A stretch of 64,000 nt of DNA. It comes from an uncultured Lentimicrobiaceae bacterium (GTDB taxonomy: Bacteria > Bacteroidota > Bacteroidia > Bacteroidales > F082). The notes under the pieces were generated by a model. The model worked only from the letters and a program-made list of their open reading frames with translations. It searched no databases and was not told where the DNA came from. The position numbers and the translations under genes are program-made. The DNA lies in assembly GCA_964549335.1 (NCBI GenBank), contig CAZJUQ010000054.1, positions 53,663 through 117,662 on the forward strand. The letters are read 5' to 3'. Positions 1-64,000 of the stretch are shown here, one piece after another (position 1 is the stretch's first letter; each line of letters begins with the position of its first letter).

Positions 1-68
1 TGCAAATTAGATATTAATTATCAAATTAATTGATTTATAATTTTTTAACAAAACATATACAACAAATC

Positions 69-389
69 ATGAAAGTATTAATAGCAGCAAAAGGAGAGGG
101 ATGGGATGCCCGTGTAAGCGACCGCTTCGGCAGAGCACCCGGATTTTCGTTGTACGACAGCGATACCGGCGAGTTAAAATGGTATTCCAACGAAGAGAAC
201 CTTAATGCCGAGCACGGCGTAGGTATTCAAGCGGCACAAACAGCGGTGAGTTTAAAAGCCGGCATGGTAATCACGGGAGGCAATTTCGGTCCGAAAGCAA
301 GCGAAGTACTCCAGCGGACAGGTGCCAAAATGATAGATTATGCAGGCGACATTACCGTAAAACAAGCCGTTGAAAAATACGTGAAATAA
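69..389 (+). CDS. NifB/NifX-family (FeMo-cofactor-biosynthesis-like) small stand-alone domain protein
   Basis: ORF 30..389; first ATG at 69 gives MKVLIAAKGEGWDARVSDRFGRAPGF...MVITGGNFGPKA. This is the ~105-aa NifX/NifB-C-terminal-like fold common in anaerobes. A hairpin follows at 410..441. Confidence 0.75.
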   Translation: MKVLIAAKGEGWDARVSDRFGRAPGFSLYDSDTGELKWYSNEENLNAEHGVGIQAAQTAVSLKAGMVITGGNFGPKASEVLQRTGAKMIDYAGDITVKQAVEKYVK

Positions 390-409
390 CAAAATGAGTT
401 TACAGGAAT

Positions 410-441
410 CAAAACAGCGGGGTCTTTACTCCGCTGTTTTG
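410..441. terminator. bidirectional hairpin between convergent genes
   Basis: CAAAACAGCGG (410-420) pairs with CCGCTGTTTTG (431-441): 11-bp perfect stem, 10-nt loop, T-rich 3' flank on both strands. The right arm overlaps the last codons of the minus-strand radical SAM gene. Confidence 0.6.
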
Positions 442-1370
442 TTTAACGAATAAAATATTCCCCTTGTTTCGCGCGTTGAAACAATTTTCTTTTCGTTTTC
501 GAGAACGTCAAGGTATTTGTTTATTTCGTTAATGTGCAAACCGAGGATTTTATTCAAATCGCTCAAGGTACAGGGACGCCTTTTTATGGTTTCCAAAATG
601 GCGTTTTCGGTATCGCTACGGTACGAAACAATGTTTTTCCTGTCGGGTGCGGCGGAAATTATTTTCACATAGGGCAAGTTCCAATAAGCGGCAATATGTT
701 TTAGTTCGGCACGGGTGGCAGCTCGAATGTTTTTACTTGTCCCCGGACGGTCGAGAGTGTTTAACTGAACCTCATCGGGGTTGATGGACAAAAAGGCTCT
801 TTTCAAAGCATCCAAATTACTCTCATTGTCGTTTACGCCGGGAAGAATAAGAACCTCAAGCCAAATTTTGCCTTTGAATTCCCTTCTGAAATCGACTATA
901 CCTTGTATGTACCTGTCAATATCAAGTTTACGGTGGGGACGGTTAATCTTTCTGAACGCATAATCTTCGGCAGCATCAAGCGAAGGCAAAACCACATCGG
1001 CATTTATCAACTGGCTTCTCACCTCCTTATCGTAAAGCAAAGTCCCGTTTGTTAAAACGGCAACAGGAATGTCGGAGGTTTTGTCTTTGATAAAATTCAG
1101 CACATCACCTATTCTGCTGTTCAATGTCGGCTCGCCCGATCCCGAAAATGTAATAAAATCGGGAGCGGGATTGTTTTTTAAATAGTGCTCTATCTCAGCG
1201 GTAACCTCATCGTAAGGAATATACTCCTTGCGGTTGAGAGTAAGCAGTGTTGTACGTCCGCATTCGCAATAGGAACAATTAAGCGAACATACCTTATGGG
1301 GCACCAAATCGACTCCCAACGACATTCCCAACCTTCGCGACGGTACCGGGCCAAACAGATATTTATACAT
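426..1370 (-). CDS. radical SAM protein with C-terminal winged-helix-like tail
   Basis: N-terminus GPVPSRRLGMSLGVDLVPHKVCSLNCSYCECG carries the CxxxCxxC 4Fe-4S/SAM motif. The last ~60 aa (TIKRRPCTLSDLNKILGLHINEINKYLDVLENEKKIV) read like a wHTH. Confidence 0.85.
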   Translation of the reverse strand: MYKYLFGPVPSRRLGMSLGVDLVPHKVCSLNCSYCECGRTTLLTLNRKEYIPYDEVTAEIEHYLKNNPAPDFITFSGSGEPTLNSRIGDVLNFIKDKTSDIPVAVLTNGTLLYDKEVRSQLINADVVLPSLDAAEDYAFRKINRPHRKLDIDRYIQGIVDFRREFKGKIWLEVLILPGVNDNESNLDALKRAFLSINPDEVQLNTLDRPGTSKNIRAATRAELKHIAAYWNLPYVKIISAAPDRKNIVSYRSDTENAILETIKRRPCTLSDLNKILGLHINEINKYLDVLENEKKIVSTRETRGIFYSLNKTAE

Positions 1371-1463
1371 AGTTGAAAATTTTAATCATTATCCATTTCT
1401 ATTGTTTTGCCGTTTAATACAGCGGTTATTAATACGTAATTGCCGTTAGCATTAAATACATCT

Positions 1464-2312
1464 CTATATTTTGTGCTCTTTTAACACTATACCGCCCTCT
1501 TTAACCGAAAGGTGGTCAGAGATAACTTTGCATTTTGCTTTCAACAGGAAAAACACTTGACGGTTACATGTTGACAAACCTTCGTAATTTCCTTGTCCTT
1601 TGCTTATTACAAGTCCGGCATTATCAAAAAGTTTGCGAAATCCGGCGTTACACATATCAAGTATAGTCCCCGGGGCTTCGCTGCCCGAGTCCACAATTTC
1701 AGCCACTTGGTCTATCCCCGAAGCTATTGCATCATCTTTTGTAACGTCATTTATAACAGGTTTGCTCCTGACGGCGTAATAAACAGGTTTATTTAACTGT
1801 TGTATTAAAATCTTATCAAAAACCGATTCGCCTGCGTTATCGGCAAGATACAATACATATTTGGCTTTGGCAAGCTGATTTTTAAAACCGTCGTAATCGA
1901 AAACGGCAAACTCTTTGGTCAATATCTCTTTTACATCACTAACAATATCAAACGATTTGTTTATACCCAAATCGATAACATTTCCGGCAATGGCAATGCG
2001 TATTGCGGTAAGCAATTTATCTTCCGAACGGTTTACTATTTCAACAAGTTCGGGAAAAATGGCTTTCGCCTCTTCAATGTGCCGTGCTTTTATTGCGGCA
2101 TAAGGGTCGTAAACTCCCGTATGTTTTTTTACAATATTGTAAACAAGCATTCCCGTTTCGGCAGGAGTATTTTGCATGGGAATATTCTTAATCAAATCTC
2201 CGGTTTCGTCCAATACCGCTTTTATGATTTTTTCGTCGTTTGTCGCCATTCTGCCGGCACGCAACGCCTGATTCATAAAACAAGGAATACACTCAAGGTA
2301 GGTTTTCATCAA
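1464..2312 (-). CDS. DUF89 / ARMT1-like damage-control phosphatase family protein
   Basis: MKTYLECIPCFMNQALRAGR... N-terminus and ~280-aa length are typical of DUF89. 4-nt ATGA overlap with the upstream VOC gene. Confidence 0.8.
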   Translation of the reverse strand: MMKTYLECIPCFMNQALRAGRMATNDEKIIKAVLDETGDLIKNIPMQNTPAETGMLVYNIVKKHTGVYDPYAAIKARHIEEAKAIFPELVEIVNRSEDKLLTAIRIAIAGNVIDLGINKSFDIVSDVKEILTKEFAVFDYDGFKNQLAKAKYVLYLADNAGESVFDKILIQQLNKPVYYAVRSKPVINDVTKDDAIASGIDQVAEIVDSGSEAPGTILDMCNAGFRKLFDNAGLVISKGQGNYEGLSTCNRQVFFLLKAKCKVISDHLSVKEGGIVLKEHKI

Positions 2313-2689
2313 CGTTTCTCTTTTAATTCAAAAATGTTTCCCGATTTGTCCTTCACAAAAATCAAATCGGGTTTGCCGGCACGCTCCTTTACCACTGTTT
2401 CGTAACCCGATTTGGCACATTGCCCGGCTATCTCATGCCTGTTATCAATCTCAATACATACATGGTTATAACCGCACTTAGCGGAGTTTTCATAAACAAA
2501 AAGTTCCAAAACCAAATCTTCATTCTTCAACAAAACAGATTTTACCGGCTTATTTATTCCGAAAATTTCGCCCGACAGCGAATTATTCAATTCAAAATCG
2601 TACTCTTTGACAAATCCCAATATACCAGTATAAAATGTATCAATCTCATTTTCAGATACAACATTTAGCCCTATATGATTAAGCATCAT
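2309..2689 (-). CDS. VOC (glyoxalase/bleomycin-resistance/dioxygenase) family protein
   Basis: MLNHIGLNVV...GYNHVCIEIDN...FVKDKSGNIFEL is a VOC-fold pattern. The ORF track starts at a TTG (2719); the first ATG is at 2689. Confidence 0.8.
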   Translation of the reverse strand: MMLNHIGLNVVSENEIDTFYTGILGFVKEYDFELNNSLSGEIFGINKPVKSVLLKNEDLVLELFVYENSAKCGYNHVCIEIDNRHEIAGQCAKSGYETVVKERAGKPDLIFVKDKSGNIFELKEKR

Positions 2690-2716
2690 CTTTCTTTTTG
2701 TAAAATTAGTTTTGCC

Positions 2717-2724
2717 CAAAAATA
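2717..2724 (-). promoter_or_regulatory. candidate Bacteroidota -7 box (TAnnTTTG)
   Basis: Minus strand reads TATTTTTG, 27 nt upstream of ATG 2689 and directly after the terminator T-run of the upstream gene. Confidence 0.45.
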
Positions 2725-2729
2725 TACAT

Positions 2730-2774
2730 TAAAAGAGAAAAAAGCCTGCAATAAATTATAATTGTTGCAGGCTT
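2730..2774 (-). terminator. rho-independent terminator of the DUF5320 gene
   Basis: AAGCCTGCAA (2742-2751) pairs with TTGCAGGCTT (2765-2774): 10-bp perfect stem. On the minus strand it is followed by TTTTTCTCTTTT and starts 5 nt after the stop codon. Confidence 0.7.
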
Positions 2775-2778
2775 AATG

Positions 2779-3000
2779 TCATTTTTTCAACAATTCTTCC
2801 CTGATCATTGTGTGTCCGCATTCGGGACATTTCAGGGTGGTGCACTTAACACCTTGCCGGTGCGGAACCTTTGCGCCGCATTTTGCACAAACACAATAGC
2901 CACCCACACCGAAACCTCCTCCTTTGTTTCTGCCGCGGCCTCCTCCCAGGCCAAGACCTTTGCCCTGACCGGTTCCGCTGTTTCTTCCAAAATTTACCAT
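2779..3000 (-). CDS. DUF5320-like small protein (Gly/Arg-rich N-terminus plus four-Cys ribbon)
   Basis: GRNSGTGQGKGLGLGGGRGRNKGGGFGVGG followed by CVCAKCG-x17-CPECGH. Has its own -7 box and terminator. Confidence 0.7.
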   Translation of the reverse strand: MVNFGRNSGTGQGKGLGLGGGRGRNKGGGFGVGGYCVCAKCGAKVPHRQGVKCTTLKCPECGHTMIREELLKK

Positions 3001-3024
3001 AACAACAATTTTTTAATTATTTTA

Positions 3025-3032
3025 CAAAAATA
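3025..3032 (-). promoter_or_regulatory. candidate -7 box (TAnnTTTG)
   Basis: Minus strand TATTTTTG, 24 nt upstream of ATG 3000. Confidence 0.45.
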
Positions 3033-3147
3033 GACATTATGAACATATGTTCGTTTAAATTTTAATATTTTTTTGTAACATTTTGCAACGCAAAAACGTC
3101 ATACCGGCAAACGAAACGAGAAGAGATAAAATTAAAAACAAAAAATC

Positions 3148-4734
3148 ATGAAAAAAATTTCGATAGTATTACTGCTTGGTGCCGCCATGATGTGGCAACC
3201 CGTCATTGCGCAGCGCAACATTAAAGGCAGCGGAAACATAACCGTTGAAGAGCGGAAAACAAGCGGTTTTTCGGGCATTAACGCCAACAGTGCCGATGAT
3301 GTGTCAATTTACATAAAGCCGGGGACCTATTCGGTAAAAGTTGAAACCGACGATAATTTGCAGGATAAGGTTTCGGTAAAGGTAAAAAACAGGGTTTTGG
3401 ATTTTTCATATTCCGGCATCACCCCCAGTAGATTACGGTTTTATGTTACGGCACCAGATATCAACATGATAAAAGCCTCGGGAGCATCTTCCGTAAAAAC
3501 CGCCGGTATCATAAGAACCTCAAAAATGAAAATAGATGGCAGCGGTGCCGCCGATATAAAGGTGGATATTATTGCCGAAGAACTTAACATTGACGGTAGC
3601 GGTGCCGCCGATATTAAAATAAACGGAAAAACAAAATTGATGCATATAGATGCAAGCGGTGCCGCCGATGTAAAAGCCGGAAATTGTATGGCCGATTCCA
3701 TTATTGCAAAAGCAAGCGGAGCAGCAACCGTAAGGGTAAATCCCATTAACTATTTAAAGAAAAATGTTAGCGGTGCCGCCGAAATAAAAATCAGGGAATC
3801 TACAACCAGCAACAGTTTGGAAATTAGTAACGGTGACAAATCAAATCAAATAGTAATTAATTCAAACGTAGGAATTCCATATGCCGATGCCGATACCACG
3901 GATATCAAGATTGGCTCGATAGAGGTTACGGTTATTGAGGGCGACACAACAAAAATAAAGGTGGGCAACCATGTATTGATAGTTGACGATGATGGTGACG
4001 TAAATATAAAAAGGTGCAAGCCTTCGCGTTTTAACGGGCACTGGGGAGGAGTTGAATTGGGTATAAACGGATATTTGACACCCGATTTCGATGCCAATTT
4101 CGGAAAAAAATACGACTACTTGACTTTGCGCTACGAAAAATCAATCGCCGTAAATCTTAACCTTTGGGAACAAGATTTTTCGTTAAACAGGGCAAAAACC
4201 ATAGGTTTTATCACCGGTTTGGGATTTTCGTTTAATAATTACAGATTTACGCAGCCCACATATTTGTCGCCCGACAGTTTAAATCTTTCGGGTTTTTATA
4301 TGTCGGGAGTATCCGTTCGTAAAACGAAACTCACATCCATGTACCTGTCCATGCCCCTCATATTCGAGATACAGACAAATAATCCGCGCCAAAGCAAACG
4401 TTTACACTTTGCCGTGGGTGCCATATTAAACGCACGCCTCCGTACTCACACCAAGATATATTTTAACGAAGCCAACAAAAAATACAGGCTTGAAGATCCC
4501 GAGACGGGAATACCGAGTTTCAATTACTACACAACCCCGAATAACAACAACAGAAATATCGTTAAAAGTTTCGACAGTTTCAGTTTACAACCGTTCAGAG
4601 TTGATGCCACGGTTAGAATGGGATTCGGTCCCATCAACATTTTTGCCAATTACGGATTAACACGCATGTTTCAAAAAGGACGAGGTCCCGAACTTAATAA
4701 TTGGGAAGTCGGGATTTCGCTTGCGGGATGGTAA
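3148..4734 (+). CDS. DUF2807 (adhesin head GIN domain) protein fused to a C-terminal putative outer-membrane beta-barrel
   Basis: Signal peptide MKKISIVLLLGAAMMWQPVIAQ. Repeated rungs IKASGASSVKT / IDGSGAADIKV / IDGSGAADIKI / IDASGAADVKA / AKASGAATVRV / VSGAAEIKI. The C-terminal ~230 aa has alternating aromatic/Gly beta-strand patterns and ends in W. Confidence 0.75.
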   Translation: MKKISIVLLLGAAMMWQPVIAQRNIKGSGNITVEERKTSGFSGINANSADDVSIYIKPGTYSVKVETDDNLQDKVSVKVKNRVLDFSYSGITPSRLRFYVTAPDINMIKASGASSVKTAGIIRTSKMKIDGSGAADIKVDIIAEELNIDGSGAADIKINGKTKLMHIDASGAADVKAGNCMADSIIAKASGAATVRVNPINYLKKNVSGAAEIKIRESTTSNSLEISNGDKSNQIVINSNVGIPYADADTTDIKIGSIEVTVIEGDTTKIKVGNHVLIVDDDGDVNIKRCKPSRFNGHWGGVELGINGYLTPDFDANFGKKYDYLTLRYEKSIAVNLNLWEQDFSLNRAKTIGFITGLGFSFNNYRFTQPTYLSPDSLNLSGFYMSGVSVRKTKLTSMYLSMPLIFEIQTNNPRQSKRLHFAVGAILNARLRTHTKIYFNEANKKYRLEDPETGIPSFNYYTTPNNNNRNIVKSFDSFSLQPFRVDATVRMGFGPINIFANYGLTRMFQKGRGPELNNWEVGISLAGW

Positions 4735-4743
4735 ATTTTCCGG

Positions 4744-6645
4744 TTATAAAATTGTTTTGCTAACCTTTCTCCTTGTATCTTCAATGGCGGTATCGGTACC
4801 GAAAACGTGTAAAATATCGCCGAGTTGAAAAACAGTTTCGCCGTGAGGGATGTAATATGTCTCACGGCGTTTTATCATCATCAGTATGGCATCTTGATGA
4901 AAATGAATATCTTTTACGTGCAAACCGTCAATTTTTACATTTTCCACAGGAATCTCTTCAACACTGAAATTTTCGAACGACTCGATAAGCTGGTGGTATG
5001 TTGTGGGACGGTAAATAAGATTTTCGTAGGTGGTTGCCAAAATACGCCTTACATCCACCGTTTCGACATTAAGTATTTTCAGACGCTTTTCAATTTTTAA
5101 CGAATCGGCACGCGAAATGATATTTTCATGCCCCAAACCGTTTCGCAAAAGTTTGCTTATTGCAATGTTTTGTTCGTCGTTTCCTGTATCCACCACAACA
5201 TATTCGCGGGGTTTCAGGTTTAATTTTTTATAAACGGAGGCATCAAGTCCGTCGCCCAATACACAAACGATACCCTTTTTCAATATCTCTTTGTAACGTT
5301 TTTCGTCTTTTTCGAGAATAACAGCCCTCTTCCCGTGCAAATTCAATTTGCGTACAAGCAACACTCCCGTACTACTCCCTCCTATTATCAATGTTTTCAC
5401 CCCTTTTATTTTATCATCGGGAAAAACGGCATTGAAAATAACGGGCGACAAAAAACAGGTTATTATGGCCATAATGATAAAAGAGGAATTTATTCCCGGG
5501 GTAATCACTCCGAGGTCGAGACCAATGGCAGAGGCGGCAATTATCAAACTTAACCTCGACGACATGAGGAACCCTGCGGCAAGCGATTTTTTTGTGCCGA
5601 ATTTTCTTTTCCAGAAAAACGAAGGAGCAATCTTTATCAAAAACATAAAAACAAGCAATAGCAATAAAAACAACAGCAACGAGTTGTCGAACTCAAGTAA
5701 TGCTCCCGGGTCGAACTCAACGCCCACCATTATGAAAAACACGGGAATAAAAAAGCCGTATCCCATGCCGTCAAGTTTTATCATTAATGCCGACCGTTCT
5801 TTATGCAACAGGGTCGACATTATCAAGCCGCTTAAAAATGCACCGAGCAATATTACCTCTTCGCCTATATACTGCGATATAACCACAAAAATCAAAATAA
5901 GAACTATAACCCCCCGTATTCTTATTTGCGAAACGGCATGCGAAAGTTGAAATGCAAATTTTTTAAAAAGAGGTATTCTCTTTATCCTGTTTCCGGCATT
6001 GTAAAAAAGAAGAAAAACCAAAAACAATCCTATTATGTATAACAGTTCCCACTTAAATCCGAATTTGATGGTGTATGCCGTGAAAGTAAACAAAAGAATA
6101 CTGAAAATATCGGCAATTGCCGCCGCCAAAATAATGGCTTGCCCGAAACGTGTCGACAACTCGCCCCTGCTTTTCAAAATGGGCAATACAATACCTACCG
6201 ATGTGGTTACCATTATCAACGAAAAATACCACAAATGGGGAATATCGATAATAAATGATAACAAAAGCGTTGAGACATATGATATTAACAACGCAAATAC
6301 AAAATGCAATATGCCCGTTACCAGTGAATTGTCGAGCAATTTTACCTTCCCTCTGTTCCGCTTGGGAAACGATGAAACTATTTGGTCAACATCAATCTCC
6401 AAACCGCTTAAAAACATAAGGAATACAAAACCCGACAAAGCCAAAAATTCAAGTATATGAAAACTGTCGGTATTGTGCGACTTGAAAAAAAGAACACCTA
6501 TAAGGTAACCTGAAATTATTTCAACAATTACCGAAGGTATTTTGCGTAAATTGAATACAGACAATAGCAACGGAACTGTCCACGCTACCAGCATAACTAT
6601 CAACAAGGGCAAAAAATCGAAATGAAAAGAGATATTTATCAACAT
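4744..6645 (-). CDS. cation:proton antiporter (Kef/CPA2-like) with TrkA-N and TrkA-C regulatory domains
   Basis: ~400 aa of multi-pass membrane sequence, then a Rossmann segment TLIIGGSSTGVLLVRKLNLHGKRAVILEKD and a C-terminal TrkA-C-like segment. The ORF track starts at a TTG (6684); the first ATG is at 6645. Confidence 0.85.
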   Translation of the reverse strand: MLINISFHFDFLPLLIVMLVAWTVPLLLSVFNLRKIPSVIVEIISGYLIGVLFFKSHNTDSFHILEFLALSGFVFLMFLSGLEIDVDQIVSSFPKRNRGKVKLLDNSLVTGILHFVFALLISYVSTLLLSFIIDIPHLWYFSLIMVTTSVGIVLPILKSRGELSTRFGQAIILAAAIADIFSILLFTFTAYTIKFGFKWELLYIIGLFLVFLLFYNAGNRIKRIPLFKKFAFQLSHAVSQIRIRGVIVLILIFVVISQYIGEEVILLGAFLSGLIMSTLLHKERSALMIKLDGMGYGFFIPVFFIMVGVEFDPGALLEFDNSLLLFLLLLLVFMFLIKIAPSFFWKRKFGTKKSLAAGFLMSSRLSLIIAASAIGLDLGVITPGINSSFIIMAIITCFLSPVIFNAVFPDDKIKGVKTLIIGGSSTGVLLVRKLNLHGKRAVILEKDEKRYKEILKKGIVCVLGDGLDASVYKKLNLKPREYVVVDTGNDEQNIAISKLLRNGLGHENIISRADSLKIEKRLKILNVETVDVRRILATTYENLIYRPTTYHQLIESFENFSVEEIPVENVKIDGLHVKDIHFHQDAILMMIKRRETYYIPHGETVFQLGDILHVFGTDTAIEDTRRKVSKTIL

Positions 6646-6772
6646 ATACAGTACTGTTTTTCCGTTAGTACAAAGAAACAACAAATAACATTACATTCGT
6701 GATACCGTTTACCGCTTCCCCATTTTTCAAGGCAATTCGCTCATATTGTGTTGTATCCATTAATTAATTATT

Positions 6773-6780
6773 TATCTTTG
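6773..6780 (+). promoter_or_regulatory. candidate -7 box (TAnnTTTG)
   Basis: TATCTTTG, 46 nt upstream of ATG 6827. Confidence 0.45.
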
Positions 6781-6826
6781 TAACAAAAAAAGAAGAATTT
6801 TTTAATTAATTAAATCACAATGCGTT

Positions 6827-7111
6827 ATGGATAAAAACAACAAACTTTTGAAGTGGACACTTATTTTGCTGACCATCGGAGTATGGATATTGGTTTTTCA
6901 AAATGCCGGCATTTTTCCCAGAATGTCACCCCAAATTGTTGCCGTTGACAGTGCTTTATTGATAAAAGGCGAAGTGGACGTTAACAATACGGTTTTTGTC
7001 AAAGGTTCTGTTGACGCCAATATCGAAAGCATAAACGGATACAGTAAATTTTACAAAGACCCGAGAACAGGAGAATTTTACGTTTTACCCGTAACCGACC
7101 CTTATCAATAA
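6827..7111 (+). CDS. hypothetical small membrane-anchored protein
   Basis: One N-terminal TM helix (WTLILLTIGVWILVFQNAGIF). -7 box upstream; 22 nt before the TPR/LuxR gene. No family recognised. Confidence 0.55.
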   Translation: MDKNNKLLKWTLILLTIGVWILVFQNAGIFPRMSPQIVAVDSALLIKGEVDVNNTVFVKGSVDANIESINGYSKFYKDPRTGEFYVLPVTDPYQ

Positions 7112-7133
7112 ATCAAAACAAGAATAACCGGCG

Positions 7134-8906
7134 ATGAGAGTTTATTTCTGGGGACTTATATTATTGTTTTTCATTATCCGAAATGTAACATTTTCTCAAA
7201 CCGCTGTTATCACAACTTCTATAAGCGACACTACCGGACAAAACAGTGCCGAAATTTTATATAAAAAAGCCGTCTCGTTCTTTCCGTACGATATAGAACG
7301 TACTTTGCATTTTAACAAGCTCGCCCTCAAAATGGTTAACCCCAAAACCGAACCATTGCTTAATGCCAACATTAACAAGTTAATGGGCGACATATTCGAA
7401 AAGAAAAACAGCATTCAACCGGCAATAAATTATTATCTTATCAGTGCCAAAATATTCAAAAGGATTAACAATGCCGGCAATTTGTGCCGTGTTTATGAAC
7501 GGCTCGGCAAAATGTATTACCGCGACAACTACAATTTGAAAAACGCACTCGATTACTACTACAAAGCCCTGGAAATTGCCACCTCGTTAAACGATAACTC
7601 TTTGATTGCCGAAATATACAACAACATAGGAGGTATTCTGTTTAACCAAAACAACATAGACGAAGCATACGAATATTTTAAAAAAGCTCTTAAACTGTGG
7701 AAAAACGAAAACAACATCATGGGAACGGCAAGGGCATTCAATAACATCGGCGAAATTTTCAGAAAACGTAAAATGTTCGACAAAGCGGAAGAGTATTACA
7801 ACAAAAGCCTTTCGATAAACAAAAAACATAACAACATCACATTTATGGCCGTCAATTTTCAAAATCTCGGAATTTTAAAATCGGAGACGGGAAAACATGA
7901 CGAAGCACTTAACTATTTTTTGAAAAGCATTGAGCTGTACAAAAACCAAAGCGATGAAAATAACGTGCTTAAAGTAATGTTGTTGTTGGGCAAAGAGTAC
8001 GATATTCTTAAAAACCACAAAAAAGCTTATGAAATTTTAAACAACGTTTATCAAATTGCCAAAAAAAACAACAATTGGGATTTAATAGCCTCGTCGGCCA
8101 AAGGATTAAGCAACGTTTTGGAGCATTGGGGCAATTCGGGCAAAGCATTGAAATATTATAAAATCTACTCGGAATTTAACGATTCGATAAATTTTAAAAA
8201 ACAAAACAAACTGCTCGAAGACCTGCAGATGCGTTTTATTAACGACATCAAAGAGAAAGAGCTGTCGTTAAAAGACAAAGAGATAGCACTTCTGAAAAGC
8301 GACAAGAAAGTCCGCCAATTGCAAAATTCAATACTTATTGCCGGATTTTTTGTTCTTATTATAATTTCGGTACTGCTTATTTCGCGTTACAAATCGCAAT
8401 TTCAAAAAGAGCGTCTGTTAAGTATTAAAAACGCTGAACTGCATAAAGCCCAACAAGAACTTATGGAACTGGAAATAAAAAGCAAAAACAACGATTTGGC
8501 AAATTTCGCACTGCATATTGTTGAAAAAAATAACTTTTTGCGCGAAATACGCAAACAGCTGAAAGAGCTTAACAAATATCCCGAAAATGTCAAGGACAAA
8601 AAAATTAACGAGCTAATAATAACCGTACAACAAAATTTACAAATACAGGAAGAGTTAAAGGAGTTCCGTTATAAAGTGGACCAAACATATCAAGGATTTT
8701 TCGAACGGTTAAAAACAAAACTCCCCACAATAACAAAAAACGAAGAACGGTTATGTGCCCTTTTGCGCCTTAACCTTTCGTCGAAAGAGATTGCGGCTTT
8801 GAACAACACATCGGTAAAAGCCGTTGAAATGAGCCGTTACCGGTTGCGTAAAAAATGTAAAATAGCAAACGACGAAAACCTGTGCGATTATCTTGAAAAA
8901 ATTTAA
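7134..8906 (+). CDS. membrane-anchored TPR-repeat regulator with C-terminal LuxR-type HTH
   Basis: Signal/anchor N-terminus; multiple TPR-like repeats (AxxYYxKAL...); internal TM (ILIAGFFVLIIISVLLISRY); coiled coil. C-terminus LTKNEERLCALLRLNLSSKEIAALNNTSVKAVEMSRYRLRKK is a LuxR/GerE HTH. Confidence 0.8.
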   Translation: MRVYFWGLILLFFIIRNVTFSQTAVITTSISDTTGQNSAEILYKKAVSFFPYDIERTLHFNKLALKMVNPKTEPLLNANINKLMGDIFEKKNSIQPAINYYLISAKIFKRINNAGNLCRVYERLGKMYYRDNYNLKNALDYYYKALEIATSLNDNSLIAEIYNNIGGILFNQNNIDEAYEYFKKALKLWKNENNIMGTARAFNNIGEIFRKRKMFDKAEEYYNKSLSINKKHNNITFMAVNFQNLGILKSETGKHDEALNYFLKSIELYKNQSDENNVLKVMLLLGKEYDILKNHKKAYEILNNVYQIAKKNNNWDLIASSAKGLSNVLEHWGNSGKALKYYKIYSEFNDSINFKKQNKLLEDLQMRFINDIKEKELSLKDKEIALLKSDKKVRQLQNSILIAGFFVLIIISVLLISRYKSQFQKERLLSIKNAELHKAQQELMELEIKSKNNDLANFALHIVEKNNFLREIRKQLKELNKYPENVKDKKINELIITVQQNLQIQEELKEFRYKVDQTYQGFFERLKTKLPTITKNEERLCALLRLNLSSKEIAALNNTSVKAVEMSRYRLRKKCKIANDENLCDYLEKI

Positions 8907-8915
8907 TACGCTTTT

Positions 8916-9030
8916 TGTAGAATGACAACACACGCTATTTGCCTGTCCGGCAAGTTTTTATATTTTTTTGTGTAGAAGTGCGTTTCCGGTTTTGAGGGCA
9001 ACCAAAAAGGGTTGTAGAAAGCGTGTAGAG
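8916..9030 (+). repeat. four direct TGTAGA(A/G) copies in the regulator/sigma-factor intergenic region
   Basis: TGTAGAA at 8916, 8971 and 9013; TGTAGAG at 9024. The last two are 11 nt apart. Confidence 0.5.
8938..8970 (+). terminator. weak hairpin plus T-tract after the TPR/LuxR gene
   Basis: TTGCC-TGTCC-GGCAA (5-bp stem) followed by GTTTTTATATTTTTTT. Confidence 0.4.
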
Positions 9031-9062
9031 GTATTTTTTACACTTTTATCGTTTCATAACAT

Positions 9063-9070
9063 TACTTTTG
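9063..9070 (+). promoter_or_regulatory. candidate -7 box (TAnnTTTG)
   Basis: TACTTTTG, 44 nt upstream of ATG 9115. Confidence 0.45.
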
Positions 9071-9114
9071 AACCGTCGAATGATTAATATTTCATTTTTC
9101 ATAAAATTAAAAAA

Positions 9115-9696
9115 ATGAAAAGCAATTCCACGGAAGAGAAAGAAATAATATCCCGATGTATCAGCGGGGAACGGAAAGCACAATTTGAACTTTACCGTAT
9201 ATACTCCCCGAAAATGTATGGAATTTGCATGCGATACGCAAAAAACAAAACCGATGCCGAAGACATTTTACAAGAAGGATTCATTAAAGTTTTCAGATAT
9301 TTGAAAGATTACCGTGGCGAAGGTGCATTCGAAGGCTGGATACGCAGAATAATGATTACCACATCGCTCAACTTCTATAAAAAGAAAAACCTCGTTAATA
9401 AAGATGTGGACCCGGAAACCATAAGACTCCGGGGACTGTCGCATCCCGACGCAGTATCAAAAATGGCTCACGAAGAGTTGCTTTCATTAATTCAGGAGTT
9501 GCCTAACGGTTACAGGACGGTATTTAACCTGAACACCATCGAAGGATATTCGCATAAAGAGATTAGCGAAATACTCCAAATTTCGATAAACACATCAAAA
9601 TCACAACTATCGCGTGCCAAGTCGTCGTTAAAAGATAAAATTTCCAAAATGTTTTTACTGGAAAATGACGAGGTTAAACTTGCCTCGGTATTTTAA
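9115..9696 (+). CDS. ECF-type RNA polymerase sigma-70 family factor
   Basis: Region 2 (FELYRIYSPKMYGICMRYAKNKTDAEDILQEGFIKVF) and region 4 (GYSHKEISEILQISINTSKSQLSRAK) signatures; 193 aa. Confidence 0.9.
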   Translation: MKSNSTEEKEIISRCISGERKAQFELYRIYSPKMYGICMRYAKNKTDAEDILQEGFIKVFRYLKDYRGEGAFEGWIRRIMITTSLNFYKKKNLVNKDVDPETIRLRGLSHPDAVSKMAHEELLSLIQELPNGYRTVFNLNTIEGYSHKEISEILQISINTSKSQLSRAKSSLKDKISKMFLLENDEVKLASVF

Positions 9697-9761
9697 ATAT
9701 TACCCGGCGCATATTACATTCATTATTTATTTTAAATTTGTGGCTTTTTAAACCGTTAAGT

Positions 9762-11030
9762 ATGGAAAATTCTGTATCGAACAAAAAGAGTGATTATCTA
9801 ATGCCGATAATTATTATTGGGGTTTTGTTTTTTATATTCGGGTTTGTTACATGGCTTAATGCAACACTGATACCCTATTTAAAGACTGCCTGTGAACTAA
9901 CGACGTTTGAATCGTATCTTGTAACTTTTGCATTTTACATCTCATATTTTGTAATGTCGCTTCCTTCATCGAAAGTTTTGGAAAAGACAGGTTTTAAAAA
10001 CGGCATGGCGCTCGGGCTTGTGGTAATGGCAATAGGAGCGTTAATATTTATTCCCGCGGCATTAACCCGTACGTACTCGTGGTTTTTGGGCGGTTTGTTC
10101 GTACAGGGAACCGGATTGGCGCTTTTACAAACGGCGTCAAACCCTTACGTAACGATATTGGGACCAATCGAGAGTGCCGCAAAACGTATCAGCATTATGG
10201 GAGTTGCCAACAAGTTTGCCGGCATTCTAAGTCCTATTATTCTCGGTTCCATTGTATTGTCGGGCATTAACGAACTAAAAGAGAAACTTCCCGGAATGAC
10301 CGATGCCGCCCGCGAAGCTGCACTCGGTCAACTTTCACAAAAGGTTATCCTTCCCTATGTTGTTATGGCAATTGTTTTGGTACTTATGGCCGTTGCCGTC
10401 AGGTTTTCGACACTGCCCGAGGTGGAAGCCGAAGAAGAAGAGGGTAATGACGAGCCTGCCAAATCAAGCATTTTCGGTTTTCCATATTTTTGGTTGGGGG
10501 TTATCACACTATTCTTTTACCTTGGCGCCGAAGTTGTTTCCGTTGACACATTAATTAATTACGGGCTTTCGCTCGGGTTCGACATCAATCATGCTAAGTT
10601 TTTCTCCTCGTTTACCCTTATTGCAATGATTGTGGGGTATTTGGTAGGGATAATCACCATACCCAAATACATATCGCAACAAAATGCACTTAAATATTTT
10701 GCGGTTTTGGGATTTCTGTTTACGGCCGTTGCAGTTTTCACAACAGGTTATACATCGGTACTCTTTATTGCCGCACTCGGATTTGCCAACTCCATTATGT
10801 GGCCTGCCATATGGCCTTTGGCAATAGGAGGATTGGGAAAACATACCAAACTGGGCTCCGCATTTATGATTATGGCCATTGCGGGAGGAGCCACCATTCC
10901 ACTGTTGTACGGATATCTGGCCGATTTACCCTCTATAGGAAGCACAATGGCATATGCCATACTTCTGCCTTGCTATCTGATAATATTCTTTTTTGCCACC
11001 AAGGGTTATAAAGTGGGGAGAAAAATTTAA
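9762..11030 (+). CDS. MFS sugar transporter, FucP/GluP (fucose or glucose/galactose:H+ symporter) family
   Basis: FFIFGFVTWLNATLIPYLKTACELT...YFVMSLPSSKVLEKTGFKNGM matches the FHS-family N-terminus; 12 TM-like segments. The ORF track starts at a TTG (9738); the first ATG is at 9762. Confidence 0.85.
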   Translation: MENSVSNKKSDYLMPIIIIGVLFFIFGFVTWLNATLIPYLKTACELTTFESYLVTFAFYISYFVMSLPSSKVLEKTGFKNGMALGLVVMAIGALIFIPAALTRTYSWFLGGLFVQGTGLALLQTASNPYVTILGPIESAAKRISIMGVANKFAGILSPIILGSIVLSGINELKEKLPGMTDAAREAALGQLSQKVILPYVVMAIVLVLMAVAVRFSTLPEVEAEEEEGNDEPAKSSIFGFPYFWLGVITLFFYLGAEVVSVDTLINYGLSLGFDINHAKFFSSFTLIAMIVGYLVGIITIPKYISQQNALKYFAVLGFLFTAVAVFTTGYTSVLFIAALGFANSIMWPAIWPLAIGGLGKHTKLGSAFMIMAIAGGATIPLLYGYLADLPSIGSTMAYAILLPCYLIIFFFATKGYKVGRKI

Positions 11031-12406
11031 AACGCTTTACCTGTTAACTCTTCGGGATTAAAAGGAACGAAATTCATGATGTCTTCGTGCAAGTCGTCCG
11101 CCATGCCACTGTACGAAACATTGGTTGACAGCGCCCATGTTGCTGCCTCCGTATTTTTGGTAGCCCGCAAAGTTTCAATAAATTTCCGCATTATCGTCTT
11201 TTTCCCGTACAAAACTTTCCACGTTTCCAACATCTCTTGATATAGTTCTTTTCGTGTCATTTTTGCCGGTTTAAAAGTAACATCCTCAACACTGTAATAT
11301 TCCCAGTCAGCCGGATAGTCGTTTTTTATTATCCTGTTTGCCTCCTTAAACTCTTCGAATATTTTTGTTCCGGGCATAGGAGTTAATATTCCCAATTGAT
11401 AGGCATCGATATTACTGTTCAGGATATACTCCCTCCTGTCGATGATATCCTGTTTCGTATCGGTATCCAAGCCGAAAATAAAGGAGCCGAGAACAGCTAT
11501 TCCGGCTTTATGAATTTTATCAAAAGCCTCACGGTAATAATCGGTGCCAAGGTTTGCATTTAGTCTTTTGTTAATACTTTTAAGGGCATTTATTTTTTCC
11601 GACTCTATGCCTATAAAAACCAATTTACAACCACTTTGAGCGGCAAGCGACAACAGTTCTTCGTCGTCGGCAAAGTTTATCGAAGCCTGGCTCCACCACG
11701 ATTTTTTTATCCCCCTGTCAATCATTCCTCTAAAAATTGCCTTTGCATGTTCCTTTGATTGCTTGGAATAACCGATAATATTGTCGTCTATAAAAAAGAG
11801 TTTTTTTTGCGGCACCATTTCAATATTGTCCAAAACCGCTTCCACGGGACGCATGCGGTATCTCTTTCCGTTAAATATCGTTACCGTACAAAAATCGCAA
11901 TTAAAAGGGCAACCGCGCGTGGTAAAAACCGAACCCACTTCGTAATTGTCATTAAAAATATCGTATCTCGGCAACGGCATACGGTCAAGAGGTAATTTTT
12001 CGCCGTAATATATATGTTTCAGATTTCCGTTTTCAAAATCTTTCAAAAGTGAGGGCCAAACGCTTTCGCCTTCGCCAACAACCACCGTATCAACATATTT
12101 CAATGCTTCTTGCGGCAACATTGAGGCATGAATCCCTCCCATAACAACGGGAATCTTCTTTTTACGGTATTCGCCCGCAATTTTGTAAGCACGGTTTGCC
12201 GATGATGTATATGCCGTAATACCTACCAAATCGGCTTCTCTAAAACTGAAATCGTCGAAATTTTCATCAACAAGTTCAATTTCATAACTGCCGGGGGTTA
12301 AAGCCGACAAAATACCGTAAACCAAAGGTACATATTTGGTGTTTTTATTTCTGACAAAACCTTTTCGCAGTTTGGAAACGGGATTGATAAATACTATTTT
12401 TTTCAT
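11027..12406 (-). CDS. B12-binding-domain radical SAM protein (paralog 3 of 3)
   Basis: N-terminal B12-binding-like Rossmann segment (VGITAYTSSANRAYKIAGEYRKKKIPVVMGGIHAS), then TTRGCPFNCDFCTV (CxxxCxxC). ATGA overlap with paralog 2. Confidence 0.85.
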   Translation of the reverse strand: MKKIVFINPVSKLRKGFVRNKNTKYVPLVYGILSALTPGSYEIELVDENFDDFSFREADLVGITAYTSSANRAYKIAGEYRKKKIPVVMGGIHASMLPQEALKYVDTVVVGEGESVWPSLLKDFENGNLKHIYYGEKLPLDRMPLPRYDIFNDNYEVGSVFTTRGCPFNCDFCTVTIFNGKRYRMRPVEAVLDNIEMVPQKKLFFIDDNIIGYSKQSKEHAKAIFRGMIDRGIKKSWWSQASINFADDEELLSLAAQSGCKLVFIGIESEKINALKSINKRLNANLGTDYYREAFDKIHKAGIAVLGSFIFGLDTDTKQDIIDRREYILNSNIDAYQLGILTPMPGTKIFEEFKEANRIIKNDYPADWEYYSVEDVTFKPAKMTRKELYQEMLETWKVLYGKKTIMRKFIETLRATKNTEAATWALSTNVSYSGMADDLHEDIMNFVPFNPEELTGKAF

Positions 12407-13797
12407 GCTAACTTTTTGTCAAAGACACCGCCGAAAGGTACGGTAGTTGCAATGATTTCGGGGTCGAAAAAATATCCGGTACCTTCAAAAATGGTATTAG
12501 CATAATTTGCATTCGTATAAAGTGTCCACATTGCCGTTCTGGCATCTTTTGTCTCTTTGAGGGTCATTTTAAACTTTTGCAAAAGGTTTTTGGGGTCGTA
12601 AATTCTACCCCAAGCCGTTCTTAATTCCTCGGTCAACTCTTCGTGGGTCATTTTTGCAGGTTTAATAACGTTTTCAAAAAACCTGAAACGTTGCCAATCT
12701 TTGGGAAAATCGGTATAATGGATACGGTTTTCTTTTAAAAACTTGTAATAGGTGCCTGTCCCCGGAAAAGGGGTTAACACCGTGGTTTGAAAAGCATCCA
12801 CATTTGAATTGATAATAAAATCGGCGCGGTTTTGCAAATCCTGTTTACTGTCGGTATCAAGACCGAAAATAAAGGTGCCGAGAACAGCTATTCCGTAATC
12901 GTGAATTTTACGGAAAATGTCGTTATAGTTTTGCACACCCACTTTCTGATTAAGGTCTTTTTTTGTCTCTTCGAGGGCTTCAATTTTTTCCGACTCGACA
13001 CCTATCAACACCATTTTACATCCTGTTTCGTGCGCCAGTTCCAGTATTTCGTCATTATCGGCAAAATTTATTGATGCCTGGGTAAACCACTCCTTTTTTA
13101 TTCCTCTCTCTTTCATTCCTCTTAACAACTCTATTGTTCTTTGCATGGAACGTTTACTGTAACCAATCAAATTATCGTCAACAAAAAAGAGATTCGGTTT
13201 GGTGGTTTTTTCCAACTCGTCAAGGATATCGTTTACGGGACGTTGACGGTATGCCGTACCGTTAAAGGCATGCACGGTACAAAAATCGCAACGCCAAGGA
13301 CATCCCCTTGTGGTTTGAATGGTATCGAAGGCATATTTCGGGTGAAAAAGGTCGTGACGGGCATGAACCAACTTGTCAGCTTTTAATCTTACCCCGTTAT
13401 ATCTTTTTTTAAGATTATTGTTTTCGAAATCCTTTAATACGGTTTGCCAAACACTTTCGGCTTCACCGGCAACAACCACGTCAACATATTTTTCAGCCTC
13501 TTCGGGAATCATCGAAGCATGAATGCCACCCATAACCACCGGCACATTTTGTTTGCGGTAAATTTCGGCTATCTGATATGCACGGTAAGCATTTCCCGTA
13601 AAAGCTGTCAGCCCAACAAAATCGGCTTCTTTATATTCAAAATCGTCAAAGTTTTCATCAAAAATCTCAACTTCCCAATTGTCGGGTGTCAATGTCGCCA
13701 AAATACCGAGACCAAGCGGCGGGTAATTGGAAAACTCGTAGTTCAGCAAACCTGTTTTTAAATAGTTGCGAGGATTAATTAACAGTAACTTTTTCAT
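12403..13797 (-). CDS. B12-binding-domain radical SAM protein (paralog 2 of 3)
   Basis: VGLTAFTGNAYRAYQIAEIYRKQNVPVVMGGIHAS and TTRGCPWRCDFCTV. Collinear with both neighbours along the full length. Confidence 0.85.
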   Translation of the reverse strand: MKKLLLINPRNYLKTGLLNYEFSNYPPLGLGILATLTPDNWEVEIFDENFDDFEYKEADFVGLTAFTGNAYRAYQIAEIYRKQNVPVVMGGIHASMIPEEAEKYVDVVVAGEAESVWQTVLKDFENNNLKKRYNGVRLKADKLVHARHDLFHPKYAFDTIQTTRGCPWRCDFCTVHAFNGTAYRQRPVNDILDELEKTTKPNLFFVDDNLIGYSKRSMQRTIELLRGMKERGIKKEWFTQASINFADNDEILELAHETGCKMVLIGVESEKIEALEETKKDLNQKVGVQNYNDIFRKIHDYGIAVLGTFIFGLDTDSKQDLQNRADFIINSNVDAFQTTVLTPFPGTGTYYKFLKENRIHYTDFPKDWQRFRFFENVIKPAKMTHEELTEELRTAWGRIYDPKNLLQKFKMTLKETKDARTAMWTLYTNANYANTIFEGTGYFFDPEIIATTVPFGGVFDKKLA

Positions 13798-13804
13798 TTG
13801 CTAT

Positions 13805-15178
13805 CTATATTGATTTTTTAAATACTTCATCCAATTTTATATGCTTTTTCAGGTCTGTTTCGAAAGCCATATTATGGTAATGGACATTTGCCGAAAAAGC
13901 CCACAATGCCGTTTTAGGGTCTTTTGTAACCTTCAATGTACGTAACATCAACTGCATAAGCCTTTTGCTGTCGTATATCTTTTCCGCCGCTTCGGTAACA
14001 ACCTCTTTCAGTTTCCGGGCAGTCATGTTCTTAGGTTTAATAACGATATCGCCACCCCAGTAGTTTTCCCAGTCGGCGGGATAACCGGTTGCGGTAAGCC
14101 TCCCCTCTTTTAGAAAATCGTCATAAGTTTTTGTGCCGGGGAAAGGTGTTAATATGGATATTTGAACCGCATCGATATTTGAGTTTAAAATATATTCCGT
14201 ACGGTTTTTAATATCTTGAACGGTATCGGTATCGAGCCCCATAATAAAGGTACCCAAAACACTGATTCCGTGTTTTTGAATAACAGAAAATATTTTTTGA
14301 TAATTATCAACTCCTGCTTTTAAATTCGAACGTTTGTTCATACTTTGCAAGGCGTCGGTTTTTTCCGATTCGACACCGATAAGTACCAAACGGCAACCGG
14401 CTTTGTAAGCCAAATCGAGCAACTCCTCATCTTCGCCGAAATTTATGGAAGCCTGACAAAACCACTCCTTGTTTATCCCCATATCTATCATTCCTTTAAA
14501 AATAGCCTTTGCATGGTCTCTTGCCGGCTTGTTGTATCCCACAATATTGTCGTCGACAAAGAAAAAACGTTCGGCATTCATAACTTTCAATTCATAAAGG
14601 ACATCATCAACCGGACGCATGCGGTACGCCTTGCCGTTAAACACGGGAACCGAACAAAATTCGCAGTTCATCGGACAACCGCGTGTGGTTTGTATTGAGT
14701 CTATTACATACTCTTTGTTGAAAAGGTCGTGGCGGGCAACGGGCATCTTATCCAAAGATATTAATCCGCCGGAATAGCGTTTTTTCAATATTCCCGACTC
14801 AAAATCGGAGATTATATTTTTCCATGTGGCTTCGGCTTCGCCAATGGCAACAACATCCACATATTTTTCGGCTTCGTCGGGCAGCATCGATGCATGGATA
14901 CCGCCCATCACCACGGGAATTTTTTTATCGCGATATGCCAATGCTATTTCGTATGCCCTCTTTGCCGTTGATGTAAAAGCGGTTATCCCTACAATATCGG
15001 CATCTTCGTAAACAAAATCCTCAAAATTCTCATCAATGAGTTTTACCTCCCAATCATCCGGTGTTAACGCGGCTACTATTCCAAGACCGAGAGGCGGATA
15101 CCTCGACTCCTTATCAATAAGAAAACCAATGCGATGACGACTACGCGGATTTATTAACAAAAGTTTTTTCTTAGACAT
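13805..15178 (-). CDS. B12-binding-domain radical SAM protein (paralog 1 of 3)
   Basis: VGITAFTSTAKRAYEIALAYRDKKIPVVMGGIHAS and TTRGCPMNCEFCSV. The ORF track starts at a TTG (15202); ATG 15178 gives MSKKKLLLINPR, matching the paralog N-termini. Confidence 0.85.
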   Translation of the reverse strand: MSKKKLLLINPRSRHRIGFLIDKESRYPPLGLGIVAALTPDDWEVKLIDENFEDFVYEDADIVGITAFTSTAKRAYEIALAYRDKKIPVVMGGIHASMLPDEAEKYVDVVAIGEAEATWKNIISDFESGILKKRYSGGLISLDKMPVARHDLFNKEYVIDSIQTTRGCPMNCEFCSVPVFNGKAYRMRPVDDVLYELKVMNAERFFFVDDNIVGYNKPARDHAKAIFKGMIDMGINKEWFCQASINFGEDEELLDLAYKAGCRLVLIGVESEKTDALQSMNKRSNLKAGVDNYQKIFSVIQKHGISVLGTFIMGLDTDTVQDIKNRTEYILNSNIDAVQISILTPFPGTKTYDDFLKEGRLTATGYPADWENYWGGDIVIKPKNMTARKLKEVVTEAAEKIYDSKRLMQLMLRTLKVTKDPKTALWAFSANVHYHNMAFETDLKKHIKLDEVFKKSI

Positions 15179-15252
15179 ACAACCCTTTTCCAAAGGCTGC
15201 AAAGATATTAATATATGTTAAAAGGTTAAATGTTTTGTGAAAATTATCAATT

Positions 15253-15260
15253 CAAACATA
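15253..15260 (-). promoter_or_regulatory. candidate -7 box (TAnnTTTG) for the triple radical SAM operon
   Basis: Minus strand TATGTTTG, 74 nt upstream of ATG 15178. Confidence 0.4.
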
Positions 15261-15363
15261 TTAAAACACGAAAAACCTTTAACGTCATACTAAAGCCGTA
15301 ACAATAAGTGCCGTTTTCCCGCATTATCTCCGTTTCAAATTAAGAGCGAACTGAAAAATAGAT

Positions 15364-15371
15364 TAGTTTTG
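15364..15371 (+). promoter_or_regulatory. candidate -7 box (TAnnTTTG) for the ACP-GT2-GNAT operon
   Basis: TAGTTTTG, 18 nt upstream of ATG 15390. Confidence 0.45.
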
Positions 15372-15389
15372 TGCTCAAAAAAATCAGAG

Positions 15390-15650
15390 ATGAATATTGA
15401 AGAATTTATTAAAAAGATAGAAGCCGAATTTCCCGATTTGCAAAAAGGAGTCCTGAAACCTGAAACAAGGTTTCGCGACGAAGTCGAGTGGGATTCGATA
15501 AATGCACTGGTTATTATTGCCATGATAAACATAGAATACGATGTAACCATTACGGCCGAAGAGCTTATTAACGCCGAAACCGTTCAGGATGTTTACGATA
15601 TTGTTGAAAAGAAGGTTCTGGAAAACAAGGAAAAAGAAACTGACGCATAA
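15390..15650 (+). CDS. acyl/peptidyl carrier protein-like (phosphopantetheine attachment) protein
   Basis: 86 aa. EVEWDSINALVIIAMI contains the DS(L/I) Ser attachment motif in the expected helix-2 position. The ORF track starts at a TTG (15369). Confidence 0.7.
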   Translation: MNIEEFIKKIEAEFPDLQKGVLKPETRFRDEVEWDSINALVIIAMINIEYDVTITAEELINAETVQDVYDIVEKKVLENKEKETDA

Positions 15651-15664
15651 AAAAACATACCGTC

Positions 15665-16582
15665 GTGGTCGATTATTCAGTTGTAATACCGGTTTTTAAC
15701 AGCGAAAACACCTTGGAGGAAATCCATGAAAGGACATTAAAGGTTTTTGAGCAACTGGACAAAAGTGTGCAATTTGTTTTTGTTGACGACGGCAGTCTCG
15801 ACACAAGTTGGGATGTACTTTTAAAGATAAAAGATAAAAATCGGGACAACGTAACAATAATCAGGTTAAACAAAAATTACGGTCAGCACAATGCAACATT
15901 TTGCGGCATACAGCACGCAAAAGGCGAAACCATTATTACCATGGACGACGATTTGCAACATCCTCCCGAAGAGATAACAAAGTTGATAGCACGAAGAGAG
16001 GAGCGGAAAAGCGAACTCGTTTACGGTTTTTTCAACAAAAAAAAGCATTCGATGTACCGCAATTTGGGCAGCCGATTGGTAAGAAAAACGGCGGAACGGT
16101 TTCTCGACCGTCCCGAGCAGGTTTCATCGTTCAGGCTTATCAGCAGAACCGTTACCGAAAAAATTTTGCAGCATAACAGAAATTTTATCTTTATTGACGA
16201 ACTTCTGTGGTGGTACACCGACGAAATTGACTTTGCCTACGTTGAACATCACAAAAGAAAATACAAAAAATCGGGTTACACTTACGGCGCACTTTGGAAG
16301 TTTATGACCAATATGATGATATATTATACCAACTTCCCGTTGCGTCTTATGGTATATACCGGACTTCTTTTCTCGGTTTTCTTTTTTGCCGTTACAATAT
16401 ATTATCTGCTTGCCAAAATATTTTATGATGTGCCGCTCGGTTATACCTCAATAATAGTAAGCATATTGTTTTCGACCAGTTTGATACTTTTCAGCCTCGG
16501 TGTCATTGGCGAATATATCAGCAGACTATACACTTTTCAAAACCAAAAACCCCCCTTTATCATCAAAGAGATTAAAGAATGA
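15665..16582 (+). CDS. family 2 glycosyltransferase, GtrB/ArnC-like polyprenyl-phosphate glycosyltransferase
   Basis: YSVVIPVFNSE...FVFVDDGSLDTS...NYGQHNATFCGIQHAKGETIITMDDDLQHPPEE plus two C-terminal TM helices. GTG start. Confidence 0.85.
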   Translation: MVDYSVVIPVFNSENTLEEIHERTLKVFEQLDKSVQFVFVDDGSLDTSWDVLLKIKDKNRDNVTIIRLNKNYGQHNATFCGIQHAKGETIITMDDDLQHPPEEITKLIARREERKSELVYGFFNKKKHSMYRNLGSRLVRKTAERFLDRPEQVSSFRLISRTVTEKILQHNRNFIFIDELLWWYTDEIDFAYVEHHKRKYKKSGYTYGALWKFMTNMMIYYTNFPLRLMVYTGLLFSVFFFAVTIYYLLAKIFYDVPLGYTSIIVSILFSTSLILFSLGVIGEYISRLYTFQNQKPPFIIKEIKE

Positions 16583-17256
16583 AGGTAGAAACAAACGGTA
16601 TAATGATAGAGCGCCTCCAAGAAAAAGATATTGAACTGGTAAGAGAATGGCGCAATTCGGATTACATTCGCAATTTTATGAACTTCAGGGAATATATTAC
16701 TCCCGAAATGCAAAAAAAATGGTTCGAAAGCATAAACAACTTTAACAATTTTTATTTTATCATCCACTACAAGGGTAAAAAAGTAGGTTTGGGAAACATT
16801 AAAAACGTTAATTGGGAAGAGCGTTCGGGCGAAGCAGGTGTGTTTGTCGTCGACAAAAACTTACTGGGATCGTTTTTACCCGTTGTGGGAGCATTAACCA
16901 TGAGTTCTCTCGTCTTCGATATCTTCGATTTCCATAAACTGTATGCCCAAATCAGAGTGGATAATAAACGGGCAAAAAAGTTCAACCGTGTATTCGGCTA
17001 CAAAATGTTGCCCGGCGAAGAGAATAAAGAGAGTCAAATGCACATTTTATCAAAAGAGGATTTTTACAAAAGCACGAAAAAGTTCTTTATTTTGATGAAG
17101 ACAATGGGGTTCAGCACAAAAAACCTTAAAATAGTAATAGAACCCGTCGATTTTGAAACCGATTTTGCAGAACGCATTATTAAACTCATAGAACAATCGC
17201 CCTTACTTTTCGACGTAAAAAGAACGGGAAACGAGATTATTTACACCGAGGTATAA
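16579..17256 (+). CDS. GNAT family N-acetyltransferase, PseH-like
   Basis: IERLQEKDIELVREWRNSDYIRNFM resembles the WRN motif of PseH-type amino-sugar acetyltransferases. ATGA overlap with the GT2 stop. Confidence 0.7.
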   Translation: MKVETNGIMIERLQEKDIELVREWRNSDYIRNFMNFREYITPEMQKKWFESINNFNNFYFIIHYKGKKVGLGNIKNVNWEERSGEAGVFVVDKNLLGSFLPVVGALTMSSLVFDIFDFHKLYAQIRVDNKRAKKFNRVFGYKMLPGEENKESQMHILSKEDFYKSTKKFFILMKTMGFSTKNLKIVIEPVDFETDFAERIIKLIEQSPLLFDVKRTGNEIIYTEV

Positions 17257-17260
17257 ACCG

Positions 17261-18073
17261 TTACCATACCAATCCGCTCATGTAACCCACAACCCTGCCC
17301 GTGTCGTTTGAAACATCGGCGCTTGTGCGATAGTCAAGCAATGCGGTATTATAGCCATTGTCCGATGCCACCTTTGTAAGGGCTTTTAATCCCGTTATAC
17401 CGCAAGCCTCACAACCTTCGCCGTACATCTTCACATCCTTTTTTTCAAACGCCTTTATGCATATGGCATCCAACCACCGGGCGGTAGCCTCTGTATGAAA
17501 ATGACTCAAATCGCTGCTTATTACCACCGCACAATTATCATTACGTAACACCTCCGAAATTATTTCCGCAACCAGATTCATGCCGGCATCACCGTATATC
17601 AACTCTACAATGCGGGCTTGCCCGTTATAATGCGCAATAAAGGGCATTTGAGTTTCGGTACTGTGCTCTTTGTAATGCGCCTCCTTATTAAAAACAAATG
17701 CAAACTTCCCGTGTAATGTTTCCAGCATATCGGTAGCGGTTTTAAGTATCCCTTGCGGTGTCTCGTAATATTCGGTAAATGCTGCACTTACCCCCTTAAA
17801 ATAGACATGGTGACTGGGACCTATTACGACGATACACTGCGGTTTTGAGTTTGCTAATGCTTTGTGTGCCGCATTTGCCGTAAATCCGCTGTAAACATAT
17901 CCTGCATGAGGCGAAATTACGGCACGCGGTTTCTTGTTCATGTAAGAGTATCCTTTTACCAAGGGCAAATTTTTATTAAAAACCTCTATAAGCCTGTCAA
18001 TTTCGACACGCGATGACGGATAAAACATGCCGCTGTTTCCGGCTTTACGGTATTTTTCAAATATCAGTTCCAT
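17261..18073 (-). CDS. AmmeMemoRadiSam system protein B (MEMO1 family)
   Basis: AGNSGMFYPSS and ISPHAGYVYSG motifs typical of MEMO. Start chosen at the second ATG (MELIFEKY), leaving a 10-nt overlap with the radical SAM gene. Confidence 0.85.
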   Translation of the reverse strand: MELIFEKYRKAGNSGMFYPSSRVEIDRLIEVFNKNLPLVKGYSYMNKKPRAVISPHAGYVYSGFTANAAHKALANSKPQCIVVIGPSHHVYFKGVSAAFTEYYETPQGILKTATDMLETLHGKFAFVFNKEAHYKEHSTETQMPFIAHYNGQARIVELIYGDAGMNLVAEIISEVLRNDNCAVVISSDLSHFHTEATARWLDAICIKAFEKKDVKMYGEGCEACGITGLKALTKVASDNGYNTALLDYRTSADVSNDTGRVVGYMSGLVW

Positions 18074-19050
18074 ACTCCGTCGATTTTTGTACCACAATAT
18101 TTGCATTTTCCGTCAACCAAACTGTTTTTCGAGATATAATATCCCCTTCTGACTATCAACTCTTTTCCGCAACCCGGACAAGTTGTTATTGCCGGCTCTG
18201 AAACATTTCCTTTATAAACATATTTCAACCCCCTTTTCTTACCGGTTTCGTAAGCTCTTTGTAAAGATTGCAAACTCGTATGGTTTTTATCCGTCATTTT
18301 GTAATGGGGATAAAAAGCCGAAATATGCCAAGGGGTACTATTTCCAAGCTCGCCGGCAATAAATCCGGCAATGTCGTCCAACTGCGAACCGCCATCGTTT
18401 TCGCCTGGCACAACAAGTGTTGTAACCTCTATCCAGAAACCGTTTTTTCTCAACAATTTCAAAGTGTCAAGCACCCCTTCAAGAGTTCCTTTCAAGGTTT
18501 TTTTATAATATGCGGCATCAAAACTTTTCAGGTCAACATTAAAAGCGTCTATTATCCCCATCATGTCATTAATAACCTCTTCTGACTCCATTCCGTTGGT
18601 AACAAAGACGTTTTTTATCCCTTTTGATTTTGCCAATAGAGCCGTATCGCGGGCAAAAGGATAAAACACCGAGGGCTCGTTATAAGTATATGCTATTGTT
18701 TTACAGTTGTTTTTTAGGGCAAGAGCAACAATTTGTGCGGGAGTAACCTCTTGGGAGAAAGAGAGGTCGCCGGTTTGCGAAATTTGCCAGTTTTGACAAA
18801 ACGGACATTGCAAATTACATCCCACAGTACCAATGGAGAGTGCGGTGGAACCGGGCAAAAAATGGTACAACGGCTTTTTTTCCACAGGATCGATATTCAG
18901 GGCTGCCACTTTACCGTAAACCAAATTCTCAAGTGCGCCCTTTTCGTTTTTATTAACACCGCAAATGCCGGTTTGCCCCTCCTTCAAATTGCAATAATGG
19001 CGGCAAAGCAGACACCTTATCCCTTTTGATGTTTGTTGATAATATGTCAT
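18064..19050 (-). CDS. AmmeMemoRadiSam system radical SAM enzyme
   Basis: N-terminal Cys cluster (CLLCRHYCNL...CGV) then GCNLQCPFCQNWQIS, and C-terminal CPGCG...CKYCG. Sits between the AMMECR1 and MEMO genes. Confidence 0.9.
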   Translation of the reverse strand: MTYYQQTSKGIRCLLCRHYCNLKEGQTGICGVNKNEKGALENLVYGKVAALNIDPVEKKPLYHFLPGSTALSIGTVGCNLQCPFCQNWQISQTGDLSFSQEVTPAQIVALALKNNCKTIAYTYNEPSVFYPFARDTALLAKSKGIKNVFVTNGMESEEVINDMMGIIDAFNVDLKSFDAAYYKKTLKGTLEGVLDTLKLLRKNGFWIEVTTLVVPGENDGGSQLDDIAGFIAGELGNSTPWHISAFYPHYKMTDKNHTSLQSLQRAYETGKKRGLKYVYKGNVSEPAITTCPGCGKELIVRRGYYISKNSLVDGKCKYCGTKIDGVWN

Positions 19051-19610
19051 CTCTCCTCCTCAAAAATTTCAACTTCGAAACGGTAAATACCGGGGTGACT
19101 GTATATGCAGTCGCCCTCAAGTCCCGCTTTAAGACAAAGATGATAAAAGAACACATCGAAAGAGGGTAACTTGTCCCAAACCTGAGGCAAAAACACTGCC
19201 CTTCTGAATCCTTTCGATAGTATTATGCCGTCTTTCCCGGGGACAAGAAGACCTTTAAGTTCGTCAACACTGCTATAAATAACCTCTTCCGGTTTCGACA
19301 AAAGCGAAATTTCTATGGAGATATCCTCCATTTCATCCGGTTCCACCGGTTGGAACCTGCTGTCGCTGAATGCCGCCGCACGGGCATTGTGAATTATATC
19401 GTCCAACAACATGCGGTGTGCTTCAATACTTCCTATACAGCCGCGCAATTGTCCCTCTTTGTTGAGGGTAACAAAAACGGCACCGGGTTCGGCAAGACGT
19501 GGATATCGCCCTGTCAAATACTCCTTGTCTATCAGTTTTGCGCCTGTCAGCTTTTCCATTATCGCCTTCCGCGCAACATCAAGCATCGCTTTTTTTAACG
19601 AATCTTCCAT
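19047..19610 (-). CDS. AmmeMemoRadiSam system protein A (AMMECR1 family)
   Basis: GAVFVTLNKEGQLRGCIGS motif. ATGA overlap with the radical SAM gene. The ORF track starts at a TTG (19646); the first ATG is at 19610. Confidence 0.85.
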   Translation of the reverse strand: MEDSLKKAMLDVARKAIMEKLTGAKLIDKEYLTGRYPRLAEPGAVFVTLNKEGQLRGCIGSIEAHRMLLDDIIHNARAAAFSDSRFQPVEPDEMEDISIEISLLSKPEEVIYSSVDELKGLLVPGKDGIILSKGFRRAVFLPQVWDKLPSFDVFFYHLCLKAGLEGDCIYSHPGIYRFEVEIFEEER

Positions 19611-19658
19611 CGATTTTCCCCTCTTTTTTAAAAAGGCAAACTTCAAATTTTATACCAA

Positions 19659-19666
19659 CAAAGATA
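19659..19666 (-). promoter_or_regulatory. candidate -7 box (TAnnTTTG) for the AmmeMemoRadiSam operon
   Basis: Minus strand TATCTTTG, 48 nt upstream of ATG 19610. Confidence 0.45.
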
Positions 19667-19702
19667 ATAAAAACGATAGGTTAACAGAATATTACAGGCA
19701 AT

Positions 19703-19736
19703 AAAAAAAGCAAAACCCCTTCCGGAATTTTGCTTT
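19703..19736 (-). terminator. rho-independent terminator
   Basis: AAAGCAAAA (19707-19715) pairs with TTTTGCTTT (19728-19736). On the minus strand it is followed by a T-run. Lies 24 nt after the stop of the 19760..20776 gene. Confidence 0.6.
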
Positions 19737-19759
19737 TCTCATCTTTCCATTCAAGTCTT

Positions 19760-20776
19760 TCACTGAATGTCAACGGCAATTTTTCTAAAGTCGTTCAAAA
19801 GTTTAGTCACTTTGTTTTCAACGCTTTTTATATCTCCCTGTTTTGAAAGTTCATTCAATTGTTGTTCAATGGCCTCTTCCTTTTTTATGCCTGATTCCAA
19901 AGCGGTTTTATCAAATTTAAGGTATTGGAACTTTCCGGAGCGTTCCAAGAACTTTTTACCCGAGCGGATATCACTGTGAACAAGAGCTGCGGCTTCAGGC
20001 AAAATATTTGCGGCTTTATCATACATACCTTTATTGATAAATGCTTTAAAATCGTTCGAGAGTGAGGCGGCTTTTTTATTCCGGTTGCTGCGTAATTTGT
20101 TAAACGATTCCAACTGGCGGTTTTCCATTCTTCTGAAATAGGAAGGAGGCAAATTGTTTTTTGCCGGTTTGGCAGGCTGGTTATGTACCATATGAACCAT
20201 ATGACCGCCGCCGTAATTATTATGGTTTTTCAAAGAGGATGTACCGCTATTTCCGTGAGCTTGCGGCTCAATTTTATCGTATTTTCTCAAGTTGGTTTTC
20301 ATGAGGTTTAAAAATTCGGACAAATTTCCTCTTATCCCGCTCAACTTTCGCTGATTCGTCATATTTATTTCGGGATTGAAGTCCTTCAGTTTGTTAAAAA
20401 GATATTTTTCCCTGTTCAACCTGTCGGTAAGTGTTTGTATTTCCAATCTCTTGTTAAAAGCGGCACCCGTATTGGGATTGTGTGTCAATTTTCCGGTTTT
20501 AATGTCGTAAAGATTTTTTTCGGACCTGCCTATTTCGTTTGTCGCCAAAGTTATCAACTTTGAACGCTCTTCAAGTACTTTTGCTTTATTTCCTGAACGG
20601 TAAGCCGTTTCCAAAATGCTTTTTGCCGTTTCAAAAGCCTTTATGTCGTTTTGACGGCTACCCTGAATTTGTGTGGCTGTACCCGTTTGTCCGTTTTTTG
20701 AAACCAACTGAGCGTAAATATCGGTCACCGAAAAGGTTACCGCTAAAACCAATAAATAAACAATTCTTTTTTTCAT
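19760..20776 (-). CDS. hypothetical secreted alpha-helical protein
   Basis: ATG 20776 gives MKKRIVYLLVLAVTFSVTDIYAQ (signal peptide). Helical, K/E/N-rich, with a central GGGHMVHMVHNQ His patch. No family recognised. Confidence 0.6.
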   Translation of the reverse strand: MKKRIVYLLVLAVTFSVTDIYAQLVSKNGQTGTATQIQGSRQNDIKAFETAKSILETAYRSGNKAKVLEERSKLITLATNEIGRSEKNLYDIKTGKLTHNPNTGAAFNKRLEIQTLTDRLNREKYLFNKLKDFNPEINMTNQRKLSGIRGNLSEFLNLMKTNLRKYDKIEPQAHGNSGTSSLKNHNNYGGGHMVHMVHNQPAKPAKNNLPPSYFRRMENRQLESFNKLRSNRNKKAASLSNDFKAFINKGMYDKAANILPEAAALVHSDIRSGKKFLERSGKFQYLKFDKTALESGIKKEEAIEQQLNELSKQGDIKSVENKVTKLLNDFRKIAVDIQ

Positions 20777-20824
20777 AGTCGTGCTTTTTGTTTTACTAAG
20801 GTCTATTAAATAACTTTTGTTTTT

Positions 20825-20832
20825 CAAAAATA
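20825..20832 (-). promoter_or_regulatory. candidate -7 box (TAnnTTTG)
   Basis: Minus strand TATTTTTG, 48 nt upstream of ATG 20776. Confidence 0.45.
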
Positions 20833-20834
20833 AT

Positions 20835-20863
20835 CAAAAAAGTATGCCAAAAAGAGTTGGCAT
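20835..20863 (-). terminator. rho-independent terminator after the rbfA-methyltransferase pair
   Basis: ATGCCAA (20844-20850) pairs with TTGGCAT (20857-20863). On the minus strand it is followed by ACTTTTTTG. Confidence 0.55.
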
Positions 20864-20865
20864 CT

Positions 20866-21681
20866 TTATTTCCAGGCTTTGGCTATCAATCCCGTGCCGG
20901 TTTTATGAACCATTTTCACATCCAAATAATTAAGCACGAGAGAAATAGGAAAAGTAACCAGATAATAGAATGGTAAAATAATAAAAAACAGATAAGAAGA
21001 ATTAAGCATGATAATGGGGTATTTCATACTTAATTTCCAGGAAATTTTCCCGGGAGTTCCATATTGGTAATAAGCTTCCGTTTTTGAAAAACCGGCTTTT
21101 TTCATCTTTTCCTCTATTTCGGCAATGCCGTATCCGTCTCTTACATGTTCGTCGATAAACGATTCGGTGCCGTCGTGGTCATGGTCGTGCACGTCGCTAC
21201 CGCCTTGATCCGAAGGAGTTGACACAAGTAACATACCGCCCTTTTTCATCGATTTGTAATAATTCTTCAAAACTTTAACATCCTCTTCAATATGTTCCAT
21301 AACGTCAACGCAAAGAATAAGGTCGTACTTATCAGGTTCCGAAAACCGGGTAAGGTCTGCCACTTCAAAACCGACATTGTTTAAACCGGTACGGCTGAAA
21401 AAATTGTTACAATCGTCTATCTGCTCTTGCTTTACGTCAACACCTTTTATTTTCCAATTCTTGTTTCGGTTGGCCAAATAGAAATCATACTGTCCGAAAC
21501 CCGAACCTGCATCCAGGATATTGCGCTCGCCCCGGTTTTCTTTTTCCCACTGTCTCAGAGCTTTACGAATATGCCACGAACGCAACAGCAGCATATCGAG
21601 GAGTCTGTAAAACAGTTTTCTTAAAAAGGGTCTTTTGTTAAATACCGCCCCGAGTTTTCTTTTTACCGGATCGTATTGCAT
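20866..21681 (-). CDS. class I SAM-dependent methyltransferase with C-terminal membrane segment
   Basis: ILDAGSGFGQYDF (motif I) and LILCVDVMEHIEED. Hydrophobic C-terminal ~60 aa. Lies 10 nt downstream of rbfA. Confidence 0.8.
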   Translation of the reverse strand: MQYDPVKRKLGAVFNKRPFLRKLFYRLLDMLLLRSWHIRKALRQWEKENRGERNILDAGSGFGQYDFYLANRNKNWKIKGVDVKQEQIDDCNNFFSRTGLNNVGFEVADLTRFSEPDKYDLILCVDVMEHIEEDVKVLKNYYKSMKKGGMLLVSTPSDQGGSDVHDHDHDGTESFIDEHVRDGYGIAEIEEKMKKAGFSKTEAYYQYGTPGKISWKLSMKYPIIMLNSSYLFFIILPFYYLVTFPISLVLNYLDVKMVHKTGTGLIAKAWK

Positions 21682-21691
21682 ACATTTAAGG

Positions 21692-22033
21692 TTAGTCGTT
21701 TTTCAAAAGATTTTCTATTTTTTCGATATAATCGAGCGAATCGTCAATATAAAAGCGCAATTCAGGTACCGAACGCAACTGGTGCCTGATACGCATTCCG
21801 AGCTTACCCCTTATCTCCGGAGTGTGTTTTCGGATATCCTCCATCAATGCCGCCTGATTTTTTGTGGCAAACAGACTCAAATAGACTTTTGCCAAAGTTA
21901 AATCGGGGGTAACCCTCACCTTTGTCACCGTAACCATACTATGCCCCGTAACATGTCCCAACTCGCGCTGGAATATCTCTCCCAAATCGCGCATTAACAA
22001 TTTATTTATCCTTTCTTGCCGTTTTGTTTCCAT
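21692..22033 (-). CDS. rbfA: ribosome-binding factor A
   Basis: RQERINKLLMRDLGEIFQREL...VTVTKVRVTPDLTLAKVYLS...ELRFYIDDSLDY is typical RbfA; 113 aa. Confidence 0.9.
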   Translation of the reverse strand: METKRQERINKLLMRDLGEIFQRELGHVTGHSMVTVTKVRVTPDLTLAKVYLSLFATKNQAALMEDIRKHTPEIRGKLGMRIRHQLRSVPELRFYIDDSLDYIEKIENLLKND

Positions 22034-22108
22034 GCTGCAAAAGTATTATTTTTAACCGAACAGGTTAACACAAAACAAAATGTTCCCACCGTTTAATAAT
22101 ATATTTTT

Positions 22109-23275
22109 TCAAGCCAACATCACGGGAGCCACATATTTGTCAATGTCCTCCTTATCTATGGTATCACCCGACAAAATAAGTAAGCGTTCCACCACATTGT
22201 GCAGTTCGCGTACATTTCCCGACCAATTGAATTCCTGAAGACGTTTCAAAGCCTCTTCCGTTATTTTTCTCGGAGGTTTTCCTTGAACCGCCGACAATTC
22301 ATCAATAAAATGTTCAACAAGCAAAGGAATATCCTCTTTGCGTTGGCGTAAGGCGGGAACATGAAGCACTATCACGCTTAAACGGTGATATAAATCTTCC
22401 CTGAAATTTCCTTTTTTTATCTCTTCTTTCAGGTCTTTGTTTGTAGCGGCTATTACACGAACATCCACCGGAATATCTTTTTCGCCGCCTACTCTTACTA
22501 TTTTATTCTCTTGCAAAGCCCGCAACACTTTTGCTTGTGCCGCCAAACTCATATCACCTATTTCGTCCAAAAACAGCGTCCCGCCGCTGGCAAGTTCAAA
22601 ATCGCCCTTTCTCTGTTTAATTGCCGAAGTAAAAGAGCCCTTTTCATGTCCGAAAAGTTGACTCTCTATCAACTCGGAAGGTATGGCGGCACAGTTAACC
22701 TCAATAAATGGTGATTTTGCCCTGTTGCTCTGTTCGTGAATTTGCCTTGCCACGAGTTCCTTGCCCGTGCCGTTTTCTCCCGAAATAAGAACACGTGCCG
22801 ACGTGGGTGCTATTTTCATAATCATCTCCTTCAAATCCGTAATTGCCTTTGATTTTCCCACAATCTCATACCTTTTCTGAACCTCGCGTTTTAACTTTTT
22901 CGTCTCAACAACCAAATCTTTTTTATCAATGGCATTCCGTACCGTTACCAATAAACGGTTCAAATCGGGAGGCTTTACTATAAAATCGTATGCACCTTTC
23001 TTTATGGCATCCACGGCGGTTTCAATGGTTCCGTGCCCCGAAATCATTATTACGGGACTTTCGCTGAACTTTTGAAGCTTTTGCAATACCTCTATCCCGT
23101 CCATTTCAGGCATCTTTATGTCGAGCAATATGGCATCGTATGCCGTTTCTTGTGCCATCTCCAAAGCATTGGAACCTTTAGCCGCCAAATCAACCTCATA
23201 TTTCTCAAATTCCAATATCTCTTTTAACGTCCGTCTTATGCTGCTCTCATCGTCAACAACCAAAATTTTAGCCAT
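22109..23275 (-). CDS. sigma-54-dependent response regulator (REC + AAA+), no C-terminal DNA-binding domain
   Basis: REC (ILVVDDE...ILLDIKMPEMDG); Walker A GENGTGKE; GAFTGA-variant GSFTSA; NVRELHN sensor II. The protein ends ~25 aa later without a Fis-type HTH. Confidence 0.88.
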   Translation of the reverse strand: MAKILVVDDESSIRRTLKEILEFEKYEVDLAAKGSNALEMAQETAYDAILLDIKMPEMDGIEVLQKLQKFSESPVIMISGHGTIETAVDAIKKGAYDFIVKPPDLNRLLVTVRNAIDKKDLVVETKKLKREVQKRYEIVGKSKAITDLKEMIMKIAPTSARVLISGENGTGKELVARQIHEQSNRAKSPFIEVNCAAIPSELIESQLFGHEKGSFTSAIKQRKGDFELASGGTLFLDEIGDMSLAAQAKVLRALQENKIVRVGGEKDIPVDVRVIAATNKDLKEEIKKGNFREDLYHRLSVIVLHVPALRQRKEDIPLLVEHFIDELSAVQGKPPRKITEEALKRLQEFNWSGNVRELHNVVERLLILSGDTIDKEDIDKYVAPVMLA

Positions 23276-23376
23276 ATCGTTTATTGTTTAATTCTCCGCG
23301 AAAATAACCAACTTATTGCAATTATCACCACCTAACCCGCTATTTTGACGCTGTACTTTCAAACCGTAAAAATCAA

Positions 23377-23384
23377 TAACTTTG
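23377..23384 (+). promoter_or_regulatory. candidate -7 box (TAnnTTTG)
   Basis: TAACTTTG, 19 nt upstream of ATG 23404. Confidence 0.45.
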
Positions 23385-23403
23385 TAAAAATTTATCGTGA
23401 ACA

Positions 23404-25620
23404 ATGAAAATAGTTTTTATTGCATTAATACCGTTGCTTTTGAGCTTATCAAACCAAAATTCCACGGCACAAACCATAAAAAAATTCCCCTGGGCAGGAG
23501 GACTGAACTCGGCACAATTCGGCGAAATTGATATCAATAACGACGGTATTCCCGATTTGGTGGTGTTCGACAGGCAAGGAGACAGACTCCTGTGTTTTGT
23601 TAACGGAGGCACAACGGGAACAATAGACTATACTTATGCACCCCAATACCAAAAACTGTTTCCGCAACTTTACCACTGGGCGGAATTTAAGGATTATAAC
23701 GGTGACGGCAAAACAGACATTTTCACCTACTCGCCGGGTTGGGCGGGAATTATTGTTTATAAAAATATCACTACGGACAATCTGAAATTCAAAAGAGTAG
23801 TATATCCTTATCTCACATCTTTTCAAGGAGGAGGATATACTAACATATTTGTTACATACGCCGATTACCCCGCCATTTGCGATATTGACAATGACGGCGA
23901 CCTCGATATTTTAAGCTTTTGGGGATTGGGCTCTTTTGTCGAAATGCACAAAAATCTCTCAATGGAGAAATACGGAAATGCCGATTCGCTCGATTACGAG
24001 AAAACAGAGTATTGTTGGGGGCATTTTGCCGAAAGCGATGAATCGAATATGCTTTTTCTCGATACTTGTATCGGCAACAGAGATACAGGCATGCTTTTGA
24101 ACAACAGACATACGGGCTCAACTTTCCTTATGATAGATATCAATGCCGACGGTGTAAAAGACCTTTTGCTCGGCGATGTGGACTATCCTGGTCTGTTCCT
24201 GCTTACCAACGACGGCACCCTCCAAAATGCACACATATCGGCATTCGACACACTTTTTCCCTCATACGACACAACGGTAAAGCTTTTTTCAATGCCGGTA
24301 GCATCATATATCGATGTTAATAACGACGGCATTAAAGATTTACTGGTATCCCCTTTCGACCCCAATCCCTTCGTTACTCAAAACAGAAAGTCGGTATGGC
24401 TTTACATTAATGAGGGCGAAAACAATAATCCCGTATTCAAACTCGAAAACAAAAGCTTTTTGCAAGATAACATGATAGATGCCGGCTCGGGTGCTTATCC
24501 CCTTTTTGTTGATTGGGACGGCGACGGACTTACCGATATTTTGCTGGGAAATTATGGATTCTATGTCAATTCGTGGTACGATAACAACTTCTTTTTACAT
24601 TCGTTTTACAACTCACACTTGCAATTTTATAAAAATACAGGCACAGCTTCAAATCCCCAATTTCAACTTTACGATAACAATTTGGCTCATCTCGATTTCG
24701 AATTTCTTTTGGGAATTTATCCCGCTGCCGGCGACCTGGATAATGACGGGGATATGGACCTTTTGGTGGGTAACTCGGAAGGTAATATCATTTTTATCGA
24801 AAACCAAAACGGCGATTTGGTAATAGCGGATAAAAACTACGGCAATATCGATGTGGGGGAATACAGCACTCCACAGCTTTTCGATTTGGATAACGACGGA
24901 CTTACCGACCTTATTATTGGCGAAAAGGGAGGAAATTTGAATTATTATCACAATGAGGGAACTCCCCAATCGCCCGACTTCGTATTTGTTACCGACAGTT
25001 TAGGTAAAGTTAACGTCACCGATATCAACCTATCCTATTACGGATACAGCACCCCCTGTTTCTTCCGCACCGGCAACGGAAAAACGGTGTTGGCGGTTGG
25101 GTCGGAACAAGGTAAAATATTTTACTTCACCGATATAGACAACAACCTGGATGGTGAATTTTATGAAGAAGACGACGAAGGCTTAAATTCGCTCCTCGAT
25201 ACAAACGGGGTGAACTACGACAGGGGCATGCGTACGGCAGTCTCAATATCCGATTTGAATAACGACGGAAAACCGGAAATGGTTGCAGGAAACTTTTCGG
25301 GCGGACTCGAATTTTTTAAGAAAAATCCCGATGTTTTACCATATGTGAATGAAATTAACATTAATAAAACCTTATCTTTTAAACTATTTCCTAATCCTGC
25401 CGAAAACACTTTTTTAATAAAACTATCCGAAAAACAATCGGTCAATATAGGTTTTAACATATTAAACATTCAGGGAAAAATACTGAAATCGGGAACTATA
25501 ACGGCCGGAAACAACAAGAAAGAGGTAAATATTCAAGATATTCCGCATGGGGTATATTTGGTTGAAATTCACAGCAAAAGAATAATTTTTCAAACTAAAA
25601 AACTTTTGATAATCAAATAA
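23404..25620 (+). CDS. FG-GAP/VCBS-repeat protein with T9SS C-terminal sorting domain
   Basis: Signal peptide. Nine DxNxDGxxD-type Ca-binding repeats (DINNDGIPDLVV, DIDNDGDLDIL, DLDNDGDMDLLV and others). C-terminus FKLFPNPAENTFLIKL...GVYLVEIHS is a type A T9SS sorting-domain pattern. Confidence 0.85.
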   Translation: MKIVFIALIPLLLSLSNQNSTAQTIKKFPWAGGLNSAQFGEIDINNDGIPDLVVFDRQGDRLLCFVNGGTTGTIDYTYAPQYQKLFPQLYHWAEFKDYNGDGKTDIFTYSPGWAGIIVYKNITTDNLKFKRVVYPYLTSFQGGGYTNIFVTYADYPAICDIDNDGDLDILSFWGLGSFVEMHKNLSMEKYGNADSLDYEKTEYCWGHFAESDESNMLFLDTCIGNRDTGMLLNNRHTGSTFLMIDINADGVKDLLLGDVDYPGLFLLTNDGTLQNAHISAFDTLFPSYDTTVKLFSMPVASYIDVNNDGIKDLLVSPFDPNPFVTQNRKSVWLYINEGENNNPVFKLENKSFLQDNMIDAGSGAYPLFVDWDGDGLTDILLGNYGFYVNSWYDNNFFLHSFYNSHLQFYKNTGTASNPQFQLYDNNLAHLDFEFLLGIYPAAGDLDNDGDMDLLVGNSEGNIIFIENQNGDLVIADKNYGNIDVGEYSTPQLFDLDNDGLTDLIIGEKGGNLNYYHNEGTPQSPDFVFVTDSLGKVNVTDINLSYYGYSTPCFFRTGNGKTVLAVGSEQGKIFYFTDIDNNLDGEFYEEDDEGLNSLLDTNGVNYDRGMRTAVSISDLNNDGKPEMVAGNFSGGLEFFKKNPDVLPYVNEININKTLSFKLFPNPAENTFLIKLSEKQSVNIGFNILNIQGKILKSGTITAGNNKKEVNIQDIPHGVYLVEIHSKRIIFQTKKLLIIK

Positions 25621-25671
25621 AAAATTGTAAAAGAGAACAAAACTTCTTTAATGTAAATAAAGTTTTCCGCC

Positions 25672-28026
25672 GTGAAAAACCGTATTCTCAAATATTTAGT
25701 TCCTTTTCTCGCCGTTTTTCTGCTCTGGCCTGTTTGGGGGTCACTGTTTTTACCGGAACATCTTTTCAACGAACCGTATTCCACAATTGTTTACGACCGT
25801 AACGGCGAATTAATGGGAGCACATATTTCGCAAGACGGACAATGGCGGTTTCCTCCTCCGGATGAGATACCGGAAAAATACAAACAGGCACTTATTTTGT
25901 TCGAAGACAAAAATTTTTACATACACCCGGGTTTCGACATATTTTCGCTGGCAAAAGCATTAATAACCAATATAAAAGCCGGCAAAACGGTTCGAGGCGG
26001 CAGTACAATTACAATGCAACTTGTCCGATTAATGCGAAAACATAAAAAGCGTACCGTTAAAGAAAAATTAATAGAGATAGCTCTTGCCACAGCCGTCGAA
26101 TTCCGGTATTCGAAAAAGGAAATACTAAATATGTATGCCGCCCATGCACCTTTCGGAGGTAACGTGGTTGGCATTGAAGCCGCATGCTGGCGCTGGTTCG
26201 GACATGCCCCCAGGAAAATAACCTGGGCGCAAGCTGCAACACTGGCGGTTTTACCCAACTCCCCTTCACTGATAAATCCGGGAAGAAACCCCAACCTTTT
26301 AGTACAAAAACGCAATAAACTTCTTAAAAGACTTCTCGATAACAATATCATTAACAAATTGACATACGACTTGTCAATTATTGAAAAAATCCCGCAAAAA
26401 CCTAAAAAACTACCCGGCAGCGCTCCTCACCTTACGGCATATTTTCAAAAACATCACAGAGGCGGAAAAATTATTTCAACCGTTGACAAAAACCTGCAAG
26501 TTACCGTAAACCGTATTGTTTCGGAATACCACCTAAAATATATCGCCAACGAAATAAGAAACATTGCGGTATTGGTTTTAAAAACAGAAACCAAAGAGGT
26601 GTTAGCATACACGGCTAATGTTACCGGCAAAAACACAAACGGTTATGCCGTTGACATGATTAAAGCCCACCGGAGCACCGGAAGTATCCTGAAACCCTTG
26701 TTATATGCCGCTGCCATCGACGACGGACAAATTTTAATTAACAGCCTGATACCCGACATACCCAGCTATTTCAAAAATTACCACCCGCAAAACTACGATT
26801 ACACATTCGAGGGAGCGGTTCCCGCCGCCGATGCCCTCTCCCGCTCGCGAAACGTGCCCGCCATATACCTTCTGCGCGATTTCGGTGTTACAAGATTCTT
26901 GGATTTACTGCACAAAACAGGTTTCCACTCTTTCGACAAAAAAGCTGATTATTACGGATTATCACTGATACTCGGCGGCGGCGAAGCAAACCTGTGGGAA
27001 ATAACAAGCATGTACGCCGGTATGTCGCAAACTCTGATTCATTACGACAGGTTTTACGGAAAATACAACGGACACGAATTCGACAGCCCAGTTTTAATAC
27101 TGAAAAATGCAAAAAAATATAAGGAACCCCCTGTTTCGCAACCCGTACCTGTTCACGCCGGTGCAGTTTGGCAAACTTGGCAAGCTCTTTACAATGTTCA
27201 CCGACCCCTGCAACAAAACGGCTGGCAATATTTTCAAAACAACTTGAAAATAGCATGGAAAACAGGCACGAGTTACGGCTTCCGCGATGCTTGGGCAGTG
27301 GGTACCACGGCAGATTACACCGTTGGTGTATGGGTAGGCAATGCCAACGGCGAAGGCAGAAACGGACTTACCGGCGCAGGAAGTGCTGCTCCCATAATGT
27401 TCGATGTTTTCGACAATCTGAACCCACAAAACACTTTCCACCGCCCCGAAGACGAATTGATAAAAATTGCCGTATGCACAAAAAGCGGATACCGCGCCTC
27501 CGCAGCTTGTCCTAACATCGATACCATCCTGGCTTATAAAAAAGGTGTTCTTGTAAAACAGTGCAATTATCACAGGAAAATCTTTACCGGCAAAAACCGG
27601 AAATTCCGCCTGTTCAAAGGATGTGCCCACGACACCGCCATTGTCCCCGTTTCATGGTTTGTCCTTCCTCCGGTTCAGGAATGGTATTACAGAAAATCAC
27701 ACCCCTCGTACAAACCTCTCCCCCCTTTGCGCAACGATTGCAAAGCCGCCGGAGACAAAATCATGCAATTCGTCTATCCTCAAAACAACGAAAAACTGTT
27801 TGTCGTTAAAGATTTCGACGGTAAACCCAAACCCGTGGTATTCCAAATAACACATCACAACCCCGACGCTAAAATATTTTGGCATATCGACAAAAAATAT
27901 TTGGGCGTCACGCAAAACACCCACAAATTCCCCTTTGTCCCTCCGGCCGGACAACACACCATTACCGTAATCGACGGGGACGGAAACAGCTTGTCAATAA
28001 AGTTTTCCGTCGAAAGAGCCGACTGA
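25672..28026 (+). CDS. pbpC: penicillin-binding protein 1C (bifunctional glycosyltransferase/transpeptidase)
   Basis: GT51 motifs EDKNFYIHPGFD and RGGSTITMQL; transpeptidase STGSILKP (SxxK); C-terminal PBP1C-type domain. GTG start. Confidence 0.9.
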   Translation: MKNRILKYLVPFLAVFLLWPVWGSLFLPEHLFNEPYSTIVYDRNGELMGAHISQDGQWRFPPPDEIPEKYKQALILFEDKNFYIHPGFDIFSLAKALITNIKAGKTVRGGSTITMQLVRLMRKHKKRTVKEKLIEIALATAVEFRYSKKEILNMYAAHAPFGGNVVGIEAACWRWFGHAPRKITWAQAATLAVLPNSPSLINPGRNPNLLVQKRNKLLKRLLDNNIINKLTYDLSIIEKIPQKPKKLPGSAPHLTAYFQKHHRGGKIISTVDKNLQVTVNRIVSEYHLKYIANEIRNIAVLVLKTETKEVLAYTANVTGKNTNGYAVDMIKAHRSTGSILKPLLYAAAIDDGQILINSLIPDIPSYFKNYHPQNYDYTFEGAVPAADALSRSRNVPAIYLLRDFGVTRFLDLLHKTGFHSFDKKADYYGLSLILGGGEANLWEITSMYAGMSQTLIHYDRFYGKYNGHEFDSPVLILKNAKKYKEPPVSQPVPVHAGAVWQTWQALYNVHRPLQQNGWQYFQNNLKIAWKTGTSYGFRDAWAVGTTADYTVGVWVGNANGEGRNGLTGAGSAAPIMFDVFDNLNPQNTFHRPEDELIKIAVCTKSGYRASAACPNIDTILAYKKGVLVKQCNYHRKIFTGKNRKFRLFKGCAHDTAIVPVSWFVLPPVQEWYYRKSHPSYKPLPPLRNDCKAAGDKIMQFVYPQNNEKLFVVKDFDGKPKPVVFQITHHNPDAKIFWHIDKKYLGVTQNTHKFPFVPPAGQHTITVIDGDGNSLSIKFSVERAD

Positions 28027-28373
28027 CAAAAACATGTCAAAACCCTGTGCAATAACACACATCTTTATGTTTCCGTGGTTTTTTATCTTATCTGTTTTAT
28101 TAAGGGCGGCAAACGGGCTGTCCGCTAATAGTCCTCGGCGGCGGCGCTGTTCGGCAACGGCGTTTTCAGGGGCTTCCTCACGTCAGCCCTGCCTCCGCCT
28201 GCCTCACTACCGCCGCCGCCTCCGGGCTGCCGCTCCCATCCCTGCCGCAGCATACCCCTGTGCCTTACTTTACCGTCTGTATCCCTCCGTCACTCATCCG
28301 TAAATATCCGTGCAACCGCAATTTCACATAAATCCCGCTTAAAACCTCTCATTCACATCAAACTTACCGTACT

Positions 28374-29651
28374 CTACTCCCTACGGGTAAGCAGATAATG
28401 TCCTATGGCACATTCAAGGCAGCGTCTCCTGTCGCAATACTCGGTTTTCAATTGTAACAAAGCTTGCGAATGCATGGCACTTTCCGCATTAATGCCAAAT
28501 GAGGAATAAAGGCGCGTATAGGTGTTGTTCTCCGCTTTTATCTCCCCGAGCCACCCTGCGGCTCTCTCTTTCAGCAAAGGTTTGCTCTCAATTGTACCGT
28601 ATGCAAAAACAAATGGCACCACCGCATTTATCAACAATATGTCTATTGACGTGTTCCCGAAAACTTTAGCCCTTTTGTTTCCCGCCCTGACATCAAAACG
28701 GTAATGATCTTCCCAATAGTCCGACGCCTTTACCGAAAAAAACGTTTTTAGGTTAGCAAGGTTCTCTTCGTTAAAAATTTTATGAAGAAGCCCCGACGAC
28801 CTGTATATAAGATTTGCAAATTGCGAAATTCTTACCGTAGGAAAATTTGCAGGTCGCATACGCATAAAACGCCATATATGCTTATCAACGGGTGTCAAAC
28901 CGTATTTGGAGGCCAAAAAAGTGTACTCCTTTAATAACATTACCGGATAGCTGTCGCGATATTCACTCGATAGCAGTCCCGCTTGCCCGAACAACAAAGC
29001 CTCCAACTGCATCAAGTTCTCATTATGAATTGACAAAATCTTCAAAGGCAACGACTTCGCAAGCAATTCAAAAGCGTCGCTGTTGGCTTTTAACCCGAAA
29101 TAACGCGCAACTTTCTGATAAAATATCTCATAAAAATCATATTTCAATATCTTGCTTACTCTTATTATTTCCCCCGCTTTCCGCTCCAACCGTTCAAACG
29201 TTAAACGCTCAAGCCAATTCAAAACGGTAAAATAATCGGCTTTGTCAATATCGCGCTCACAAGGTATTTTTCTCAAACTTTTAATGTAATCTTCGTACCT
29301 TTTTAAAATCCCTATATCGAAATTGTTCTTTGCCTCCAAAACGGGTAGAGGCTCTCCGCCCTTTCCAAAAACATCTTTATCATGTTCATACACAACGTGC
29401 AAAATCACATTATCATAAGTTCTCTCCTTATGGTGTCCGTGCTTGTACCATTCCGACGATTTAACATGCATCTCAACATTTCCCGCCCAGGTCGTCTCCC
29501 CTATTTTTATCAATGCATTAAAAAAATCGGGGCCGCTGTCGCTATTTTGTGTGCCCGTCCTCAGGATTGTTATTTTTTCACCCGATTTTAACCTCAAATT
29601 TGTGTTGAAAAGTTTAAATTTCCACAAGTACCAAAGAAATTCCTCTTTCAT
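28374..29651 (-). CDS. DUF2851 family protein
   Basis: MKEEFLWYLWKFKLF...NSDSGPDFFNALIKIGETTWAGNVEMHVKSSEWYKHGH...NVILHVVYEHD matches my recollection of the DUF2851 N-terminal signature. Confidence 0.75.
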   Translation of the reverse strand: MKEEFLWYLWKFKLFNTNLRLKSGEKITILRTGTQNSDSGPDFFNALIKIGETTWAGNVEMHVKSSEWYKHGHHKERTYDNVILHVVYEHDKDVFGKGGEPLPVLEAKNNFDIGILKRYEDYIKSLRKIPCERDIDKADYFTVLNWLERLTFERLERKAGEIIRVSKILKYDFYEIFYQKVARYFGLKANSDAFELLAKSLPLKILSIHNENLMQLEALLFGQAGLLSSEYRDSYPVMLLKEYTFLASKYGLTPVDKHIWRFMRMRPANFPTVRISQFANLIYRSSGLLHKIFNEENLANLKTFFSVKASDYWEDHYRFDVRAGNKRAKVFGNTSIDILLINAVVPFVFAYGTIESKPLLKERAAGWLGEIKAENNTYTRLYSSFGINAESAMHSQALLQLKTEYCDRRRCLECAIGHYLLTRRE

Positions 29652-29690
29652 TTATTTGTTGATTTTCCGTTCTTTAAACCAAATACCTTT

Positions 29691-29698
29691 CAAAAATA
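29691..29698 (-). promoter_or_regulatory. candidate -7 box (TAnnTTTG)
   Basis: Minus strand TATTTTTG, 39 nt upstream of ATG 29651. Confidence 0.45.
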
Positions 29699-29730
29699 AC
29701 CATATCTTGACAATTAGTGCAATTTTTATG

Positions 29731-29738
29731 TATTTTTG
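29731..29738 (+). promoter_or_regulatory. candidate -7 box (TAnnTTTG)
   Basis: TATTTTTG, 23 nt upstream of ATG 29762. A TTG lies about 21 nt further upstream (29707). Confidence 0.45.
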
Positions 29739-29761
29739 TGCAATGTATAATCTGTTTTAAG

Positions 29762-30049
29762 ATGTCGAATGAAGCATTGTTGATTTCCGGAATAAGTTAC
29801 AAAGTAAGGAAATTGATAGAATTGAAAAACAATCTTCTCGACGAAAACAAACGGATAAATCATGAGCTTGAAAAGGCTCGCGTTCTTATAGAACAGTTGC
29901 AAAACGAATTGGAAAACAAGCGTATTAAATTAGTTGAAATATCGCTTGCAAGTGCGCTAAATGACAGAAAAGGTGTTGAGAATAGTATCGAATTCATCGA
30001 CCGGTTGGTCGATGAAATTGATAAGGGTATTGATGTTTTGAGTGACTGA
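29762..30049 (+). CDS. hypothetical coiled-coil protein upstream of zapA
   Basis: 95 aa, heptad-rich (KLIELKNNLLDENKRINHELEKARVLIEQLQNELENKRIKL). First ATG within ORF 29717..30049. Lies 18 nt before zapA. Confidence 0.6.
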   Translation: MSNEALLISGISYKVRKLIELKNNLLDENKRINHELEKARVLIEQLQNELENKRIKLVEISLASALNDRKGVENSIEFIDRLVDEIDKGIDVLSD

Positions 30050-30067
30050 TAATAAAAGAAAGTTGTT

Positions 30068-30358
30068 TTGACAAACAAAAAATTAACAATAACGGTCGTG
30101 ATTGCCGGAAGACCATACAAGGTCGACATTTTAGCCGAACAAGAGGAAATTGTTCGTAAGGCTGCAAAAGAACTGAACGGGATGATTAAAGATTATGCTC
30201 ACCGGTATCAGTTCGATGACCAACAAGATTTGCTTGCCATGGTAGCTTTGCAATTTGCCCATACAGCCGTTGACCTTGAGTCGGAAAAAGACTTCAGGGA
30301 AAAAGAGATGGAGCAAAAACTCGCAGAGATTGATCAGTTGCTCGAAAGCAATATTTAA
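30068..30358 (+). CDS. zapA: cell division protein ZapA
   Basis: KLTITVVIAGRPYKVDILAEQEEIVRKAAKELNGMI...DQQDLLAMVALQFA is a ZapA pattern. Apparent TTG start; no in-frame ATG nearby. Confidence 0.75.
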   Translation: MTNKKLTITVVIAGRPYKVDILAEQEEIVRKAAKELNGMIKDYAHRYQFDDQQDLLAMVALQFAHTAVDLESEKDFREKEMEQKLAEIDQLLESNI

Positions 30359-30387
30359 AAAGAAAATACGTTCTTTTAACAAAATAC

Positions 30388-30575
30388 AGCCCACATAATC
30401 TAATGTTTGTAAACTCAACACTACAACATTTAGGGTTAAGCTCATAAGAGTTCTAGAACAGGCCTGATTACCTTCGTGGGATTTGCTTCGGCAGACACTG
30501 GACGTTCGAAAATTCTTGGCGACCCTATCCATGTTTTTCCGGAGTTTACTGTAACTCCATGATTGTGTGGGCTTC
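30388..30575 (+). ncRNA. ssrS: candidate 6S RNA
   Basis: ~188 nt. 13-bp closing helix AGCCCACAUAAUC (30388-30400) / GAUUGUGUGGGCU (30561-30573). Further collinear helices: GUAAACUC/GAGUUUAC, UAGGGU/ACCCUA, AAGAGUU/AAUUCUU. A T-rich tail follows. Located directly downstream of zapA, as ssrS is in E. coli. Confidence 0.55.
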
Positions 30576-30612
30576 TTTTCTTACCGCATTTGCAAGCACA
30601 AAACAGTGTGCT

Positions 30613-32154
30613 ATGAATATATTTTTAAATATCCTTGAAGTATTGGGCGCTTTCGGTTTGGGAATTCTGGTTACCATAACCGTTTTACGCAAATCAATGC
30701 TGAAAAAAAGCGAGGCGCTTCTTAACGAAGCAAAAGAGAAAGCCGAAGTAATTAAAAAAGATAAAATTCTTCAGGCAAAAGAGAAATTTCTCCAGCTCAA
30801 ATCGGAGCACGAGAAAATGATTAACGAACGCAACAGCAAAATACAGCAAGCCGAGTCGCGCATAAGAAAAAAAGAGCAAACCCTCTCGCAAAAATTGCAA
30901 GATGCTCAACGGAAACAAAGCGAACTCGACAAAATGAGAGCCAACCTTACAAACCAACTTCAAATTCTGGAGAAAAAACAGGAAGAGGTTGACAAGTTGC
31001 ACGACGAACAGGTAAAACAGTTGGAAACAATTAGCAACATGTCTGCCGACGAGGCTAAAAAACAAATTATCGAGTCGCTAAAAGGACAAGCCCAGGCAGA
31101 AGCCATGGTGCTTATCAGAGATATTACCGACGAGGCAAAACTTACAGCCGAACGTACCGCAAAAAAAATCGTTATCGAAACCATTCAACGTACAGCCTCG
31201 GAACATGCCATCGAAAACACAGTTACCGTTTTCAACATCGACAGCGACGAAGTAAAAGGACGGATAATCGGACGCGAAGGGCGGAACATTCGTGCCCTCG
31301 AAGCTCTAACCGGAATAGAAATAATTATCGACGACAGCCCCGATGCAATTATCCTCTCGGGATTTGACCCCATTCGACGCGAAATAGCTCGTTTGGCTCT
31401 CCAAAAACTTGTTACCGACGGACGTATCCACCCGGCACGTATTGAAGAGGTGGTGGCAAAAACAAAAAAAGAGGTGGAACAAGAGATCCTCGAAGTGGGA
31501 AAACGTACCGTCATCGATTTGGGAATACACAACATGCATCCCGAACTCATAAGATTAATAGGACGTATGAAATACCGTTCGTCGTACGGACAAAATCTGC
31601 TTGCGCACTCTATTGAAGTTGCCAACCTTAGCGCAACCATGGCCGCCGAATTGGGTCTTAACCCCAAAAAAGCAAAAAGAGCAGGACTTTTACACGATAT
31701 CGGAAAAATTGCCGAAAACGAAGCCGAACTGCCTCATGCAATCCTCGGCATGAAACTCGCCGAAAAGTACAAAGAGAAACCCGATGTATGTAACGCCATA
31801 GGAGCACACCACGATGAAGTAGAGATGGAAACACTCATCGCTCCCATTGTTCAAGTGTGTGATGCTATTTCGGGAGCTCGCCCCGGTGCTCGGCGCGAAG
31901 TAGTGGAAGCTTACATTCAGCGCCTTAAAAAACTCGAAGATATGGCTCTGACTTATCCGGGCGTGGTCAAAACTTATGCCATTCAAGCCGGTAGAGAATT
32001 ACGGGTAATTGTTGGTGCTGATAAAGTATCCGATAAAGAGGCCGACACCATCTCGTACGAACTCTCCAGAAAAATACAGGAAGAAATGACATATCCCGGA
32101 CAAATTAAAATTACGGTTATCAGAGAAACAAGAGCAATAAATTATGCCAAATAA
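30613..32154 (+). CDS. rny: ribonuclease Y
   Basis: N-terminal TM; long K/E/Q coiled coil; KH ([15 protein letters not shown]); HD domain (LLHDIGK...GAHH). ATG 30613 chosen; the upstream ORF extension overlaps the 6S candidate. Confidence 0.95.
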
Positions 32155-32193
32155 TTTTTATTATTGTAAATTATTAACTAAACTCATTTAATT

Positions 32194-32718
32194 ATGAAAA
32201 AATTCTTATTCTTAACACTTTTAGGGTTCATCGCTTTCTCTTTGAATGCCCAACACGTGTTTAACAACAACGACAAAATGTTTAACGCGGGTATAGGACT
32301 GCTTTCGTCAGACGGCCCCATACCTTCAATTAACGGAAGTTTCGAAATCGGAGCCATTCCTACGGGTGACGCAGGTCTTATCTCTTTCGGCGGTATTACG
32401 GCTTTCCAGTTGGGAAGTTACTATCTTACAGGTTATACCGACACATACTTTGTTTTTCATGTTGGACCCAGAGCCACATGGCACCTGCATGTTTTCGAAA
32501 GCGACAAGTGGGACGCATATGCCGGCATCGGTTTCGGCCTGAGATTCAGATCGGGTTATGACGACTATTGGGGATACCATTACGACGGATACGTTGGAGG
32601 CTACGGCGAAGGTTTCATCGGAGGACGCATGATGCTAAAAGAAAATTTCGGACTGTTTGCCGAAATGGGATACGGTACTTTGTCGGCATTCAAATTCGGT
32701 ATCACAATGGGACTATAA
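32194..32718 (+). CDS. hypothetical secreted Gly/aromatic-rich small beta-barrel-like protein
   Basis: Signal peptide MKKFLFLTLLGFIAFSLNAQ. Alternating Gly/aromatic strands; C-terminal FKFGITMGL. Confidence 0.6.
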   Translation: MKKFLFLTLLGFIAFSLNAQHVFNNNDKMFNAGIGLLSSDGPIPSINGSFEIGAIPTGDAGLISFGGITAFQLGSYYLTGYTDTYFVFHVGPRATWHLHVFESDKWDAYAGIGFGLRFRSGYDDYWGYHYDGYVGGYGEGFIGGRMMLKENFGLFAEMGYGTLSAFKFGITMGL

Positions 32719-32747
32719 TTTATCATAACATCTTATTATACAAAATT

Positions 32748-32791
32748 ATAAGACAAAGGGTTTAACCGTGCGGTTAAACCCTTTGTCTTAT
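32748..32791 (+). terminator. long perfect hairpin (terminator-like, no U-tract)
   Basis: ATAAGACAAAGGGTTTAACCG (32748-32768) pairs with CGGTTAAACCCTTTGTCTTAT (32771-32791): 21-bp perfect stem, 2-nt loop, 30 nt after the stop at 32718. Confidence 0.5.
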
Positions 32792-33051
32792 CCTGAAATC
32801 ACATCCCTGTATTCCTCCTGAATCCCCATTAACTGTAATTTTCACCTTTACGCCATTGGTACTCACACCGTTGCTTTCCTTTTCAGCGGCATTTACAAAA
32901 CACCTACAAACAACACAACCCTTTTCTTAACTTATTCCCGTTAAAAATTATATTCATACCGAGTTAAAATCAATGTTAATTTATGAACAATAAGCATAAA
33001 AAAACATACCTTTGCCCCCTGTTATTATAAATGTTTATTTATTAGAAAAAA

Positions 33052-35943
33052 ATGGTTAACAACGGTTTTACAAAGCGTCATATAGGACCTTCGGAAGCAG
33101 ATATCAAAGTAATGCTGCAACGTATGGGTTTAAGCTCTGCGGATGAATTGATAGACGAGACCATTCCCCCTAAAATACGCCTTAAAAACGAATTGGATTT
33201 GGAAGAGGGCATGGACGAATATCAATATTTACAACACATTAAACGTATTGCTGCCGGCAACAAGATATTCAAGTCGTACATAGGCTTGGGCTACTACAAC
33301 ACCATAGTGCCGCCGGTAATTCTGCGCAATGTATTTGAAAATCCGGGCTGGTACACCTCATATACACCATATCAGGCCGAAATATCGCAAGGACGTCTTG
33401 AAGCCCTGCTCAATTTCCAGACAATGGTATCCGGTCTAACGGGTTTACCTCTTGCCAACTCCTCGTTACTTGACGAAGGTACCGCCGCCGCCGAAGCCAT
33501 GTTGATGTTTTACAATTCGCGCTCCCGTGCCAAAGTAAAAGCAGAAGCCAACGTTTTTTTGGTGTCAAAAGATATGTTCCCCCAAACGTTGGAAGTTTTA
33601 AAAACCCGTGCCGGAAGCCGGGGTATAAAACTCGTTATAAAAGAGCATACAGACTTTGAAACGGACAACGGAAAAATATTCGGATGCATGGTTCAATACC
33701 CCGACCAAAAGGGAGAGATTAACGACTTTTCGGGATTGATTTCGCAAATGAAAGAGGCGGATATCCCCGTTGCCGTTGCCGCCGACCTGATGAGCCTCGT
33801 ATTGCTCACCCCTCCCGGCGAGTGGGGTGCCGATGTTGTATTCGGTTCGTCGCAACGTTTCGGCGTGCCATTGGGATACGGCGGTCCTCATGCCGCCTAT
33901 TTCGCCGCTTCCGAAAAATATAAACGGCAAATACCGGGACGTATTATAGGTATTTCGAAAGACAGTAACGGAAAACCGGCTCTGAGAATGGCACTGCAAA
34001 CCCGCGAACAGCACATAAAACGCGAAAAAGCAACATCCAACATTTGTACCGCTCAAGCCCTCCTCGCCATTATGGCCGGATTTTATGCGGTATATCACGG
34101 CAAAGAGGGACTGGTAAAAATAGCATCTTCCATTCATAAAAATACAGCTATTCTTGCCGGCAACCTGGAAAAATCGGGATTCGAAATTCTAAACAAACAC
34201 TTCTTCGATACTTTGACCATAAAACTGCCTAACTCAATAAACTCAAATACAATAAGGGAAAATGCCCAAAAACAGGAGATAAATTTCCGCTATTTCGACA
34301 ATACTCACATCGGTATAAGCATCGACGAAACCACTACCCTCGAAGATGTAAAAACCATTGTAAAAATATTTAATGATGCTGCAAATACCGGCAACACTTT
34401 TGACGACAGTTACAACAACAGCGCAATACCCGTAAAATTAAAACGCACATCTACGTTTCTGGAACATGAAGTATTTAAAAAACACCGTTCCGAAACTTCC
34501 ATGATGAGATATTTAAAAGCCCTGGAAAACAAAGACCTGGCTCTAAACCGCAGCATGATACCTTTGGGAAGTTGCACCATGAAACTGAATGCCGTTACCG
34601 AAATGATGCCAATCAGCTGGACGGAATTTACCGACATTCATCCCTTTGTACCTAAAGAGCAGGCAAAAGGTTATCATTATGTAATTAAAGAGATGGAGCA
34701 CATTTTGTGCGAAATCACAGGTTTTTCTGCAATGTCGTTTATGCCCAACTCGGGAGCGGCAGGCGAATATACCGGCTTGATGGTGATACGTGCCTATCTC
34801 AAAAACCGTGGCGAGGACAACCGCAATGTTTGTCTTATTCCTTCGTCGGCACACGGCACAAACCCGGCAAGCTCGGTAATGGCCGGCTTTAAGGTGGTGG
34901 TTGTTAAAAGCGATGAAAACGGCAACATAGATATTGACGATTTGCGCGAAAAAGCGGAACTTCACAAAGACGATTTGGCTGTACTTATGGTTACTTATCC
35001 CTCCACTCACGGCGTTTTCGAAGAGGGTATCACCGAAATTGTTGACATCATTCATTCGCACGGCGGACTTGTTTATATGGACGGGGCCAACATGAATGCC
35101 CAGGTAGGATATACAAATCCCGGTTTTATTGGCGCCGACGTATGCCACCTTAACCTGCACAAAACATTCGGAATACCTCACGGAGGAGGAGGCCCCGGTG
35201 TAGGCCCAATAGGTGTTGCCGAACACCTAAAACCGTTCCTTCCCTCCCATATTTTCGTCGAAACAGGAGGCGAGCAAGGAATAGGCGCAGTATCGTCAGC
35301 ACCATTCGGTAGCGCTTTGGTACTTCTCATCTCATACGGTTATTTGAAACTCCTGGGAAAATCGGGATTGAAAGAGGCTACAAAAATGGCTATCTTCAAC
35401 GCCAATTATCTTACTCATCAACTTAAAGATAGTTATCCCATTCTCTATACCGGCAAAAACGGTCGCGTTGGACATGAAATGATACTCGACTGTAACGCTT
35501 TTGCAAAAACGGCGGGAATACAGGTAATAGACATTGCCAAAAGGTTAATGGATTTCGGCTTTCATGCTCCTACGGTGGCATTTCCCGTGCACGGAACATT
35601 AATGGTGGAACCCACCGAAAGTGAACCTCTCGAAGAACTCGATAAATTTGTGGAGGCAATGAAAACCATTCGCGATGAAATTGCGGAAGTGGAAAACGGT
35701 ACCGTCGAAATGCACAACAATGTAGTATGCAACGCTCCACATACCGCCGAAATGGTAATATCGGATGAATTTCCTTTTCCCTATACACGCCAAAAAGCGG
35801 CTTTCCCGTTGGAATGGGTAAAAGAGAACAAATATTTTACACCCGTGGCAAAGATAGACGACGCTTTCGGCGACCGTAACCTTTGCCCGTGTCTGCCTGT
35901 GGAAGAGTACGACAAACCGGTGGTGGATGTAAAAAGCATTTAG
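33052..35943 (+). CDS. gcvP: glycine dehydrogenase (decarboxylating), single-chain P protein
   Basis: 963 aa. FTKRHIGPSEADIKVML..., YTPYQAEISQGRLEALLNFQTM, PLGSCTMKLNA, NLHKTFGIPHGGGGPG (PLP Lys). Confidence 0.97.
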   Translation: MVNNGFTKRHIGPSEADIKVMLQRMGLSSADELIDETIPPKIRLKNELDLEEGMDEYQYLQHIKRIAAGNKIFKSYIGLGYYNTIVPPVILRNVFENPGWYTSYTPYQAEISQGRLEALLNFQTMVSGLTGLPLANSSLLDEGTAAAEAMLMFYNSRSRAKVKAEANVFLVSKDMFPQTLEVLKTRAGSRGIKLVIKEHTDFETDNGKIFGCMVQYPDQKGEINDFSGLISQMKEADIPVAVAADLMSLVLLTPPGEWGADVVFGSSQRFGVPLGYGGPHAAYFAASEKYKRQIPGRIIGISKDSNGKPALRMALQTREQHIKREKATSNICTAQALLAIMAGFYAVYHGKEGLVKIASSIHKNTAILAGNLEKSGFEILNKHFFDTLTIKLPNSINSNTIRENAQKQEINFRYFDNTHIGISIDETTTLEDVKTIVKIFNDAANTGNTFDDSYNNSAIPVKLKRTSTFLEHEVFKKHRSETSMMRYLKALENKDLALNRSMIPLGSCTMKLNAVTEMMPISWTEFTDIHPFVPKEQAKGYHYVIKEMEHILCEITGFSAMSFMPNSGAAGEYTGLMVIRAYLKNRGEDNRNVCLIPSSAHGTNPASSVMAGFKVVVVKSDENGNIDIDDLREKAELHKDDLAVLMVTYPSTHGVFEEGITEIVDIIHSHGGLVYMDGANMNAQVGYTNPGFIGADVCHLNLHKTFGIPHGGGGPGVGPIGVAEHLKPFLPSHIFVETGGEQGIGAVSSAPFGSALVLLISYGYLKLLGKSGLKEATKMAIFNANYLTHQLKDSYPILYTGKNGRVGHEMILDCNAFAKTAGIQVIDIAKRLMDFGFHAPTVAFPVHGTLMVEPTESEPLEELDKFVEAMKTIRDEIAEVENGTVEMHNNVVCNAPHTAEMVISDEFPFPYTRQKAAFPLEWVKENKYFTPVAKIDDAFGDRNLCPCLPVEEYDKPVVDVKSI

Positions 35944-35967
35944 TTAACATCAATAAAAATCTTTTGT

Positions 35968-38025
35968 ATGATAACAAAACAGTTGACACACCCCCACAGC
36001 ATTGTTGTTGTCGGCGGTTCGAACGACATTCATAAACCCGGCGGAAAAGTTCTTAAAAACTTAATAGACGGTGGTTTTCAAGGCGATTTGTATGTAATGA
36101 ACCCCAAAGAGGATGAAGTACAGGGAATAAAAAGCTATAAAAACCCGGATGAAATGCCGGATGTTGACTTGGCAATATTGGCAATAGCAGCCAAATATAC
36201 CCCCGACACGGTCGAATATTTATCGAAAAACAAAAACACACGGGCTTTCATTGTCCTTTCGGCGGGTTTCAGCGAAGAGAGCAGCGAAGGCAAGGTGCTC
36301 GAAGATAAACTTGTGGAAATTGTCAACGGCGTAAACGGATCGTTAATAGGTCCCAACTGTATCGGTGTTTTGACGCCACAATATCATGGCGTTTTTACAA
36401 TGCCCATTCCCGAACTCGACCCCAAAGGGTGCGATTTTATCAGCGGATCGGGAGCAACGGCATGCTTTATCATGGAAGCAGGAATCCCCAAAGGACTACG
36501 TTTTAACAACGTCTATTCGGTGGGCAACTCAGCACAAATGGGAGTTGAAGAGGTATTGAAACATATGGATGAGAATTTCGACCCCGTAACCGACTCGCAT
36601 GTAAAACTACTCTATCTCGAAAAAATCGACAAACCTGATTTACTTCTCAAACATGCATCGTCGCTGATAAGAAAAGGGTGCAGAATAGCAGCCGTAAAAG
36701 CAGGCTCGTCGGAAGCCGGAAGCCGTGCTGCAAGTTCGCATACCGGAGCTTTGGCAAGCAGCGATGCCGCCGTGGATGCCCTCTTCAGAAAAGCGGGAAT
36801 AGTACGCTGTTACGGTCGCGAAGATTTGATAAGCGTAGCTTCGGTATTCATGCACCCCGAACTCAAAGGGAAAAACATAGCAGTAATAACTCATGCCGGA
36901 GGACCGGCTGTAATGCTTACCGACACACTATCGGAGGGCGGACTTGCGGTACCGGCAATAAAAGGTGCCGCCGCCGTCGAACTTAAAGAGAAGTTGTTCC
37001 CCGGCTCGTCGGTGGCAAACCCGATAGATTTCCTCGCCACGGGAACAGCTGAACAACTTGGAATAATAATAGATACGGTAAATGAAAAATTCGACAACAT
37101 CGATGCAATGGTTGTCATTTTCGGCACACCGGGACTGTTCGAAATTTTCGATGTTTACGAACTGCTCGACAATAAGATGAAATCGAGTAAAAAACCCATA
37201 TTTCCCGTCTTACCTTCAATTTTAACGGCAAAAAGAGAGGTTGAATATTTTGTAAACAAAGGCCGTGTTTATTTCCCCGACGAAGTACTGCTTGGCAAAG
37301 CATTGGCAAGAGTTTACAACACCCCAGCACCGGCACCATTAAATCCGGCATTGCCCGAAACGGATAAAAATAAAATAAGAGAGATAATCGAAAAGGCAGA
37401 AAACGGATATCTTAACCCCGCAACAGTAGGACAACTGCTTGACGCAGCGGGAATAAACCGCGTGAAAGAGTTTGTGGCGGCGGATGAAACAGAATTGACA
37501 AAAGCGGCACGGAATACAGGATACCCCTTGGTAATGAAAGTTGTAGGACCCGTTCACAAATCGGATGTGGGAGGTGTTGTGTTGAATATTGATAACGACG
37601 ACACCTTATTAAAAGAGTTCAAAAGGATGATGAAAATAAAGGGGGCTACCGGTGTGCTTTTACAACCTATGCTTAGCGGAATTGAACTTTTTGCGGGATT
37701 GAAACGCGAAGACAAATTCGGACATATGATACTTTTCGGACTGGGAGGAATATTTATAGAAGTGTTAAAAGATGTCAGAACCATGTTGGTACCCGTTACC
37801 AAAGAGGATGTTCTGGAACAGCTTCCCAAACTGAAAAGTTATAAAATATTGGAGGGAGTCAGAGGACAAAAAGGCATTGACAAAAACAAATTTGCAGATA
37901 TTGTAAGCAGACTTTCGGCACTGGCAGCGGCATGTCCCGAAATTGCGGAAGCCGATTTGAATCCGCTTCTCGGAAACGAAAAAGGTATTACCGTGGTGGA
38001 TGCAAGAATAAGAATTGAAAAATAA
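35968..38025 (+). CDS. ADP-forming acetyl-CoA synthetase family protein (CoA-binding + succinyl-CoA-ligase-like + ATP-grasp)
   Basis: PHSIVVVGGSNDIHKPGGKV (CoA-binding), GPNCIGV, HTGALASSD (phospho-His loop), and a C-terminal ATP-grasp segment (YPLVMKVVGPVHKSDVGGV). Confidence 0.88.
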   Translation: MITKQLTHPHSIVVVGGSNDIHKPGGKVLKNLIDGGFQGDLYVMNPKEDEVQGIKSYKNPDEMPDVDLAILAIAAKYTPDTVEYLSKNKNTRAFIVLSAGFSEESSEGKVLEDKLVEIVNGVNGSLIGPNCIGVLTPQYHGVFTMPIPELDPKGCDFISGSGATACFIMEAGIPKGLRFNNVYSVGNSAQMGVEEVLKHMDENFDPVTDSHVKLLYLEKIDKPDLLLKHASSLIRKGCRIAAVKAGSSEAGSRAASSHTGALASSDAAVDALFRKAGIVRCYGREDLISVASVFMHPELKGKNIAVITHAGGPAVMLTDTLSEGGLAVPAIKGAAAVELKEKLFPGSSVANPIDFLATGTAEQLGIIIDTVNEKFDNIDAMVVIFGTPGLFEIFDVYELLDNKMKSSKKPIFPVLPSILTAKREVEYFVNKGRVYFPDEVLLGKALARVYNTPAPAPLNPALPETDKNKIREIIEKAENGYLNPATVGQLLDAAGINRVKEFVAADETELTKAARNTGYPLVMKVVGPVHKSDVGGVVLNIDNDDTLLKEFKRMMKIKGATGVLLQPMLSGIELFAGLKREDKFGHMILFGLGGIFIEVLKDVRTMLVPVTKEDVLEQLPKLKSYKILEGVRGQKGIDKNKFADIVSRLSALAAACPEIAEADLNPLLGNEKGITVVDARIRIEK

Positions 38026-38089
38026 ATCTCTTGAAGGCAATATGCCGGTTTCTCTTTTCAAAGGCTGATAGTGTCCGTTGTAAAAATAT

Positions 38090-38668
38090 TCAGAGCGGCG
38101 AATTATCCTGAAACAGTATCTTTAAAAAAGCCGCAATCTCCCGGAGATTGAGTATTTTGTGCGGCCTGACAAGTTTTATTGCCGATGAAGGCATAGCCGC
38201 ACTTTCCGCTTCGTCGGGGTTTTGTACTATGGTAAACCCTCCCCTATCTTTTATTGTTTTCAAACCTTGTGCGCCGTCGGAATTGGCTCCCGTTAACACG
38301 ATACCCACAAGTTGCTTTCCATAAGCAAGCGCCGCAGTTTCGAAAGTAACATCGATACTCGGACGCGAATAGTTGACCTTTTCTTCCACCGACAACGACA
38401 GAGTAAAATCCTCCTCTATCAACAAATGATAATTGGGCGGGGCAACATATGCCACTCCCGGTTTAATTACCTCTTTTTCGTCGGCCTCTTTTACCCTTAT
38501 GCCGGAAATATTATCCAAAAATTTAGCCATATAGCTTTCGGACGAAGGACTTATATGCTGAATAATAAAAACAGCGGCAGGAAAATCTGCCGGCAATTGC
38601 GGAAGTATTGTTTTCAGAGCATTGATTCCTCCCGCCGACGAGCCTATTGCCACTGCTTTGTACGGCAT
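38090..38668 (-). CDS. cheB: CheB-type protein-glutamate methylesterase, catalytic domain only (no receiver)
   Basis: 192 aa. AIGSSAGGINAL (Ser), FIIQHISPS (His) and TGANSDGAQG (Asp) correspond to the CheB catalytic triad regions. Starts 1 nt after the cheR stop. Confidence 0.88.
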   Translation of the reverse strand: MPYKAVAIGSSAGGINALKTILPQLPADFPAAVFIIQHISPSSESYMAKFLDNISGIRVKEADEKEVIKPGVAYVAPPNYHLLIEEDFTLSLSVEEKVNYSRPSIDVTFETAALAYGKQLVGIVLTGANSDGAQGLKTIKDRGGFTIVQNPDEAESAAMPSSAIKLVRPHKILNLREIAAFLKILFQDNSPL

Positions 38669-38669
38669 T

Positions 38670-39506
38670 TTACTTTATTCTCTTTTTGTAAATCTTTTGT
38701 TTTTCGCTGATGCTTTCGTAATTGGAGCCAATATCCGAAAACATAATTGTCTCTTTGCTTCCCAGCCCCAAAAATCCGCCTTTAACAAGACTTTCGTCGA
38801 AAAGTTTCAAAACCTTGTTTTGTAATTTACGATTAAAATATATTAAGACATTACGGCAAATAATCATGTTAACCTCTGCAAACACACTGTCGGAAACCAA
38901 ATTGTGTTCGGCAAAAACAATATTCGACTTTAATGATTGATCAAGGATTACCGAGTCGTATTTTGCCATGTAATAATCCGAAAACGAGTTTTTACCTCCG
39001 GCCTTTTGATAATTTACCGTATAGTTTTTGATATTTTCAATAGGATATATTCCCTTTTTAGCCGTTTCGATAACGCTACGGTTAAAATCGGTAGCATAAA
39101 TCTGGGTACGGTCGTAAAGTCCTTCTTCTTTAAGCATTACGGCAAAAGAGTAAACCTCTTCGCCGGTGGAACAACCGGCATGCCATATCTTAATGTAGGG
39201 ATATGTTTTCAGCACGGGAATAACTTCGGTGCGCACGGTTTTGTAAAAATCGGGGTCGCGGAACATCTCCGTAACGTTAATGGAGAGGTCTTTTATAAGT
39301 TTTTCGAAACACTTTTTATCGTACAATATTCTCCCCTGGATTTCCGACACCGAACCGGCTCCCGAATCCACAAGACGGTGCAAAATACGGCGTTTTACGT
39401 GTGCCCTGCTGTAATCGCGGAAATCGTATCCGTATTTCCTGTAAATAGCTTCCAAAAGAAGCTCTATCTCAATATTTTGTGTATCGTTATCGTCGTACGC
39501 TATCAT
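38670..39506 (-). CDS. cheR: CheR-type protein-glutamate O-methyltransferase
   Basis: N-terminal helical domain ([26 protein letters not shown]), [32 protein letters not shown]-binding motif. ATGA overlap with the upstream kinase. Confidence 0.9.
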
Positions 39507-41119
39507 TGTTTTATACTTTGTTCCTTGTTAGAAATATCCCCGAACAGTTTTTTCAAATCGTCCGATTTGAAAGGTTTGCTGACATAATAATCCATACCTG
39601 CGGCAAAACAGCGTTCGCGGTCCTCCTTGAAGGCATTTGCCGTTACGGCAACAATAACGGGTTCTTTTCCGGTTTTGTTATTTTCGTAATACTTCCGTAA
39701 TTTCCTTGTTGCTTCCAGCCCGTCCATTTCGGGCATATGAACATCCATCAAAATTACATCATAATTATTTTTAAGTTGCATTTCCACTGCTATTTTGCCG
39801 TTTTCGGCAATGTCGGTATCAATACCGAAAGATTTCAAAACCATTTTACCCACCTTTTGATTTATGGTATTATCTTCGGCAAGCAGCACTTTGAATTTTG
39901 TAAAATCGTAAAACGGTTTCCCGCTCTCCTGTTTTTTGGAGGTACCAACGGGTTCCGACTCCAAGGCTTTTATTGTAAACCAAAAATCGGAGCCCTTACC
40001 GGGTTTGCTTTCAACACCTATTTCGCCGCCGAGCATTTTCGACAATTTTTTGCTTATTGCCAAACCCAATCCCGTTCCGCCGTATTTTCGCGTAGTAGAT
40101 ATATCGGCCTGGGTAAACTCTTTAAATATATTTTCCTGTTTATCTTCGGGTATTCCTATACCCGTATCTATAACCTCAAATTTTATTACATGTCTGTTTT
40201 GTTGTTTTTGTACCGACCTCACCCTTATTGTTACCCCGCCGTTTTCAGTAAACTTTATAGCATTGTTGGTAAGGTTTATTAATATCTGATTTATTCTGAG
40301 CGAATCGCTGACAATAAATTCGGGAACATTTTCGTCTATTTCGGTTTTTAGATAAATACCTTTGTTTTCGGCTTTGAATTTCAACAAATTATAAACGGTA
40401 TCAAGTTGTTGATATAAATTAAAAGGTAATTCTTCAATTTCAATCTGTCCCGCTTCAATTTTCGAAAAATCAAGAATATCATTAATTATGGAAAGTAAAT
40501 TTTCGCCCGAAACACGGATAATTTCAAGGTTTTTTCTTTGGTCTTCGGTCAGGTCCGACTGTTCCAGCACTTCTGTCATTCCTATAATTCCGTTTAACGG
40601 GGTTCTTATTTCGTGACTCATATTTGCAAGAAACATCGATTTGGTATATGTAGCATATTCGGCTTTCTCTTTTGCTTCGCGCAACTCTTTATTCATTTTT
40701 TCTTTTTCGTCAAGCAGTTGTCTCAGCTGTTCCGACTGATTGTACAGGTCGAGAAAGACTTTAACTTTTCCTTGTAATATTTCGGGTTTTATAGGTTTCG
40801 AAATAAAATCGACGGCACCGCTTTCGATTCCTTTGACGACATAAAATTCGTCGGAATATATTGCCGACACAAATATTACGGGAAGATATTTTGTTTTGTC
40901 GTACATACGAAGCAACTCCACCGTCTCGTATCCGTCCATATCGGGCATTTGGACATCAATAATCGCCAGGGCAAAATCGTGGTGCAAAGTTTGCTTCAGA
41001 GCTTCGTTTCCCGAAAGCGCCCTCACAAATTCCACATCGAAATCTTGCAGCACCTTTTCCAAACTGATAAGATTCTCAAGGCGGTCGTCAACAATAAGTA
41101 TTTTGGGTTTTGTATTCAT
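39503..41119 (-). CDS. hybrid histidine kinase: REC - coiled coil - HisKA - HATPase - REC
   Basis: [13 protein letters not shown]; H-box [10 protein letters not shown]; [12 protein letters not shown]; C-terminal [16 protein letters not shown]. The ORF track starts at a TTG (41146); ATG 41119 gives [12 protein letters not shown]. Confidence 0.9.
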
Positions 41120-41130
41120 ACTGTTATTTG

Positions 41131-44100
41131 TTATTTGTATAACCAAACACGAATAAGCGAAATCATTTTATCAACATCGACGGGTTTTGTAAGATAATCA
41201 CTGGCACCCGACTTTAAAGCTTTTTCTTTATCTTCTTTCATAGCTTTGGCGGTAAGTATTATTACGGGCAAGTCTTTGTGTTTTTCGCTTTGACGGATTT
41301 TTTGCGTGGCGGTATATCCATCCATTTCGGGCATCATCACATCCATAAGCACCAGGTCTATATCTTCCACCTCTTCAAGCCGTTGGAGCGCCGTAACACC
41401 GTTATCGGCTTGTACCACCTCAAAACCGTGTTCCGATAAAATATGCGTCAGGGCAAATACATTTCGCATATCGTCATCAACCAAAAGGATTTTTTTGTCT
41501 TTAAAAAGTGTGTCTCCGTCGTGCAGGTCTTTTATCATTTTTTTCTTTTCGTCATCCATTTTATCCACCACTTGATGCAAAAAGAGTGCGGTTTCGTCAA
41601 GGAGCCGTTCGTCGGATTTTTCGCCTTTAATAATTACCGTACTTACATATTTTTCCAACTCTTGCGTCTCTTCTTTCGACAAGCTTCGGCCGGTATAAAC
41701 AATAACGGGAGGGATTTTTTTGTCGGTAAGGTTCTCGCGGTGAAGTTTTTTTATCAATTCGAATCCCGAAATATCGTTAATTCCAAGATCGAGGATAACA
41801 CAATCGAAATTTTTACTAAGTATTAGGTCGTAAGCATTGTTACCCGAAGTGGTTGTCGATATTTCAACACCGGGCGACTCCAATATTTTTTCAAGGGCTT
41901 TTGTTGTATTTGCATCGTCCTCGACAATAAGCAACTCTTTTACCTCTTTGTTAATGTAACTTTTAATATTTTTCATCACACCGTCAAGCTGTTCGTTAGT
42001 TACGGGTTTGCTTAAAATTCCGAATATGCATTTTTCGTTATGAAAGTCCGAAATATCGGTAGCGGACAAAACTTGAACCGGAATATGGCGCAACGAGGGG
42101 TTTTCCTTGATTATTTTAAGGAATTTATTGCCGTTCATTCCCGGCAGGTTCAAATCGAGTGTAATGGCATCGGGTTTATATTTTTCGGCCAAAATCAACC
42201 CCTGCTCGGCGGTTTGCGACACAATTCCTTTAAAATTGTACTTATGACTTTCGTTTAACAAAATTTTTGCAAACTGGGGGTCGTCTTCAATTATCAATAG
42301 CACATTGTCGAGGTCTGAAATATTGTCTCTGTCGTCGGGAATAAAGGGAGGTATCGAATCGGTCGATTCAGGTTCCGTGGCCGGTTTTGTTCCGGCGGGA
42401 GCGGCTGTAACGGTTTCGGATTGTTTTTCAACTTGCTTTTCACCGGGTTGCGACTGTTTAGGAGCGGTCTGTTTTGATTTCTCTTGGTTGTTTGATATGG
42501 AGACAGGGATACAAACGGTAAATGTCGAGCCCTTTCCGTATTCGCTTTTCAGGCTGATGCTTCCTCCCAGTTTACCTGCCAACTGTTTTGATATGGAGAG
42601 ACCCAATCCCGTGCCTCCGAATTTACGAGAAATACTGCCGTCGGCTTGTTGAAAAGCTTCGAAAATTGCCTGCTGTTTCTCTTCGGGGATACCTATTCCC
42701 GTATCCACCACATCTATGCAAATCGAATCGCCGGTGTACCCCTTAACCTTTGCAGGGTCGTTATTTTTGCGAAAACGGACGGTAACGCCTCCTTTTTGGG
42801 TAAATTTCAAAGCATTTGAGACAAGGTTTTTAAGAATTTGGTCGAGGCGTTGCCTGTCGGTAAAAAGGTTGTCGGACAGTTGGCCGTCAATTTCGGTTTT
42901 AAAATAGATACCTTTCTCACCGGCTACTTTTTCAAAAATATTTTTCAAACCCGACACAATAGCGGAAATACCGGTTTTGTCGGGATTAATCTGCATTTTT
43001 CCCGATTCTATTTTCGAGAGGTCGAGGATGTCGTTTATCAAATTGAGCAAATCTTTACCTGCATTGTAAATTATTTTTGCCGATTCTATCTGCTCGGCAG
43101 TAAGGTTACCTTTTTTGTTGTTGGTTAAATCTCTTGAGAGGATAAGCATTGAATTCAGCGGAGTTCTAAGCTCGTGTGACATATTTGCAAGAAATTCCGA
43201 TTTGTATTTACTTGCCTGTTCAAGTTCGCGGGCTTTTTGTTCCAGCTCTTTTTGCATTTTTTGCAACACGGCATTTTTCTCCATTATCTCTTTGCGTTGC
43301 ATTTCGAGGTCGTGTGTACGCTCTTCAAGTTCTTCGTTTGATACTTTAAGTTCTTCTTGCTGTTCCTGCAGCCGTTTTTCGTTTTCGCGCAACATTTCGG
43401 TTTGTTCTTCGAGTTCGGCATTGGCGGCGCGGAGTTCTTCCTGCTGTGTTTCGAGTTCTTCGGCTTGCTGCTGTGTTCGTTGCAAAAGGAGTGCTATTTT
43501 TTGGCGCGAGTCGGCAATTTGCAAGGCAGTGGCAAGCGGGGTGGATACCTGATTAAGCAACTCAACAAAAACTTTATCCACATCGTTTTGGGTGGCAATT
43601 TCCAAAATACCTACAGGCTCTTTATCGCCGGCAAACAGAGGCATAATAACGGCGGTTTTCGTAAAAAACTCTCCCGATGCCGAAAAAACCTTAAAGCCCT
43701 TTTCGGAAGCTTGCGAAACAATGGAGATTTTTTTATCAGCCCAAACCTGTCCTGTGAGCCCGTCACCTTTTTTTATTTCGGAGGGAATCAGATTTTCGTT
43801 AAGACCGTTTTTTGCAATCAGTTTCATTCTGTCGTTTTCTCTATAGAAAATGGCTCCTGCAAGGCTTCCCGTATATTCAATCAAAAACGAAAGAGCCTTG
43901 TTTCCCATCTGTCCGGGGTCTAAATCGCTGTTGAGGATTTTGTTGATTCTTGCCAACCCGTCGCGCAACCAGTTGTCGGTTTTTATCTTTTTTTCGTTCT
44001 TTTCGAGACTCTCGGCCATTTTGTTAAGAGCAACGGAGATTTCATCTTTTTCAGAACGCGGTTGTATCCTTGCCGAGTAATTTCCCGAAGCTATCGCTTG

Positions 44101-44964
44101 TGCATGTTTTAAAAAGCCTTGGAGATTTTTTTGTATGCTGTTGAACGACCTGATAAGCATTCCTATTTCATCTTTCGAATGGGGTTTTATGTCAATATTC
44201 AGATTGCCAAGCTCTATCTCTTTGAAATTTTTAACAAGTTTGGAAACCGGTTTTGAAATTGTGTTTGAAATTTTCAGTACAATGAAGTAGTTTATGATTA
44301 TCAAACTCAAAATAATAAAAAGGTTAAAGTAGCTTAGAATTTTTGTAATGAAATTGTTGATGTCGTTTATTTGAGATGCCAGACTATTGTAAAACAGCAT
44401 GATTTCACCGGAAGTATTTTGTATCTCTTCAAGTATTTCCTCATTTCCCGTCCGTTTATACATTTTTATTTTCGACAAAACATTTTCGCCCGTAACTAAT
44501 CCCGACTTGGTAATGTTAAACATTTTTTCAATACGGCTGAAGTGAAATTTGTAGAGATAATATATCCGGTTTGTTATCAGTTCTATTCTGCTTTGGTTGT
44601 ATTGTTTTCCGTAATACCGGGCAAACAGATTCAACATTGTGGTTTTATTATGATTTTTCACAATGCTGTCAACAATTGTCAAAGGATACAATGCCTTGTT
44701 TGCTTTTTCTATTTCGTTTACCGATTTTTCGTAAAACGAATCTTTATCGGTATTCAAATAAATTTGAAAATATTCCAATCCCCGGTTATAGTGCAAAGTA
44801 TGATAGCGTTCTATATCAATGATTGTATTAAACACCCCGATGGTACGGTAAATGAAATTTGAGACGAAAAGCAACAGCAACAGGTTGAAAATGACGGTAA
44901 GTTCGGCTACAATAAGTTTGTTTTTTATACCCAAATTATAGAACCAATTTTTGATTTTTCTCAT
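41131..44964 (-). CDS. large hybrid sensor kinase: TM - helical sensor - TM - HAMP x2 - GAF - 102-aa E/Q coiled coil - HisKA - HATPase - REC x3
   Basis: Two TM segments flank ~190 aa. HAMP-like [19 protein letters not shown]... and [26 protein letters not shown]-like ...[10 protein letters not shown]-box [10 protein letters not shown]; [12 protein letters not shown]. RECs: [37 protein letters not shown]. Confidence 0.9.
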
Positions 44965-45077
44965 AACAATATTTTTTTTGCAATTTCATTTTGCAAAACG
45001 CAAACGGCATTACTAAAATACTCTTACGTAAAAAAGGCAAATTGGTTTCTGAAATAAAAAAAAACGGGATAAAATCA

Positions 45078-48000
45078 TCAACTGTAAAGCCAAACTCTCA
45101 GCAAAGAGATAAGTTTTTCTTTTTCAACAGGTTTTGACAAATACTCGTTGGCACCGGCGGCGATACATTTTTCGCGGTCTTCTTTCATGGCTTTGGCAGT
45201 AAGGGCGATAATCGGCAAGTTTTTATATTTTTTCTCTTTTCTGATAAGACGCATCGCCTCGTAGCCGTCCATTTCGGGCATCATAATATCCATCAATATC
45301 AAATCGATATTATCGTTTTTGTGGAGTTTGTCGATAGCCTCTTTTCCGTTTTTTGCCACCACAACATTGGCATTGTATTCTTCGAGCAGACTTGTAAGGG
45401 CAAAGACATTCCGCATGTCGTCATCGACAATAAGAATGGTTTTCCCCTCAACAATATTTTCTTTTCCATGTGCTCCCTCCATCATTTTCTTTTTCTTTTC
45501 GGGGAAGTCGTCATCAATTTGATGCAAAAAGAGTGTTGTTTCGGCAAGCAGGCGTTCAAATGATTTTGCCCCTTTCAATATTATGCTTTGTGCATATTTT
45601 CTAAGCTTTTCGTTCTCTTCCTGAGAGAGGTCTTTGCTTGTGTAAATAACCACGGGTATGTTTTTCTGTTTTTCGTCGGCATTCATCTTTTCGAGCACTT
45701 CGTAACCGCTCATACCTTTCAATCCGAGGTCGAGGATAACACAATCGAAGTTACCGGAATTGAGTTTTTCAACAGCCTCTTCGCCGCTCTCAACCGATAC
45801 TATCTCTATTGACGAGTTTGCCATAAGTTCTTCAATGCTTTTTCTTGTAAGGGGCTCATCTTCGACTATCAGAAGTTTTTTTACCGGTTTATCGATAAAA
45901 TTTTCTATTTTATCAAATACCTCGTCCAATTGCGATTTGCTGACGGGTTTTGTTAAATATCCAATGGCTCCGTCTTTAAGGGCACTTATATCAAAGTCGC
46001 TCGACGAGATAATGTGAACCGGAATATTACGTGTTTTAGGGTTCTGCTTTAATACCGACAACACCTTTTTTCCGTCTATTCCGGGCAGTCTCATATCCAA
46101 AATTATCGCATTTGGTTTGTAATAATCGGCATGGTAAAGCCCAACTTCACCGGTATTTGCGATAATGCCTTTAAAACCGTGTTCGTGTGCAAGGTTCAAC
46201 AAAACTTTGGCAAAATTCAAATCGTCTTCGATAATGAGTATTGTTTTGTCTCCTTTTTTTATGGAATTGCGGTCGTCGGAAACGGGTTGGAGGTCTTTCT
46301 CTTCACCGTCATCAACTTTTTCAGAAGCATCTTTCAAGGTTTGATATGAGACACCTTCATTCTTAATTTTTTCCCTTGCTTCGGCTTTAGCCGTTTCGTT
46401 TTCAGCAGGTTTGTTTTCATCTGAATTACTTTCGCCGGTTTTCAGTTCGAACGGCAGGTATAGAATAAATTCGGAACCTTTACCCTCTTCGCTTTTCAAC
46501 CGCATAAATCCTCCGAGGAGTTCCGAAAAGTTTTTGGAAATACTCAATCCCAAGCCGGTGCCTCCATACTTACGGCTTGTGGTACCGTCGGCTTGTTTGA
46601 AAGCCTCGAAAATAAGGTCTTGTTTGTCTTTTGGGATGCCTATGCCGGTATCTATCACCGAAATTGCCACCATGGGCTTTTTGGTTTTTTCGTCGAAATC
46701 CTTTTTGATTTTAAAAGTTATGCTTCCCTTTTGGGTAAATTTTATGGCATTTGAGATAAGATTTTTTACTATTTGCTGAACGCGTTGAACATCGGTAATG
46801 AAGTATTCGGGGAGTTCAGGGTCTTTTTCAACTTTAAGTTCCAGTCCTTTTTCGTTTATTAAGGGTTCGAAGGTTCCTTTGATAAAATCGATAAGGTGGT
46901 CGAAATAGAGGCGTTCGGGAATAAGTTCAATGGCACCCGATTCTATTTTGGAGAGGTCGAGGATATCATTAATCAAATCGAGCAAATCGAGACCCGAAGA
47001 ATTAATGGTCTTGGCAAATTCCTGTTCTTTTTTGTCGAGGTGGTTTTTTTTGTTTTCGTTAAGCAATTGCGAAAGCACAATAATACTGTTGAGGGGTGTA
47101 CGTAGTTCGTGCGACATATTGGCAAGAAACTCCGATTTATAAAGGCTTGCAATTTCAAGGTCGCGAGCTTTTTGTTCTATCTCTTTACGTGCTATTTCCA
47201 GTTCCCGGTTTTTCTTACGTATGGCGTCGCGCTGAATTTCAAGGGCTTTTGTTCTCTCTTCAAGTTCTTCGTTAGTAACTTTAAGCTCTTCCTGCTGTTC
47301 TTGCAAATTTCTTTCCGACTGGCGCAGAGCTTCGGTCTGTTCTTGCAACTCTTCGTTAGCCTGCCTCAGTTCTTCTTGTTGTACTTCGAGTTCTTTTGCC
47401 TGCTGTTGCGTGCGCTCGAGCAACTCTTTTACCTTAATATGTGATTGCAGGGTTATGATTGCAAGGGCAATATCCTGAATTGCCAAATCGAGGAAATAGA
47501 GTTGGAGTTCGCTAAATCCGGTAACCGTAGCAAGCTCCATAACTCCCACCACTTCGTCTTTGTACGAAAATGGTACCACTGCAATCTGCTTGGGCAATTT
47601 CTTTTCCATGCCGAGGTCCAATACCAAGTCGTTATCTTCCGACGCCTTGATAATTATTCTTTTTTTATCTTTAAAGGCTTGTCCTATAATTCCTTGACCC
47701 GGCAAAACCTTTTTCGACAAACCTTTATGGTTTTTCGGAATTGCATATGTTGAGGTAAGTTTCAGGTGGTCGTCGTTGAAAAGGTAAAGCAAACCTGCCT
47801 GAGCTTCTATATAACGGGCAAAAAACGAGATAATTCCGTCGGCAAGTTCATCGATATTGAGTTTTCCTTTAAGCACTTTGTCAAGTTCGTTAAGACCGCT
47901 TTTAATCCAATCTTGTTTTTTAAACTCATTACTGTTTTTCCTCAGCGTTTCGGTCATTTTGTATAGTGCCTTACCGAGCGAGTCGTTTTCGCTGCGCGGT

Positions 48001-49463
48001 TTTATTATGGTATCGTAATCGCCTTCGGCAATACTGTTCGCCTGTTTTACAACACTGCGAAAACTTTCCACCATTTGGTTTATCGATTTTGCCAGCACGT
48101 CGTCTTTGCTTCGTTCGGTAACCTTTTCGGAGAAATCGCCCTTAGCCACAAGTCTTGCTATGTCGGCATAACGTTTGAGTGCGTTAACCAAATTGGTAAA
48201 GGTATCGCGCATCTCTCCTATTTCGTTTTTGGGAGCTTTTACACTTTTTACAACCAATTTTCCGGTGGTAATCTGTTTTGCCCACGACGACAGTTGCTTA
48301 ATGGGGTTAACAAACCAACGCGTAACAAGTATGGATATTAAGAAGACTACAATTATTGTAATGATAAAAGAAACCTTAACCATATTTGAGAGGCGGCGGG
48401 CATATGCAAAAGCTTCGGAGTGTTCAATCTCTTCAATAAGAGCCCAATGCAATCCGTATTTTTCAAGTTCGTTAAGATTCCGGTAAATACCGAGGACATA
48501 TTTCGATTTGTTATCGGCGTTGTAGGTTGTAACACGTTCGATATCCAGTTCGTTACGTTTGAGGTAGAGTTTATCGTTCCGGTGGTGTAGGAAATCGCGC
48601 CAAGCTAAAGTTTTATCGTTTTTGATTTGCCGTTTCAAGATTTCCGACTCGTTGCCAAACCTTGTAGCGGAACGCAGGTAGAGGTCGTCGCCAATAATAA
48701 AGGCATCACCGGTTTTCCCGTATCCGGCTTCCTGTTGTATCATTTCGTTGATAATGTTCATCGTTACCTGCAGGGCAAGCAATCCCGTAACTTTCCCTTC
48801 ATTATTGATAATAGGTTTGATAAAGAATCCCGAAATGATGTTGTAGCTCGGTTTGTAATGTTCCAAATCGGAGAACAGTATCTTTTTTTCTTCGGCGGCT
48901 TTACGTGCCGTTTTTGCAAATTTTGTTGCGTTAATTTCACTTTTGTAGATATTATATCCCAAATCCTCATCTTTTTTTGTGCGGAAAAGAATATTTCCTC
49001 CGGCATCGATGTAAAGGATATCGTAGAAATCTTGCAATTTCAATGAGTAGGTAAACTCTTTTTTCAGTTTTTTGGCAATTGAATCGTATTGTGCCGTTTT
49101 TACAAATTCACCTGCAGGGAGGCCGCTTTTTTTAAAAGCCTGTTCCAAACTATAGAATTGTTTAAGTTTTTGGGGCGAGTTGGCATTTATTTCAAGGAAA
49201 TTGGAAGCCTCGTCGAAGAAAGTGTATATATACCTCATACGCAGTTGCGAAGATGCGTTAAGCGATTTTTCGGCAACAATTGTCAAACCCTGATAAGCAT
49301 TTAAAAAGTTGATAAAACTAACAATGGCAAGAGGCACGAACGAAATGGCGAGAAACCATATCAACAATGATTTTCCCACACCAATGTATCTCCACGAACG
49401 CAATGAATATTTAAGTCGTTCCCATTTTGTGGCTTCGTTATAGTCGAGGTAATCTTTTTCCAT
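45078..49463 (-). CDS. large hybrid sensor kinase: TM - Cache-like sensor - TM - HAMP-like repeats - GAF - 102-aa E/Q coiled coil - HisKA - HATPase - REC x3
   Basis: TM at ~30-55 and ~365-385 flank a ~300-aa extracytoplasmic region. HAMP-like repeats (GDFSEKVTERSKDDVLAKSINQM; GDYDTIIKPRSENDSLGKALYKM). GAF-like ...VVGVMELAT. H-box [10 protein letters not shown]; [12 protein letters not shown]. RECs: IILDMRLPGIDG, VILDLGLKGMSG, LILMDIMMPEMDG. Confidence 0.9.
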   Translation of the reverse strand: MEKDYLDYNEATKWERLKYSLRSWRYIGVGKSLLIWFLAISFVPLAIVSFINFLNAYQGLTIVAEKSLNASSQLRMRYIYTFFDEASNFLEINANSPQKLKQFYSLEQAFKKSGLPAGEFVKTAQYDSIAKKLKKEFTYSLKLQDFYDILYIDAGGNILFRTKKDEDLGYNIYKSEINATKFAKTARKAAEEKKILFSDLEHYKPSYNIISGFFIKPIINNEGKVTGLLALQVTMNIINEMIQQEAGYGKTGDAFIIGDDLYLRSATRFGNESEILKRQIKNDKTLAWRDFLHHRNDKLYLKRNELDIERVTTYNADNKSKYVLGIYRNLNELEKYGLHWALIEEIEHSEAFAYARRLSNMVKVSFIITIIVVFLISILVTRWFVNPIKQLSSWAKQITTGKLVVKSVKAPKNEIGEMRDTFTNLVNALKRYADIARLVAKGDFSEKVTERSKDDVLAKSINQMVESFRSVVKQANSIAEGDYDTIIKPRSENDSLGKALYKMTETLRKNSNEFKKQDWIKSGLNELDKVLKGKLNIDELADGIISFFARYIEAQAGLLYLFNDDHLKLTSTYAIPKNHKGLSKKVLPGQGIIGQAFKDKKRIIIKASEDNDLVLDLGMEKKLPKQIAVVPFSYKDEVVGVMELATVTGFSELQLYFLDLAIQDIALAIITLQSHIKVKELLERTQQQAKELEVQQEELRQANEELQEQTEALRQSERNLQEQQEELKVTNEELEERTKALEIQRDAIRKKNRELEIARKEIEQKARDLEIASLYKSEFLANMSHELRTPLNSIIVLSQLLNENKKNHLDKKEQEFAKTINSSGLDLLDLINDILDLSKIESGAIELIPERLYFDHLIDFIKGTFEPLINEKGLELKVEKDPELPEYFITDVQRVQQIVKNLISNAIKFTQKGSITFKIKKDFDEKTKKPMVAISVIDTGIGIPKDKQDLIFEAFKQADGTTSRKYGGTGLGLSISKNFSELLGGFMRLKSEEGKGSEFILYLPFELKTGESNSDENKPAENETAKAEAREKIKNEGVSYQTLKDASEKVDDGEEKDLQPVSDDRNSIKKGDKTILIIEDDLNFAKVLLNLAHEHGFKGIIANTGEVGLYHADYYKPNAIILDMRLPGIDGKKVLSVLKQNPKTRNIPVHIISSSDFDISALKDGAIGYLTKPVSKSQLDEVFDKIENFIDKPVKKLLIVEDEPLTRKSIEELMANSSIEIVSVESGEEAVEKLNSGNFDCVILDLGLKGMSGYEVLEKMNADEKQKNIPVVIYTSKDLSQEENEKLRKYAQSIILKGAKSFERLLAETTLFLHQIDDDFPEKKKKMMEGAHGKENIVEGKTILIVDDDMRNVFALTSLLEEYNANVVVAKNGKEAIDKLHKNDNIDLILMDIMMPEMDGYEAMRLIRKEKKYKNLPIIALTAKAMKEDREKCIAAGANEYLSKPVEKEKLISLLRVWLYS

Positions 49464-49479
49464 GTTAAGAAGTCTGTTC

Positions 49480-51525
49480 TTAATTAATGTGTTCTTCTAT
49501 CATTTGATACAGGATATTTGGGTTTACCGGTTTGGAGATATAATAATCCATACCGGCGGCAAGGCACTTTTCCTTATCGCCTTTCATGGCATGTGCAGTC
49601 ATGGCAATAATCGGTATGTGTAAGCCCTTCTCTTTTTCAAATTCTCTTATCTTTTCTGTTGCTTCAAAACCGTCCATTTCAGGCATTTGCACATCCATAA
49701 GTATTAACGAGTAAGCTTCGGGATTTTCTTGTACCGCTTGGAGCGCCAACTTACCGTTTTCGACGGCTTTAGCGTCGTAACCCTTTTTTGCAAGCAGTTG
49801 CATTACTATTTTGCGGTTTATAATTTGATCTTCCGCCACCAGTATTTGCTTTCCGTTTCCCGCTTTCGATTTTCCTGTTTTTGTCTCTTTTCCCTGTTTT
49901 TTCTTCGGAGTTCCGGCAATTTGAGCATCTTCGTGAAAACCCTGAAGGCTGTCCGATTCGAGAAGGTTGCGCAATGTATTTTGCAAAACCGGTTTCATCA
50001 TAAAACCGAAATTAGCTTGCTTTCGTATTTTATCCAGTTCGACACTGGCTTTTACATGTGTAAGGAAAACGATGTTGTCGAGCGACTCTTTTTTTACCTT
50101 TTTTATTTTTTCGATAATGTTGTTTACAGGTAAATTGTTTAACGAAAAATCTATAAACATTATATCGTAATTCTCTTTTTCCAGCTTACCGATAAGTTCA
50201 TCTATTCCGGAAACCGCAACGGCATTAATATTCCAAAAATCAAAAAGTTTCAACATAATATTTCGCGGCTCTTCAAGGTCGTCGGCGACAAGAACTTTAA
50301 ATTCGCTTGCAGGTTTTTTCAGGTCGATTTTTTTCAAATCGGACTTTTGGTCGCCTGTAATCATGTTCAAGCTGAAAAAGAATTTGCTTCCCTTACCGGG
50401 CTGGCTTTCCACCTCTATTTTACCGCCCATAAGTTTAACGAGCATTTGTGCAATGTTAAGTCCGAGTCCGGTACCTCCGTGTTTGCGTGTTGTGTTCGAA
50501 TTAGCCTGAGTGTATTTTTCAAAGAGCTTCGGTATTTCGTCTTTTGGAATACCTATTCCGGTATCTTCAACGGCAAAAAATATTCTAACCTGCTCCTCCA
50601 CAAAGTCTTTCATCTCCACAACAAGTTTCACCACGCCTTTATCGGTAAATTTCACAGCATTGCTCAACAGGTTTGTCAATATTTGCCTTAATCTTAGCGG
50701 GTCGCCGATTATTACGTCGGGGATATCCGGCGACATATCTACAATCAATTCAATATCTTTCTGTTGTGCATGAACCGAGATAATCTTAAATACTTTTTCG
50801 ATAACATCCCTGATACTAAATTCAACCTCTTCAAGGTCGAGTTTTTCGGCTTCAATTTTCGAAATATCCAAAATGTCGTTAATAATTTCGAGGAGGGTAT
50901 AACCCGAGTTTTTAATGTCTTCGAGTCTTTCGCGCTGCATGGGGGTAAGGTCTTCATCCATTAAGCCCAAATCGGCCATACCGATAATTCCGTTGAGGGG
51001 TGTACGTATTTCGTGACTCATTGATGCCAGAAAGGCACTTTTGGCGCGTGTGGCTTCTTCGGCCATCATTTTTGCAGCATGCAACTCCTCCACGGTACGT
51101 TGCAGTTTTTCGGTGGTTTTTTGGAGTTCCTCCTTGTGTTTGAAAAGTTCGAGATAGGCGTTTATTTTGCTTTTTAAAATTTCCAGATCAAGGGGTTTGT
51201 AGAGGTAGTCAACGGCACCCGATTCGTATCCTTTGAAAATATGTTGGCGCTGTTTGCTTATAGCGGTCACAAAAATTATGGGGATATGTTTTGTACGTTC
51301 GCTGCTTCGCATTATTTGTGCGGTTTCGAAACCGTCCATTCCCGGCATCTGTACATCCATAAGCACAAGAGCCACATCGTGCTCAAGCAACAATCCCAAG
51401 GCTTCATTTCCCGAGTTGGCTTTTATAATGTTCATTTCGGGGCTCTCCAAAATTCCTTCAAGAGTTAAAAGGTTTTCGGGACGGTCGTCCACTATAAGAA
51501 TGTTATACTTTTTTTTATCGCTCAT
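49480..51525 (-). CDS. hybrid histidine kinase: REC - coiled coil - HisKA - HATPase - receiver-like - REC
   Basis: [13 protein letters not shown]; H-box [10 protein letters not shown]; [12 protein letters not shown]; degenerate receiver (VLVADD...IMFIDFS); C-terminal [19 protein letters not shown] 51525 gives [14 protein letters not shown]; the track start at 51612 is a TTG. Confidence 0.9.
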
Positions 51526-51599
51526 CGTATTTTGAAATTTCAAATATTTATGAACTATCGTTCGTTCGTTTCCGTAATAAAAAATTAAAAAGGTATAAG

Positions 51600-51607
51600 C
51601 AAAAATA
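51600..51607 (-). promoter_or_regulatory. candidate -7 box (TAnnTTTG) for the kinase/CheR/CheB operon
   Basis: Minus strand TATTTTTG, 74 nt upstream of ATG 51525. Confidence 0.4.
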
Positions 51608-51716
51608 AACAAAAATTTTGTTTTTGGAAATTTACAAAAAATTATCGGGTTTAAATTTCAACCGGCATGTCAAAAGGCAACAAGCCAGACAATTAACAAA
51701 AACCCGCAACATACGT

Positions 51717-51739
51717 AAAAAGAAAACGGCATATTGCCG
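51717..51739 (-). terminator. small hairpin plus T-tract after the redoxin gene
   Basis: CGGCA-TAT-TGCCG (51727-51739). On the minus strand it is followed by TTTTCTTTTT. Confidence 0.5.
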
Positions 51740-51770
51740 GATATGGGGCGGAGAGAATAAAAAGCTCCTG

Positions 51771-53153
51771 TTAACGCTTGTAATGGTCGAGAAAATCGTT
51801 AATATGTTTTGCCGACAACTGCTTGGCAATTATTATTTTGTTTTTGTCGAGCAGGTAAATAACAGGAGTACCGTGGATATCGTACAGTTTATTGAAATTA
51901 CCTTTTGCACTCCGGGTGCCGTTTACGTTTATCCAAGGCAGGTTTCTGTCTTTAACGGCTTTTTTCCAATTATCCAAATCGGGATTTATATTTACGGCAT
52001 AAATTTCAACATCATATTTCGGATTTTTGTAGTACTTTTTCAGTTGATTAATTTCGCGTTTGCAGATACCGCATTTATAGTCCCAAAACAGCAACAACGT
52101 ATATTCATTGGGAATTGATTTAAACCCCACGTAGTTTCCCGAAGTATCCATTAAAATAAGTTCGGGGGCGGGCTTGCCTATAAGCAAGGGGCGTAATTTA
52201 TCAGCCCGTTCGGTCAAAAGTTTTTTTATTGATTCGGTAGTATTCTCAATATCCTCGTTTTTGAAATATTTATCCACAAGATGAACAAACACCTTATCGA
52301 AGCCCATATATTTGGGGTTTTGATATTCGGCCACAAAATGCCAAACAAGCCAGCTGACATTCTGCATCGAAGGACGTGCTTTTGCAATGATACCGTCAAT
52401 TTCTTTTATAACGGAATCGGGGTCCAAAGGGACAAGTTGTTTAAAATAGTTGGTAACCTTTTTGCTGTAAAGCGGAGTATGCAACAGGCGGGGGTCGCTA
52501 AGGTCAAAATTATCCCAGTAATGTTTTTTCAGATAGTGATATGCAAATAACGAATCGTTCGTAATGGTATCTTCCGGCACCTCAATCTCACGCATTCCGT
52601 TTAATATTCTCGAAACAAACAAGCCGGGATATTTGTTAATAACACTTATTTTATAATTGATACTCTCTTTGTTTACCGAATCGAAACGCGCTTTTACAGT
52701 TTTGTATTCTTCGCTATCCTTGTTCAGGGTATCGAGCGATTTTCCCAATTTTTTTACCAAGGCAAACTGTTTTTCGTTGTATTTGAGATAATCGTAAAAG
52801 AGAGTGTTTTCAGGACTGTTTTTTACTTTTACCGAATTTGTGTAATCGGTTGTATCCGCAGTAATTGTAAATTGTTGGTTTTTGTTTACAATAAATTCCA
52901 GCAATTTGACTTTTTTTGTTGAAACCACCATGTAAATACCACCTGTCAATGGTTTGTCGCCCGCAAAGACAAATTTCTCTTTTGATTTTGAAAAAGCCGT
53001 ATCTACAAGCCGTATCTTATCGCCATAATAGGTAGCGAGCAACAGACTCGAATCTTGAAAATGATTTATCTTTACAGTAATATTATAGCCCTCTTGCGAA
53101 AAAAGCTGATAAGAAAACAATGTAAAAAGGATTAAAACCAACTTCTTTTTCAT
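51771..53153 (-). CDS. TlpA/thioredoxin-like redoxin with N-terminal accessory domains
   Basis: Signal peptide. C-terminal thioredoxin fold with TLLLFWDYKCGICKRE (CxxC = CGIC) and ...GTPVIYLLD. The track start at 53159 is a TTG; ATG at 53153. Confidence 0.75.
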   Translation of the reverse strand: MKKKLVLILFTLFSYQLFSQEGYNITVKINHFQDSSLLLATYYGDKIRLVDTAFSKSKEKFVFAGDKPLTGGIYMVVSTKKVKLLEFIVNKNQQFTITADTTDYTNSVKVKNSPENTLFYDYLKYNEKQFALVKKLGKSLDTLNKDSEEYKTVKARFDSVNKESINYKISVINKYPGLFVSRILNGMREIEVPEDTITNDSLFAYHYLKKHYWDNFDLSDPRLLHTPLYSKKVTNYFKQLVPLDPDSVIKEIDGIIAKARPSMQNVSWLVWHFVAEYQNPKYMGFDKVFVHLVDKYFKNEDIENTTESIKKLLTERADKLRPLLIGKPAPELILMDTSGNYVGFKSIPNEYTLLLFWDYKCGICKREINQLKKYYKNPKYDVEIYAVNINPDLDNWKKAVKDRNLPWINVNGTRSAKGNFNKLYDIHGTPVIYLLDKNKIIIAKQLSAKHINDFLDHYKR

Positions 53154-53172
53154 ATGCAAAATATTTTACCTG

Positions 53173-53180
53173 CAAAGGTA
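53173..53180 (-). promoter_or_regulatory. candidate -7 box (TAnnTTTG)
   Basis: Minus strand TACCTTTG, 19 nt upstream of ATG 53153. Confidence 0.4.
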
Positions 53181-53263
53181 ACCAAATGAGGACAATCTCA
53201 TAAAGCATTATTAGTTAAAATATAAAAAATTATTTGTCCCGGTTAATTTTTCCCGAATTAATA

Positions 53264-53271
53264 TATTTTTG
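53264..53271 (+). promoter_or_regulatory. candidate -7 box (TAnnTTTG)
   Basis: TATTTTTG, 21 nt upstream of ATG 53293. Confidence 0.45.
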
Positions 53272-53292
53272 TAAATTAAATAACCGGCCGTA

Positions 53293-53964
53293 ATGAAAAA
53301 ATTTTTGACGCTTCTGTTTGCTATTATTTCGTTAACCGGATTTGCACAACACAAAGCCGTTCAATCGGGTTTCCGGGGCGGAACCGGTGCGGTGTGGTTT
53401 ACCGGCGATATGAAAGAGGTAAAAAAAAACGGCATGAGTATCGGCGGCTCGTGGGGATTTGTCGTCGATATTTTTTTAATGGAAGGCTATTGGCTAAACA
53501 CCGGTTTCAACATACTGTATCTAAACGGTAAATTATCCGCCGAAGGCGATGCCGTACTGCCCGACAGCACAGTTGTTTCAGGCAACTACGATATTAAGTT
53601 ACGCGCAAAATACGCCGAAATTCCTGTTGTTTTAAGCATGAAAACCAAAAACATAAACGGTTTTTTCAGAATATACGGACAAATCGGATTCGGTTTTGCA
53701 TATCTGTTGAAAAGTGACGGCAGTCAAACATTCGGAAGCGACGACGGGTCTTACTCGTTTGAAAATGATTTGCCGGACGGTAAAGCCTCTCTTCGCTCCA
53801 CAAGGGAGTCGCTGTTGCTTGGTGCCGGAATGGAGTTTCCGGTGGCGGGCTCCACATACATAAGAACGGGATTGCGTTTCGACAATGCTTTTATCCCTGT
53901 TTTTCACAATGACAACAAGGGAAAAAATCAAATTTTAGAGGTAAATGTTGCGGTAATTTTTTAA
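53293..53964 (+). CDS. outer-membrane beta-barrel (porin-family/PorT-like) protein
   Basis: Signal peptide MKKFLTLLFAIISLTGFAQ. Alternating beta-strand pattern; C-terminal ...LEVNVAVIF. Confidence 0.7.
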   Translation: MKKFLTLLFAIISLTGFAQHKAVQSGFRGGTGAVWFTGDMKEVKKNGMSIGGSWGFVVDIFLMEGYWLNTGFNILYLNGKLSAEGDAVLPDSTVVSGNYDIKLRAKYAEIPVVLSMKTKNINGFFRIYGQIGFGFAYLLKSDGSQTFGSDDGSYSFENDLPDGKASLRSTRESLLLGAGMEFPVAGSTYIRTGLRFDNAFIPVFHNDNKGKNQILEVNVAVIF

Positions 53965-53979
53965 TAAAAACGGATTGTT

Positions 53980-55617
53980 GTGAAGATAGCACTTGCACAA
54001 ATTAATTATCATATCGGAAATTTCGAAAACAACGGAAAAAAGATAATCGACGCCATAAAAAAAGCGGAGAAACAGGGAGCCGATTTGGCTGTTTTTGCCG
54101 AACTTGCAATTCCCGGATATCCTCCCCGCGATTTCCTGGAATTTAAAGACTTTGTTAATGAGTGTAACAACACATTGCAAAATATCGCCTCACATTGTCG
54201 CAACATAGCCGCCATAGTGGGGCTTCCCACTTTTAATCCCAACACAAAGGGCAAACCGCTGTACAATTCGGCGGCATTTGTTTACAATGGGAAAATAAAA
54301 CAATTGGTACACAAAACCTTATTGCCCAATTACGATATTTTTGACGAATACCGCTATTTTGAACCCAATACCAAATTCGATATCATTGAGTTCAAAGGAA
54401 AAAAAATTGCCCTTACGGTTTGCGAAGATTTGTGGAACGTACAAGACAATCCGCTTTATACCGTCAACCCCATGGACAAATTAACCGGTTTTGAGCCCGA
54501 TTTCATCGTAAACATAGCAGCATCTCCTTTCAATTACAAGCAAGCCTATTTGAGAAAAGAGGTTTTGAGAAACAATGCCTTGAAATACAGGCTGCCGCTC
54601 TATTACGTTAACCATGTCGGCGCACAAACCGAACTGCTTTTCGACGGCGGGTCGCTTGCCATGAACAGTAAAGGTGAAGTGGTGAAAGAGCTCGCCTATT
54701 TCGAAGAAGATTTTGCCCTATTCGACACCGGAGAGGTGGAAACGTCAAAAGTAACGGGTACAGTAACCGAACATAACGAAACGGAACTTATTCACGACGC
54801 ATTGGTAATGGGCATTAAAAATTATTTTCAGAAACTGGGATTTGAGAAGGCCATTCTCGGACTTTCGGGCGGAATAGACTCGGCGGTAACGGCGGTATTG
54901 GCTGCAAAGGCATTGGGTAATCAAAATGTTTACAATATCATGCTGCCTTCGCAATATTCGTCGGAGCATTCGGTAACTGATTCGGTAAAACTTGCCGAAA
55001 ACCTCAATATGCCGTACGACATCATAAGTATTGAAAAGGCGTACAACACATTCGGCGAAATTCTCGAACCCTTTTTTAAAGGTTTGCCCTTTAATGTGGC
55101 AGAAGAGAATCTGCAAGCCAGAATTAGAGGGGTTATATTAATGGCCCTTTCGAATAAGTTCGGACATATATTGTTAAACACAAGCAACAAAAGTGAAGCT
55201 GCAGTGGGTTACGGAACGCTATACGGCGATATGAACGGCGGACTTTCGGTACTGGGCGACGTTTACAAAACACAGGTATATCAACTTGCAAGGTATATTA
55301 ACCGCCACAAAGAGGTTATTCCCGAAAATATAATAACCAAACCTCCGTCAGCCGAATTGCGTCCGGGACAAAAAGACAGCGACTCGCTCCCCGATTACGA
55401 AATTCTTGACAAAATTCTTTACGAATACATAGAAAACCGTCAGGGTCCCAAGGAGATTATAGCCATGGGATACGACGAAAAACTTGTACGCAGAATTTTA
55501 AAACTTGTAAATACAAACGAATATAAAAGATATCAAACTCCGCCAATGTTACGTGTTTCGCAAAAAGCTTTCGGCATGGGACGGCGTATGCCCATAGTCG
55601 CCAAATATTTATCGTAA
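53980..55617 (+). CDS. nadE: glutamine-dependent NAD+ synthetase
   Basis: N-terminal nitrilase/CN-hydrolase domain (MKIALAQINY...FAELAIPGYPPRD...LTVCEDLW), then a synthetase domain with LGLSGGIDSAV (SGGxDS PP-loop). GTG start. Confidence 0.95.
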   Translation: MKIALAQINYHIGNFENNGKKIIDAIKKAEKQGADLAVFAELAIPGYPPRDFLEFKDFVNECNNTLQNIASHCRNIAAIVGLPTFNPNTKGKPLYNSAAFVYNGKIKQLVHKTLLPNYDIFDEYRYFEPNTKFDIIEFKGKKIALTVCEDLWNVQDNPLYTVNPMDKLTGFEPDFIVNIAASPFNYKQAYLRKEVLRNNALKYRLPLYYVNHVGAQTELLFDGGSLAMNSKGEVVKELAYFEEDFALFDTGEVETSKVTGTVTEHNETELIHDALVMGIKNYFQKLGFEKAILGLSGGIDSAVTAVLAAKALGNQNVYNIMLPSQYSSEHSVTDSVKLAENLNMPYDIISIEKAYNTFGEILEPFFKGLPFNVAEENLQARIRGVILMALSNKFGHILLNTSNKSEAAVGYGTLYGDMNGGLSVLGDVYKTQVYQLARYINRHKEVIPENIITKPPSAELRPGQKDSDSLPDYEILDKILYEYIENRQGPKEIIAMGYDEKLVRRILKLVNTNEYKRYQTPPMLRVSQKAFGMGRRMPIVAKYLS

Positions 55618-55623
55618 TATCTT

Positions 55624-56697
55624 TTACTGTCTGGATGTCGTATTTCTAAGGAGGTGGTCGGCCAAAACAAGAGCCGCCATAGCTTCCACAACGGGAACGG
55701 CACGCGGCACCACACAAACATCATGACGTCCTTTGTTTATCAATATTGTTTCGTTACCCTCGCGGTCAACTGTTTTTTGCGGTTTCATTATTGTAGGTAC
55801 CGGTTTGAAAGCCACTCTGAAAAAAATATCTTCACCGTTGGAAATTCCGCCTTGAATACCTCCCGAATGGTTGGTTTCCGTTCTTATTTTACCGTTTTTA
55901 TTTATAAACAAATCATTGACTTCACTACCTTTTTTCATTGCCATACCAAAACCGTCGCCTGTTTCAAAACCTTTAACGGCATTGATGCTCATCATGGCTT
56001 TGGACAGTTCGGCATTCAATTTGTCGAATACGGGTTCGCCCAACGAAGGAGGCACCCCTTTTATCAGGCAGCTTACCGTGCCGCCGAGAGTATCGCCATC
56101 TTTTTCAGTCTCTTCCAACAGCTTAATCATCTTTTCCGAAGCCTCTTCATCGGGACAGCGGACAGGCGACTTCTCAATATCACTTGCATCAAAGCCGGCA
56201 ATACCGGTGCTAACGGTTCCTATACCGCTTGTCCAAGCCGTTATTTTTATTCCGTGCTTATCAAGCAACAACATAGCAAAAGCACCTGCGGCAACCCTTG
56301 CCGCCGTTTCGCGGGCCGAAGCCCTGCCTCCACCTCTGTAATCGCGAATACCATACTTTTTCTCGTATGTATAATCGGCATGCGATGGCCTGTACACCAT
56401 TTTAACATGTTCGTAATCTTCAGGTCTTACATCCTTGTTCCTAATTAAAAAAGCTATTGGCGTACCCAACGATTTATTTTCAAACACCCCCGACAATATC
56501 TCTATTTTATCGGACTCGTCGCGCCGGGTTGTTAACCTCGATTGCCCGGGACGTCTCGCATTCAAACGCTGTTGAATAAAATCGGCATCTATGTCAATAC
56601 CTGCGGGAAAACCGTCGAGCACACCGCCTACGGCTATTCCGTGCGATTCGCCGAAAGTTATTAACGTTAATGCTTTGCCAAAAATATTTCCACCCAT
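55624..56697 (-). CDS. aroC: chorismate synthase
   Basis: GNIFGKALTLITFGESHG..., RRPGQSRLTTRRDESD, GGGRASARETAARVAAGA, HDVCVVPRAVPVVEAM. Start taken at the ATG giving MGGNIFG. Confidence 0.95.
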   Translation of the reverse strand: MGGNIFGKALTLITFGESHGIAVGGVLDGFPAGIDIDADFIQQRLNARRPGQSRLTTRRDESDKIEILSGVFENKSLGTPIAFLIRNKDVRPEDYEHVKMVYRPSHADYTYEKKYGIRDYRGGGRASARETAARVAAGAFAMLLLDKHGIKITAWTSGIGTVSTGIAGFDASDIEKSPVRCPDEEASEKMIKLLEETEKDGDTLGGTVSCLIKGVPPSLGEPVFDKLNAELSKAMMSINAVKGFETGDGFGMAMKKGSEVNDLFINKNGKIRTETNHSGGIQGGISNGEDIFFRVAFKPVPTIMKPQKTVDREGNETILINKGRHDVCVVPRAVPVVEAMAALVLADHLLRNTTSRQ

Positions 56698-56773
56698 ATT
56701 GTTCCGTTTATAACGGTAAAAGTACATAAAAAATAAAATTTCTTAAAACTTAACTTGCATTTGGTAAATTAAC

Positions 56774-56781
56774 TATTTTTG
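56774..56781 (+). promoter_or_regulatory. candidate -7 box (TAnnTTTG)
   Basis: TATTTTTG, 58 nt upstream of ATG 56840. Confidence 0.4.
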
Positions 56782-56839
56782 GTAAAAAATCATATTAAAC
56801 CGATTTTATTGTTAATCAGGTTACTAAAACAGTATAGTT

Positions 56840-57529
56840 ATGAAAAACATTATAGTTTCTTTGTTTGTAATAATTTTGTTTTCATTGGCAGGATGCGACG
56901 ACAACACACCGGCGCCATCTCCCAATCCCGAACCCGAAGTCCCCGATTTCAGTTACAACGATATGGCAAAAATGTATTTGAGTTTCAAACCCGAGAGCAA
57001 ATGGATTTTCCAAGACGACTCCACTTTGACATTGGATACGCTTGTTCTCTATTCGACTCAAGACGAAATAAGGAAACAAAATCCTGGTACAACGGCAGAA
57101 TACACCTATCTTGCAACATGGAAATATTTTTCCAACAACAATATCGGGCTTTTAAAAGGAGAGAGCTTTGCCATGAATACGGCAGTTCCCAATAATGTTT
57201 CCAATTCGGCGGAACGAATCTATTTTGCCGAAGATTCCTATAAAATAGCCTTTGGTCCCATGTACCCTTTCGGAAACAGAATAACTTTCGGAGGCGAAGA
57301 GGGAACCTTTATTAACAAAGAAAAAATAGCCTCCATGGAACTCAACGGCAAAACATACACCGATGTTTATCACTCAATATCCGAAGATTACAACGACTAT
57401 CCCGGCGATACGGTATTTTATCATTTTTATTATGCCAAAAATTTCGGTTTGATAAAATTCAGTTACAACCACAAAGGGTCAGGGCACAGTTACAGTCTGG
57501 TTGACGCATCGTTGATTACAGGAGATTAA
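56840..57529 (+). CDS. hypothetical lipoprotein
   Basis: MKNIIVSLFVIILFSLAGCDD has a lipobox Cys. No family recognised. Confidence 0.6.
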   Translation: MKNIIVSLFVIILFSLAGCDDNTPAPSPNPEPEVPDFSYNDMAKMYLSFKPESKWIFQDDSTLTLDTLVLYSTQDEIRKQNPGTTAEYTYLATWKYFSNNNIGLLKGESFAMNTAVPNNVSNSAERIYFAEDSYKIAFGPMYPFGNRITFGGEEGTFINKEKIASMELNGKTYTDVYHSISEDYNDYPGDTVFYHFYYAKNFGLIKFSYNHKGSGHSYSLVDASLITGD

Positions 57530-57692
57530 AAGGGTGAGAGTTCTGTTTCAGGTTTTTATTTTATACTGCCTGCCGCCTGAAGGCATTTTTCACATTTGTC
57601 CTGACAGGTTCTTCCGTTGTGCTATAACATGAAAACAAAAACGGCAACAGGCAATTATTAATTAAACGGCACAACAACCTGCCGGTTCAAAA

Positions 57693-59168
57693 CTAAATAG
57701 TTCCGAACCACTTTTCCACCAAGGCGGTTTTACTGAATTTCTCTTCATCCTTGTGATAAAACTCATTGGTTTTTGAGTTGTATGAATACTCCTTGCTCCA
57801 TTCATCGACATTAAATACGATTTGCTTAACCGCATCCACAACATAGTCCAGTTCCGTATCCGTCATTGTCGGATGAAGCGACACCCTTACAAAACCGGGT
57901 TTTTCCGAGTTATCGCCCCTGCTTATTTTCTCGGTAATTCTGTGCGATTCATCAGGGTCTATATTGAGCAAATAGTGTCCGTAAGTACCGGCACATGCAC
58001 AACCGCCGCGCACCTGGATACCGAAACGGTCGTTAAGCATTTTTACTATCAGATTGTAATGGATATTATCGACATAAAAGGAGAATATTCCCAGTCTATC
58101 CTTAATATTATCGGCAAGGATATGTAATCCGGGGATTTTCGAAAAACCTTCGAAAGCCTTGTTTACCAATTGCTCTTCGCGCCGTTTAATAAGCGAAGTG
58201 TCCATTTGTTCTTTCAACTCTATGGCAAGAGCTGTACGCATGGCTTGCAAGAAGCCGGGGGTACCACCGTCCTCCCGTAACTCAATGTCGTCGTAATACA
58301 TATGTTCACCCCAAGGGTTTGTCCATTCCACAGTACCGCCACCCGGATGATCGGGCACTTTTCTGTTATACATTTTTTTATTGAATATCAACACTCCCGA
58401 ACTTCCCGGACCTCCGAGGAACTTATGAGGCGAAAAAAACACGGCATCGAGATACTCATCTTTTTCAGCGGGGTGCATATCAATATCGACATATGGAGCC
58501 GAACCCGCAAAATCAACAAAAGCCAACCCACCGTACCGGTGCATTAAGGCGGCAAGTTTATGATAAGGTGGTTGAACGCCGGTAACATTGGAACAGGCGG
58601 AAAAAGAACCGACTTTAATTTTACGTTCTTTGTACTTTTCCAGTTGACGCTGCAACTCTTCCGGGTCAACCCTGTTTTCGGCATCAGGCTGCAACACCAC
58701 CACCTCGGCAATGGTTTCGAGCCAGGAAGTTTGATTTGAATGGTGTTCCATATGTGTTACAAATACCACGGGGCGCTCCTTTTTGGGAATACATTCGCCC
58801 TTTTCGTAAACGGCACAATTCTTAAAACCCAAAATACGTTGCAATTTATTAACCACGGCAGTCATTCCGAAGCCGGCGGTAATAATAACGTCGTCGGGAC
58901 CGGCATTGACGTGTCTTTTTATCTTTTCGTGTGCAAAATGATATGCTTTTGTCATTAAAGTTCCCGTTTCGGAAGTTTCGGTATGTGTATTACCCACAAA
59001 CGGACCAATCTCTTCAGCCATTTTCTTTTCAATGGGAGCATATAATCTTCCGCTTGCCACCCAGTCGGCATATAACAAATTCATGGTTCCGTACGGTGTA
59101 CGGAATTTTGCATCAATACCTATTATGTTTTTTCTGAAACGTTCGAAATGCTTTTCCAAGTCTGTCAT
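57693..59168 (-). CDS. aminotransferase class V-fold PLP-dependent enzyme (cysteine-desulfurase-like)
   Basis: ~490 aa. ...HMEHHSNQTSW..., FFSPHKFLGGPGSSGVL (SxHK PLP-Lys motif), GGCACAGTYGH. Confidence 0.8.
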   Translation of the reverse strand: MTDLEKHFERFRKNIIGIDAKFRTPYGTMNLLYADWVASGRLYAPIEKKMAEEIGPFVGNTHTETSETGTLMTKAYHFAHEKIKRHVNAGPDDVIITAGFGMTAVVNKLQRILGFKNCAVYEKGECIPKKERPVVFVTHMEHHSNQTSWLETIAEVVVLQPDAENRVDPEELQRQLEKYKERKIKVGSFSACSNVTGVQPPYHKLAALMHRYGGLAFVDFAGSAPYVDIDMHPAEKDEYLDAVFFSPHKFLGGPGSSGVLIFNKKMYNRKVPDHPGGGTVEWTNPWGEHMYYDDIELREDGGTPGFLQAMRTALAIELKEQMDTSLIKRREEQLVNKAFEGFSKIPGLHILADNIKDRLGIFSFYVDNIHYNLIVKMLNDRFGIQVRGGCACAGTYGHYLLNIDPDESHRITEKISRGDNSEKPGFVRVSLHPTMTDTELDYVVDAVKQIVFNVDEWSKEYSYNSKTNEFYHKDEEKFSKTALVEKWFGTI

Positions 59169-59241
59169 AAGAAATATCCTTTTATCATGTTTTAGACAAC
59201 ATCAATCGAAAAAAGTATGGAAACGAATAAAAACTTGTTAG

Positions 59242-59249
59242 CAAATTTA
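59242..59249 (-). promoter_or_regulatory. candidate -7 box (TAnnTTTG)
   Basis: Minus strand TAAATTTG, 73 nt upstream of ATG 59168 and directly after the secDF terminator. Confidence 0.4.
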
Positions 59250-59285
59250 AAAAAAATCCCGGTTAAACACTCAACCGGGATTTTT
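59246..59285 (-). terminator. rho-independent terminator of secDF
   Basis: AAATCCCGGTT (59254-59264) pairs with AACCGGGATTT (59273-59283): 11-bp stem, 8-nt loop. An A-run/T-run flanks it, giving a U-tract on the minus strand. Confidence 0.75.
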
Positions 59286-59308
59286 CACAAATAAATTAAC
59301 TTGAAAAG

Positions 59309-62300
59309 TTATTTTTTCTTGGACTTCTTTTTTCTTTTACGTTCGGCCTCTTCGTTTTTTGCCTCTATCGCTTTATCGTTTTTATCGCCTTTCAACAGGT
59401 CGTAAGCAATGGGGCTTGCCGTAAATACCGAAGAGTATGTACCTATTAAAATACCTATTAACAAAGCGAATACAAATCCGCGAATAACTTCGCCGCCGAA
59501 CAGGAATATCATAAGAAGCACAACAAGAGTTGTACCCGAGGTATTCATGGTACGCGCCAAAGTTGCGTTCAAACCTTCGTTCATATTCCGCTTAAGCGTA
59601 TGTTTAGGGAATAAAGTGGTATTTTCACGAATACGGTCGAAAATAATCACGGTATCGTTTATGGAGTATCCGATAATGGTAAGGATAGCGGCAATAAACG
59701 ATTGGTCAACCTCCATATTAAAGGGCATAATGCCGTAAAAGAGGGAGAACATGCCCATGGTAATTATCGTATCGTGGAAAAGTGCCAAAACACCTCCGAC
59801 ACCGTATTGCCACTTTTTAAACCTGAGTGCTATATAAACGAAAATGATAATCAAGGCAAAGAATATGGCAAAATAGGCTTTTTCGCGAATATCGTAAGCA
59901 ATTGTAGGACCTATTTTTTGCGAACTTAAAATTCCCAGCAACTTGTTTTCACCCTCTGTATCCGAAGTAAAATCTTTATATTTCAAAGGTGTTTTATAAA
60001 AGGCTTTCAGACCGTCGTAAAGTTTACGCTGAATGATTGAATCGGCATTAATACTTTCGTCGGCATCAATTAAATATTTTGTGGTAACCTTTATTTGGCT
60101 GGAAGGGCCGAAAGTTTTCACTTCGGGAGCTATGTTTTCAAACTCTTTGGTTAAAACTTTTCTGATAGCTTCGGTATTAACGTCCTTATCGAAACGGATA
60201 ACATAAGTACGTCCACCCGTAAAATCGACACCGAAGTTCAAACCGCGAGTAAATAGCGAAACCAAACTGATGGTTATTAATAGCCCTGAAAAAATATAGG
60301 CTTTTTTACGCCAGCCAATAAAATCGAAATTGGTATTTGAAAGTGTGTTTGCCGTAAATTTGTTTGAGAAAGATATCTTTTTGTTTTTCTCAAGCATATT
60401 TGTAAATAACAATCTCGATATAAAGATAGCCGTAAAGAGCGACGAAAGCAGACCTATGATAAGAGTTGTTGCAAAACCTTGCACCGGACCTGTACCGAAA
60501 ACGTAGAGCACAATACCGGTCAGCAATGTTGTAACGTTTCCGTCGATAATAGCCGAATAAGCGTTTTTGTAACCGTCGGCTATGGCAAGTCTGATACCTT
60601 TACCTGCCCGCACCTCCTCTTTAATACGTTCGTAAATAATCACGTTGGCGTCAACAGCCATACCGAGTGTCAGTACGATACCTGCAATACCCGGCAGAGT
60701 AAGAACCGCACCCAACGAGGCCAATACTCCGAACAAGAAAAACACGTTGACGATAAGAGCGAAACTTGCCACCCAGCCTGCTTTGTTATAATAAGCAATC
60801 ATGTAAGCCAAAACAAGTATGAAAGCGAGGATAAAACTGTTCATTCCCGCTTTCACGGCTTCGCGGCCGAGCGAAGGACCTACCACAGCCTCTTCGACAA
60901 TATGTGCTGATGCGGGGAGTTTACCCGCTTTAAGTATATTGGCAAGGTCTTTAGCCTCTTCAACGGTCATGCCACCGCCAGAAATTGAGGAGCGTCCGTT
61001 GGGGATTTCACCGTTAACAACGGGAAAAGAGTAAACATAACCGTCGAGAACAATAGCAATTTGCCGTCCTATATTATCGGCCGTAAGACGTTTCCAGATT
61101 TTGGCGCCCTGGCTGTTCATTTGAAGATCAACGGAGACTTTTCCGTTTTGGTCGAAATCTTTACGGGCATCAACAATAACGTCGCCGCCGAGGGCAGCAC
61201 TTCCGTCGCGTGTACTTGCTTTAAGAGCAATAAGCTCCAATACGTCGGGAGTTCTCGGGTCGGGTTTTACGGCCCAGGCAAAACGCAAATCCCTCGGGAA
61301 AATATCTTTTACTTTTCTCAACATGTTATTTATGCGTGCCGTATCCTTTATGGCGGCAACACCAACCCTTGCCGATTGTGCCGGAGCAAACTTGCCGTTC
61401 TCGGTTTGATAATAAGAAGGACGCAAATAGGCATACAAGGGGTTCTTTTTGGCATACTCTTCAAAAGATTGCTCTTTTTTGGCAATGTTCGAAGTATCTT
61501 TTTCTATCTGTTCGAGCAGTTTGTTTTTTGTGGTATCGCTACTTTTTGCGGTAACGGCGGTATCTTGTCCGGCTGAAACCGAAGCCGGTTTTTCACCTTT
61601 CACTGATTTCTCTTCACCTGCATTGGTATTTGCATCCGTGTTTTTACCGTTTTCTTCTTCATTCAATTGCTCAACTTCCGCCAGTTTTTTGTTTGCCTGG
61701 TCGAAATATTGAAATATTTCGGAGAAATTATAGGTTTCCCAAAATTCAAGTTTTGCCGTACCTTGAAGAAGTTTACGGACACGCTCGGGGTCTTTTATAC
61801 CGGGGAGTTCGATAAGTATTCGTCCGCTGGTGGCAAGTTTTTGGATGTTGGGTTGCGAAACACCGAAGCGGTCGATACGTGTTCTTAATATTTGGAACGA
61901 CCTGTCGATTGCTCCGTCGGCTTCTTTTTTAATTACCTTTAAAACTTCGTCGTTTGTTGAAGTTGTTGTAATTCCTTTGTCTTTAAATTCATATAAAAAT
62001 ATTGAAGCAAGACGTGCGTTGGGATCGATTTTTTGAAATGCCTCGCCAAACAGAGTTACAAAATCTTTGTTGCTGTTTTTTTGCATCTCTTTGGCCATTT
62101 TCATGGCTTTTCTGAAAGTGGGGTCCTCGCTGTGTCCCGACAAGGCGTCAATAATGTCGCTAACCGACACTTCCAGGACAACGTTCATACCGCCTTTGAG
62201 GTCGAGTCCCAGATTTATTTCACGTTCTTTACACTCTTTGTAGGTATAACTGTCAATACCTATGTTGTAAACAACTTCGTTGGCAATACTGTCGAGATAA

Positions 62301-62518
62301 TAACTTTCTCTTGCCTTTTCAATCGAATCGAGCAAATACTGTTCTCTTGCTTCGTTTCCCCCTGCAAGTTTTTTTGCTTGTTGCAAAGCCACGTTGCTTG
62401 CGGCATATTCTTTGGCTTTCTTTTCCACCCTTGAAGTTACCACGGTGAAACTCAACTGATAAAGACATACCAACGCAAACGAAATGGCAAAAAACTTGAT
62501 AGCTCCTTTGTTTTGCAT
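59309..62518 (-). CDS. secDF: protein translocase subunit SecDF (fused)
   Basis: 1069 aa. LGLDLKGGMNVVLEV, a large periplasmic domain, two six-TM blocks with GIAGIVLTLGMAVDANVIIYERIKEE and IGYSINDTVIIFDRIREN. Confidence 0.95.
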   Translation of the reverse strand: MQNKGAIKFFAISFALVCLYQLSFTVVTSRVEKKAKEYAASNVALQQAKKLAGGNEAREQYLLDSIEKARESYYLDSIANEVVYNIGIDSYTYKECKEREINLGLDLKGGMNVVLEVSVSDIIDALSGHSEDPTFRKAMKMAKEMQKNSNKDFVTLFGEAFQKIDPNARLASIFLYEFKDKGITTTSTNDEVLKVIKKEADGAIDRSFQILRTRIDRFGVSQPNIQKLATSGRILIELPGIKDPERVRKLLQGTAKLEFWETYNFSEIFQYFDQANKKLAEVEQLNEEENGKNTDANTNAGEEKSVKGEKPASVSAGQDTAVTAKSSDTTKNKLLEQIEKDTSNIAKKEQSFEEYAKKNPLYAYLRPSYYQTENGKFAPAQSARVGVAAIKDTARINNMLRKVKDIFPRDLRFAWAVKPDPRTPDVLELIALKASTRDGSAALGGDVIVDARKDFDQNGKVSVDLQMNSQGAKIWKRLTADNIGRQIAIVLDGYVYSFPVVNGEIPNGRSSISGGGMTVEEAKDLANILKAGKLPASAHIVEEAVVGPSLGREAVKAGMNSFILAFILVLAYMIAYYNKAGWVASFALIVNVFFLFGVLASLGAVLTLPGIAGIVLTLGMAVDANVIIYERIKEEVRAGKGIRLAIADGYKNAYSAIIDGNVTTLLTGIVLYVFGTGPVQGFATTLIIGLLSSLFTAIFISRLLFTNMLEKNKKISFSNKFTANTLSNTNFDFIGWRKKAYIFSGLLITISLVSLFTRGLNFGVDFTGGRTYVIRFDKDVNTEAIRKVLTKEFENIAPEVKTFGPSSQIKVTTKYLIDADESINADSIIQRKLYDGLKAFYKTPLKYKDFTSDTEGENKLLGILSSQKIGPTIAYDIREKAYFAIFFALIIIFVYIALRFKKWQYGVGGVLALFHDTIITMGMFSLFYGIMPFNMEVDQSFIAAILTIIGYSINDTVIIFDRIRENTTLFPKHTLKRNMNEGLNATLARTMNTSGTTLVVLLMIFLFGGEVIRGFVFALLIGILIGTYSSVFTASPIAYDLLKGDKNDKAIEAKNEEAERKRKKKSKKK

Positions 62519-62562
62519 TTGAAATTAGATATTTATGATTTTACTTAAATTTTTTAAGGGTG

Positions 62563-62570
62563 CAAAAATA
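62563..62570 (-). promoter_or_regulatory. candidate -7 box (TAnnTTTG)
   Basis: Minus strand TATTTTTG, 44 nt upstream of ATG 62518. Confidence 0.45.
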
Positions 62571-62605
62571 GAATAATATTTTATATAAACAATGTACAAT
62601 ACAAT

Positions 62606-64000
62606 TTATCTTACTGTTTTCCTATCGTTTTTTATTATGGAAATAAATTCCTTAATGTTTAACAGTTTTAAAGCAAATGCCGTTAAGGTTCCGAAAGTTA
62701 AAAATATCATTATGTTTTTATGCCAGCTTAATGCGGAAAAGGTGTTTATTAAATAACCCGAAAAGAAGATTAAGAGAACGGCGGCAAAAAATTTCAGTAT
62801 CCACATTTTAGAAAAATCGAGTTTAAAATATTTAAATGCAAGGGACATTTGCAATACTGCCGTTATTGTTTGTGCCCCGAGGCTTGCATATGCCGAACCT
62901 ATGGCATGATAACCGGGGATTAAAATAAAATTCAACAACAGATTTGTAACAAGACCCGTCAGAGCAATCAGGTTCAGGGCTTTCAAATTGTTGTTTGCCG
63001 TAAGCAAGGTGCCGAAAATATAATTGGACGATACGGCGACAAAACTGAACATCAATATTTTAAAAATATGTTGCGATTGCATGATGCGGTTAGCGAAACC
63101 GATTAAAGTTTCGCCTTGGTGTCGGGTGTACATAAGCTCCATGATGTTTTTTCCGAAAAAGGTTGCCGTTGCTGCAATCAAAAGGGCACCCGTAATAATG
63201 ATTGAGAAAGATATCCGTACCAATTTACCAACGGGCATATGCTCTTTTATCATTTTCGAAAACAGGGGAAGCAGCAAAACGGCAAAAAGGTAAGCAAAGT
63301 TTTGTCCGGCATCAAGGAGCCTGTATGCAAGGGCATAAACGCCCGACTGCTCGGCACCGAGTGGCGAAGGCAAAAGACGTTCGAGCAAAACGGTATCAAT
63401 GCGATTGTAAAAACTCATTATCAAAACCAAAAGAGCAAAAGGGATACTCTTTTTTATTATCATCAAAAAAAATGCGGTATTCCAGTTTAATTTCAACTTA
63501 CCCGATTTGTTAAGAACTGCCGTCAAAGCTATCAGTACGGTTATTCCGTATGCCAATGTTTGCGAATATACATACCACTCTATTTTGAAACTTGCGGGAA
63601 ACCAGCCGCTCCATAAAATAGCTCCCACAAAAAGTATCATTAATATTCTGTCGAGTATTGACAGAAAACTGTCGGTCTTAAAAAGTAAAAGTCCCGAAAT
63701 ATTGGAACGTAAATACAAAATAAACGAAAGCAAAAACTGATTGAAACCCACCCAAGCCAAAATGTAAAGTTGGCGTCCTCTGTAGCCTATAAGTATTCCG
63801 ACGGCAAAAATTATGAAGGCATAAACTAATCCGAGCAGAAGCTTCAAACTTGCAATACCCGCCAGATGCTTGTTTAAAAGCTGGTTGTTTTGCGCTATGT
63901 TTCTATTGTTGAAATTGGTAATTCCCAAATCGAGGAAAATAAAAAAGAGGAAGGAGAAGTTGAATATGGAGAAATAGAAACCGTACTCGTCGGTACCCAC
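62606..64000 (-). CDS. polysaccharide/oligosaccharide flippase (Wzx/MOP superfamily), N-terminus outside the window
   Basis: All-membrane ~460 aa with a MOP-flippase pattern (many TM helices; RLLDAGQNFAYLFAVLLLPLFSKM). The ORF runs off the right edge, so the 5' end is missing. Confidence 0.75.
   Translation of the reverse strand: MGTDEYGFYFSIFNFSFLFFIFLDLGITNFNNRNIAQNNQLLNKHLAGIASLKLLLGLVYAFIIFAVGILIGYRGRQLYILAWVGFNQFLLSFILYLRSNISGLLLFKTDSFLSILDRILMILFVGAILWSGWFPASFKIEWYVYSQTLAYGITVLIALTAVLNKSGKLKLNWNTAFFLMIIKKSIPFALLVLIMSFYNRIDTVLLERLLPSPLGAEQSGVYALAYRLLDAGQNFAYLFAVLLLPLFSKMIKEHMPVGKLVRISFSIIITGALLIAATATFFGKNIMELMYTRHQGETLIGFANRIMQSQHIFKILMFSFVAVSSNYIFGTLLTANNNLKALNLIALTGLVTNLLLNFILIPGYHAIGSAYASLGAQTITAVLQMSLAFKYFKLDFSKMWILKFFAAVLLIFFSGYLINTFSALSWHKNIMIFLTFGTLTAFALKLLNIKEFISIIKNDRKTVR

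Follow-up and report, generated by a model that had tools for sequence, protein, structure and literature searches.

Tandem class B radical SAM paralogs as a candidate tailoring module of a probable envelope-glycoconjugate cluster in Bacteroidota

Why would a Bacteroidota genome carry three radical SAM (rSAM) genes of the B12-binding type side by side, and what could their products act on? The question arises from a contig of an uncultured Lentimicrobiaceae bacterium, of which a 64-kb window (the whole stretch of 64,000 nucleotides that was analysed, and to which all coordinates refer) was compared with related loci. A preliminary description of the locus took the number three as significant and drew analogies to polytheonamide, hopanoid and bacteriochlorophyll chemistry. 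The number loses its significance in relatives, in which the rSAM copy number ranges from 0 to 5, and the analogies find no support in membership tests or gene context.

Results

Three intact rSAM genes lie head to tail on the minus strand of the window in one tight operon. The first gene, rsA (13805..15178), was taken from the ORF listing and encodes a B12-binding domain plus radical SAM protein of 457 aa from its ATG, followed by rsB (12403..13797, 464 aa) and rsC (11027..12406, 459 aa), both identified from the ORF listing and Pfam. The TAG stop of rsA is separated by 7 nt (ATAGCAA) from the ATG of rsB, and rsB and rsC share a start/stop overlap, ATGA, both junctions being read directly from the letters, which bears out the earlier account of three ~460-aa paralogs with a 7-nt gap and an overlap. 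The 3' end of rsC overlaps a convergent MFS gene by 4 nt. The three genes are read as co-transcribed, and their translation is probably coupled. An alternative TTG start at 15202 would give rsA 465 aa (ORF 13805-15202); the ATG at 15178 is favoured because a Bacteroidetes-type -7 box (TAnnTTTG) lies at 15207 on the minus strand, and a second box of this type at 15364 on the plus strand faces the gene of an acyl carrier protein (ACP). Both boxes fall in the divergent intergenic region (15179..15389) common to the rSAM and ACP operons, where the only ORFs are two short ones (23 and 25 aa) and one of 71 aa that runs antisense to the ACP gene.

The paralogs are collinear and share 52-55% pairwise identity over ~435 residues (BLASTP, E <= 5e-175), a similarity judged to be far above chance. 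All motifs quoted in the preliminary description are present in the three proteins, i.e., MKK(L/I)(L/V)(L/F)INP, PVVMGGIHASM.P.EA.KYVD.V and TTRGCPxxC(D/E)FC(T/S)V. Their assignment to class B also holds, with both Pfam domains above cut-off in all three: PF02310 (B12-binding) scores 46-54 bits against a cut-off of 32.1 (54.3 for rsA), and PF04055 (Radical_SAM) scores 54-57 bits against 29.5 (55 for rsA). The [4Fe-4S]-ligating CxxxCxxC motif (C166, C170 and C173) is invariant in the three paralogs and 33 homologs, and rsA, rsB and rsC retain all 73 alignment columns found invariant among 33 family members. The AF2 model of rsB has a pLDDT of 90.3 and matches AprD4, MgmA, CysS, TsrM, OxsB and TokK at a Foldseek probability of 1.00 and TM of 0.59-0.70. 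By these predictions the proteins belong to the class B radical SAM superfamily, with an N-terminal cobalamin-type Rossmann domain and a [4Fe-4S]/SAM barrel.

The duplication is old and the copies have been retained, since orthologs in other Bacteroidota MAGs (57-83% identity) are closer than the paralogs within the operon (~53%) and the 73 invariant columns are kept. Three orthogroups are distinguished. That of rsA comprises the first tandem copies of L004, L005, L011, L012, L085 and L090 at 63-80% identity, that of rsB copies at 65-83% identity in L004, L007, L008, L010, L011, L038, L090 and L093, and that of rsC copies at 57-69% identity in L004, L005, L007, L008, L010, L011, L038 and L090.

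All three proteins stay under the curated cut-offs of every NCBIfam family, and none of the solved structures is close to them, which places them in an uncharacterised class B clade. The models of HpnJ (TIGR03471), HpnR (TIGR04367), BchE (TIGR02026) and PhpK (TIGR04479) match mainly over the radical SAM core, with best scores of 73-112 bits against cut-offs of 481-650. Scores were likewise far below cut-off for ApyD (NF050148; 69-94 bits against 750), the RiPP C-methyltransferase subfamily TIGR03975 (18-26 against 282), the AprD4 diol dehydratase family (NF033070; 62-70 against 500) and the ladderane-associated lipid B12 rSAM (TIGR04072; 73-87 against 360). The preliminary description had left room for a characterised clade with a known substrate, and the paralogs fall outside those compared.

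The divergent operon encodes a dedicated ACP and two predicted sugar enzymes. The ACP (15390..15650, plus strand, 86 aa) scores 29.6 bits with Pfam PP-binding (cut-off 20.8), and the serine of its W-x-S-I-N-A-L motif is kept in at least 90% of 53 homologs. Next on the same strand lies a GT2 glycosyltransferase (15665..16582; Glycos_transf_2, 96 bits) of the ArnC/GtrB/PgfS type, whose C-terminal part is hydrophobic and which is assigned as a polyprenyl-phosphate glycosyltransferase. It aligns over its full length to PgfS and, from residues 4-303 to positions 8-311 of 316, to the ArnC profile NF007986 (E 1e-45, 155.9 bits, cut-off 529); its function is predicted to be ArnC-like, yet it is no ArnC equivalog. 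The third gene overlaps the GT2 gene by 4 nt and encodes a GNAT N-acyltransferase (16579..17256, plus strand; Pfam Acetyltransf_4/3) with a PseH/RimJ-like core and a C-terminal extension of ~80 aa, which scores 62.8 bits with PseH (TIGR03585) and thus stays under the cut-off of 93.1. No gene for ACP loading (KASIII, SDR or FAAL) and no sugar aminotransferase gene was found within the 64-kb window.

The linkage of the rSAM genes to this operon, which the preliminary description had proposed to check, holds across many Bacteroidota loci. With the rSAM genes as anchor, 25 of the 28 informative Bacteroidota loci have 1-5 tandem copies beside the ACP and/or other cluster genes, usually divergent from the ACP gene. 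With the GNAT gene as anchor, 1-4 rSAM genes diverge from the ACP in 14 of the 22 loci with enough flank, and the other eight have none, which makes the rSAM genes a facultative module whose copy number varies. The order of the cluster is ACP-(FAAL)-(KASIII-SDR)-GT2(ArnC-like)-GNAT, to which various relatives add a WecE-like aminotransferase, sulfotransferases, Wzx, MBOAT (DltB-like) and a PMT_2/TMTC-like GT-C. The layout of the window, with rSAM genes adjoining the ACP and GT2 and GNAT downstream, is identical in L004, L011, L038 and L090, and an extended layout recurs in more than 30 loci with GNAT identity down to ~36%. The ACP keeps adjoining the rSAM genes despite rearrangements, being interleaved with them in L050, L065, L109 and L111, and in some Bacteroidota loci it is replaced by a FAAL-ACP fusion. 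In the closest relatives (L086-L089) a WecE-type DegT gene directly follows the GNAT; the product in L087 passes NF008687 (504.7 against 375) and TIGR02379 (446.7 against 434.85), i.e., dTDP-4-amino-4,6-dideoxygalactose transaminase/WecE. RmlB genes border the cluster in L010 and L090. The analysis establishes which domains the rSAM paralogs contain, that they are intact and old, how they are ordered, and that their linkage to the cluster is conserved.

Discussion

The probable product of the cluster is a lipid-carried, N-acylated amino sugar destined for the cell envelope. Tentatively, and with somewhat less than even confidence, we read the uncharacterised class B paralogs as an accessory tailoring module of this Bacteroidota envelope-glycoconjugate cluster, each contributing one radical step. 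The GNAT would N-acylate an amino sugar of the dTDP-4-amino-4,6-dideoxyhexose type, made by an aminotransferase whose gene lies inside the operon in relatives and is missing from the window. The dedicated ACP would carry the acyl group, the ArnC-like GT2 would load the N-acyl sugar onto polyprenyl phosphate for export, and a TMTC-like GT-C may perform the final transfer in relatives. On this intermediate rsA, rsB and rsC would take one radical step apiece, most likely a methylcobalamin-dependent C-methylation at unactivated carbons of the ACP-tethered acyl group and less likely of the sugar, the three steps falling at different positions or following one another. That the enzymes use cobalamin and transfer methyl groups, what they act on, and that they do so in succession is inference. 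The preliminary description saw no obvious substrate; the field of candidates is now narrowed by a dedicated ACP within an amino-sugar/polyprenyl-phosphate glycosylation cluster.

An rSAM-less variant of the cluster carries an OlsC/LpxO-like acyl-chain hydroxylase gene right behind the GNAT, and this suggests the acyl chain as the target of tailoring in the cluster. The model matches to CysS and TokK, both crystallised together with pantetheinylated (carrier-type) substrates, count in favour of acyl-ACP. AprD4, the closest match in structure, is a diol dehydratase and counts against a methylase. In a bolder form, the proposal is that one paralog per position adds methyl branches or other C-C bonds to the ACP-tethered acyl chain, and that this chain later serves as the N-acyl group of a 4-amino-6-deoxyhexose linked to polyprenyl phosphate; this form is possible and, in our estimate, doubtful. 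Singleton homologs in other phyla, loci lacking the ACP, and the lack of ACP loaders and an aminotransferase in the 64-kb window all count against the tailoring-module reading.

Modification of the sugar or a lipid-linked glycan instead of acyl-ACP is the most serious alternative, though rather unlikely. The rSAM enzymes would then perform a C-methylation, deoxygenation or ring rearrangement before or after GT2 loading onto polyprenyl phosphate, and sugar- or glycan-acting precedents are GenK/GenD1/MoeK5, AprD4, and HpnJ, which acts after the GT2 HpnI. AprD4, bound to the amino sugar paromamine, is the top fold match (TM 0.70) and HpnJ the best partial NCBIfam match of rsA and rsB; this likeness is at superfamily level only (18% identity; 62-112 bits against cut-offs of 500-578). 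In three Bacteroidota loci rSAM genes occur without the ACP: in L014 they share an operon with Wzx and a sulfotransferase, in L083 a sulfotransferase is their sole partner, and in L115 they lie beside a GNAT and a sulfotransferase. In L072 (Desulfobacterales) GT2 and TMTC-like GT-C genes are interspersed among the family members, again without an ACP. All four loci are just as compatible with a sugar or glycan substrate. However, the constant rSAM neighbour in Bacteroidota is the ACP or FAAL-ACP fusion, not the GT2, GNAT or DegT gene.

The family may alternatively have a function unrelated to the cluster, acting for example on a general membrane lipid or other common substrate, with triplication and adjacency reflecting a lineage-specific paralog expansion co-localised with envelope genes, which we regard as improbable. 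Outside Bacteroidota, homologs with 45-50% identity are scattered over at least seven phylum-level groups (among them Anaerolineae, Planctomycetota, Spirochaetota and Deltaproteobacteria), mostly as singletons in non-conserved contexts that lack a nearby ACP, GT2 or GNAT gene, some adjoining MarR or LytTR regulators, and in a Syntrophomonadaceae locus an Lgt gene lies between the rSAM copies. In the NJ tree, singleton clades are nested among the Bacteroidota paralog clades, and the eight GNAT-anchored clusters without an rSAM gene also agree with an unrelated function. Against it, the divergent ACP-rSAM layout recurs in the more than 30 independent loci, down to the lowest GNAT identity, and survives rearrangements, and the Bacteroidota exceptions are singletons only. 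Simple paralog expansion, raised as a counter-reading in the preliminary description, fits in part the wider family, with its singletons in unrelated contexts of other phyla, and not the Bacteroidota triplet. A role as RiPP maturases, methylating a ribosomal precursor peptide as in the polytheonamide, bottromycin or ApyD systems, is highly improbable: bottromycin biosynthesis does use three paralogous class B methylases and partial matches to ApyD and TIGR03975 exist, but these scores are far under the cut-offs, the conserved partners are an ACP and sugar/lipid enzymes, and, in line with the earlier remark that no precursor peptide is visible, a conserved small ORF, a protease, a leader-recognition (RRE) protein and a peptide exporter are absent from the window and more than 100 related loci.

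If the bolder form, with one paralog per position of the acyl chain, is true, anaerobic Bacteroidota would diversify a surface glycoconjugate independently of oxygen, and the rSAM paralogs would be the anaerobic counterpart of the OlsC/LpxO-type hydroxylase of rSAM-less clusters. It would also be the first case in which cobalamin-dependent radical SAM enzymes tailor an acyl-ACP in envelope (primary) metabolism, with the degree of branching set by the number of paralogs (0-5). The three proteins are a moderately interesting lead for enzymology.

Comparison with known systems

AprD4 (PDB 6fd2) is the best solved match by both sequence (profile E 2e-15) and structure (TM 0.70-0.72, similar length). 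It is a radical SAM 1,2-diol dehydratase, not a methylase, that acts on an amino sugar in the apramycin/aminoglycoside pathway. CysS and TokK/ThnK have the same two-domain architecture and the same fold (Foldseek E 2e-19 to 5e-16, query-normalised TM 0.64-0.67), and they add methyls one by one to pantetheinyl-linked substrates, just as a dedicated ACP is the conserved neighbour here. However, they share 14-17% identity with the rSAM paralogs and are ~200 residues longer, and each is a single iterative enzyme of an antibiotic cluster, in contrast to the 1-5 diverged paralogs of a sugar/envelope cluster here.

The logic of the cluster resembles that of HpnI and HpnJ, in which a GT2 couples an amino sugar to a lipid before remodelling by a class B rSAM enzyme, and HpnJ is the top partial NCBIfam match for rsA (111.9 bits) and rsB (89.9 bits). 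The hopanoid enzymes HpnJ, HpnP and HpnR differ in that their cut-offs of 578-650 bits lie above the paralogs' scores, no hopanoid genes are present, and the GT2 here is ArnC/GtrB-like. In the Arn (lipid A aminoarabinose) and ECA Fuc4NAc pathways, an ArnB/WecE aminotransferase, N-acyl transfer by ArnA or WecD, and ArnC loading onto undecaprenyl phosphate are combined, and the same three activities are predicted for the divergent operon and its relatives from the WecE-type transaminase (L087), the GNAT and the ArnC-like GT2, with a GT-C and a flippase nearby in relatives. Unlike those pathways, which have no radical SAM genes, the cluster has a dedicated ACP (with KASIII, SDR or FAAL in relatives), suggesting an ACP-thioester acyl donor rather than formyl-THF or acetyl-CoA, and the GT2 and GNAT of the window score below the equivalog cut-offs.

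Ladderane-type clusters (TIGR04072) likewise place an uncharacterised B12 rSAM beside a specialised ACP and fatty-acid enzymes, and the pairing of ACP and B12 rSAM has served as a heuristic in nominating ladderane genes (PMC13459092); the present host, in contrast, is no anammox bacterium and its cluster contains sugar enzymes. A parallel to the paralogs as a set is offered by GrsA/GrsB, the Gmm paralogs, BchQ/BchR and BotRMT1-3, whose substrates are isoprenoid tetraethers, chlorins and peptides. The likeness is one of organisation and not of sequence-level membership: multiple diverged class B paralogs per genome or cluster serve different sites of one scaffold, and their copy number varies between lineages, with two to three Gmm homologs in Methanomada (PMC11214058).

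Organisation and classification of the rSAM genes

The three B12-binding radical SAM (rSAM) genes lie head to tail on the minus strand, where rsA (13805–15202; 465 aa from TTG, 457 aa from an ATG at 15178) is followed by rsB (12403–13797; 464-aa ORF) and rsC (11027–12406; 459-aa ORF). Direct reading of the sequence gave a TAG stop, 7 nt (ATAGCAA) and the rsB ATG at the first junction, and an ATGA common to rsB and rsC at the second. ORF calls and junctions thus confirm in full the arrangement proposed in the preliminary description, which had also judged by eye that well over half of the residues are shared; pairwise BLASTP gave 52–55% identity over ~435 residues (E ≤ 5e-175; alignment A1). 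All the motifs quoted there occur in the proteins, and TTRGCPxxC(D/E)FC(T/S)V, found in rsA, rsB and rsC, is the CxxxCxxC cluster-binding motif. Two boxes of the Bacteroidetes -7 type (TAnnTTTG) bear on the start codons: one before rsA, at 15207 (minus strand), favours the ATG at 15178 as the probable rsA start, and another, at 15364 (plus strand), points to the ATG at 15390 as the likely start of the ACP gene. Scanning for sigma-70 promoters and terminators yielded counts indistinguishable from those in shuffled sequence, the method being uninformative for Bacteroidota. An Rfam scan of the whole window (1–64000) returned no family at the gathering score and no cobalamin riboswitch. At the far end of the series, the gene for a NagP/GluP-like MFS sugar transporter (9738–11030, plus strand) is convergent with rsC, and the 4-nt overlap of their 3' ends (11027–11030) leaves no space for a terminator. 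This MFS gene and those for an ECF sigma factor (9115–9696) and a 590-aa TPR protein (7134–8906) keep their synteny in L004, a related Bacteroidota locus.

By domains, motif and fold, the rsA, rsB and rsC proteins are genuine radical SAM enzymes of class B type, and their clade is uncharacterised. All three exceed the gathering thresholds of Pfam B12-binding and Radical_SAM, and rsB gave a confident AlphaFold2 model (mean pLDDT 90.3, pTM 0.89), with AprD4 (TM 0.70–0.72, 18% identity), MgmA, CysS, TsrM, OxsB and TokK as best fold matches. Among PDB sequences, a profile search matched only AprD4 (E 2e-15), MgmA, TokK, TsrM and CysS. No NCBIfam model reached its curated cut-off for the three proteins; the best partial matches (HpnJ, BchE, HpnR, PhpK, ApyD, TIGR04013, a ladderane model and AprD4) scored ~60–112 bits against cut-offs of 251–750 and mostly covered the radical SAM core. 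Assignment to a characterised family was therefore rejected, as the NCBIfam, PDB sequence and fold searches reveal similarity at superfamily level only, and the proteins belong to no named family among those tested. Cobalamin binding and methylation are predicted activities that sequence cannot decide. The clade comprises more than 6,500 homologs (database clusters) at E ≤ 1e-20, labelled in their sources only as "B12-binding domain-containing radical SAM protein" or COG1032/YgiQ. Tandem paralogs abound, as do class B enzymes yet to be characterised. To our knowledge most members of class B have no known substrate, and those characterised belong mainly to antibiotic, cofactor, hopanoid and archaeal-lipid pathways. 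In the generic class B mechanism, a reduced [4Fe-4S] cluster splits SAM to yield a 5'-deoxyadenosyl radical, which removes hydrogen at an sp3 carbon; the radical so formed on the substrate gains a methyl group from methylcobalamin, and cob(I)alamin is remethylated by a second SAM.

Age and retention of the triplication

Sequence comparison indicates that the duplication is old and that its copies are held under constraint, being gained and lost between lineages. In a neighbour-joining tree of 127 family members, rsA, rsB and rsC fall into three separate orthogroups (A, B and C), which are common to the Bacteroidota MAGs of L004, L005, L007, L008, L010, L011, L012 and L038. Identity to orthologs (63–80% in A, 65–83% in B and 57–69% in C) is above that to in-genome paralogs (only ~50–55%), and 73 columns invariant across 33 family members are kept in all three copies; this argues for an old duplication. 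The order A-B-C is common to the window, L004 and L011, and other relatives have A-A'-C, B-C, C-B-C or A-C-B. For old, constrained copies, functional specialisation fits better than recent dosage amplification. The exact rsB protein also occurs on a 131-kb contig of MAG GCA_054029295.1, a JGI metagenome contig and a Logan contig, all with identical gene order. The organism is assigned to Bacteroidota by its T9SS sorting domains and by a sigma factor of the Bacteroidetes type.

Linkage to the ACP/GT2/GNAT cluster

The rSAM genes are a frequent but facultative module, variable in copy number, of the divergent cluster represented in the window by plus-strand ACP (15390–15650), GT2 (15665–16582) and GNAT (16579–17256) genes. 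When one genome was scanned for each GTDB species, 79 rSAM loci emerged, in which ORFs were called and clustered and representatives annotated. In Bacteroidota, a small ACP gene directly adjoins one to five tandem rSAM genes in 21 loci, usually divergently, and a FAAL-ACP fusion does so in 2 further loci (L018, L054). The rSAM genes of L060 and L014 adjoin other cluster genes, and the informative Bacteroidota exceptions are only three, all singletons (L067, L069, L073). Most of these loci carry the full cluster, GNAT < GT2 < SDR < KASIII < ACP <> rSAM x N, near which one or two sulfotransferases, a Wzx-type flippase and a FAAL-ACP are encoded. A minimal form, ACP-GT2-GNAT <> rSAM x 2–4, is found in the window and in the loci nearest to it (L004, L007, L008, L011, L038), and a homolog search of the window's 64 kb found no KASIII, SDR, FAAL, sulfotransferase, Wzx, GT-C/TPR, DegT or RmlB. 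The ACP-rSAM adjacency survives rearrangement of the cluster, with ACP interleaved between rSAM genes in L050, L065, L109 and L111, and of 53 ACP homologs at least 90% keep the phosphopantetheine serine. At L083 10001–12452, on a 4.6-Mb Bacteroidota contig, a singleton rSAM gene has a sulfotransferase gene directly behind it and, in front, a gene for a CarboxypepD_reg/Plug outer-membrane protein; similar proteins of 807–825 aa are encoded near rSAM genes in L045, L051, L061 and L065.

Counting from the GNAT side gave a reciprocal estimate. An alignment of 16 GNAT homologs (A3) was used to scan metagenome contigs, and 80 loci were picked without regard to rSAM genes. Across them the ACP-(FAAL)-KASIII-SDR-GT2-GNAT core is highly conserved. 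Where at least 3 kb upstream of ACP was available, rSAM genes were present in 14 of 22 loci and absent from 8, the 14 carrying one (n = 6), two (n = 4), three (n = 2) or four (n = 2) copies. L090 resembles the window in having three rSAM genes without KASIII or SDR, and L094 consists of ACP-GT2-GNAT alone. The rSAM genes are thus kept with the divergent operon at many loci in both scan directions, a check that the preliminary description had proposed. The number three, on which that description dwelt, proved incidental: natural variants have zero to five copies, which makes them material for comparison. L045, a MAG labelled Draconibacterium orientale, combines four to five copies with the full cluster, and Rhodopirellula sallentina SM41 (L037) carries a singleton.

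A complete AmmeMemoRadiSam trio (17261–19646, minus strand) abuts the GNAT gene convergently, and its protein B (211.7 bits, TIGR04336), radical SAM partner (350.6, TIGR04337) and protein A (197.1, TIGR04335) all score above their cut-offs. We reject a functional link and read the adjacency as probably coincidental, since the trio does not adjoin the cluster in L004 or any other relative. Beyond it, a 355-aa ORF (19760–20827) has no NCBIfam match.

Candidate targets of the rSAM enzymes

The rSAM genes would form an accessory tailoring module of an ACP/GT2/GNAT glycoconjugate cluster, and successive C-methylation of an ACP-borne acyl group would be their most likely chemistry. Taken as a whole, this chain is tentative, its probability falling a little short of even; within it, the tie between rSAM genes and cluster stands on much firmer ground than either the substrate or the proposed chemistry. 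Iterative modification of one substrate, as first proposed, was a reasonable interpretation but over-specific on chemistry and in its named analogies. An acyl-ACP target is favoured by the lasting ACP-rSAM adjacency and by structural kinship with CysS and TokK, which match the rsB model in fold, use pantetheinyl-tethered substrates and have themselves been crystallised with pantetheinylated ones. It is also favoured by the rSAM-less loci L165 and L166, where the order GT-C/TPR, KASIII, ACP, KASIII, SDR, GT2, GNAT is followed directly by a gene for an OlsC/LpxO-like Fe/2OG acyl-chain hydroxylase (10693–11463 and 4419–5189, respectively; NF052565, 109 bits, under cut-off). The rSAM module may have in this hydroxylase an oxygen-dependent counterpart. 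A precedent points the same way, as B12 rSAM genes beside specialised ACPs mark lipid-tailoring pathways (PMC13459092).

A sugar or glycan, instead of the ACP-borne acyl group, is a candidate target. AprD4, the best structural match, acts on an amino sugar, HpnJ gives the best partial sequence matches, and L014, L083 and L115 pair rSAM genes with sulfotransferase, Wzx or GNAT genes without ACP. In L072 (Desulfobacterales), family members are interleaved with GT2 and GT-C genes, again without ACP. However, the persistent ACP-rSAM adjacency favours an acyl group on ACP. The L072 locus (232–17110) has two family members plus three distantly related B12 rSAM genes, interspersed with genes for an ABC_tran_2 protein, a GT2, a pair of TMTC-like GT-C/TPR proteins and one further radical SAM protein.

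On a less likely reading, the rSAM genes would have no functional tie to the cluster. Homologs at 45–50% identity, from Anaerolineae, Planctomycetota, Spirochaetota, Deltaproteobacteria and Firmicutes, are mostly singletons in non-conserved contexts; some adjoin regulators of the MarR or LytTR type, and Lgt interrupts the rSAM copies at one locus. Against this, the divergent ACP-rSAM arrangement recurs across Bacteroidota loci. Three family members stand side by side without ACP, GT2 or GNAT in Syntrophomonadaceae L046 (136–5657) and L039 (9986–14593), and it is in L046 that the prolipoprotein diacylglyceryl transferase (Lgt) gene separates rSAM copies. A RiPP pathway was rejected, as the window and related loci contain no conserved small ORF, in agreement with the earlier remark that no precursor peptide is visible, and no RiPP accessory genes.

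Novelty and implications

Full-text literature searches found no paper describing rSAM genes with an ACP/GT2/GNAT cluster. The clade and the wiring of the pathway are undescribed, and the enzyme architecture is already known. What is added is a defined conserved cluster with rSAM genes as a facultative module hugging the ACP gene, which ties a widespread clade, in Bacteroidota of anoxic sediments and bioreactors, to a dedicated ACP and an Arn/ECA-like amino-sugar pathway. This context narrows the candidate substrates to an acyl-ACP or an N-acyl amino sugar, which is testable. Methylation of an acyl-ACP or a lipid-linked sugar, if true, would be a new substrate class for B12-radical chemistry and could account for the unusual branched N-acyl groups, or sugars, of surface glycans in anaerobes; otherwise the finding would amount to ordinary paralog expansion within a very large enzyme superfamily.

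Comparison with Arn and ECA pathways

For the window GT2, full-length alignments were obtained with ArnC (E 1e-45), the undecaprenyl-phosphate 4-deoxy-4-formamido-L-arabinose transferase, and with PgfS, under the equivalog cut-offs; the C-terminal part of the GT2 is hydrophobic, like that of GtrB/ArnC-type polyprenyl-phosphate glycosyltransferases. The GNAT is PseH/RimJ-like, and its homologs in a set of 5.8 billion proteins bear only generic "GNAT/RimJ family" labels. In alignment A3 (around residues 85–115 of the window protein), inspection by eye shows no conservation of the glycine-rich pyrophosphate-binding loop (Q/R-x-x-G-x-G/A) typical of acyl-CoA-using GNATs; a donor other than CoA, for example acyl-ACP, might fit this pattern. 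The dedicated ACP, with the KASIII, SDR and FAAL of relatives, implies that the acyl group would be built or carried as an ACP thioester.

In 23 loci a DegT-family aminotransferase gene lies within the cluster or close to it, directly after GNAT in the closest GNAT relatives (L086–L089) and in the order DegT-GNAT-GT2-ACP <> rSAM x 4 in L011. The DegT of L087 scores above the curated cut-offs of both dTDP-4-amino-4,6-dideoxygalactose transaminase and the WecE subfamily, and L010 and L090 have dTDP-glucose 4,6-dehydratase genes on the flanks of the cluster. A DltB-like MBOAT recurs in 14 loci and a PMT_2/TMTC-DUF1736/TPR GT-C glycosyltransferase in 10; Wzx and sulfotransferases are recurrent as well. 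In the Arn and ECA pathways, transamination by ArnB/WecE, N-acylation by ArnA/WecD and loading on undecaprenyl phosphate by ArnC are joined by a GT-C enzyme such as ArnT. Because the cluster activities match these steps, its putative product reads as an N-acylated 4-amino-6-deoxyhexose on polyprenyl phosphate, which would then be transferred to an envelope acceptor. The activities correspond to ArnB/WecE, ArnA/WecD, ArnC and an ArnT-like GT-C, and the divergent operon would work alike, yet its genes are not equivalogs of those of the Arn and ECA pathways.

Follow-up and report, generated by a model that had tools for sequence, protein, structure and literature searches.

Three genes for radical SAM proteins (rSAM_A, rSAM_B and rSAM_C) lie back to back with genes for an acyl carrier protein (ACP), a glycosyltransferase (GT2) and a GNAT-type acyltransferase (GNAT) in the 64-kb stretch of DNA from an uncultured Lentimicrobiaceae bacterium that was analysed here (the window), and we were interested whether the six genes belong together and what they might produce. 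A preliminary description had read them as one locus that could build a modified polyprenyl-linked sugar, and had been unable to match the enzyme set to a described pathway. Likewise, neither the full-text literature nor the curated protein families led us to a description of this gene set.

Gene arrangement and the shared spacer

The three radical SAM genes are closely packed on the minus strand (Table 1), with an overlap of 4 nt between rSAM_C and rSAM_B and another of 4 nt between the stop of rSAM_C and that of a convergent MFS gene. Public gene calls start rSAM_A at TTG 15202, leading to a protein of 465 aa; the ATG at 15178 is favoured here because the N-termini of the paralogues read MKKLLLINP. 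On the plus strand, the ATGA overlap of GT2 and GNAT described before was found at 16579-16582. The flanks of the locus hold an MFS transporter, an ECF sigma factor and a Memo/AMMECR1 trio. An exact-sequence look-up returned a record for GNAT and none for GT2.

Table 1. Features of the locus, with positions in the window
Feature	Position	Strand	Description
rSAM_C	11027..12406	-	Radical SAM protein with B12-binding domain, 459 aa; final gene of the leftward operon
rSAM_B	12403..13797	-	Radical SAM protein with B12-binding domain, 464 aa
rSAM_A	13805..15178	-	Radical SAM protein with B12-binding domain, 457 aa from ATG 15178
Shared divergent promoter region	15179..15389		Length of 211 nt with ATG 15178 as the start of rSAM_A
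Proximal -7 box TATCTTTG	15200..15207	-	Likely to serve the rSAM operon as promoter element; 22 nt ahead of ATG 15178
Distal -7-like box TATGTTTG	15253..15260	-	75 nt upstream of ATG 15178; named in the preliminary description
-7 box TAGTTTTG	15364..15371	+	ACP-GT2-GNAT operon; ~20 nt upstream of the ACP ATG
ACP	15390..15650	+	Dedicated acyl carrier protein, 86 aa; Ser36 codon 15495-15497
GT2	15665..16582	+	ArnC/GtrB type, 305 aa; GTG start; DDD codons 15944-15952
GNAT	16579..17256	+	Putative N-acyltransferase, 225 aa; PseH/FdhC/SpeG-like core

Both opposite-facing -7 boxes that had been described for the spacer, the distal one on the minus strand and the one ahead of ACP, are present; the choice made on the minus strand probably does not hold, as the box conserved in the closest relatives is the proximal one. 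Boxes equivalent to the latter sit 29-38 nt upstream on the rSAM side of loci L001-L004, and a box 10-60 nt upstream was found on this side in 12 of 26 orthologous spacers, while the position of the distal box is less conserved (in some relatives one lies 61-113 nt upstream). Judged by this conservation, the -7 box of the rSAM operon is probably the proximal one. On the ACP side, a box lies 10-60 nt upstream of the start in 22 of the 26 spacers, and TTA[GA]TTTTG is kept ahead of ACP in all of the closest loci (6/6). Weight was given only to position and conservation, since the total number of -7 motifs in the window is not above chance (67 observed versus 77 expected, hence no over-representation; 25 of the 67 fall in intergenic DNA, which makes up 10.6% of the window).

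The divergent rSAM/ACP spacer recurs in relatives with a length of mostly 130-420 nt. Its back-to-back promoters would drive rSAM_A-B-C leftward and ACP-GT2-GNAT rightward, and the two operons may thereby be co-regulated. A riboswitch or another known RNA in the spacer was rejected, as an Rfam search gave no family match there or elsewhere in the window.

Linkage of the two operons and the cluster of relatives

Co-conservation of the six genes, which had been suggested as a check, was assessed in 94 loci encoding this GNAT, each from a different species genome and all relatives being MAGs; the GNAT marker was present in 362 species genomes. Radical SAM genes of the same family were found within 10 kb, the distance taken as linkage, in 44 of the 94 loci. 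Co-conservation is strong, with the divergent adjacency of the window (rSAM on the minus, ACP on the plus strand) shared by 35 of these 44 loci. At least three gene orders occur among the 44, including radical SAM genes inside the plus-strand operon; in L057 one is placed between GT2 and GNAT in a single operon with gaps of 11-12 nt. Nearly all loci keep GT2 next to GNAT, and the trio-linked radical SAM genes form one Bacteroidales clade. The reading as one locus is therefore supported by a linkage independent of gene order and by the clade of trio-linked enzymes. Some GNAT homologues stand alone, among them L058; P0065 is solitary and lacks any surrounding cluster. The flanks of L141 are T9SS cargo genes.

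Mere neighbourhood of two operons without a functional link would be in line with the 12 loci that have the trio without radical SAM genes (against 44 with them, where GT2 is present and the upstream DNA visible), and with the radical SAM family at large, which comprises more than 5,700 protein clusters in bacteria and archaea of anoxic habitats and occurs mostly without the ACP/GT2/GNAT trio. Against this stand the 44 linked loci with their different gene orders, the common clade, and a shared spacer that is conserved together with its promoter boxes, so that a chance arrangement appears very improbable and is already close to refuted. The preliminary description had named the trio's presence in a known O-antigen or capsule locus lacking radical SAM genes as evidence against its proposal. 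Trios without radical SAM genes do exist, but the objection does not apply because the 12 loci do not lie in recognisable O-antigen or capsule loci; in the part of the loci that was checked, no embedding among Wzy/Wzz/Wza-type or repeat-unit glycosyltransferase genes was observed. Genes for LpxO-like Asp/Asn hydroxylases, an O2-dependent family, were confined to loci lacking radical SAM genes (0/44 with them versus 7/50 without; Fisher p=0.014).

The commonest form of the cluster in relatives is larger than the six genes. Added to them are a KASIII condensing enzyme, sulfotransferases, a reductase and an acyl-activating ligase, the latter being either fused to an ACP (FAAL-ACP) or a separate AMP-binding enzyme, as well as a Wzx-like flippase, a sugar aminotransferase of DegT type and a GT-C-like transferase (TPR/PMT_2), the last three being recurrent. 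None of the added functions (acyl-loading enzyme, KASIII, reductase, sulfotransferase, sugar aminotransferase, GT-C enzyme or cluster-type flippase) was found in the 64-kb window, and tblastn of the window with DegT, Wzx, sulfotransferase, GT-C, FAAL-ACP, AMP-ligase, KASIII and SDR queries led to two weak matches judged irrelevant. Acyl-activating ligases and a flippase, the kinds of genes that the preliminary description had expected to be encoded elsewhere, are thus present in the clusters of relatives, and the window locus is, by its gene content, a reduced form of a larger Bacteroidota cluster. A Polysacc_synt (Wzx-like) gene at 62606-64000+ was rejected as a member, as it is a weak match 45 kb away beside secDF. 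Genes c15-c17 and c21 beside the cluster (L001, L034, L050) were likewise rejected as sugar-nucleotide genes, being the housekeeping genes yicC, gmk and a nadD-like gene, and a gene for a PLD-like protein. The view from the first 17 loci that radical SAM genes replace KASIII and SDR was given up, as 31 loci carry both; the subclade of the window has simply lost KASIII and SDR.

Carrier protein, glycosyltransferase and acyltransferase

ACP matches PF00550 (PP-binding) with 29.9 bits (cut-off 20.8), and its Ser36 lies within WDSIN, confirming the phosphopantetheine site of DS(I) type that had been described. It stays under every AcpP equivalog cut-off (27.8 bits for the housekeeping AcpP TIGR00517, cut-off 70.45) and is, by these scores, a dedicated, divergent carrier and not the housekeeping AcpP.

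GT2 matches PF00535 (Glycos_transf_2) with 96 bits, has its DDD motif at residues 94-96 and shows two C-terminal hydrophobic segments (residues ~224-256 and 256-285; nt ~16334-16519). Residues 4-303 align full-length with ArnC 9hwj (5.5e-41) and GtrB 5ekp (2.5e-39). A GT-A domain with DXD, two C-terminal TM helices and end-to-end homology were therefore all found, as expected for a polyprenyl-phosphate GT2 of the GtrB/ArnC type to which the protein had been assigned before. Its scores remain below the ArnC equivalog NF007986 (155.9 bits, cut-off 529) and PgfS (138, cut-off 500). The three-component systems for glycosylation via a lipid carrier (GtrA/B/C, CsbB/GtcA/YfhO, PgfS) share with the window a GtrB-family GT2 with two C-terminal TM helices, of the kind that produces a polyprenyl-phosphate monosaccharide donor, but move plain Glc or GlcNAc and have no ACP, GNAT or radical SAM partners.

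A close parallel to the order of reactions proposed below is the Arn pathway (ArnA/B/C/D/E/F/T), which modifies lipid A with aminoarabinose: an NDP-4-amino sugar arises through a DegT-type aminotransferase and is N-acylated at its amine before an ArnC-type GT2 loads it onto undecaprenyl phosphate, and after flipping a GT-C enzyme carries out the transfer. Relatives encode DegT, flippase and GT-C-like proteins that are analogous to those of Arn and non-orthologous. The acyl donor side differs, with a formyltransferase domain in Arn versus ACP and GNAT here, together with KASIII, SDR, ligase and radical SAM tailoring; a Wzx-like protein takes the place of the ArnE/F flippase, a TPR/PMT_2-like GT-C candidate that of ArnT, and the cluster has no deacylase. 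No ArnB-like aminotransferase, flippase or ArnT-like GT-C accompanies GT2 in the 64-kb window.

GNAT matches the Pfam families Acetyltransf_4/3, and the WRN motif reported before was found as W24-R25-N26, with R25 and N26 invariant in 51 homologues. A search with its AF2 model (pLDDT 91.4) by Foldseek gave PseH 4ri1 as top match (E 8.5e-13, TM on target 0.77), and FdhC 5kta had a TM on query of 0.63; in the model, the core thus superposes on PseH and FdhC, two GNATs acting on nucleotide-linked amino sugars with a common WRN-type motif. The protein differs from them by a score below the PseH cut-off (62.8 bits for TIGR03585, cut-off 93.1), by its coupling to an ACP and not to a CoA-thioester supply, and by an extra C-terminal alpha/beta subdomain of ~75 residues (~17026-17253), which is conserved and confidently modelled. 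By gene context, the DegT aminotransferase in clusters of relatives makes an NDP-amino sugar a candidate acceptor.

GNAT may simply acetylate, as PseH itself uses acetyl-CoA, and it could then be an ordinary amino-sugar N-acetyltransferase, with ACP and the radical SAM enzymes forming a separate acyl-lipid branch (e.g. a methyl-branched acyl group O-linked later or in a free lipid) that meets the GT2 product late or never. The closest GNAT structures, PseH and SpeG, are indeed acetyl-CoA enzymes, some GNAT homologues such as L058 are solitary, and the KASIII-like enzymes of relatives could serve as acyltransferase, a role known for KASIII-like proteins such as CerJ. In the KASIII-less subclade of the window, however, GNAT is the sole acyltransferase candidate beside a dedicated ACP, and ACP-(KASIII-SDR)-GT2-GNAT is a single tight operon in dozens of species. 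Furthermore, the conserved C-terminal subdomain is not covered by the solved PseH and SpeG structures, and FdhC illustrates that the fold, matched here by computation, can accommodate a larger acyl donor. We therefore regard the separate branch as rather improbable, and because of the dedicated ACP an acyl-ACP-dependent N-acyltransferase is more likely than a plain acetyltransferase. In Vibrio cholerae O1, RfbK-O perform an ACP-dependent tetronate N-acylation of perosamine, in which an acyltransferase and an acyl-activating enzyme work with an ACP of their own to place an unusual N-acyl group on a 4-amino sugar; these genes belong to an O-antigen locus and are not known to be accompanied by an ArnC-type GT2 or by radical SAM enzymes.

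Radical SAM enzymes and a proposed pathway

All three radical SAM proteins pass the Pfam cut-offs for Radical_SAM (PF04055, 54-57 bits) and B12-binding (PF02310, 46-54 bits). Each contains one CxxxCxxC motif (CPFNCDFC in rSAM_C) and a GGIH motif, and the combination of the CxxxCxxC core with an N-terminal B12-binding domain is the architecture of class B of the cobalamin radical SAM enzymes; with only 4-5 Cys each, there is no room for an auxiliary iron-sulfur cluster. rSAM_B is 52-55% identical to rSAM_A and rSAM_C. Orthologues of all three were found in other MAGs, with rSAM_B as an orthogroup of its own and rSAM_C orthologues in L001, L002, L004 and L041. None of the three reaches an NCBIfam equivalog cut-off: best were HpnJ (112 bits, cut-off 578; best match of rSAM_A and, with 90 bits, of rSAM_B), BchE (103, 481) and PhpK (99, 600), followed by HpnR (96, 650), the ladderane-type lipid equivalog TIGR04072 (87, 360), the MgmA family (74, 360) and AprD4 (70, 500). 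No protein of the locus passes the cut-off of a curated family, and homology therefore leaves the substrates unassigned.

Foldseek with the rSAM_A model (AF2, pLDDT 94) ranked AprD4, MgmA, TsrM, OxsB, CysS and TokK. AprD4, of similar length (457 aa), is the best PDB match by sequence (1.3e-15) and by fold (TM 0.70-0.73), with the sequence match limited to the radical SAM core. It acts with AprD3 (diol dehydratase and reductase) in aminoglycoside deoxygenation. No diagnostic motif for cobalamin use exists; AprD4 does not bind cobalamin according to a review, and the next five structural neighbours do. The nearest solved structure is hence that of an amino-sugar 1,2-diol dehydratase without cobalamin, which we count against the explanation preferred below.

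These matches raise the question whether the sugar, and not the acyl chain, is the target of the radical SAM enzymes, through AprD4-like deoxygenation, HpnJ-like ring contraction or GenK-like C-methylation of a nucleotide- or polyprenyl-linked amino sugar, for which GNAT and ACP would only supply the N-acyl group. HpnJ partners the GT2 HpnI on an amino-sugar lipid, and the SDR of the commonest cluster form could accompany the radical SAM enzymes as AprD3 does AprD4. The SDR is, however, equally present in clusters without radical SAM genes, the scores for AprD4 and HpnJ are far under the cut-offs, and 1-4 paralogues per locus are hard to account for as dehydratases. Gene context points the same way: a PlsY/FabF/FakA/DegV/PlsX/FabG/MaoC cluster of a Chloroflexota MAG contains a homologue with 50% identity, and one with 52% identity is fused to a biotin-protein ligase within an acetyl-CoA-carboxylase operon, both without sugar genes, while in the cluster itself the radical SAM genes adjoin ACP and the FAAL-ACP or AMP-binding ligase genes. 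A more distant pair adjoins genes for a CMAS-like methyltransferase and a UbiA prenyltransferase. Modification of the sugar is therefore considered unlikely, and from the fatty-acid, phospholipid and acetyl-CoA-carboxylase operons of distant homologues the three enzymes most likely tailor the ACP-bound acyl chain, which GNAT would then move to the amino sugar. The variation in paralogue number fits such a decorating role.

The tailoring reaction is probably C-methylation. The B12-binding domain, the single CxxxCxxC motif and the few Cys residues suggest this from sequence, and the neighbours MgmA, CysS and TokK do so from the modelled fold; CysS and TokK structures were solved with pantetheinylated substrates. 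Class B C-methyltransferases that act repeatedly or on substrates bound to pantetheine or a carrier (CysS, TokK/ThnK; BchQ/BchR; Gmm and HpnP/HpnR on lipids) share the N-terminal B12-type Rossmann domain and radical SAM barrel without auxiliary cluster, and from reviews this class is known to occur in sets of paralogues or to methylate unactivated carbons iteratively. The window proteins differ in identity (≤ ~20% to solved members) and length (~460 versus 575-730 aa); none of the curated families includes them, and no class B member has been described with a GT2/GNAT/ACP module.

With moderate confidence, we thus regard the locus as a reduced form of a cluster that is widespread in Bacteroidota and uncharacterised; its most likely product is an N-acylated amino sugar that is linked to polyprenyl phosphate and destined for the cell envelope. 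The polyprenyl-linked sugar proposed in the preliminary description is accordingly held as probable, given the ArnC/GtrB-type GT2, the PseH-like GNAT, the ACP and the cluster genes of relatives. In the proposed pathway, Ser36 of ACP would carry an acyl chain, supplied in relatives by the adjacent acyl-AMP ligase or FAAL-ACP and extended by KASIII and reductase, and in this genome presumably by genes outside the window. The three paralogues may then act on unactivated C-H bonds of the carrier-bound chain, the family type and gene context suggesting cobalamin-dependent C-methylation at one position or in one round per paralogue. GNAT would use the tailored acyl group to N-acylate a nucleotide-activated amino sugar, and GT2, by homology, would load this sugar onto undecaprenyl phosphate. 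Flipping and transfer to an envelope acceptor could finally be performed by a Wzx-like flippase and a TPR/PMT_2-like GT-C protein, as encoded in clusters of relatives and not in the window.

A compact and widely distributed envelope-modification cluster without any characterised member is thereby defined, which occurs in many anaerobic Bacteroidota and newly combines three well-understood types of protein (a lipid-carrier glycosyltransferase of ArnC type, a dedicated ACP and an N-acyltransferase resembling PseH) with B12-type radical SAM enzymes. The large orphan radical SAM family gains a concrete substrate hypothesis, acyl-ACP, and the restriction of LpxO-like hydroxylases to loci without radical SAM genes hints at oxygen-using versus anaerobic decoration of the same acyl-sugar. 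What the cluster makes could serve as a lipid biomarker of Bacteroidota from anoxic sediments or prove to be a new surface antigen. More tentatively, the family might represent an O2-independent route to methyl-branched or C-H-functionalised fatty acyls on ACP in anaerobes, recruited in Bacteroidales in 1-4 copies for a new class of lipid-carrier-linked N-acyl amino sugars of the envelope. If this is true, the mid-chain methyl branches in lipids of anaerobic bacteria could also originate from this family.

Gene organization and conservation of the locus

According to the preliminary description, three radical SAM genes (rSAM_A, rSAM_B and rSAM_C) and a trio encoding an acyl carrier protein (ACP), a polyprenyl-phosphate glycosyltransferase (GT2) and a PseH-like protein (GNAT) appear to form one six-gene locus. 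They are arranged as two tightly packed, divergent operons, including the described ATGA overlap between GT2 and GNAT, and the public gene calls (contig JBPNUB010000054.1, MAG GCA_054029295.1) list the same genes, the sole discrepancy being the start of rSAM_A (TTG 15202). Convergent genes flank the locus on both sides. The stop codons of rSAM_C and an MFS transporter gene share 4 nt, and the same MFS neighbour is retained in the homologous locus L041 (79% identity). On the other side, a complete Memo/AmmeMemoRadiSam radical SAM/AMMECR1 trio, separated from GNAT by 4 nt, looks like an unrelated neighbour because it was not found next to the cluster in relatives. Elsewhere in the window, CheB and CheR genes form a single run with four very large genes downstream of them, which encode hybrid histidine kinase/response regulator proteins (538-1461 aa).

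Features of the locus and its surroundings (window positions)
Feature	Position	Strand	Remarks
MFS transporter	9738-11030	+	convergent with rSAM_C; overlap 11027-11030
Locus	11027-17256		two divergent operons
rSAM_C	11027-12406	-	leftward operon
rSAM_B	12403-13797	-	leftward operon
rSAM_A	13805-15178	-	leftward operon
Spacer	15179-15389		211 nt
Proximal -7 box	15200-15207	-	22 nt before ATG 15178
Minus-strand box as first described	15253-15260	-	
Plus-strand -7 box	15364-15371	+	
ACP	15390-15650	+	rightward operon
GT2	15665-16582	+	rightward operon; GTG start
GT2/GNAT overlap	16579-16582	+	ATGA
GNAT	16579-17256	+	rightward operon
Memo/AmmeMemoRadiSam/AMMECR1	17261-19646	-	convergent with GNAT
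CheB, CheR and hybrid kinase genes	38090-51612	-	
Polysacc_synt (Wzx/MurJ-like)	62606-64000	-	continues past window end

Scanning species-representative genomes with rSAM_A led to 40 loci, and scans with GNAT to 17 loci at first and later to 362 matches, 80 of which were fetched. In the resulting tblastn census of 94 GNAT loci, rSAM genes of the window's family were detected within 10 kb in 44, and 35 loci showed the window-like divergent adjacency of rSAM (-) and ACP (+), in most cases separated by 130-420 nt. When only GNAT loci with GT2 and at least 5 kb visible upstream were counted, 44 carried rSAM genes versus 12 without. The six genes are thus co-conserved as one locus, as had been proposed, and a chance adjacency of the two operons is effectively excluded. 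Gene order is not fixed among the rSAM-linked loci, with a single operon KASIII-SDR-GT2-rSAM-GNAT in L057 and the rSAM gene placed between ACP and KASIII in L114 and L127. In a neighbour-joining tree, other Bacteroidales MAGs supplied orthologues of each of rSAM_A, B and C, all within a clade whose members are without exception trio-linked. The sister of this clade contains the single-copy, GNAT/GT2-linked genes, and outside lie single-copy homologues of other phyla, such as Chloroflexota and Bathyarchaeota.

The shared control region

The -7 box motif TAnnTTTG is not over-represented in the whole window (67 copies observed, 77 expected); 25 of the 67 copies are intergenic, in just 10.6% of the window, and 13 of the 40 window genes have a sense-oriented copy within 100 nt upstream. 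Of the two back-to-back boxes originally described in the spacer, the plus-strand box is kept as TTA[GA]TTTTG in 6/6 closest loci, about 20-28 nt ahead of the ACP start, and a box was found 10-60 nt upstream of this start in 22 of 26 orthologous spacers. On the rSAM side, it is the proximal box and not the one first named that is kept in close relatives. The public TTG start of rSAM_A falls within this proximal box, and ATG 15178 leads to an N-terminus like that of the paralogues (MKKLLLINP); due to both the conservation of the box and these N-termini, ATG 15178 is favoured as the start. An Rfam search of the spacer matched no family.

Enzyme assignments and the substrate of the radical SAM proteins

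In all three rSAM proteins (52-55% pairwise identity), Pfam matches to the B12-binding and Radical_SAM domains exceeded their thresholds. Each protein has one CxxxCxxC and a GGIH motif, and with just 4-5 cysteines in total there is no room for an auxiliary cluster. None reached an NCBIfam cut-off, with best scores of 112/578 (HpnJ), 103/481 (BchE), 99/600 (PhpK) and 96/650 (HpnR). The ACP belongs to the PP-binding proteins, though as a divergent one, and its Ser36 lies within WDSIN, in line with the carrier site already recognized. Likewise, the assignment of GT2 to the GtrB/ArnC type was borne out by alignment with the solved structures of both ArnC and GtrB from end to end (E about 1e-40), the presence of DDD and two C-terminal hydrophobic segments, at a score below the ArnC equivalog cut-off (156/529). 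GNAT scored below the PseH family cut-off (62.8/93.1), and its AlphaFold model (pLDDT 91.4) has H. pylori PseH as top structural match, with FdhC and SpeG also among the matches, and a confidently predicted extra C-terminal subdomain of about 75 residues. That GNAT performs acetylation only is the second rival to the N-acyl transfer proposed below.

The gene neighbourhoods of close homologues suggest, in three independent settings, that the rSAM enzymes act on fatty acyl chains. ACP and ligase genes adjoin rSAM in the Bacteroidales cluster. In the Chloroflexota MAG045 (locus L009, about 7300-20900), a 50%-identical homologue and a second one (30% identity) are embedded among genes for PlsY, an AMP-binding ligase, two FabF, FakA, three DegV, two PlsX, two FabG and a MaoC dehydratase, a setting that suggests a role of the family in the core metabolism of fatty acids or phospholipids outside Bacteroidota. 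The third, a 52%-identical homologue (P0188; L143 8001-10094, L144 2510-4603), is a 697-aa fusion with a biotin-protein ligase (BPL_LplA_LipB and BPL_C), encoded inside a BioY-BCCP-biotin carboxylase (AccC)-carboxyltransferase operon. These contexts count against the main rival, modification of the sugar instead of the acyl chain by the rSAM enzymes, for which the fold speaks: the nearest structure to the rSAM_A model (pLDDT 94) is AprD4, a sugar diol dehydratase without cobalamin binding, followed by the cobalamin-dependent MgmA, TsrM, OxsB, CysS and TokK. As a further context for an acyl substrate, MAGs of Bacteroidales and Delongbacteria encode a pair of more distant rSAM proteins (38-40% identity) in a conserved cluster (L033-L038, e.g. 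L034 8619-20025). Its other genes code for a CMAS-like methyltransferase, a UbiA prenyltransferase, a GT4, a TPR/PMT_2 GT-C and two SPASM radical SAM proteins, and it may be a separate lipid-modifying cluster. The family comprises >5,700 clusters at E<=1e-20, with generic names only on record.

A larger cluster in relatives and the proposed pathway

In anaerobic Bacteroidales and Lentimicrobiaceae, the cluster most often consists of a minus-strand arm with one to four rSAM genes, optionally joined by a TPR/PMT_2-like GT-C and a FAAL-ACP or AMP-binding ligase, and a plus-strand arm ACP-KASIII-SDR-GT2-GNAT, with sulfotransferase(s), a Wzx-like flippase and DegT as further genes. The window falls in a 13-locus subclade (2-4 rSAM genes) from which KASIII and SDR have been lost, and its 64 kb yielded no accessory gene of the cluster. 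The Polysacc_synt gene at the window end adjoins secDF and RNase HII and matches the cluster-type flippase weakly (28% identity over 117 aa). Two contigs of MAG B6_G9, one with FAAL-ACP, three rSAM genes, ACP and a partial GT2 (L002), the other with GT2, GNAT and DegT (L067), appear to be halves of one cluster split within GT2.

What the analysis establishes is gene content, domain and fold assignments and co-conservation; every substrate, and the sequence in which the enzymes would act, is inferred. The model that these data support best is Arn-like, with an N-acyl group of elaborate build. An acyl chain on the dedicated ACP would be tailored by the rSAM paralogues, with C-methylation as the most likely reaction. 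GNAT would then attach this chain to an NDP-amino sugar, and the N-acylated sugar would be transferred to undecaprenyl phosphate by GT2, later steps being encoded by genes which relatives possess and which here would lie outside the window. The lipid-carrier logic would be like that of Arn and Gtr, joined here to carrier-protein-dependent N-acylation, of which RfbK-O of V. cholerae O1 is an example. The rSAM tailoring would resemble the class-B radical SAM chemistry of CysS, TokK, BchQ/R and Gmm. By curated thresholds the locus proteins fall outside all of these families, and nothing alike turned up in literature searches or in two recent reviews on radical SAM enzymes that modify lipids or depend on B12, so that the enzyme set was matched to no described pathway.

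Loci of aerobic Bacteroidota have the order KASIII-ACP-KASIII-SDR-GT2-GNAT without rSAM genes; examples of rSAM-less carriers include MAGs with the labels Chryseobacterium, Chitinophagaceae, Sphingobacteriaceae and Flavobacterium, besides one Nitrotoga locus. Genes for LpxO-like Asp/Asn beta-hydroxylases are frequent in such loci and were detected in 0/44 rSAM loci versus 7/50 rSAM-less loci (p=0.014; L045, L046, L051, L052, L100, L120 and L125), and a Rieske oxygenase gene accompanies the cassette in two further rSAM-less loci (L055 and L056). With this split between hydroxylase and rSAM genes, one and the same product may be tailored either with oxygen or anaerobically.

Follow-up and report, generated by a model that had tools for sequence, protein, structure and literature searches.

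The six-gene operon and its two modification enzymes

The window, i.e. the whole 64-kb stretch of DNA that was analysed, contains six minus-strand genes transcribed in one direction between positions 38090 and 51525, which encode four hybrid histidine kinases (HK1 to HK4), a CheR-type methyltransferase and a CheB methylesterase (Table 1). The ORF list and the reading of the start codons confirm this organization, proposed in a first-pass annotation of the sequence, with intergenic gaps of 16, 113, 11, -4 (ATGA) and 1 nt in operon order, the start of cheR overlapping the stop codon of HK4 by 4 nt. The same operon is found in further genomes amid unrelated flanking genes and therefore does not result from a chance juxtaposition. 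Orthologues of HK2 are located in the same operon in other genomes and HK3 is present in a subset of the orthologous operons (loci L001, L008, L085, L102 and L110). Pfam recovers all the domains initially assigned and refines their number: HK1 carries three receivers, while HK2 and HK3 each end in three C-terminal receivers. The sequence initially designated as a -7 box is indeed present, is intergenic and lies downstream of a terminator-like hairpin of the upstream gene (51739-51727), but its motif is no commoner than expected by chance in the window (67 TAnnTTTG found versus 77 expected), so that its position alone supports the assignment.

Table 1. Genes and other features of the operon (positions in the window)
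Feature	Coordinates	Strand	Description	Basis
HK1	49480..51525	-	REC-HisKA-HATPase-REC-REC, 681 aa, ATG start, soluble	Pfam; no TM segment
HK2	45078..49463	-	TM-dCache-TM-HAMP-GAF-coil-HisKA(His785)-HATPase-REC3, 1461 aa	Pfam; TM segments
HK3	41131..44964	-	TM-sensor-TM-HAMP x2-GAF-coil-HisKA(His597)-HATPase-REC3, 1277 aa	Pfam; TM segments
HK4	39503..41119	-	REC-HisKA-HATPase-REC, 538 aa, soluble	Pfam
CheR-type SAM-dependent protein-glutamate methyltransferase	38670..39506	-	278 aa, kinase-linked (RsbM-like) clade	Pfam CheR_N + CheR
CheB methylesterase/deamidase	38090..38668	-	192 aa, catalytic domain alone, without receiver	Pfam
Candidate Bacteroidota -7 box TATTTTTG	51600..51607	-	about 75 nt 5' of the first ATG	Position
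HK2 acceptor-like coil	47241..47390	-	residues 692-741	Translation
HK3 acceptor-like coil	43306..43455	-	residues 504-553	Translation; phospho-His-anchored alignment with HK2 and Niallia

Both enzymes match their Pfam families above the curated cut-offs: in the CheR family (PF01739/PF03705), CheR scores 146 bits (cut-off 27) and CheR_N 43 bits, and CheB_methylest (PF01339) scores 202 bits (cut-off 24). The SAM motifs and the FR(D/E) arginine of CheR are intact, R83 is present, R39, R40 and R83 are 100% conserved within the clade, and the basic substrate-binding helix is conserved. In CheB, the triad S11/H38/D131 aligns with S164/H190/D286 of the Salmonella enzyme; all 109 CheB genes found in related loci are, like this one, devoid of a receiver. 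CheR shares 52% identity (E = 2e-105) with the RsbM-type CheR of a Niallia taxi locus, versus 23-32% with other plasmid-borne CheRs and about 26-27% with the chemotaxis CheRs of Escherichia coli and Ralstonia. Its identity to plasmid-borne matches is indeed bimodal, a kinase-linked clade (44-52%) being separated from other CheRs (at most 32%), and the NCBIfam scores of CheR and CheB fall far under the equivalog and subfamily cut-offs. For this kinase-linked clade, the name 'chemotaxis protein CheR/CheB' is misleading to annotators.

Linkage to GAF kinases carrying an acceptor-like coil

Textbooks present the reversible methylation of glutamates as the memory device of chemotactic bacteria. As initially noticed, the window lacks the usual partners of this device: Pfam scans found no MCP signalling domain (PF00015), CheW or CheA in 36 ORFs of the window and no MCPsignal match at E <= 0.01 in the six operon proteins, and phmmer probes for MCPsignal and CheW, validated by Pfam, had no match among all 377 stop-to-stop ORFs of the window. 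The 133 related loci, with about 1,370 ORFs in total, likewise gave no match to either domain. The first-pass annotation had also invoked the generally non-flagellated state of Bacteroidota; this argument is not decisive, as some of the lineages carrying the module comprise flagellated, chemotactic members (e.g. Desulfobacterium, Spirochaetaceae and Agrobacterium).

A CheR-side set was made of 61 genome loci from about 12 phyla, whose CheRs are 48-71% identical; a GAF-coil-HK kinase is encoded in all 46 loci that extend at least 5 kb upstream, and CheB in 33 of the 35 loci with both flanks complete. Conversely, a coil-side set was made of metagenome loci found by the 96-aa coil alone; CheR is encoded in 38 and CheB in 36 of the 42 loci that extend at least 4 kb downstream. 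This CheR/CheB clade is thus linked to GAF-coil kinases near-obligately, and in both directions. Repeated horizontal transfer has maintained CheR and CheB in different phyla, and pAtCFBP6625b from Agrobacterium tumefaciens has four genes in this same layout, CheB and a REC-HK-REC protein being among their products.

The coil of HK2 consists of two 28-residue units, the first being LEVQQEELRQANEELQEQTEALRQSERN. In the signalling helices of HK2 and HK3, every d position is a Leu and every a position a conserved polar residue (Q, N, T or E); in HK2, the pairs E697/E698, E704/E705, E725/E726 and E732/E733 occupy positions b and c. Across 192 sequences, these b/c Glu-Glu pairs are 86-98% conserved, versus 20-60% for the b/c positions of the H-box-proximal coil segment. 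In the AF2 model of HK2, an unbroken helix of 152 residues (652-803) extends from the GAF domain to the first DHp helix. The coil family includes 1,322 clusters at 50% identity, with a GAF-coil-HisKA architecture in all the top 150. The MCP methylation consensus, [ASTG][ASTG]xx[EQ][EQ]xx[ASTG][ASTG], has no match in the six operon proteins (0.11 expected by chance), although the scan matched Tsr, used as a positive control. The E and Q identities of the coil are fixed, without the E/Q interchange seen at many MCP sites. Furthermore, four of the 42 coil kinases keep an intact proximal QQEELRQANEELQE unit although CheR and CheB were not found within 10 kb, so that an adjacent CheR would not by itself explain the conservation of the coil.

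Within the operon, this acceptor-like coil is found only in the two giant GAF kinases. HK2 and HK3 are therefore the predicted methyl-accepting kinases, with E698, E705, E726 and E733 as candidate sites in HK2; the initial proposal that the operon kinases are methylated would hold for these two and not for HK1 and HK4, which have no acceptor-like coil, even if the HK1 linker also contains EEL triplets. From their sequences, HK1 and HK4 look like downstream receivers rather than methylation substrates. Their N-terminal RECs are 49.6% identical to each other and both belong to a partner subtype. That of HK1 shares 50-66% identity with the RECs of partner regulators from other phyla, versus 14-40% with the remaining RECs of the operon; given this conserved subtype, HK1 is predicted to accept phosphoryl groups from HK2 and HK3. 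The partner receivers of other phyla are fused to GGDEF, EAL, PilZ or HK outputs. An HK4-type gene lies 5' of CheR in many loci, including that of Agrobacterium; globally, REC-HK-REC proteins are dispensable in many loci, whereas the coil kinase is invariant.

A probable methylation-modulated phosphorelay and its alternatives

According to PMC4574943, RsbK from Bacillus cereus is a CHASE3-HAMP-GAF-S-helix-HK-CA-REC protein in which the S-helix and the HK domain are contacted by the C-terminal REC; the S-helix is methylated by the CheR-type RsbM (Chen et al. 2012, cited therein), and this methylation promotes the REC-S-helix interaction. CheR-type methylation of such hybrid kinases is reported as widespread in PMC12848376, citing de Been et al. 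2011. The first-pass annotation was thus wrong in stating that methylation is not demonstrated for this architecture, since the methylation of RsbK by RsbM had already been shown (PMC4574943, PMC12848376). The operon is a widespread, little-studied variant that resembles RsbK/RsbM and does not reveal a new principle.

From sequence comparisons, the operon probably encodes an RsbK/RsbM-type phosphorelay modulated by methylation, with the addition of a dedicated demethylase. Taken together, the linkage, the lack of any detected MCP, CheA or CheW in the 133 related loci, the coil, the catalytic residues and the CheB-CheR fusions described below provide strong comparative support for the earlier proposal that CheR and CheB act on sensor kinases rather than on MCPs. 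HK2, through its dCache domain, and HK3, through a different periplasmic sensor, would function as membrane-bound dimeric hybrid kinases in which signals are relayed from HAMP to GAF, then through the long signalling helix to the phospho-acceptor helix. This signalling helix would expose the four Glu-Glu pairs at positions b and c, and CheR, using SAM, would most likely methyl-esterify one Glu per pair, the best candidates being E726 and E733 in HK2 and E538 and E545 in HK3. The methyl ester would remove a negative charge and alter helix packing; by analogy with RsbK, methylation may favour the docking of the C-terminal receiver onto the S-helix/DHp and thereby hold the kinase off. The REC-less CheB would strip the methyl groups, making the modification reversible, and may also deamidate the invariant Gln-Gln pair. 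As this CheB is devoid of a receiver, any feedback would depend on the conformation of its substrate and not on CheB phosphorylation. HK1 and HK4 would be phosphorylated by the active kinases on their N-terminal receivers and would then signal to a regulator outside the operon.

Other explanations have to be considered. CheR and CheB could act on the kinase module but methylate it elsewhere (other Glu residues of HK2 or HK3, the REC-HK-REC proteins or a receiver), the QQEE/NEE coil being a docking surface for a receiver or another partner. Although the C-terminal REC of RsbK does contact the S-helix and the HK domain, the methylation of RsbK was mapped to this same S-helix, both points being made in PMC4574943. 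The coil does not fit the MCP consensus; however, exposed Glu-Glu pairs spaced by seven residues on an acidic helix correspond to the geometry of a CheR substrate. The persistence of the motif in the four kinases without neighbouring CheR/CheB and the EEL triplets of the HK1 linker would agree with docking, but the CheB-CheR fusions share the Glu-Glu heptads while their downstream domains differ (PAS and HWE/HisKA) and several have no detected receiver. The invariance of the coil kinase, opposed to the dispensability of the REC-HK-REC proteins, also argues against this explanation, which is considered unlikely.

It is far less likely still that CheR and CheB serve a conventional or alternative-function chemosensory pathway whose MCP, CheA and CheW are encoded elsewhere, and are merely co-located or co-transcribed with the kinases. 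Indeed, while the host data cover the 64-kb window, some host lineages are chemotactic and both Pfam and NCBIfam label the proteins as chemotaxis CheR and CheB, this hypothesis is at odds with the near-obligate linkage to GAF-coil kinases in both directions and in about 12 phyla, with the lack of detected MCP or CheW in the 133 related loci, with the absence, in 109 CheB genes out of 109, of the receiver linking canonical CheB to CheA, with the bimodal identity of CheR and with the low NCBIfam scores. As for the idea that the two genes are non-catalytic relics kept by operon inertia, it is scarcely tenable: the triad, the SAM-binding motifs and the catalytic Arg show no loss, with 100% conservation wherever it was measured, homologues at E <= 1e-10 number more than 8,000 (the best 120 being 67-100% identical), and the genes have persisted in different phyla by repeated horizontal transfer.

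Beyond the methylation-modulated phosphorelay itself, a broader interpretation, plausible but tentative, is that the operon encodes a complete reversible methylation-adaptation circuit whose target, through a portable methyl-acceptor module, is a two-component kinase and not a chemoreceptor. This module would be the duplicated 28-residue QQEEL..NEELEE.T unit, recognized in trans by the CheR/REC-less-CheB clade in more than 1,300 kinase clusters from over a dozen phyla, and a related version of it would be recognized in cis in CheB-CheR fusion kinases. As this CheB cannot be phosphorylated, feedback would then rely on an activity-dependent accessibility of the helix. Such a circuit would endow the transcriptional or c-di-GMP signalling of non-motile bacteria with integral-feedback adaptation, and would go beyond the B. 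cereus system, described as a one-way repressive lock by methylation without esterase. If kinases are routinely tuned in this way, gene-regulatory and c-di-GMP pathways of very many bacteria, including non-motile Bacteroidales from sediments and anaerobic digesters, would respond to changes rather than to absolute levels. The single experimental foothold for this principle, RsbK/RsbM from B. cereus, lacks the demethylase carried by 33 of the 35 complete related loci. Together, the window and the comparative set yield residue-level predictions of acceptor sites and a sequence signature for finding such kinases, and the module is carried by culturable bacteria, A. tumefaciens (pAtCFBP6625b) and N. 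taxi.

Comparison with known systems

The operon shares with the adaptation system of the E. coli receptors Tar and Tsr the same enzyme families, with their catalytic residues, and a predicted substrate that is an acidic helical coiled coil exposing Glu-Glu or Gln-Glu pairs 7 residues apart. In both cases, methylation would be opposed by demethylation, so that adaptation is possible in principle. However, the window operon encodes no MCP signalling domain, CheA or CheW, and, judging from its heptads and from the AF2 model of the monomer, the predicted acceptor would be a two-stranded signalling helix leading into the DHp domain rather than a four-helix bundle. The small-residue methylation consensus is missing from the operon proteins, the lack of a receiver in CheB makes CheA-dependent feedback impossible, and the output would be a phosphorelay and not the motor. 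None of four marks of a canonical chemosensory pathway was thus found, neither an MCP acceptor and CheA/CheW in the window nor a CheB receiver and the methylation consensus in the operon proteins.

The coil also resembles S-helix linkers, whose signature reportedly goes back to Anantharaman, Balaji and Aravind in 2006, in being a long heptad-periodic helix located between GAF and DHp with ERT-type motifs (LLERT, LEERT). A generic S-helix comprises about 40 residues, with no conservation of its exposed positions, whereas this coil spans about 100 residues, is internally duplicated and has exposed EE, QQ and N residues that are 86-98% invariant. CheB and CheR are likewise tied to a histidine kinase, and not to an MCP, in the CheB-CheR-PAS-(HWE/HisKA) fusions of Alphaproteobacteria and Deinococcus, for which no functional study was found in the literature searched. 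All six fusion kinases considered carry 4-8 in-register (S/T)xNEEL heptads after the CheR domain, and four of them are directly matched by the coil of the window; the EELRAANEELQ sequence of the Sinorhizobium meliloti fusion is nearly identical to EELRQANEELQ of HK2. Unlike the operon products, each fusion is a single polypeptide comprising both enzymes and the acceptor-like coil (in cis). The fusion coil is followed by PAS domains, whereas that of HK2 and HK3 is located between GAF and DHp, and the fusion CheR domains share only about 29-31% identity with the CheR of the window.

The closest known system is RsbK-RsbM-RsbY. HK2 and HK3 display the domain order of RsbK-type kinases (sensor-HAMP-GAF-S-helix-HisKA-HATPase-REC) according to Pfam and AF2, the CheR-type gene belongs to the same operon, immediately 3' of the kinases, and Hpt domains are lacking in both systems. 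The bridge to B. cereus RsbK is provided by a Niallia homologue and by short primer-derived peptides, not by the B. cereus proteins themselves. The N. taxi locus carries a full RsbK-M-Y module, in which a kinase and the CheR mentioned above are followed by an RsbY-type REC-SpoIIE gene in divergent orientation. The Niallia kinase shares 33% identity with HK2 over 759 aa (E = 4e-114) and matches peptides derived from B. cereus rsbK primers in two pairs, one of them being LGIGIMNILGRM versus LGLTIHSIMGRM. Through this homologue, the Glu-Glu pairs of the S-helix, their heptad spacing and their register relative to the phospho-His can be compared. The EEL triplets of Niallia are located at His-59 and His-52, in the same register as in HK2 and HK3. 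The methylation sites of RsbK, which we take to be E439 and E446, would correspond, with H505 as phospho-His, to His-66, presumably the preferred site, and His-59. In Niallia, HK2 (E726) and HK3 (E538), position His-59 falls on the second Glu of an EEL triplet, while His-66 is a Glu in Niallia and an Asn or Arg in HK2/HK3.

Pfam detected no RsbY-type REC-PP2C, SpoIIE/PP2C or sigma-B cluster gene in the window; this RsbY/sigma-B partner is a mark of the Bacillus sub-type and does not belong to the kinase/methyltransferase core. The partner is instead a REC-HK-REC protein whose receiver, of another subtype, is about 32% identical to that of Niallia RsbY. The coil comprises two QQEEL..NEELEE.T units in the window versus four Q(S/T)EELQx heptads in Niallia, and HK2 and HK3 end in three receivers instead of one. 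Finally, the operon differs from that of B. cereus, whose RsbM is described as an orphan without cognate esterase, by its dedicated REC-less CheB, by its two paralogous predicted acceptor kinases and by its host, a Bacteroidales bacterium.

Architecture of the operon and its two modification enzymes

The operon comprises, in order, the kinase genes HK1 to HK4, cheR and cheB. As in the first-pass annotation, it consists of six open reading frames with sensible starts and gaps of 16, 113, 11, -4 and 1 nt, and its domain content is borne out by Pfam (see table). The annotation had also started the operon at a -7 box. The box, TATTTTTG, is present, but this motif is found in the window at chance frequency (67 found vs 77 expected), so that the only argument for it is its location behind a terminator-like hairpin. 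The 113-nt internal gap carries no -7 box of the TATTTTTG kind, and a sigma-70 promoter scan of the window is uninformative for Bacteroidota. The neighbouring genes are of the housekeeping type (gcvP, an ADP-forming acyl-CoA synthetase type, a thioredoxin-family protein, nadE and aroC), and the whole window encodes, as previously claimed, no MCP, CheA, CheW or stand-alone CheY. Among its other genes, the trio at 17261-19646 presumably resembles AmmeMemoRadiSam, and the Por/T9SS sorting domain of the FG-GAP repeat protein is consistent with a Bacteroidota host.

Coordinates and domain content of the features discussed (HK, CheR and CheB are the six operon products; L handles designate related loci from other genomes, metagenomes and plasmids)
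Feature	Sequence	Position	Strand	Description
Operon	window	38090-51525	minus	six genes
HK1	window		minus	681 aa; REC-HisKA-HATPase-REC-REC
HK2	window		minus	1461 aa; dCache-HAMP-GAF-HisKA-HATPase-REC3, two TM segments
HK3	window		minus	1277 aa; HAMP x2-GAF-HisKA-HATPase-REC3, two TM segments
HK4	window		minus	538 aa; REC-HisKA-HATPase-REC
CheR	window		minus	278 aa; both CheR domains matched
CheB	window		minus	192 aa; catalytic domain alone
-7 box	window	51600-51607		
HAMP-like repeats of HK2	window	49463-47900	minus	residues about 430-530; two extra repeats between recognised HAMP and GAF
Radical SAM genes	window	11027-15202		three tandem paralogues, B12-binding, 459, 464, 465 aa
Memo-like gene	window	17261-19646		adjoins radical SAM gene and third small gene
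REC-sigma54-interaction-AAA-lid protein	window	22109-23275		388 aa; no DNA-binding HTH by Pfam
FG-GAP repeat protein	window	23404-25620		Por/T9SS C-terminal sorting domain
REC-Hpt-HATPase protein	L041 (Calditrichaceae MAG)	5705-7540		611 aa; follows CheR; locus without CheB
Inverted gene pair	L070	12743-15207, 18358-20822		219 + 586 aa; two inverted copies of the pair bracket REC/CheR/REC-GGDEF genes
HAMP-array kinase	L135 (Azospirillum lipoferum 4B plasmid AZO_p3)	4007-9874		1955 aa; HK2 homologue
CheB-CheR fusion kinase	L137	4398-7883		
CheB-CheR fusion kinase	L138	3778-8421		
CheB-CheR fusion kinase	L139	3871-8157		
CheB-CheR fusion kinase	L140	3853-6957		
CheB-CheR fusion kinase	L141	3628-8115		
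CheB-CheR fusion kinase	L142	3874-6831		

The reduction of CheB to its catalytic domain, a point absent from the first-pass annotation, extends to all 109 CheB genes of related loci, which encode receiver-less proteins of 127-229 aa. Displacement of the CheB receiver to the C-terminus of HK2 or HK3 was considered, and the NCBIfam CheB models are not among the 25 matches listed for the kinases. The window CheB keeps its Ser-His-Asp triad (S11, H38, D131), and CheR keeps its SAM-binding motifs and FR(D/E) arginine. R39, R40 and R83 are shared by all 109 members of the CheR clade compared, and their N-terminal helix is basic; in canonical CheR, the basic N-terminal helix touches the acidic methylation helix. 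Identity of the window CheR to those of annotated plasmids is bimodal, with 44-52% for kinase-linked enzymes and no more than 32% for the rest; to the chemotaxis CheR of E. coli and Ralstonia it is about 26-27%. Judging by these sequences, both enzymes look active and seem to form a clade of their own.

The coil as candidate methyl-acceptor segment

HK2 and HK3, the two giant GAF kinases, carry directly upstream of the H-box a near-identical E/Q-rich heptad segment, hereafter the coil (residues 692-741 and 504-553, respectively). A word-index protein search with a 93-aa coil returned five fragments and missed the parent protein, and exhaustive phmmer was used instead. Queried with 96 residues, 1.84 billion cluster representatives yielded 1,322 proteins at E <= 1e-3, including 277 at E <= 1e-10, with 48-80% identity in the segment among the matches listed; the best 150 of the 1,322 all display the architecture (sensor)-(HAMP)-GAF-coil-HisKA-HATPase-(REC)n. 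An alignment of 192 distinct sequences reveals a duplicated 28-residue unit, L-Q-x-Q-Q-E-E-L-R-x-[AT]-N-E-E-L-E-E-[QR]-T-x-A-L, in which all d positions are Leu (91-100%) and the a positions are conserved polar residues (Q 95%, N 98%, T 81%, E 90%, Q 86%, N 99%, T 74%). Four EE pairs occupy exposed b/c positions and are 86-98% conserved, vs 20-60% only for the b/c positions of the H-box-proximal part. An AlphaFold2 model (40-sequence alignment, mean pLDDT 83.6) predicts that HK2 residues 652-803 form one unbroken helix that leads from GAF across both units and on into DHp helix 1. Since exposed residues of a coiled coil are invariant here, they would imply that the coil is recognised by a partner. 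On the N-terminal side of this region, the extra HAMP-like repeats of HK2 have the form A-x-G-D-[FY]...S-x-[DN]D/S...L, which is kept in the family consensus and suggests a short poly-HAMP array.

The first-pass annotation had proposed that CheR and CheB tune the sensor kinases of the operon by direct, MCP-style reversible methylation. For HK2 and HK3, reversible methylation by this enzyme pair is probable. HK1 and HK4 are rejected as substrates: they are devoid of QQEE/NEE units, and their N-terminal RECs group with partner regulators. The analogy with chemotaxis fares less well. The canonical MCP methylation consensus is absent from the operon proteins, the E and Q residues of the coil are fixed whereas those of many MCP sites interchange, CheB, unlike its canonical counterpart, cannot be regulated by phosphorylation, and the acceptor helix is probably two-stranded. 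These departures lower the claim of chemotaxis-type adaptation; they do not lower that of reversible glutamate methylation.

Recurrence of the module and linkage of coil to CheR

Homologues of the window CheR number more than 8,000, the best 120 being at least 67% identical. The same operon, in the minimal form REC-HK-REC, dCache-HAMP-GAF-HK, CheR and CheB, occurs in three complete Bacteroidales genomes, where it is flanked by unrelated genes; the arrangement is therefore conserved and not accidental. Retaining one genome per species gave 61 loci whose CheR is 48-71% identical to that of the window, from Bacteroidota, Desulfobacterota, Gammaproteobacteria (including Coxiellaceae and Moraxellaceae), Nitrospinota, Nitrospirota, Chloroflexota, Cloacimonadota, Spirochaetota, Fusobacteriota, Calditrichota and Ignavibacteriota/Chlorobiota. 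The co-occurrence of this clade with hybrid kinases, which had been put forward as a check, holds from the CheR side: wherever 5 kb or more of sequence precedes CheR (46 loci), the locus carries a GAF-coil-HK-RECn kinase, and CheB is present in 33 of the 35 with both flanks complete. MCPsignal and CheW probes, whose identity was confirmed by Pfam, match none of the 785 ORFs of the 61 loci. Two related loci have unusual contents: the 611-aa protein of L041 resembles a CheA core without a CheW domain, and the inverted gene pair of L070, which seems to have separated a coil kinase from its receiver part, suggests a composite transposon.

Conversely, 63 loci were retrieved from metagenome contigs when the coil was the sole query. 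In 42 of them the sequence extends 4 kb or more past the downstream end of the kinase gene; CheR is found in 38 of these and CheB in 36. The association is therefore about 90% and not absolute. The four exceptions (L120, L130, L132 and L133) have neither CheR nor CheB within 10 kb and keep the proximal QQEELRQANEELQE unit intact, so that decay of the coil upon loss of an adjacent CheR cannot be claimed. Either the enzymes are encoded elsewhere, as may be the case of CheR in these genomes, or the motif does something else as well. The Azospirillum kinase L135, which also lacks adjacent CheR/CheB, has lost the second Glu of three of its four pairs (NERL, QEKL, NEAL), a single case, which is what one would expect if CheR were the reason for the EE pairs.

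The layout of the window is also that of a locus in a culturable organism, Agrobacterium tumefaciens, whose plasmid pAtCFBP6625b encodes a CHASE3-GAF-coil-HK-REC3 kinase, CheR, a 190-aa CheB and a REC-HK-REC protein. Furthermore, six CheB-CheR-PAS-(HWE/HisKA) fusion kinases, sampled from five alphaproteobacterial orders and Deinococcus, all carry 4-8 in-register (S/T)xNEEL heptads (for example TEELRAANEELQSMNEEYRSTAEELETSKEELQSINEELQ) about 200 residues past the CheR domain, and the window coil directly matches four of them. This run may be a built-in methyl-acceptor segment. With the loci in trans and these proteins in cis taken together, the EE-heptad coil is common to the non-MCP CheB/CheR systems examined; no published description of it was found in the part of the literature covered.

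Wiring, and comparison with RsbK/RsbM

The N-terminal RECs of HK1 and HK4 share 50-66% identity with those of regulators encoded after CheB in other phyla, vs only 14-40% with the remaining operon receivers. These regulators carry GGDEF-EAL, GGDEF, PAS-PilZ, HisKA_2-kinase, PAS-HK or Hpt-HATPase outputs, indicating a module with a variable output, for which two further kinases, HK1 and HK4, would be the output stage in the window. The phospho-acceptor Asp is kept in all 11 receivers and no Hpt domain was detected in the operon. Transfer from HK2 and HK3 would most likely be direct, His-to-Asp, by analogy with RsbK and RsbY of Bacillus cereus, for which such a transfer has been raised as a possibility (PMC4574943).

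In RsbK, organized as CHASE3-HAMP-GAF-S-helix-HK-CA-REC, the phospho-acceptor is H505 and the receiver Asp is D827; methylation of this kinase is required to hold sigma-B off and makes its C-terminal receiver interact more strongly with the S-helix (PMC4574943). RsbM, encoded immediately downstream, methylates the signalling helix; kinase methylation by a CheR-type enzyme, of which the first-pass annotation knew no experimental demonstration for this architecture, is thus already established (PMC4574943). The authors regard RsbM as an "orphan" methyltransferase that lacks a cognate esterase (PMC4574943). A genomic association of RsbK with CheR was found by de Been and colleagues, as related in PMC12848376, and MacGregor (2016) noted in passing CheR/CheB genes downstream of multi-REC kinases in several phyla (PMC5108060).

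No Bacillus entries were among the RsbK-sized cluster representatives looked up, and the comparison was made through primer-derived peptides and a Niallia homologue, not B. cereus proteins directly. The primers of S2 Table (PMC4574943) encode KSEFLA and LRSSKYK before H505, with 9 of 10 positions equal to the family consensus, as well as NLGLTIH and SIMGRM at the GAF/S-helix boundary, and an RsbM C-terminus, KFIKKYK, to be compared with QKIYKKRIK in the window CheR. The best plasmid match to this CheR (52% identity) lies on a megaplasmid of Niallia taxi (Bacillaceae); Niallia nealsonii is listed among species with RsbK homologues (S3 Table, PMC4574943). There, a 920-aa 4HB-HAMP-GAF-coil-HisKA-HATPase-REC kinase is followed by CheR and a divergent REC-SpoIIE/PP2C regulator, a gene content that makes up a complete RsbK-M-Y module without CheB. 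The kinase reproduces the B. cereus primer peptides, including LGIGIMNILGRM, and aligns with HK2 over 759 aa at 33% identity (E = 4e-114). The sequence of the Niallia S-helix is QTEELQT QSEELQA QSEELQT QTEELRM INEQLEERT. In a gapless alignment anchored on the phospho-His (His785 in HK2, His597 in HK3), EEL triplets are centred at His-59 and His-52 in Niallia, HK2 (E726, E733) and HK3 (E538, E545), HK2 having more at His-80 and His-87. The methylation sites of RsbK are reportedly E439 (preferred) and E446 (minor), from a 2012 abstract; with H505, we take these to fall at His-66 and His-59. His-59 is E726 in HK2, 98% conserved, and His-66 is Asn or Arg in HK2/HK3, so that the correspondence of sites is suggestive only.

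The operon belongs with the methylatable S-helix kinases of the RsbK/RsbM type and is not a new principle. It differs from the B. cereus system by a dedicated REC-less CheB, dual acceptor kinases, REC-HK-REC partners, to whose subtype the Niallia RsbY receiver (about 32% identity) does not belong, and a Bacteroidales host. These variant features, together with a residue-level signature that recurs in CheB-CheR fusion kinases, are what distinguish it from RsbK/RsbM, a worthwhile but moderate advance.
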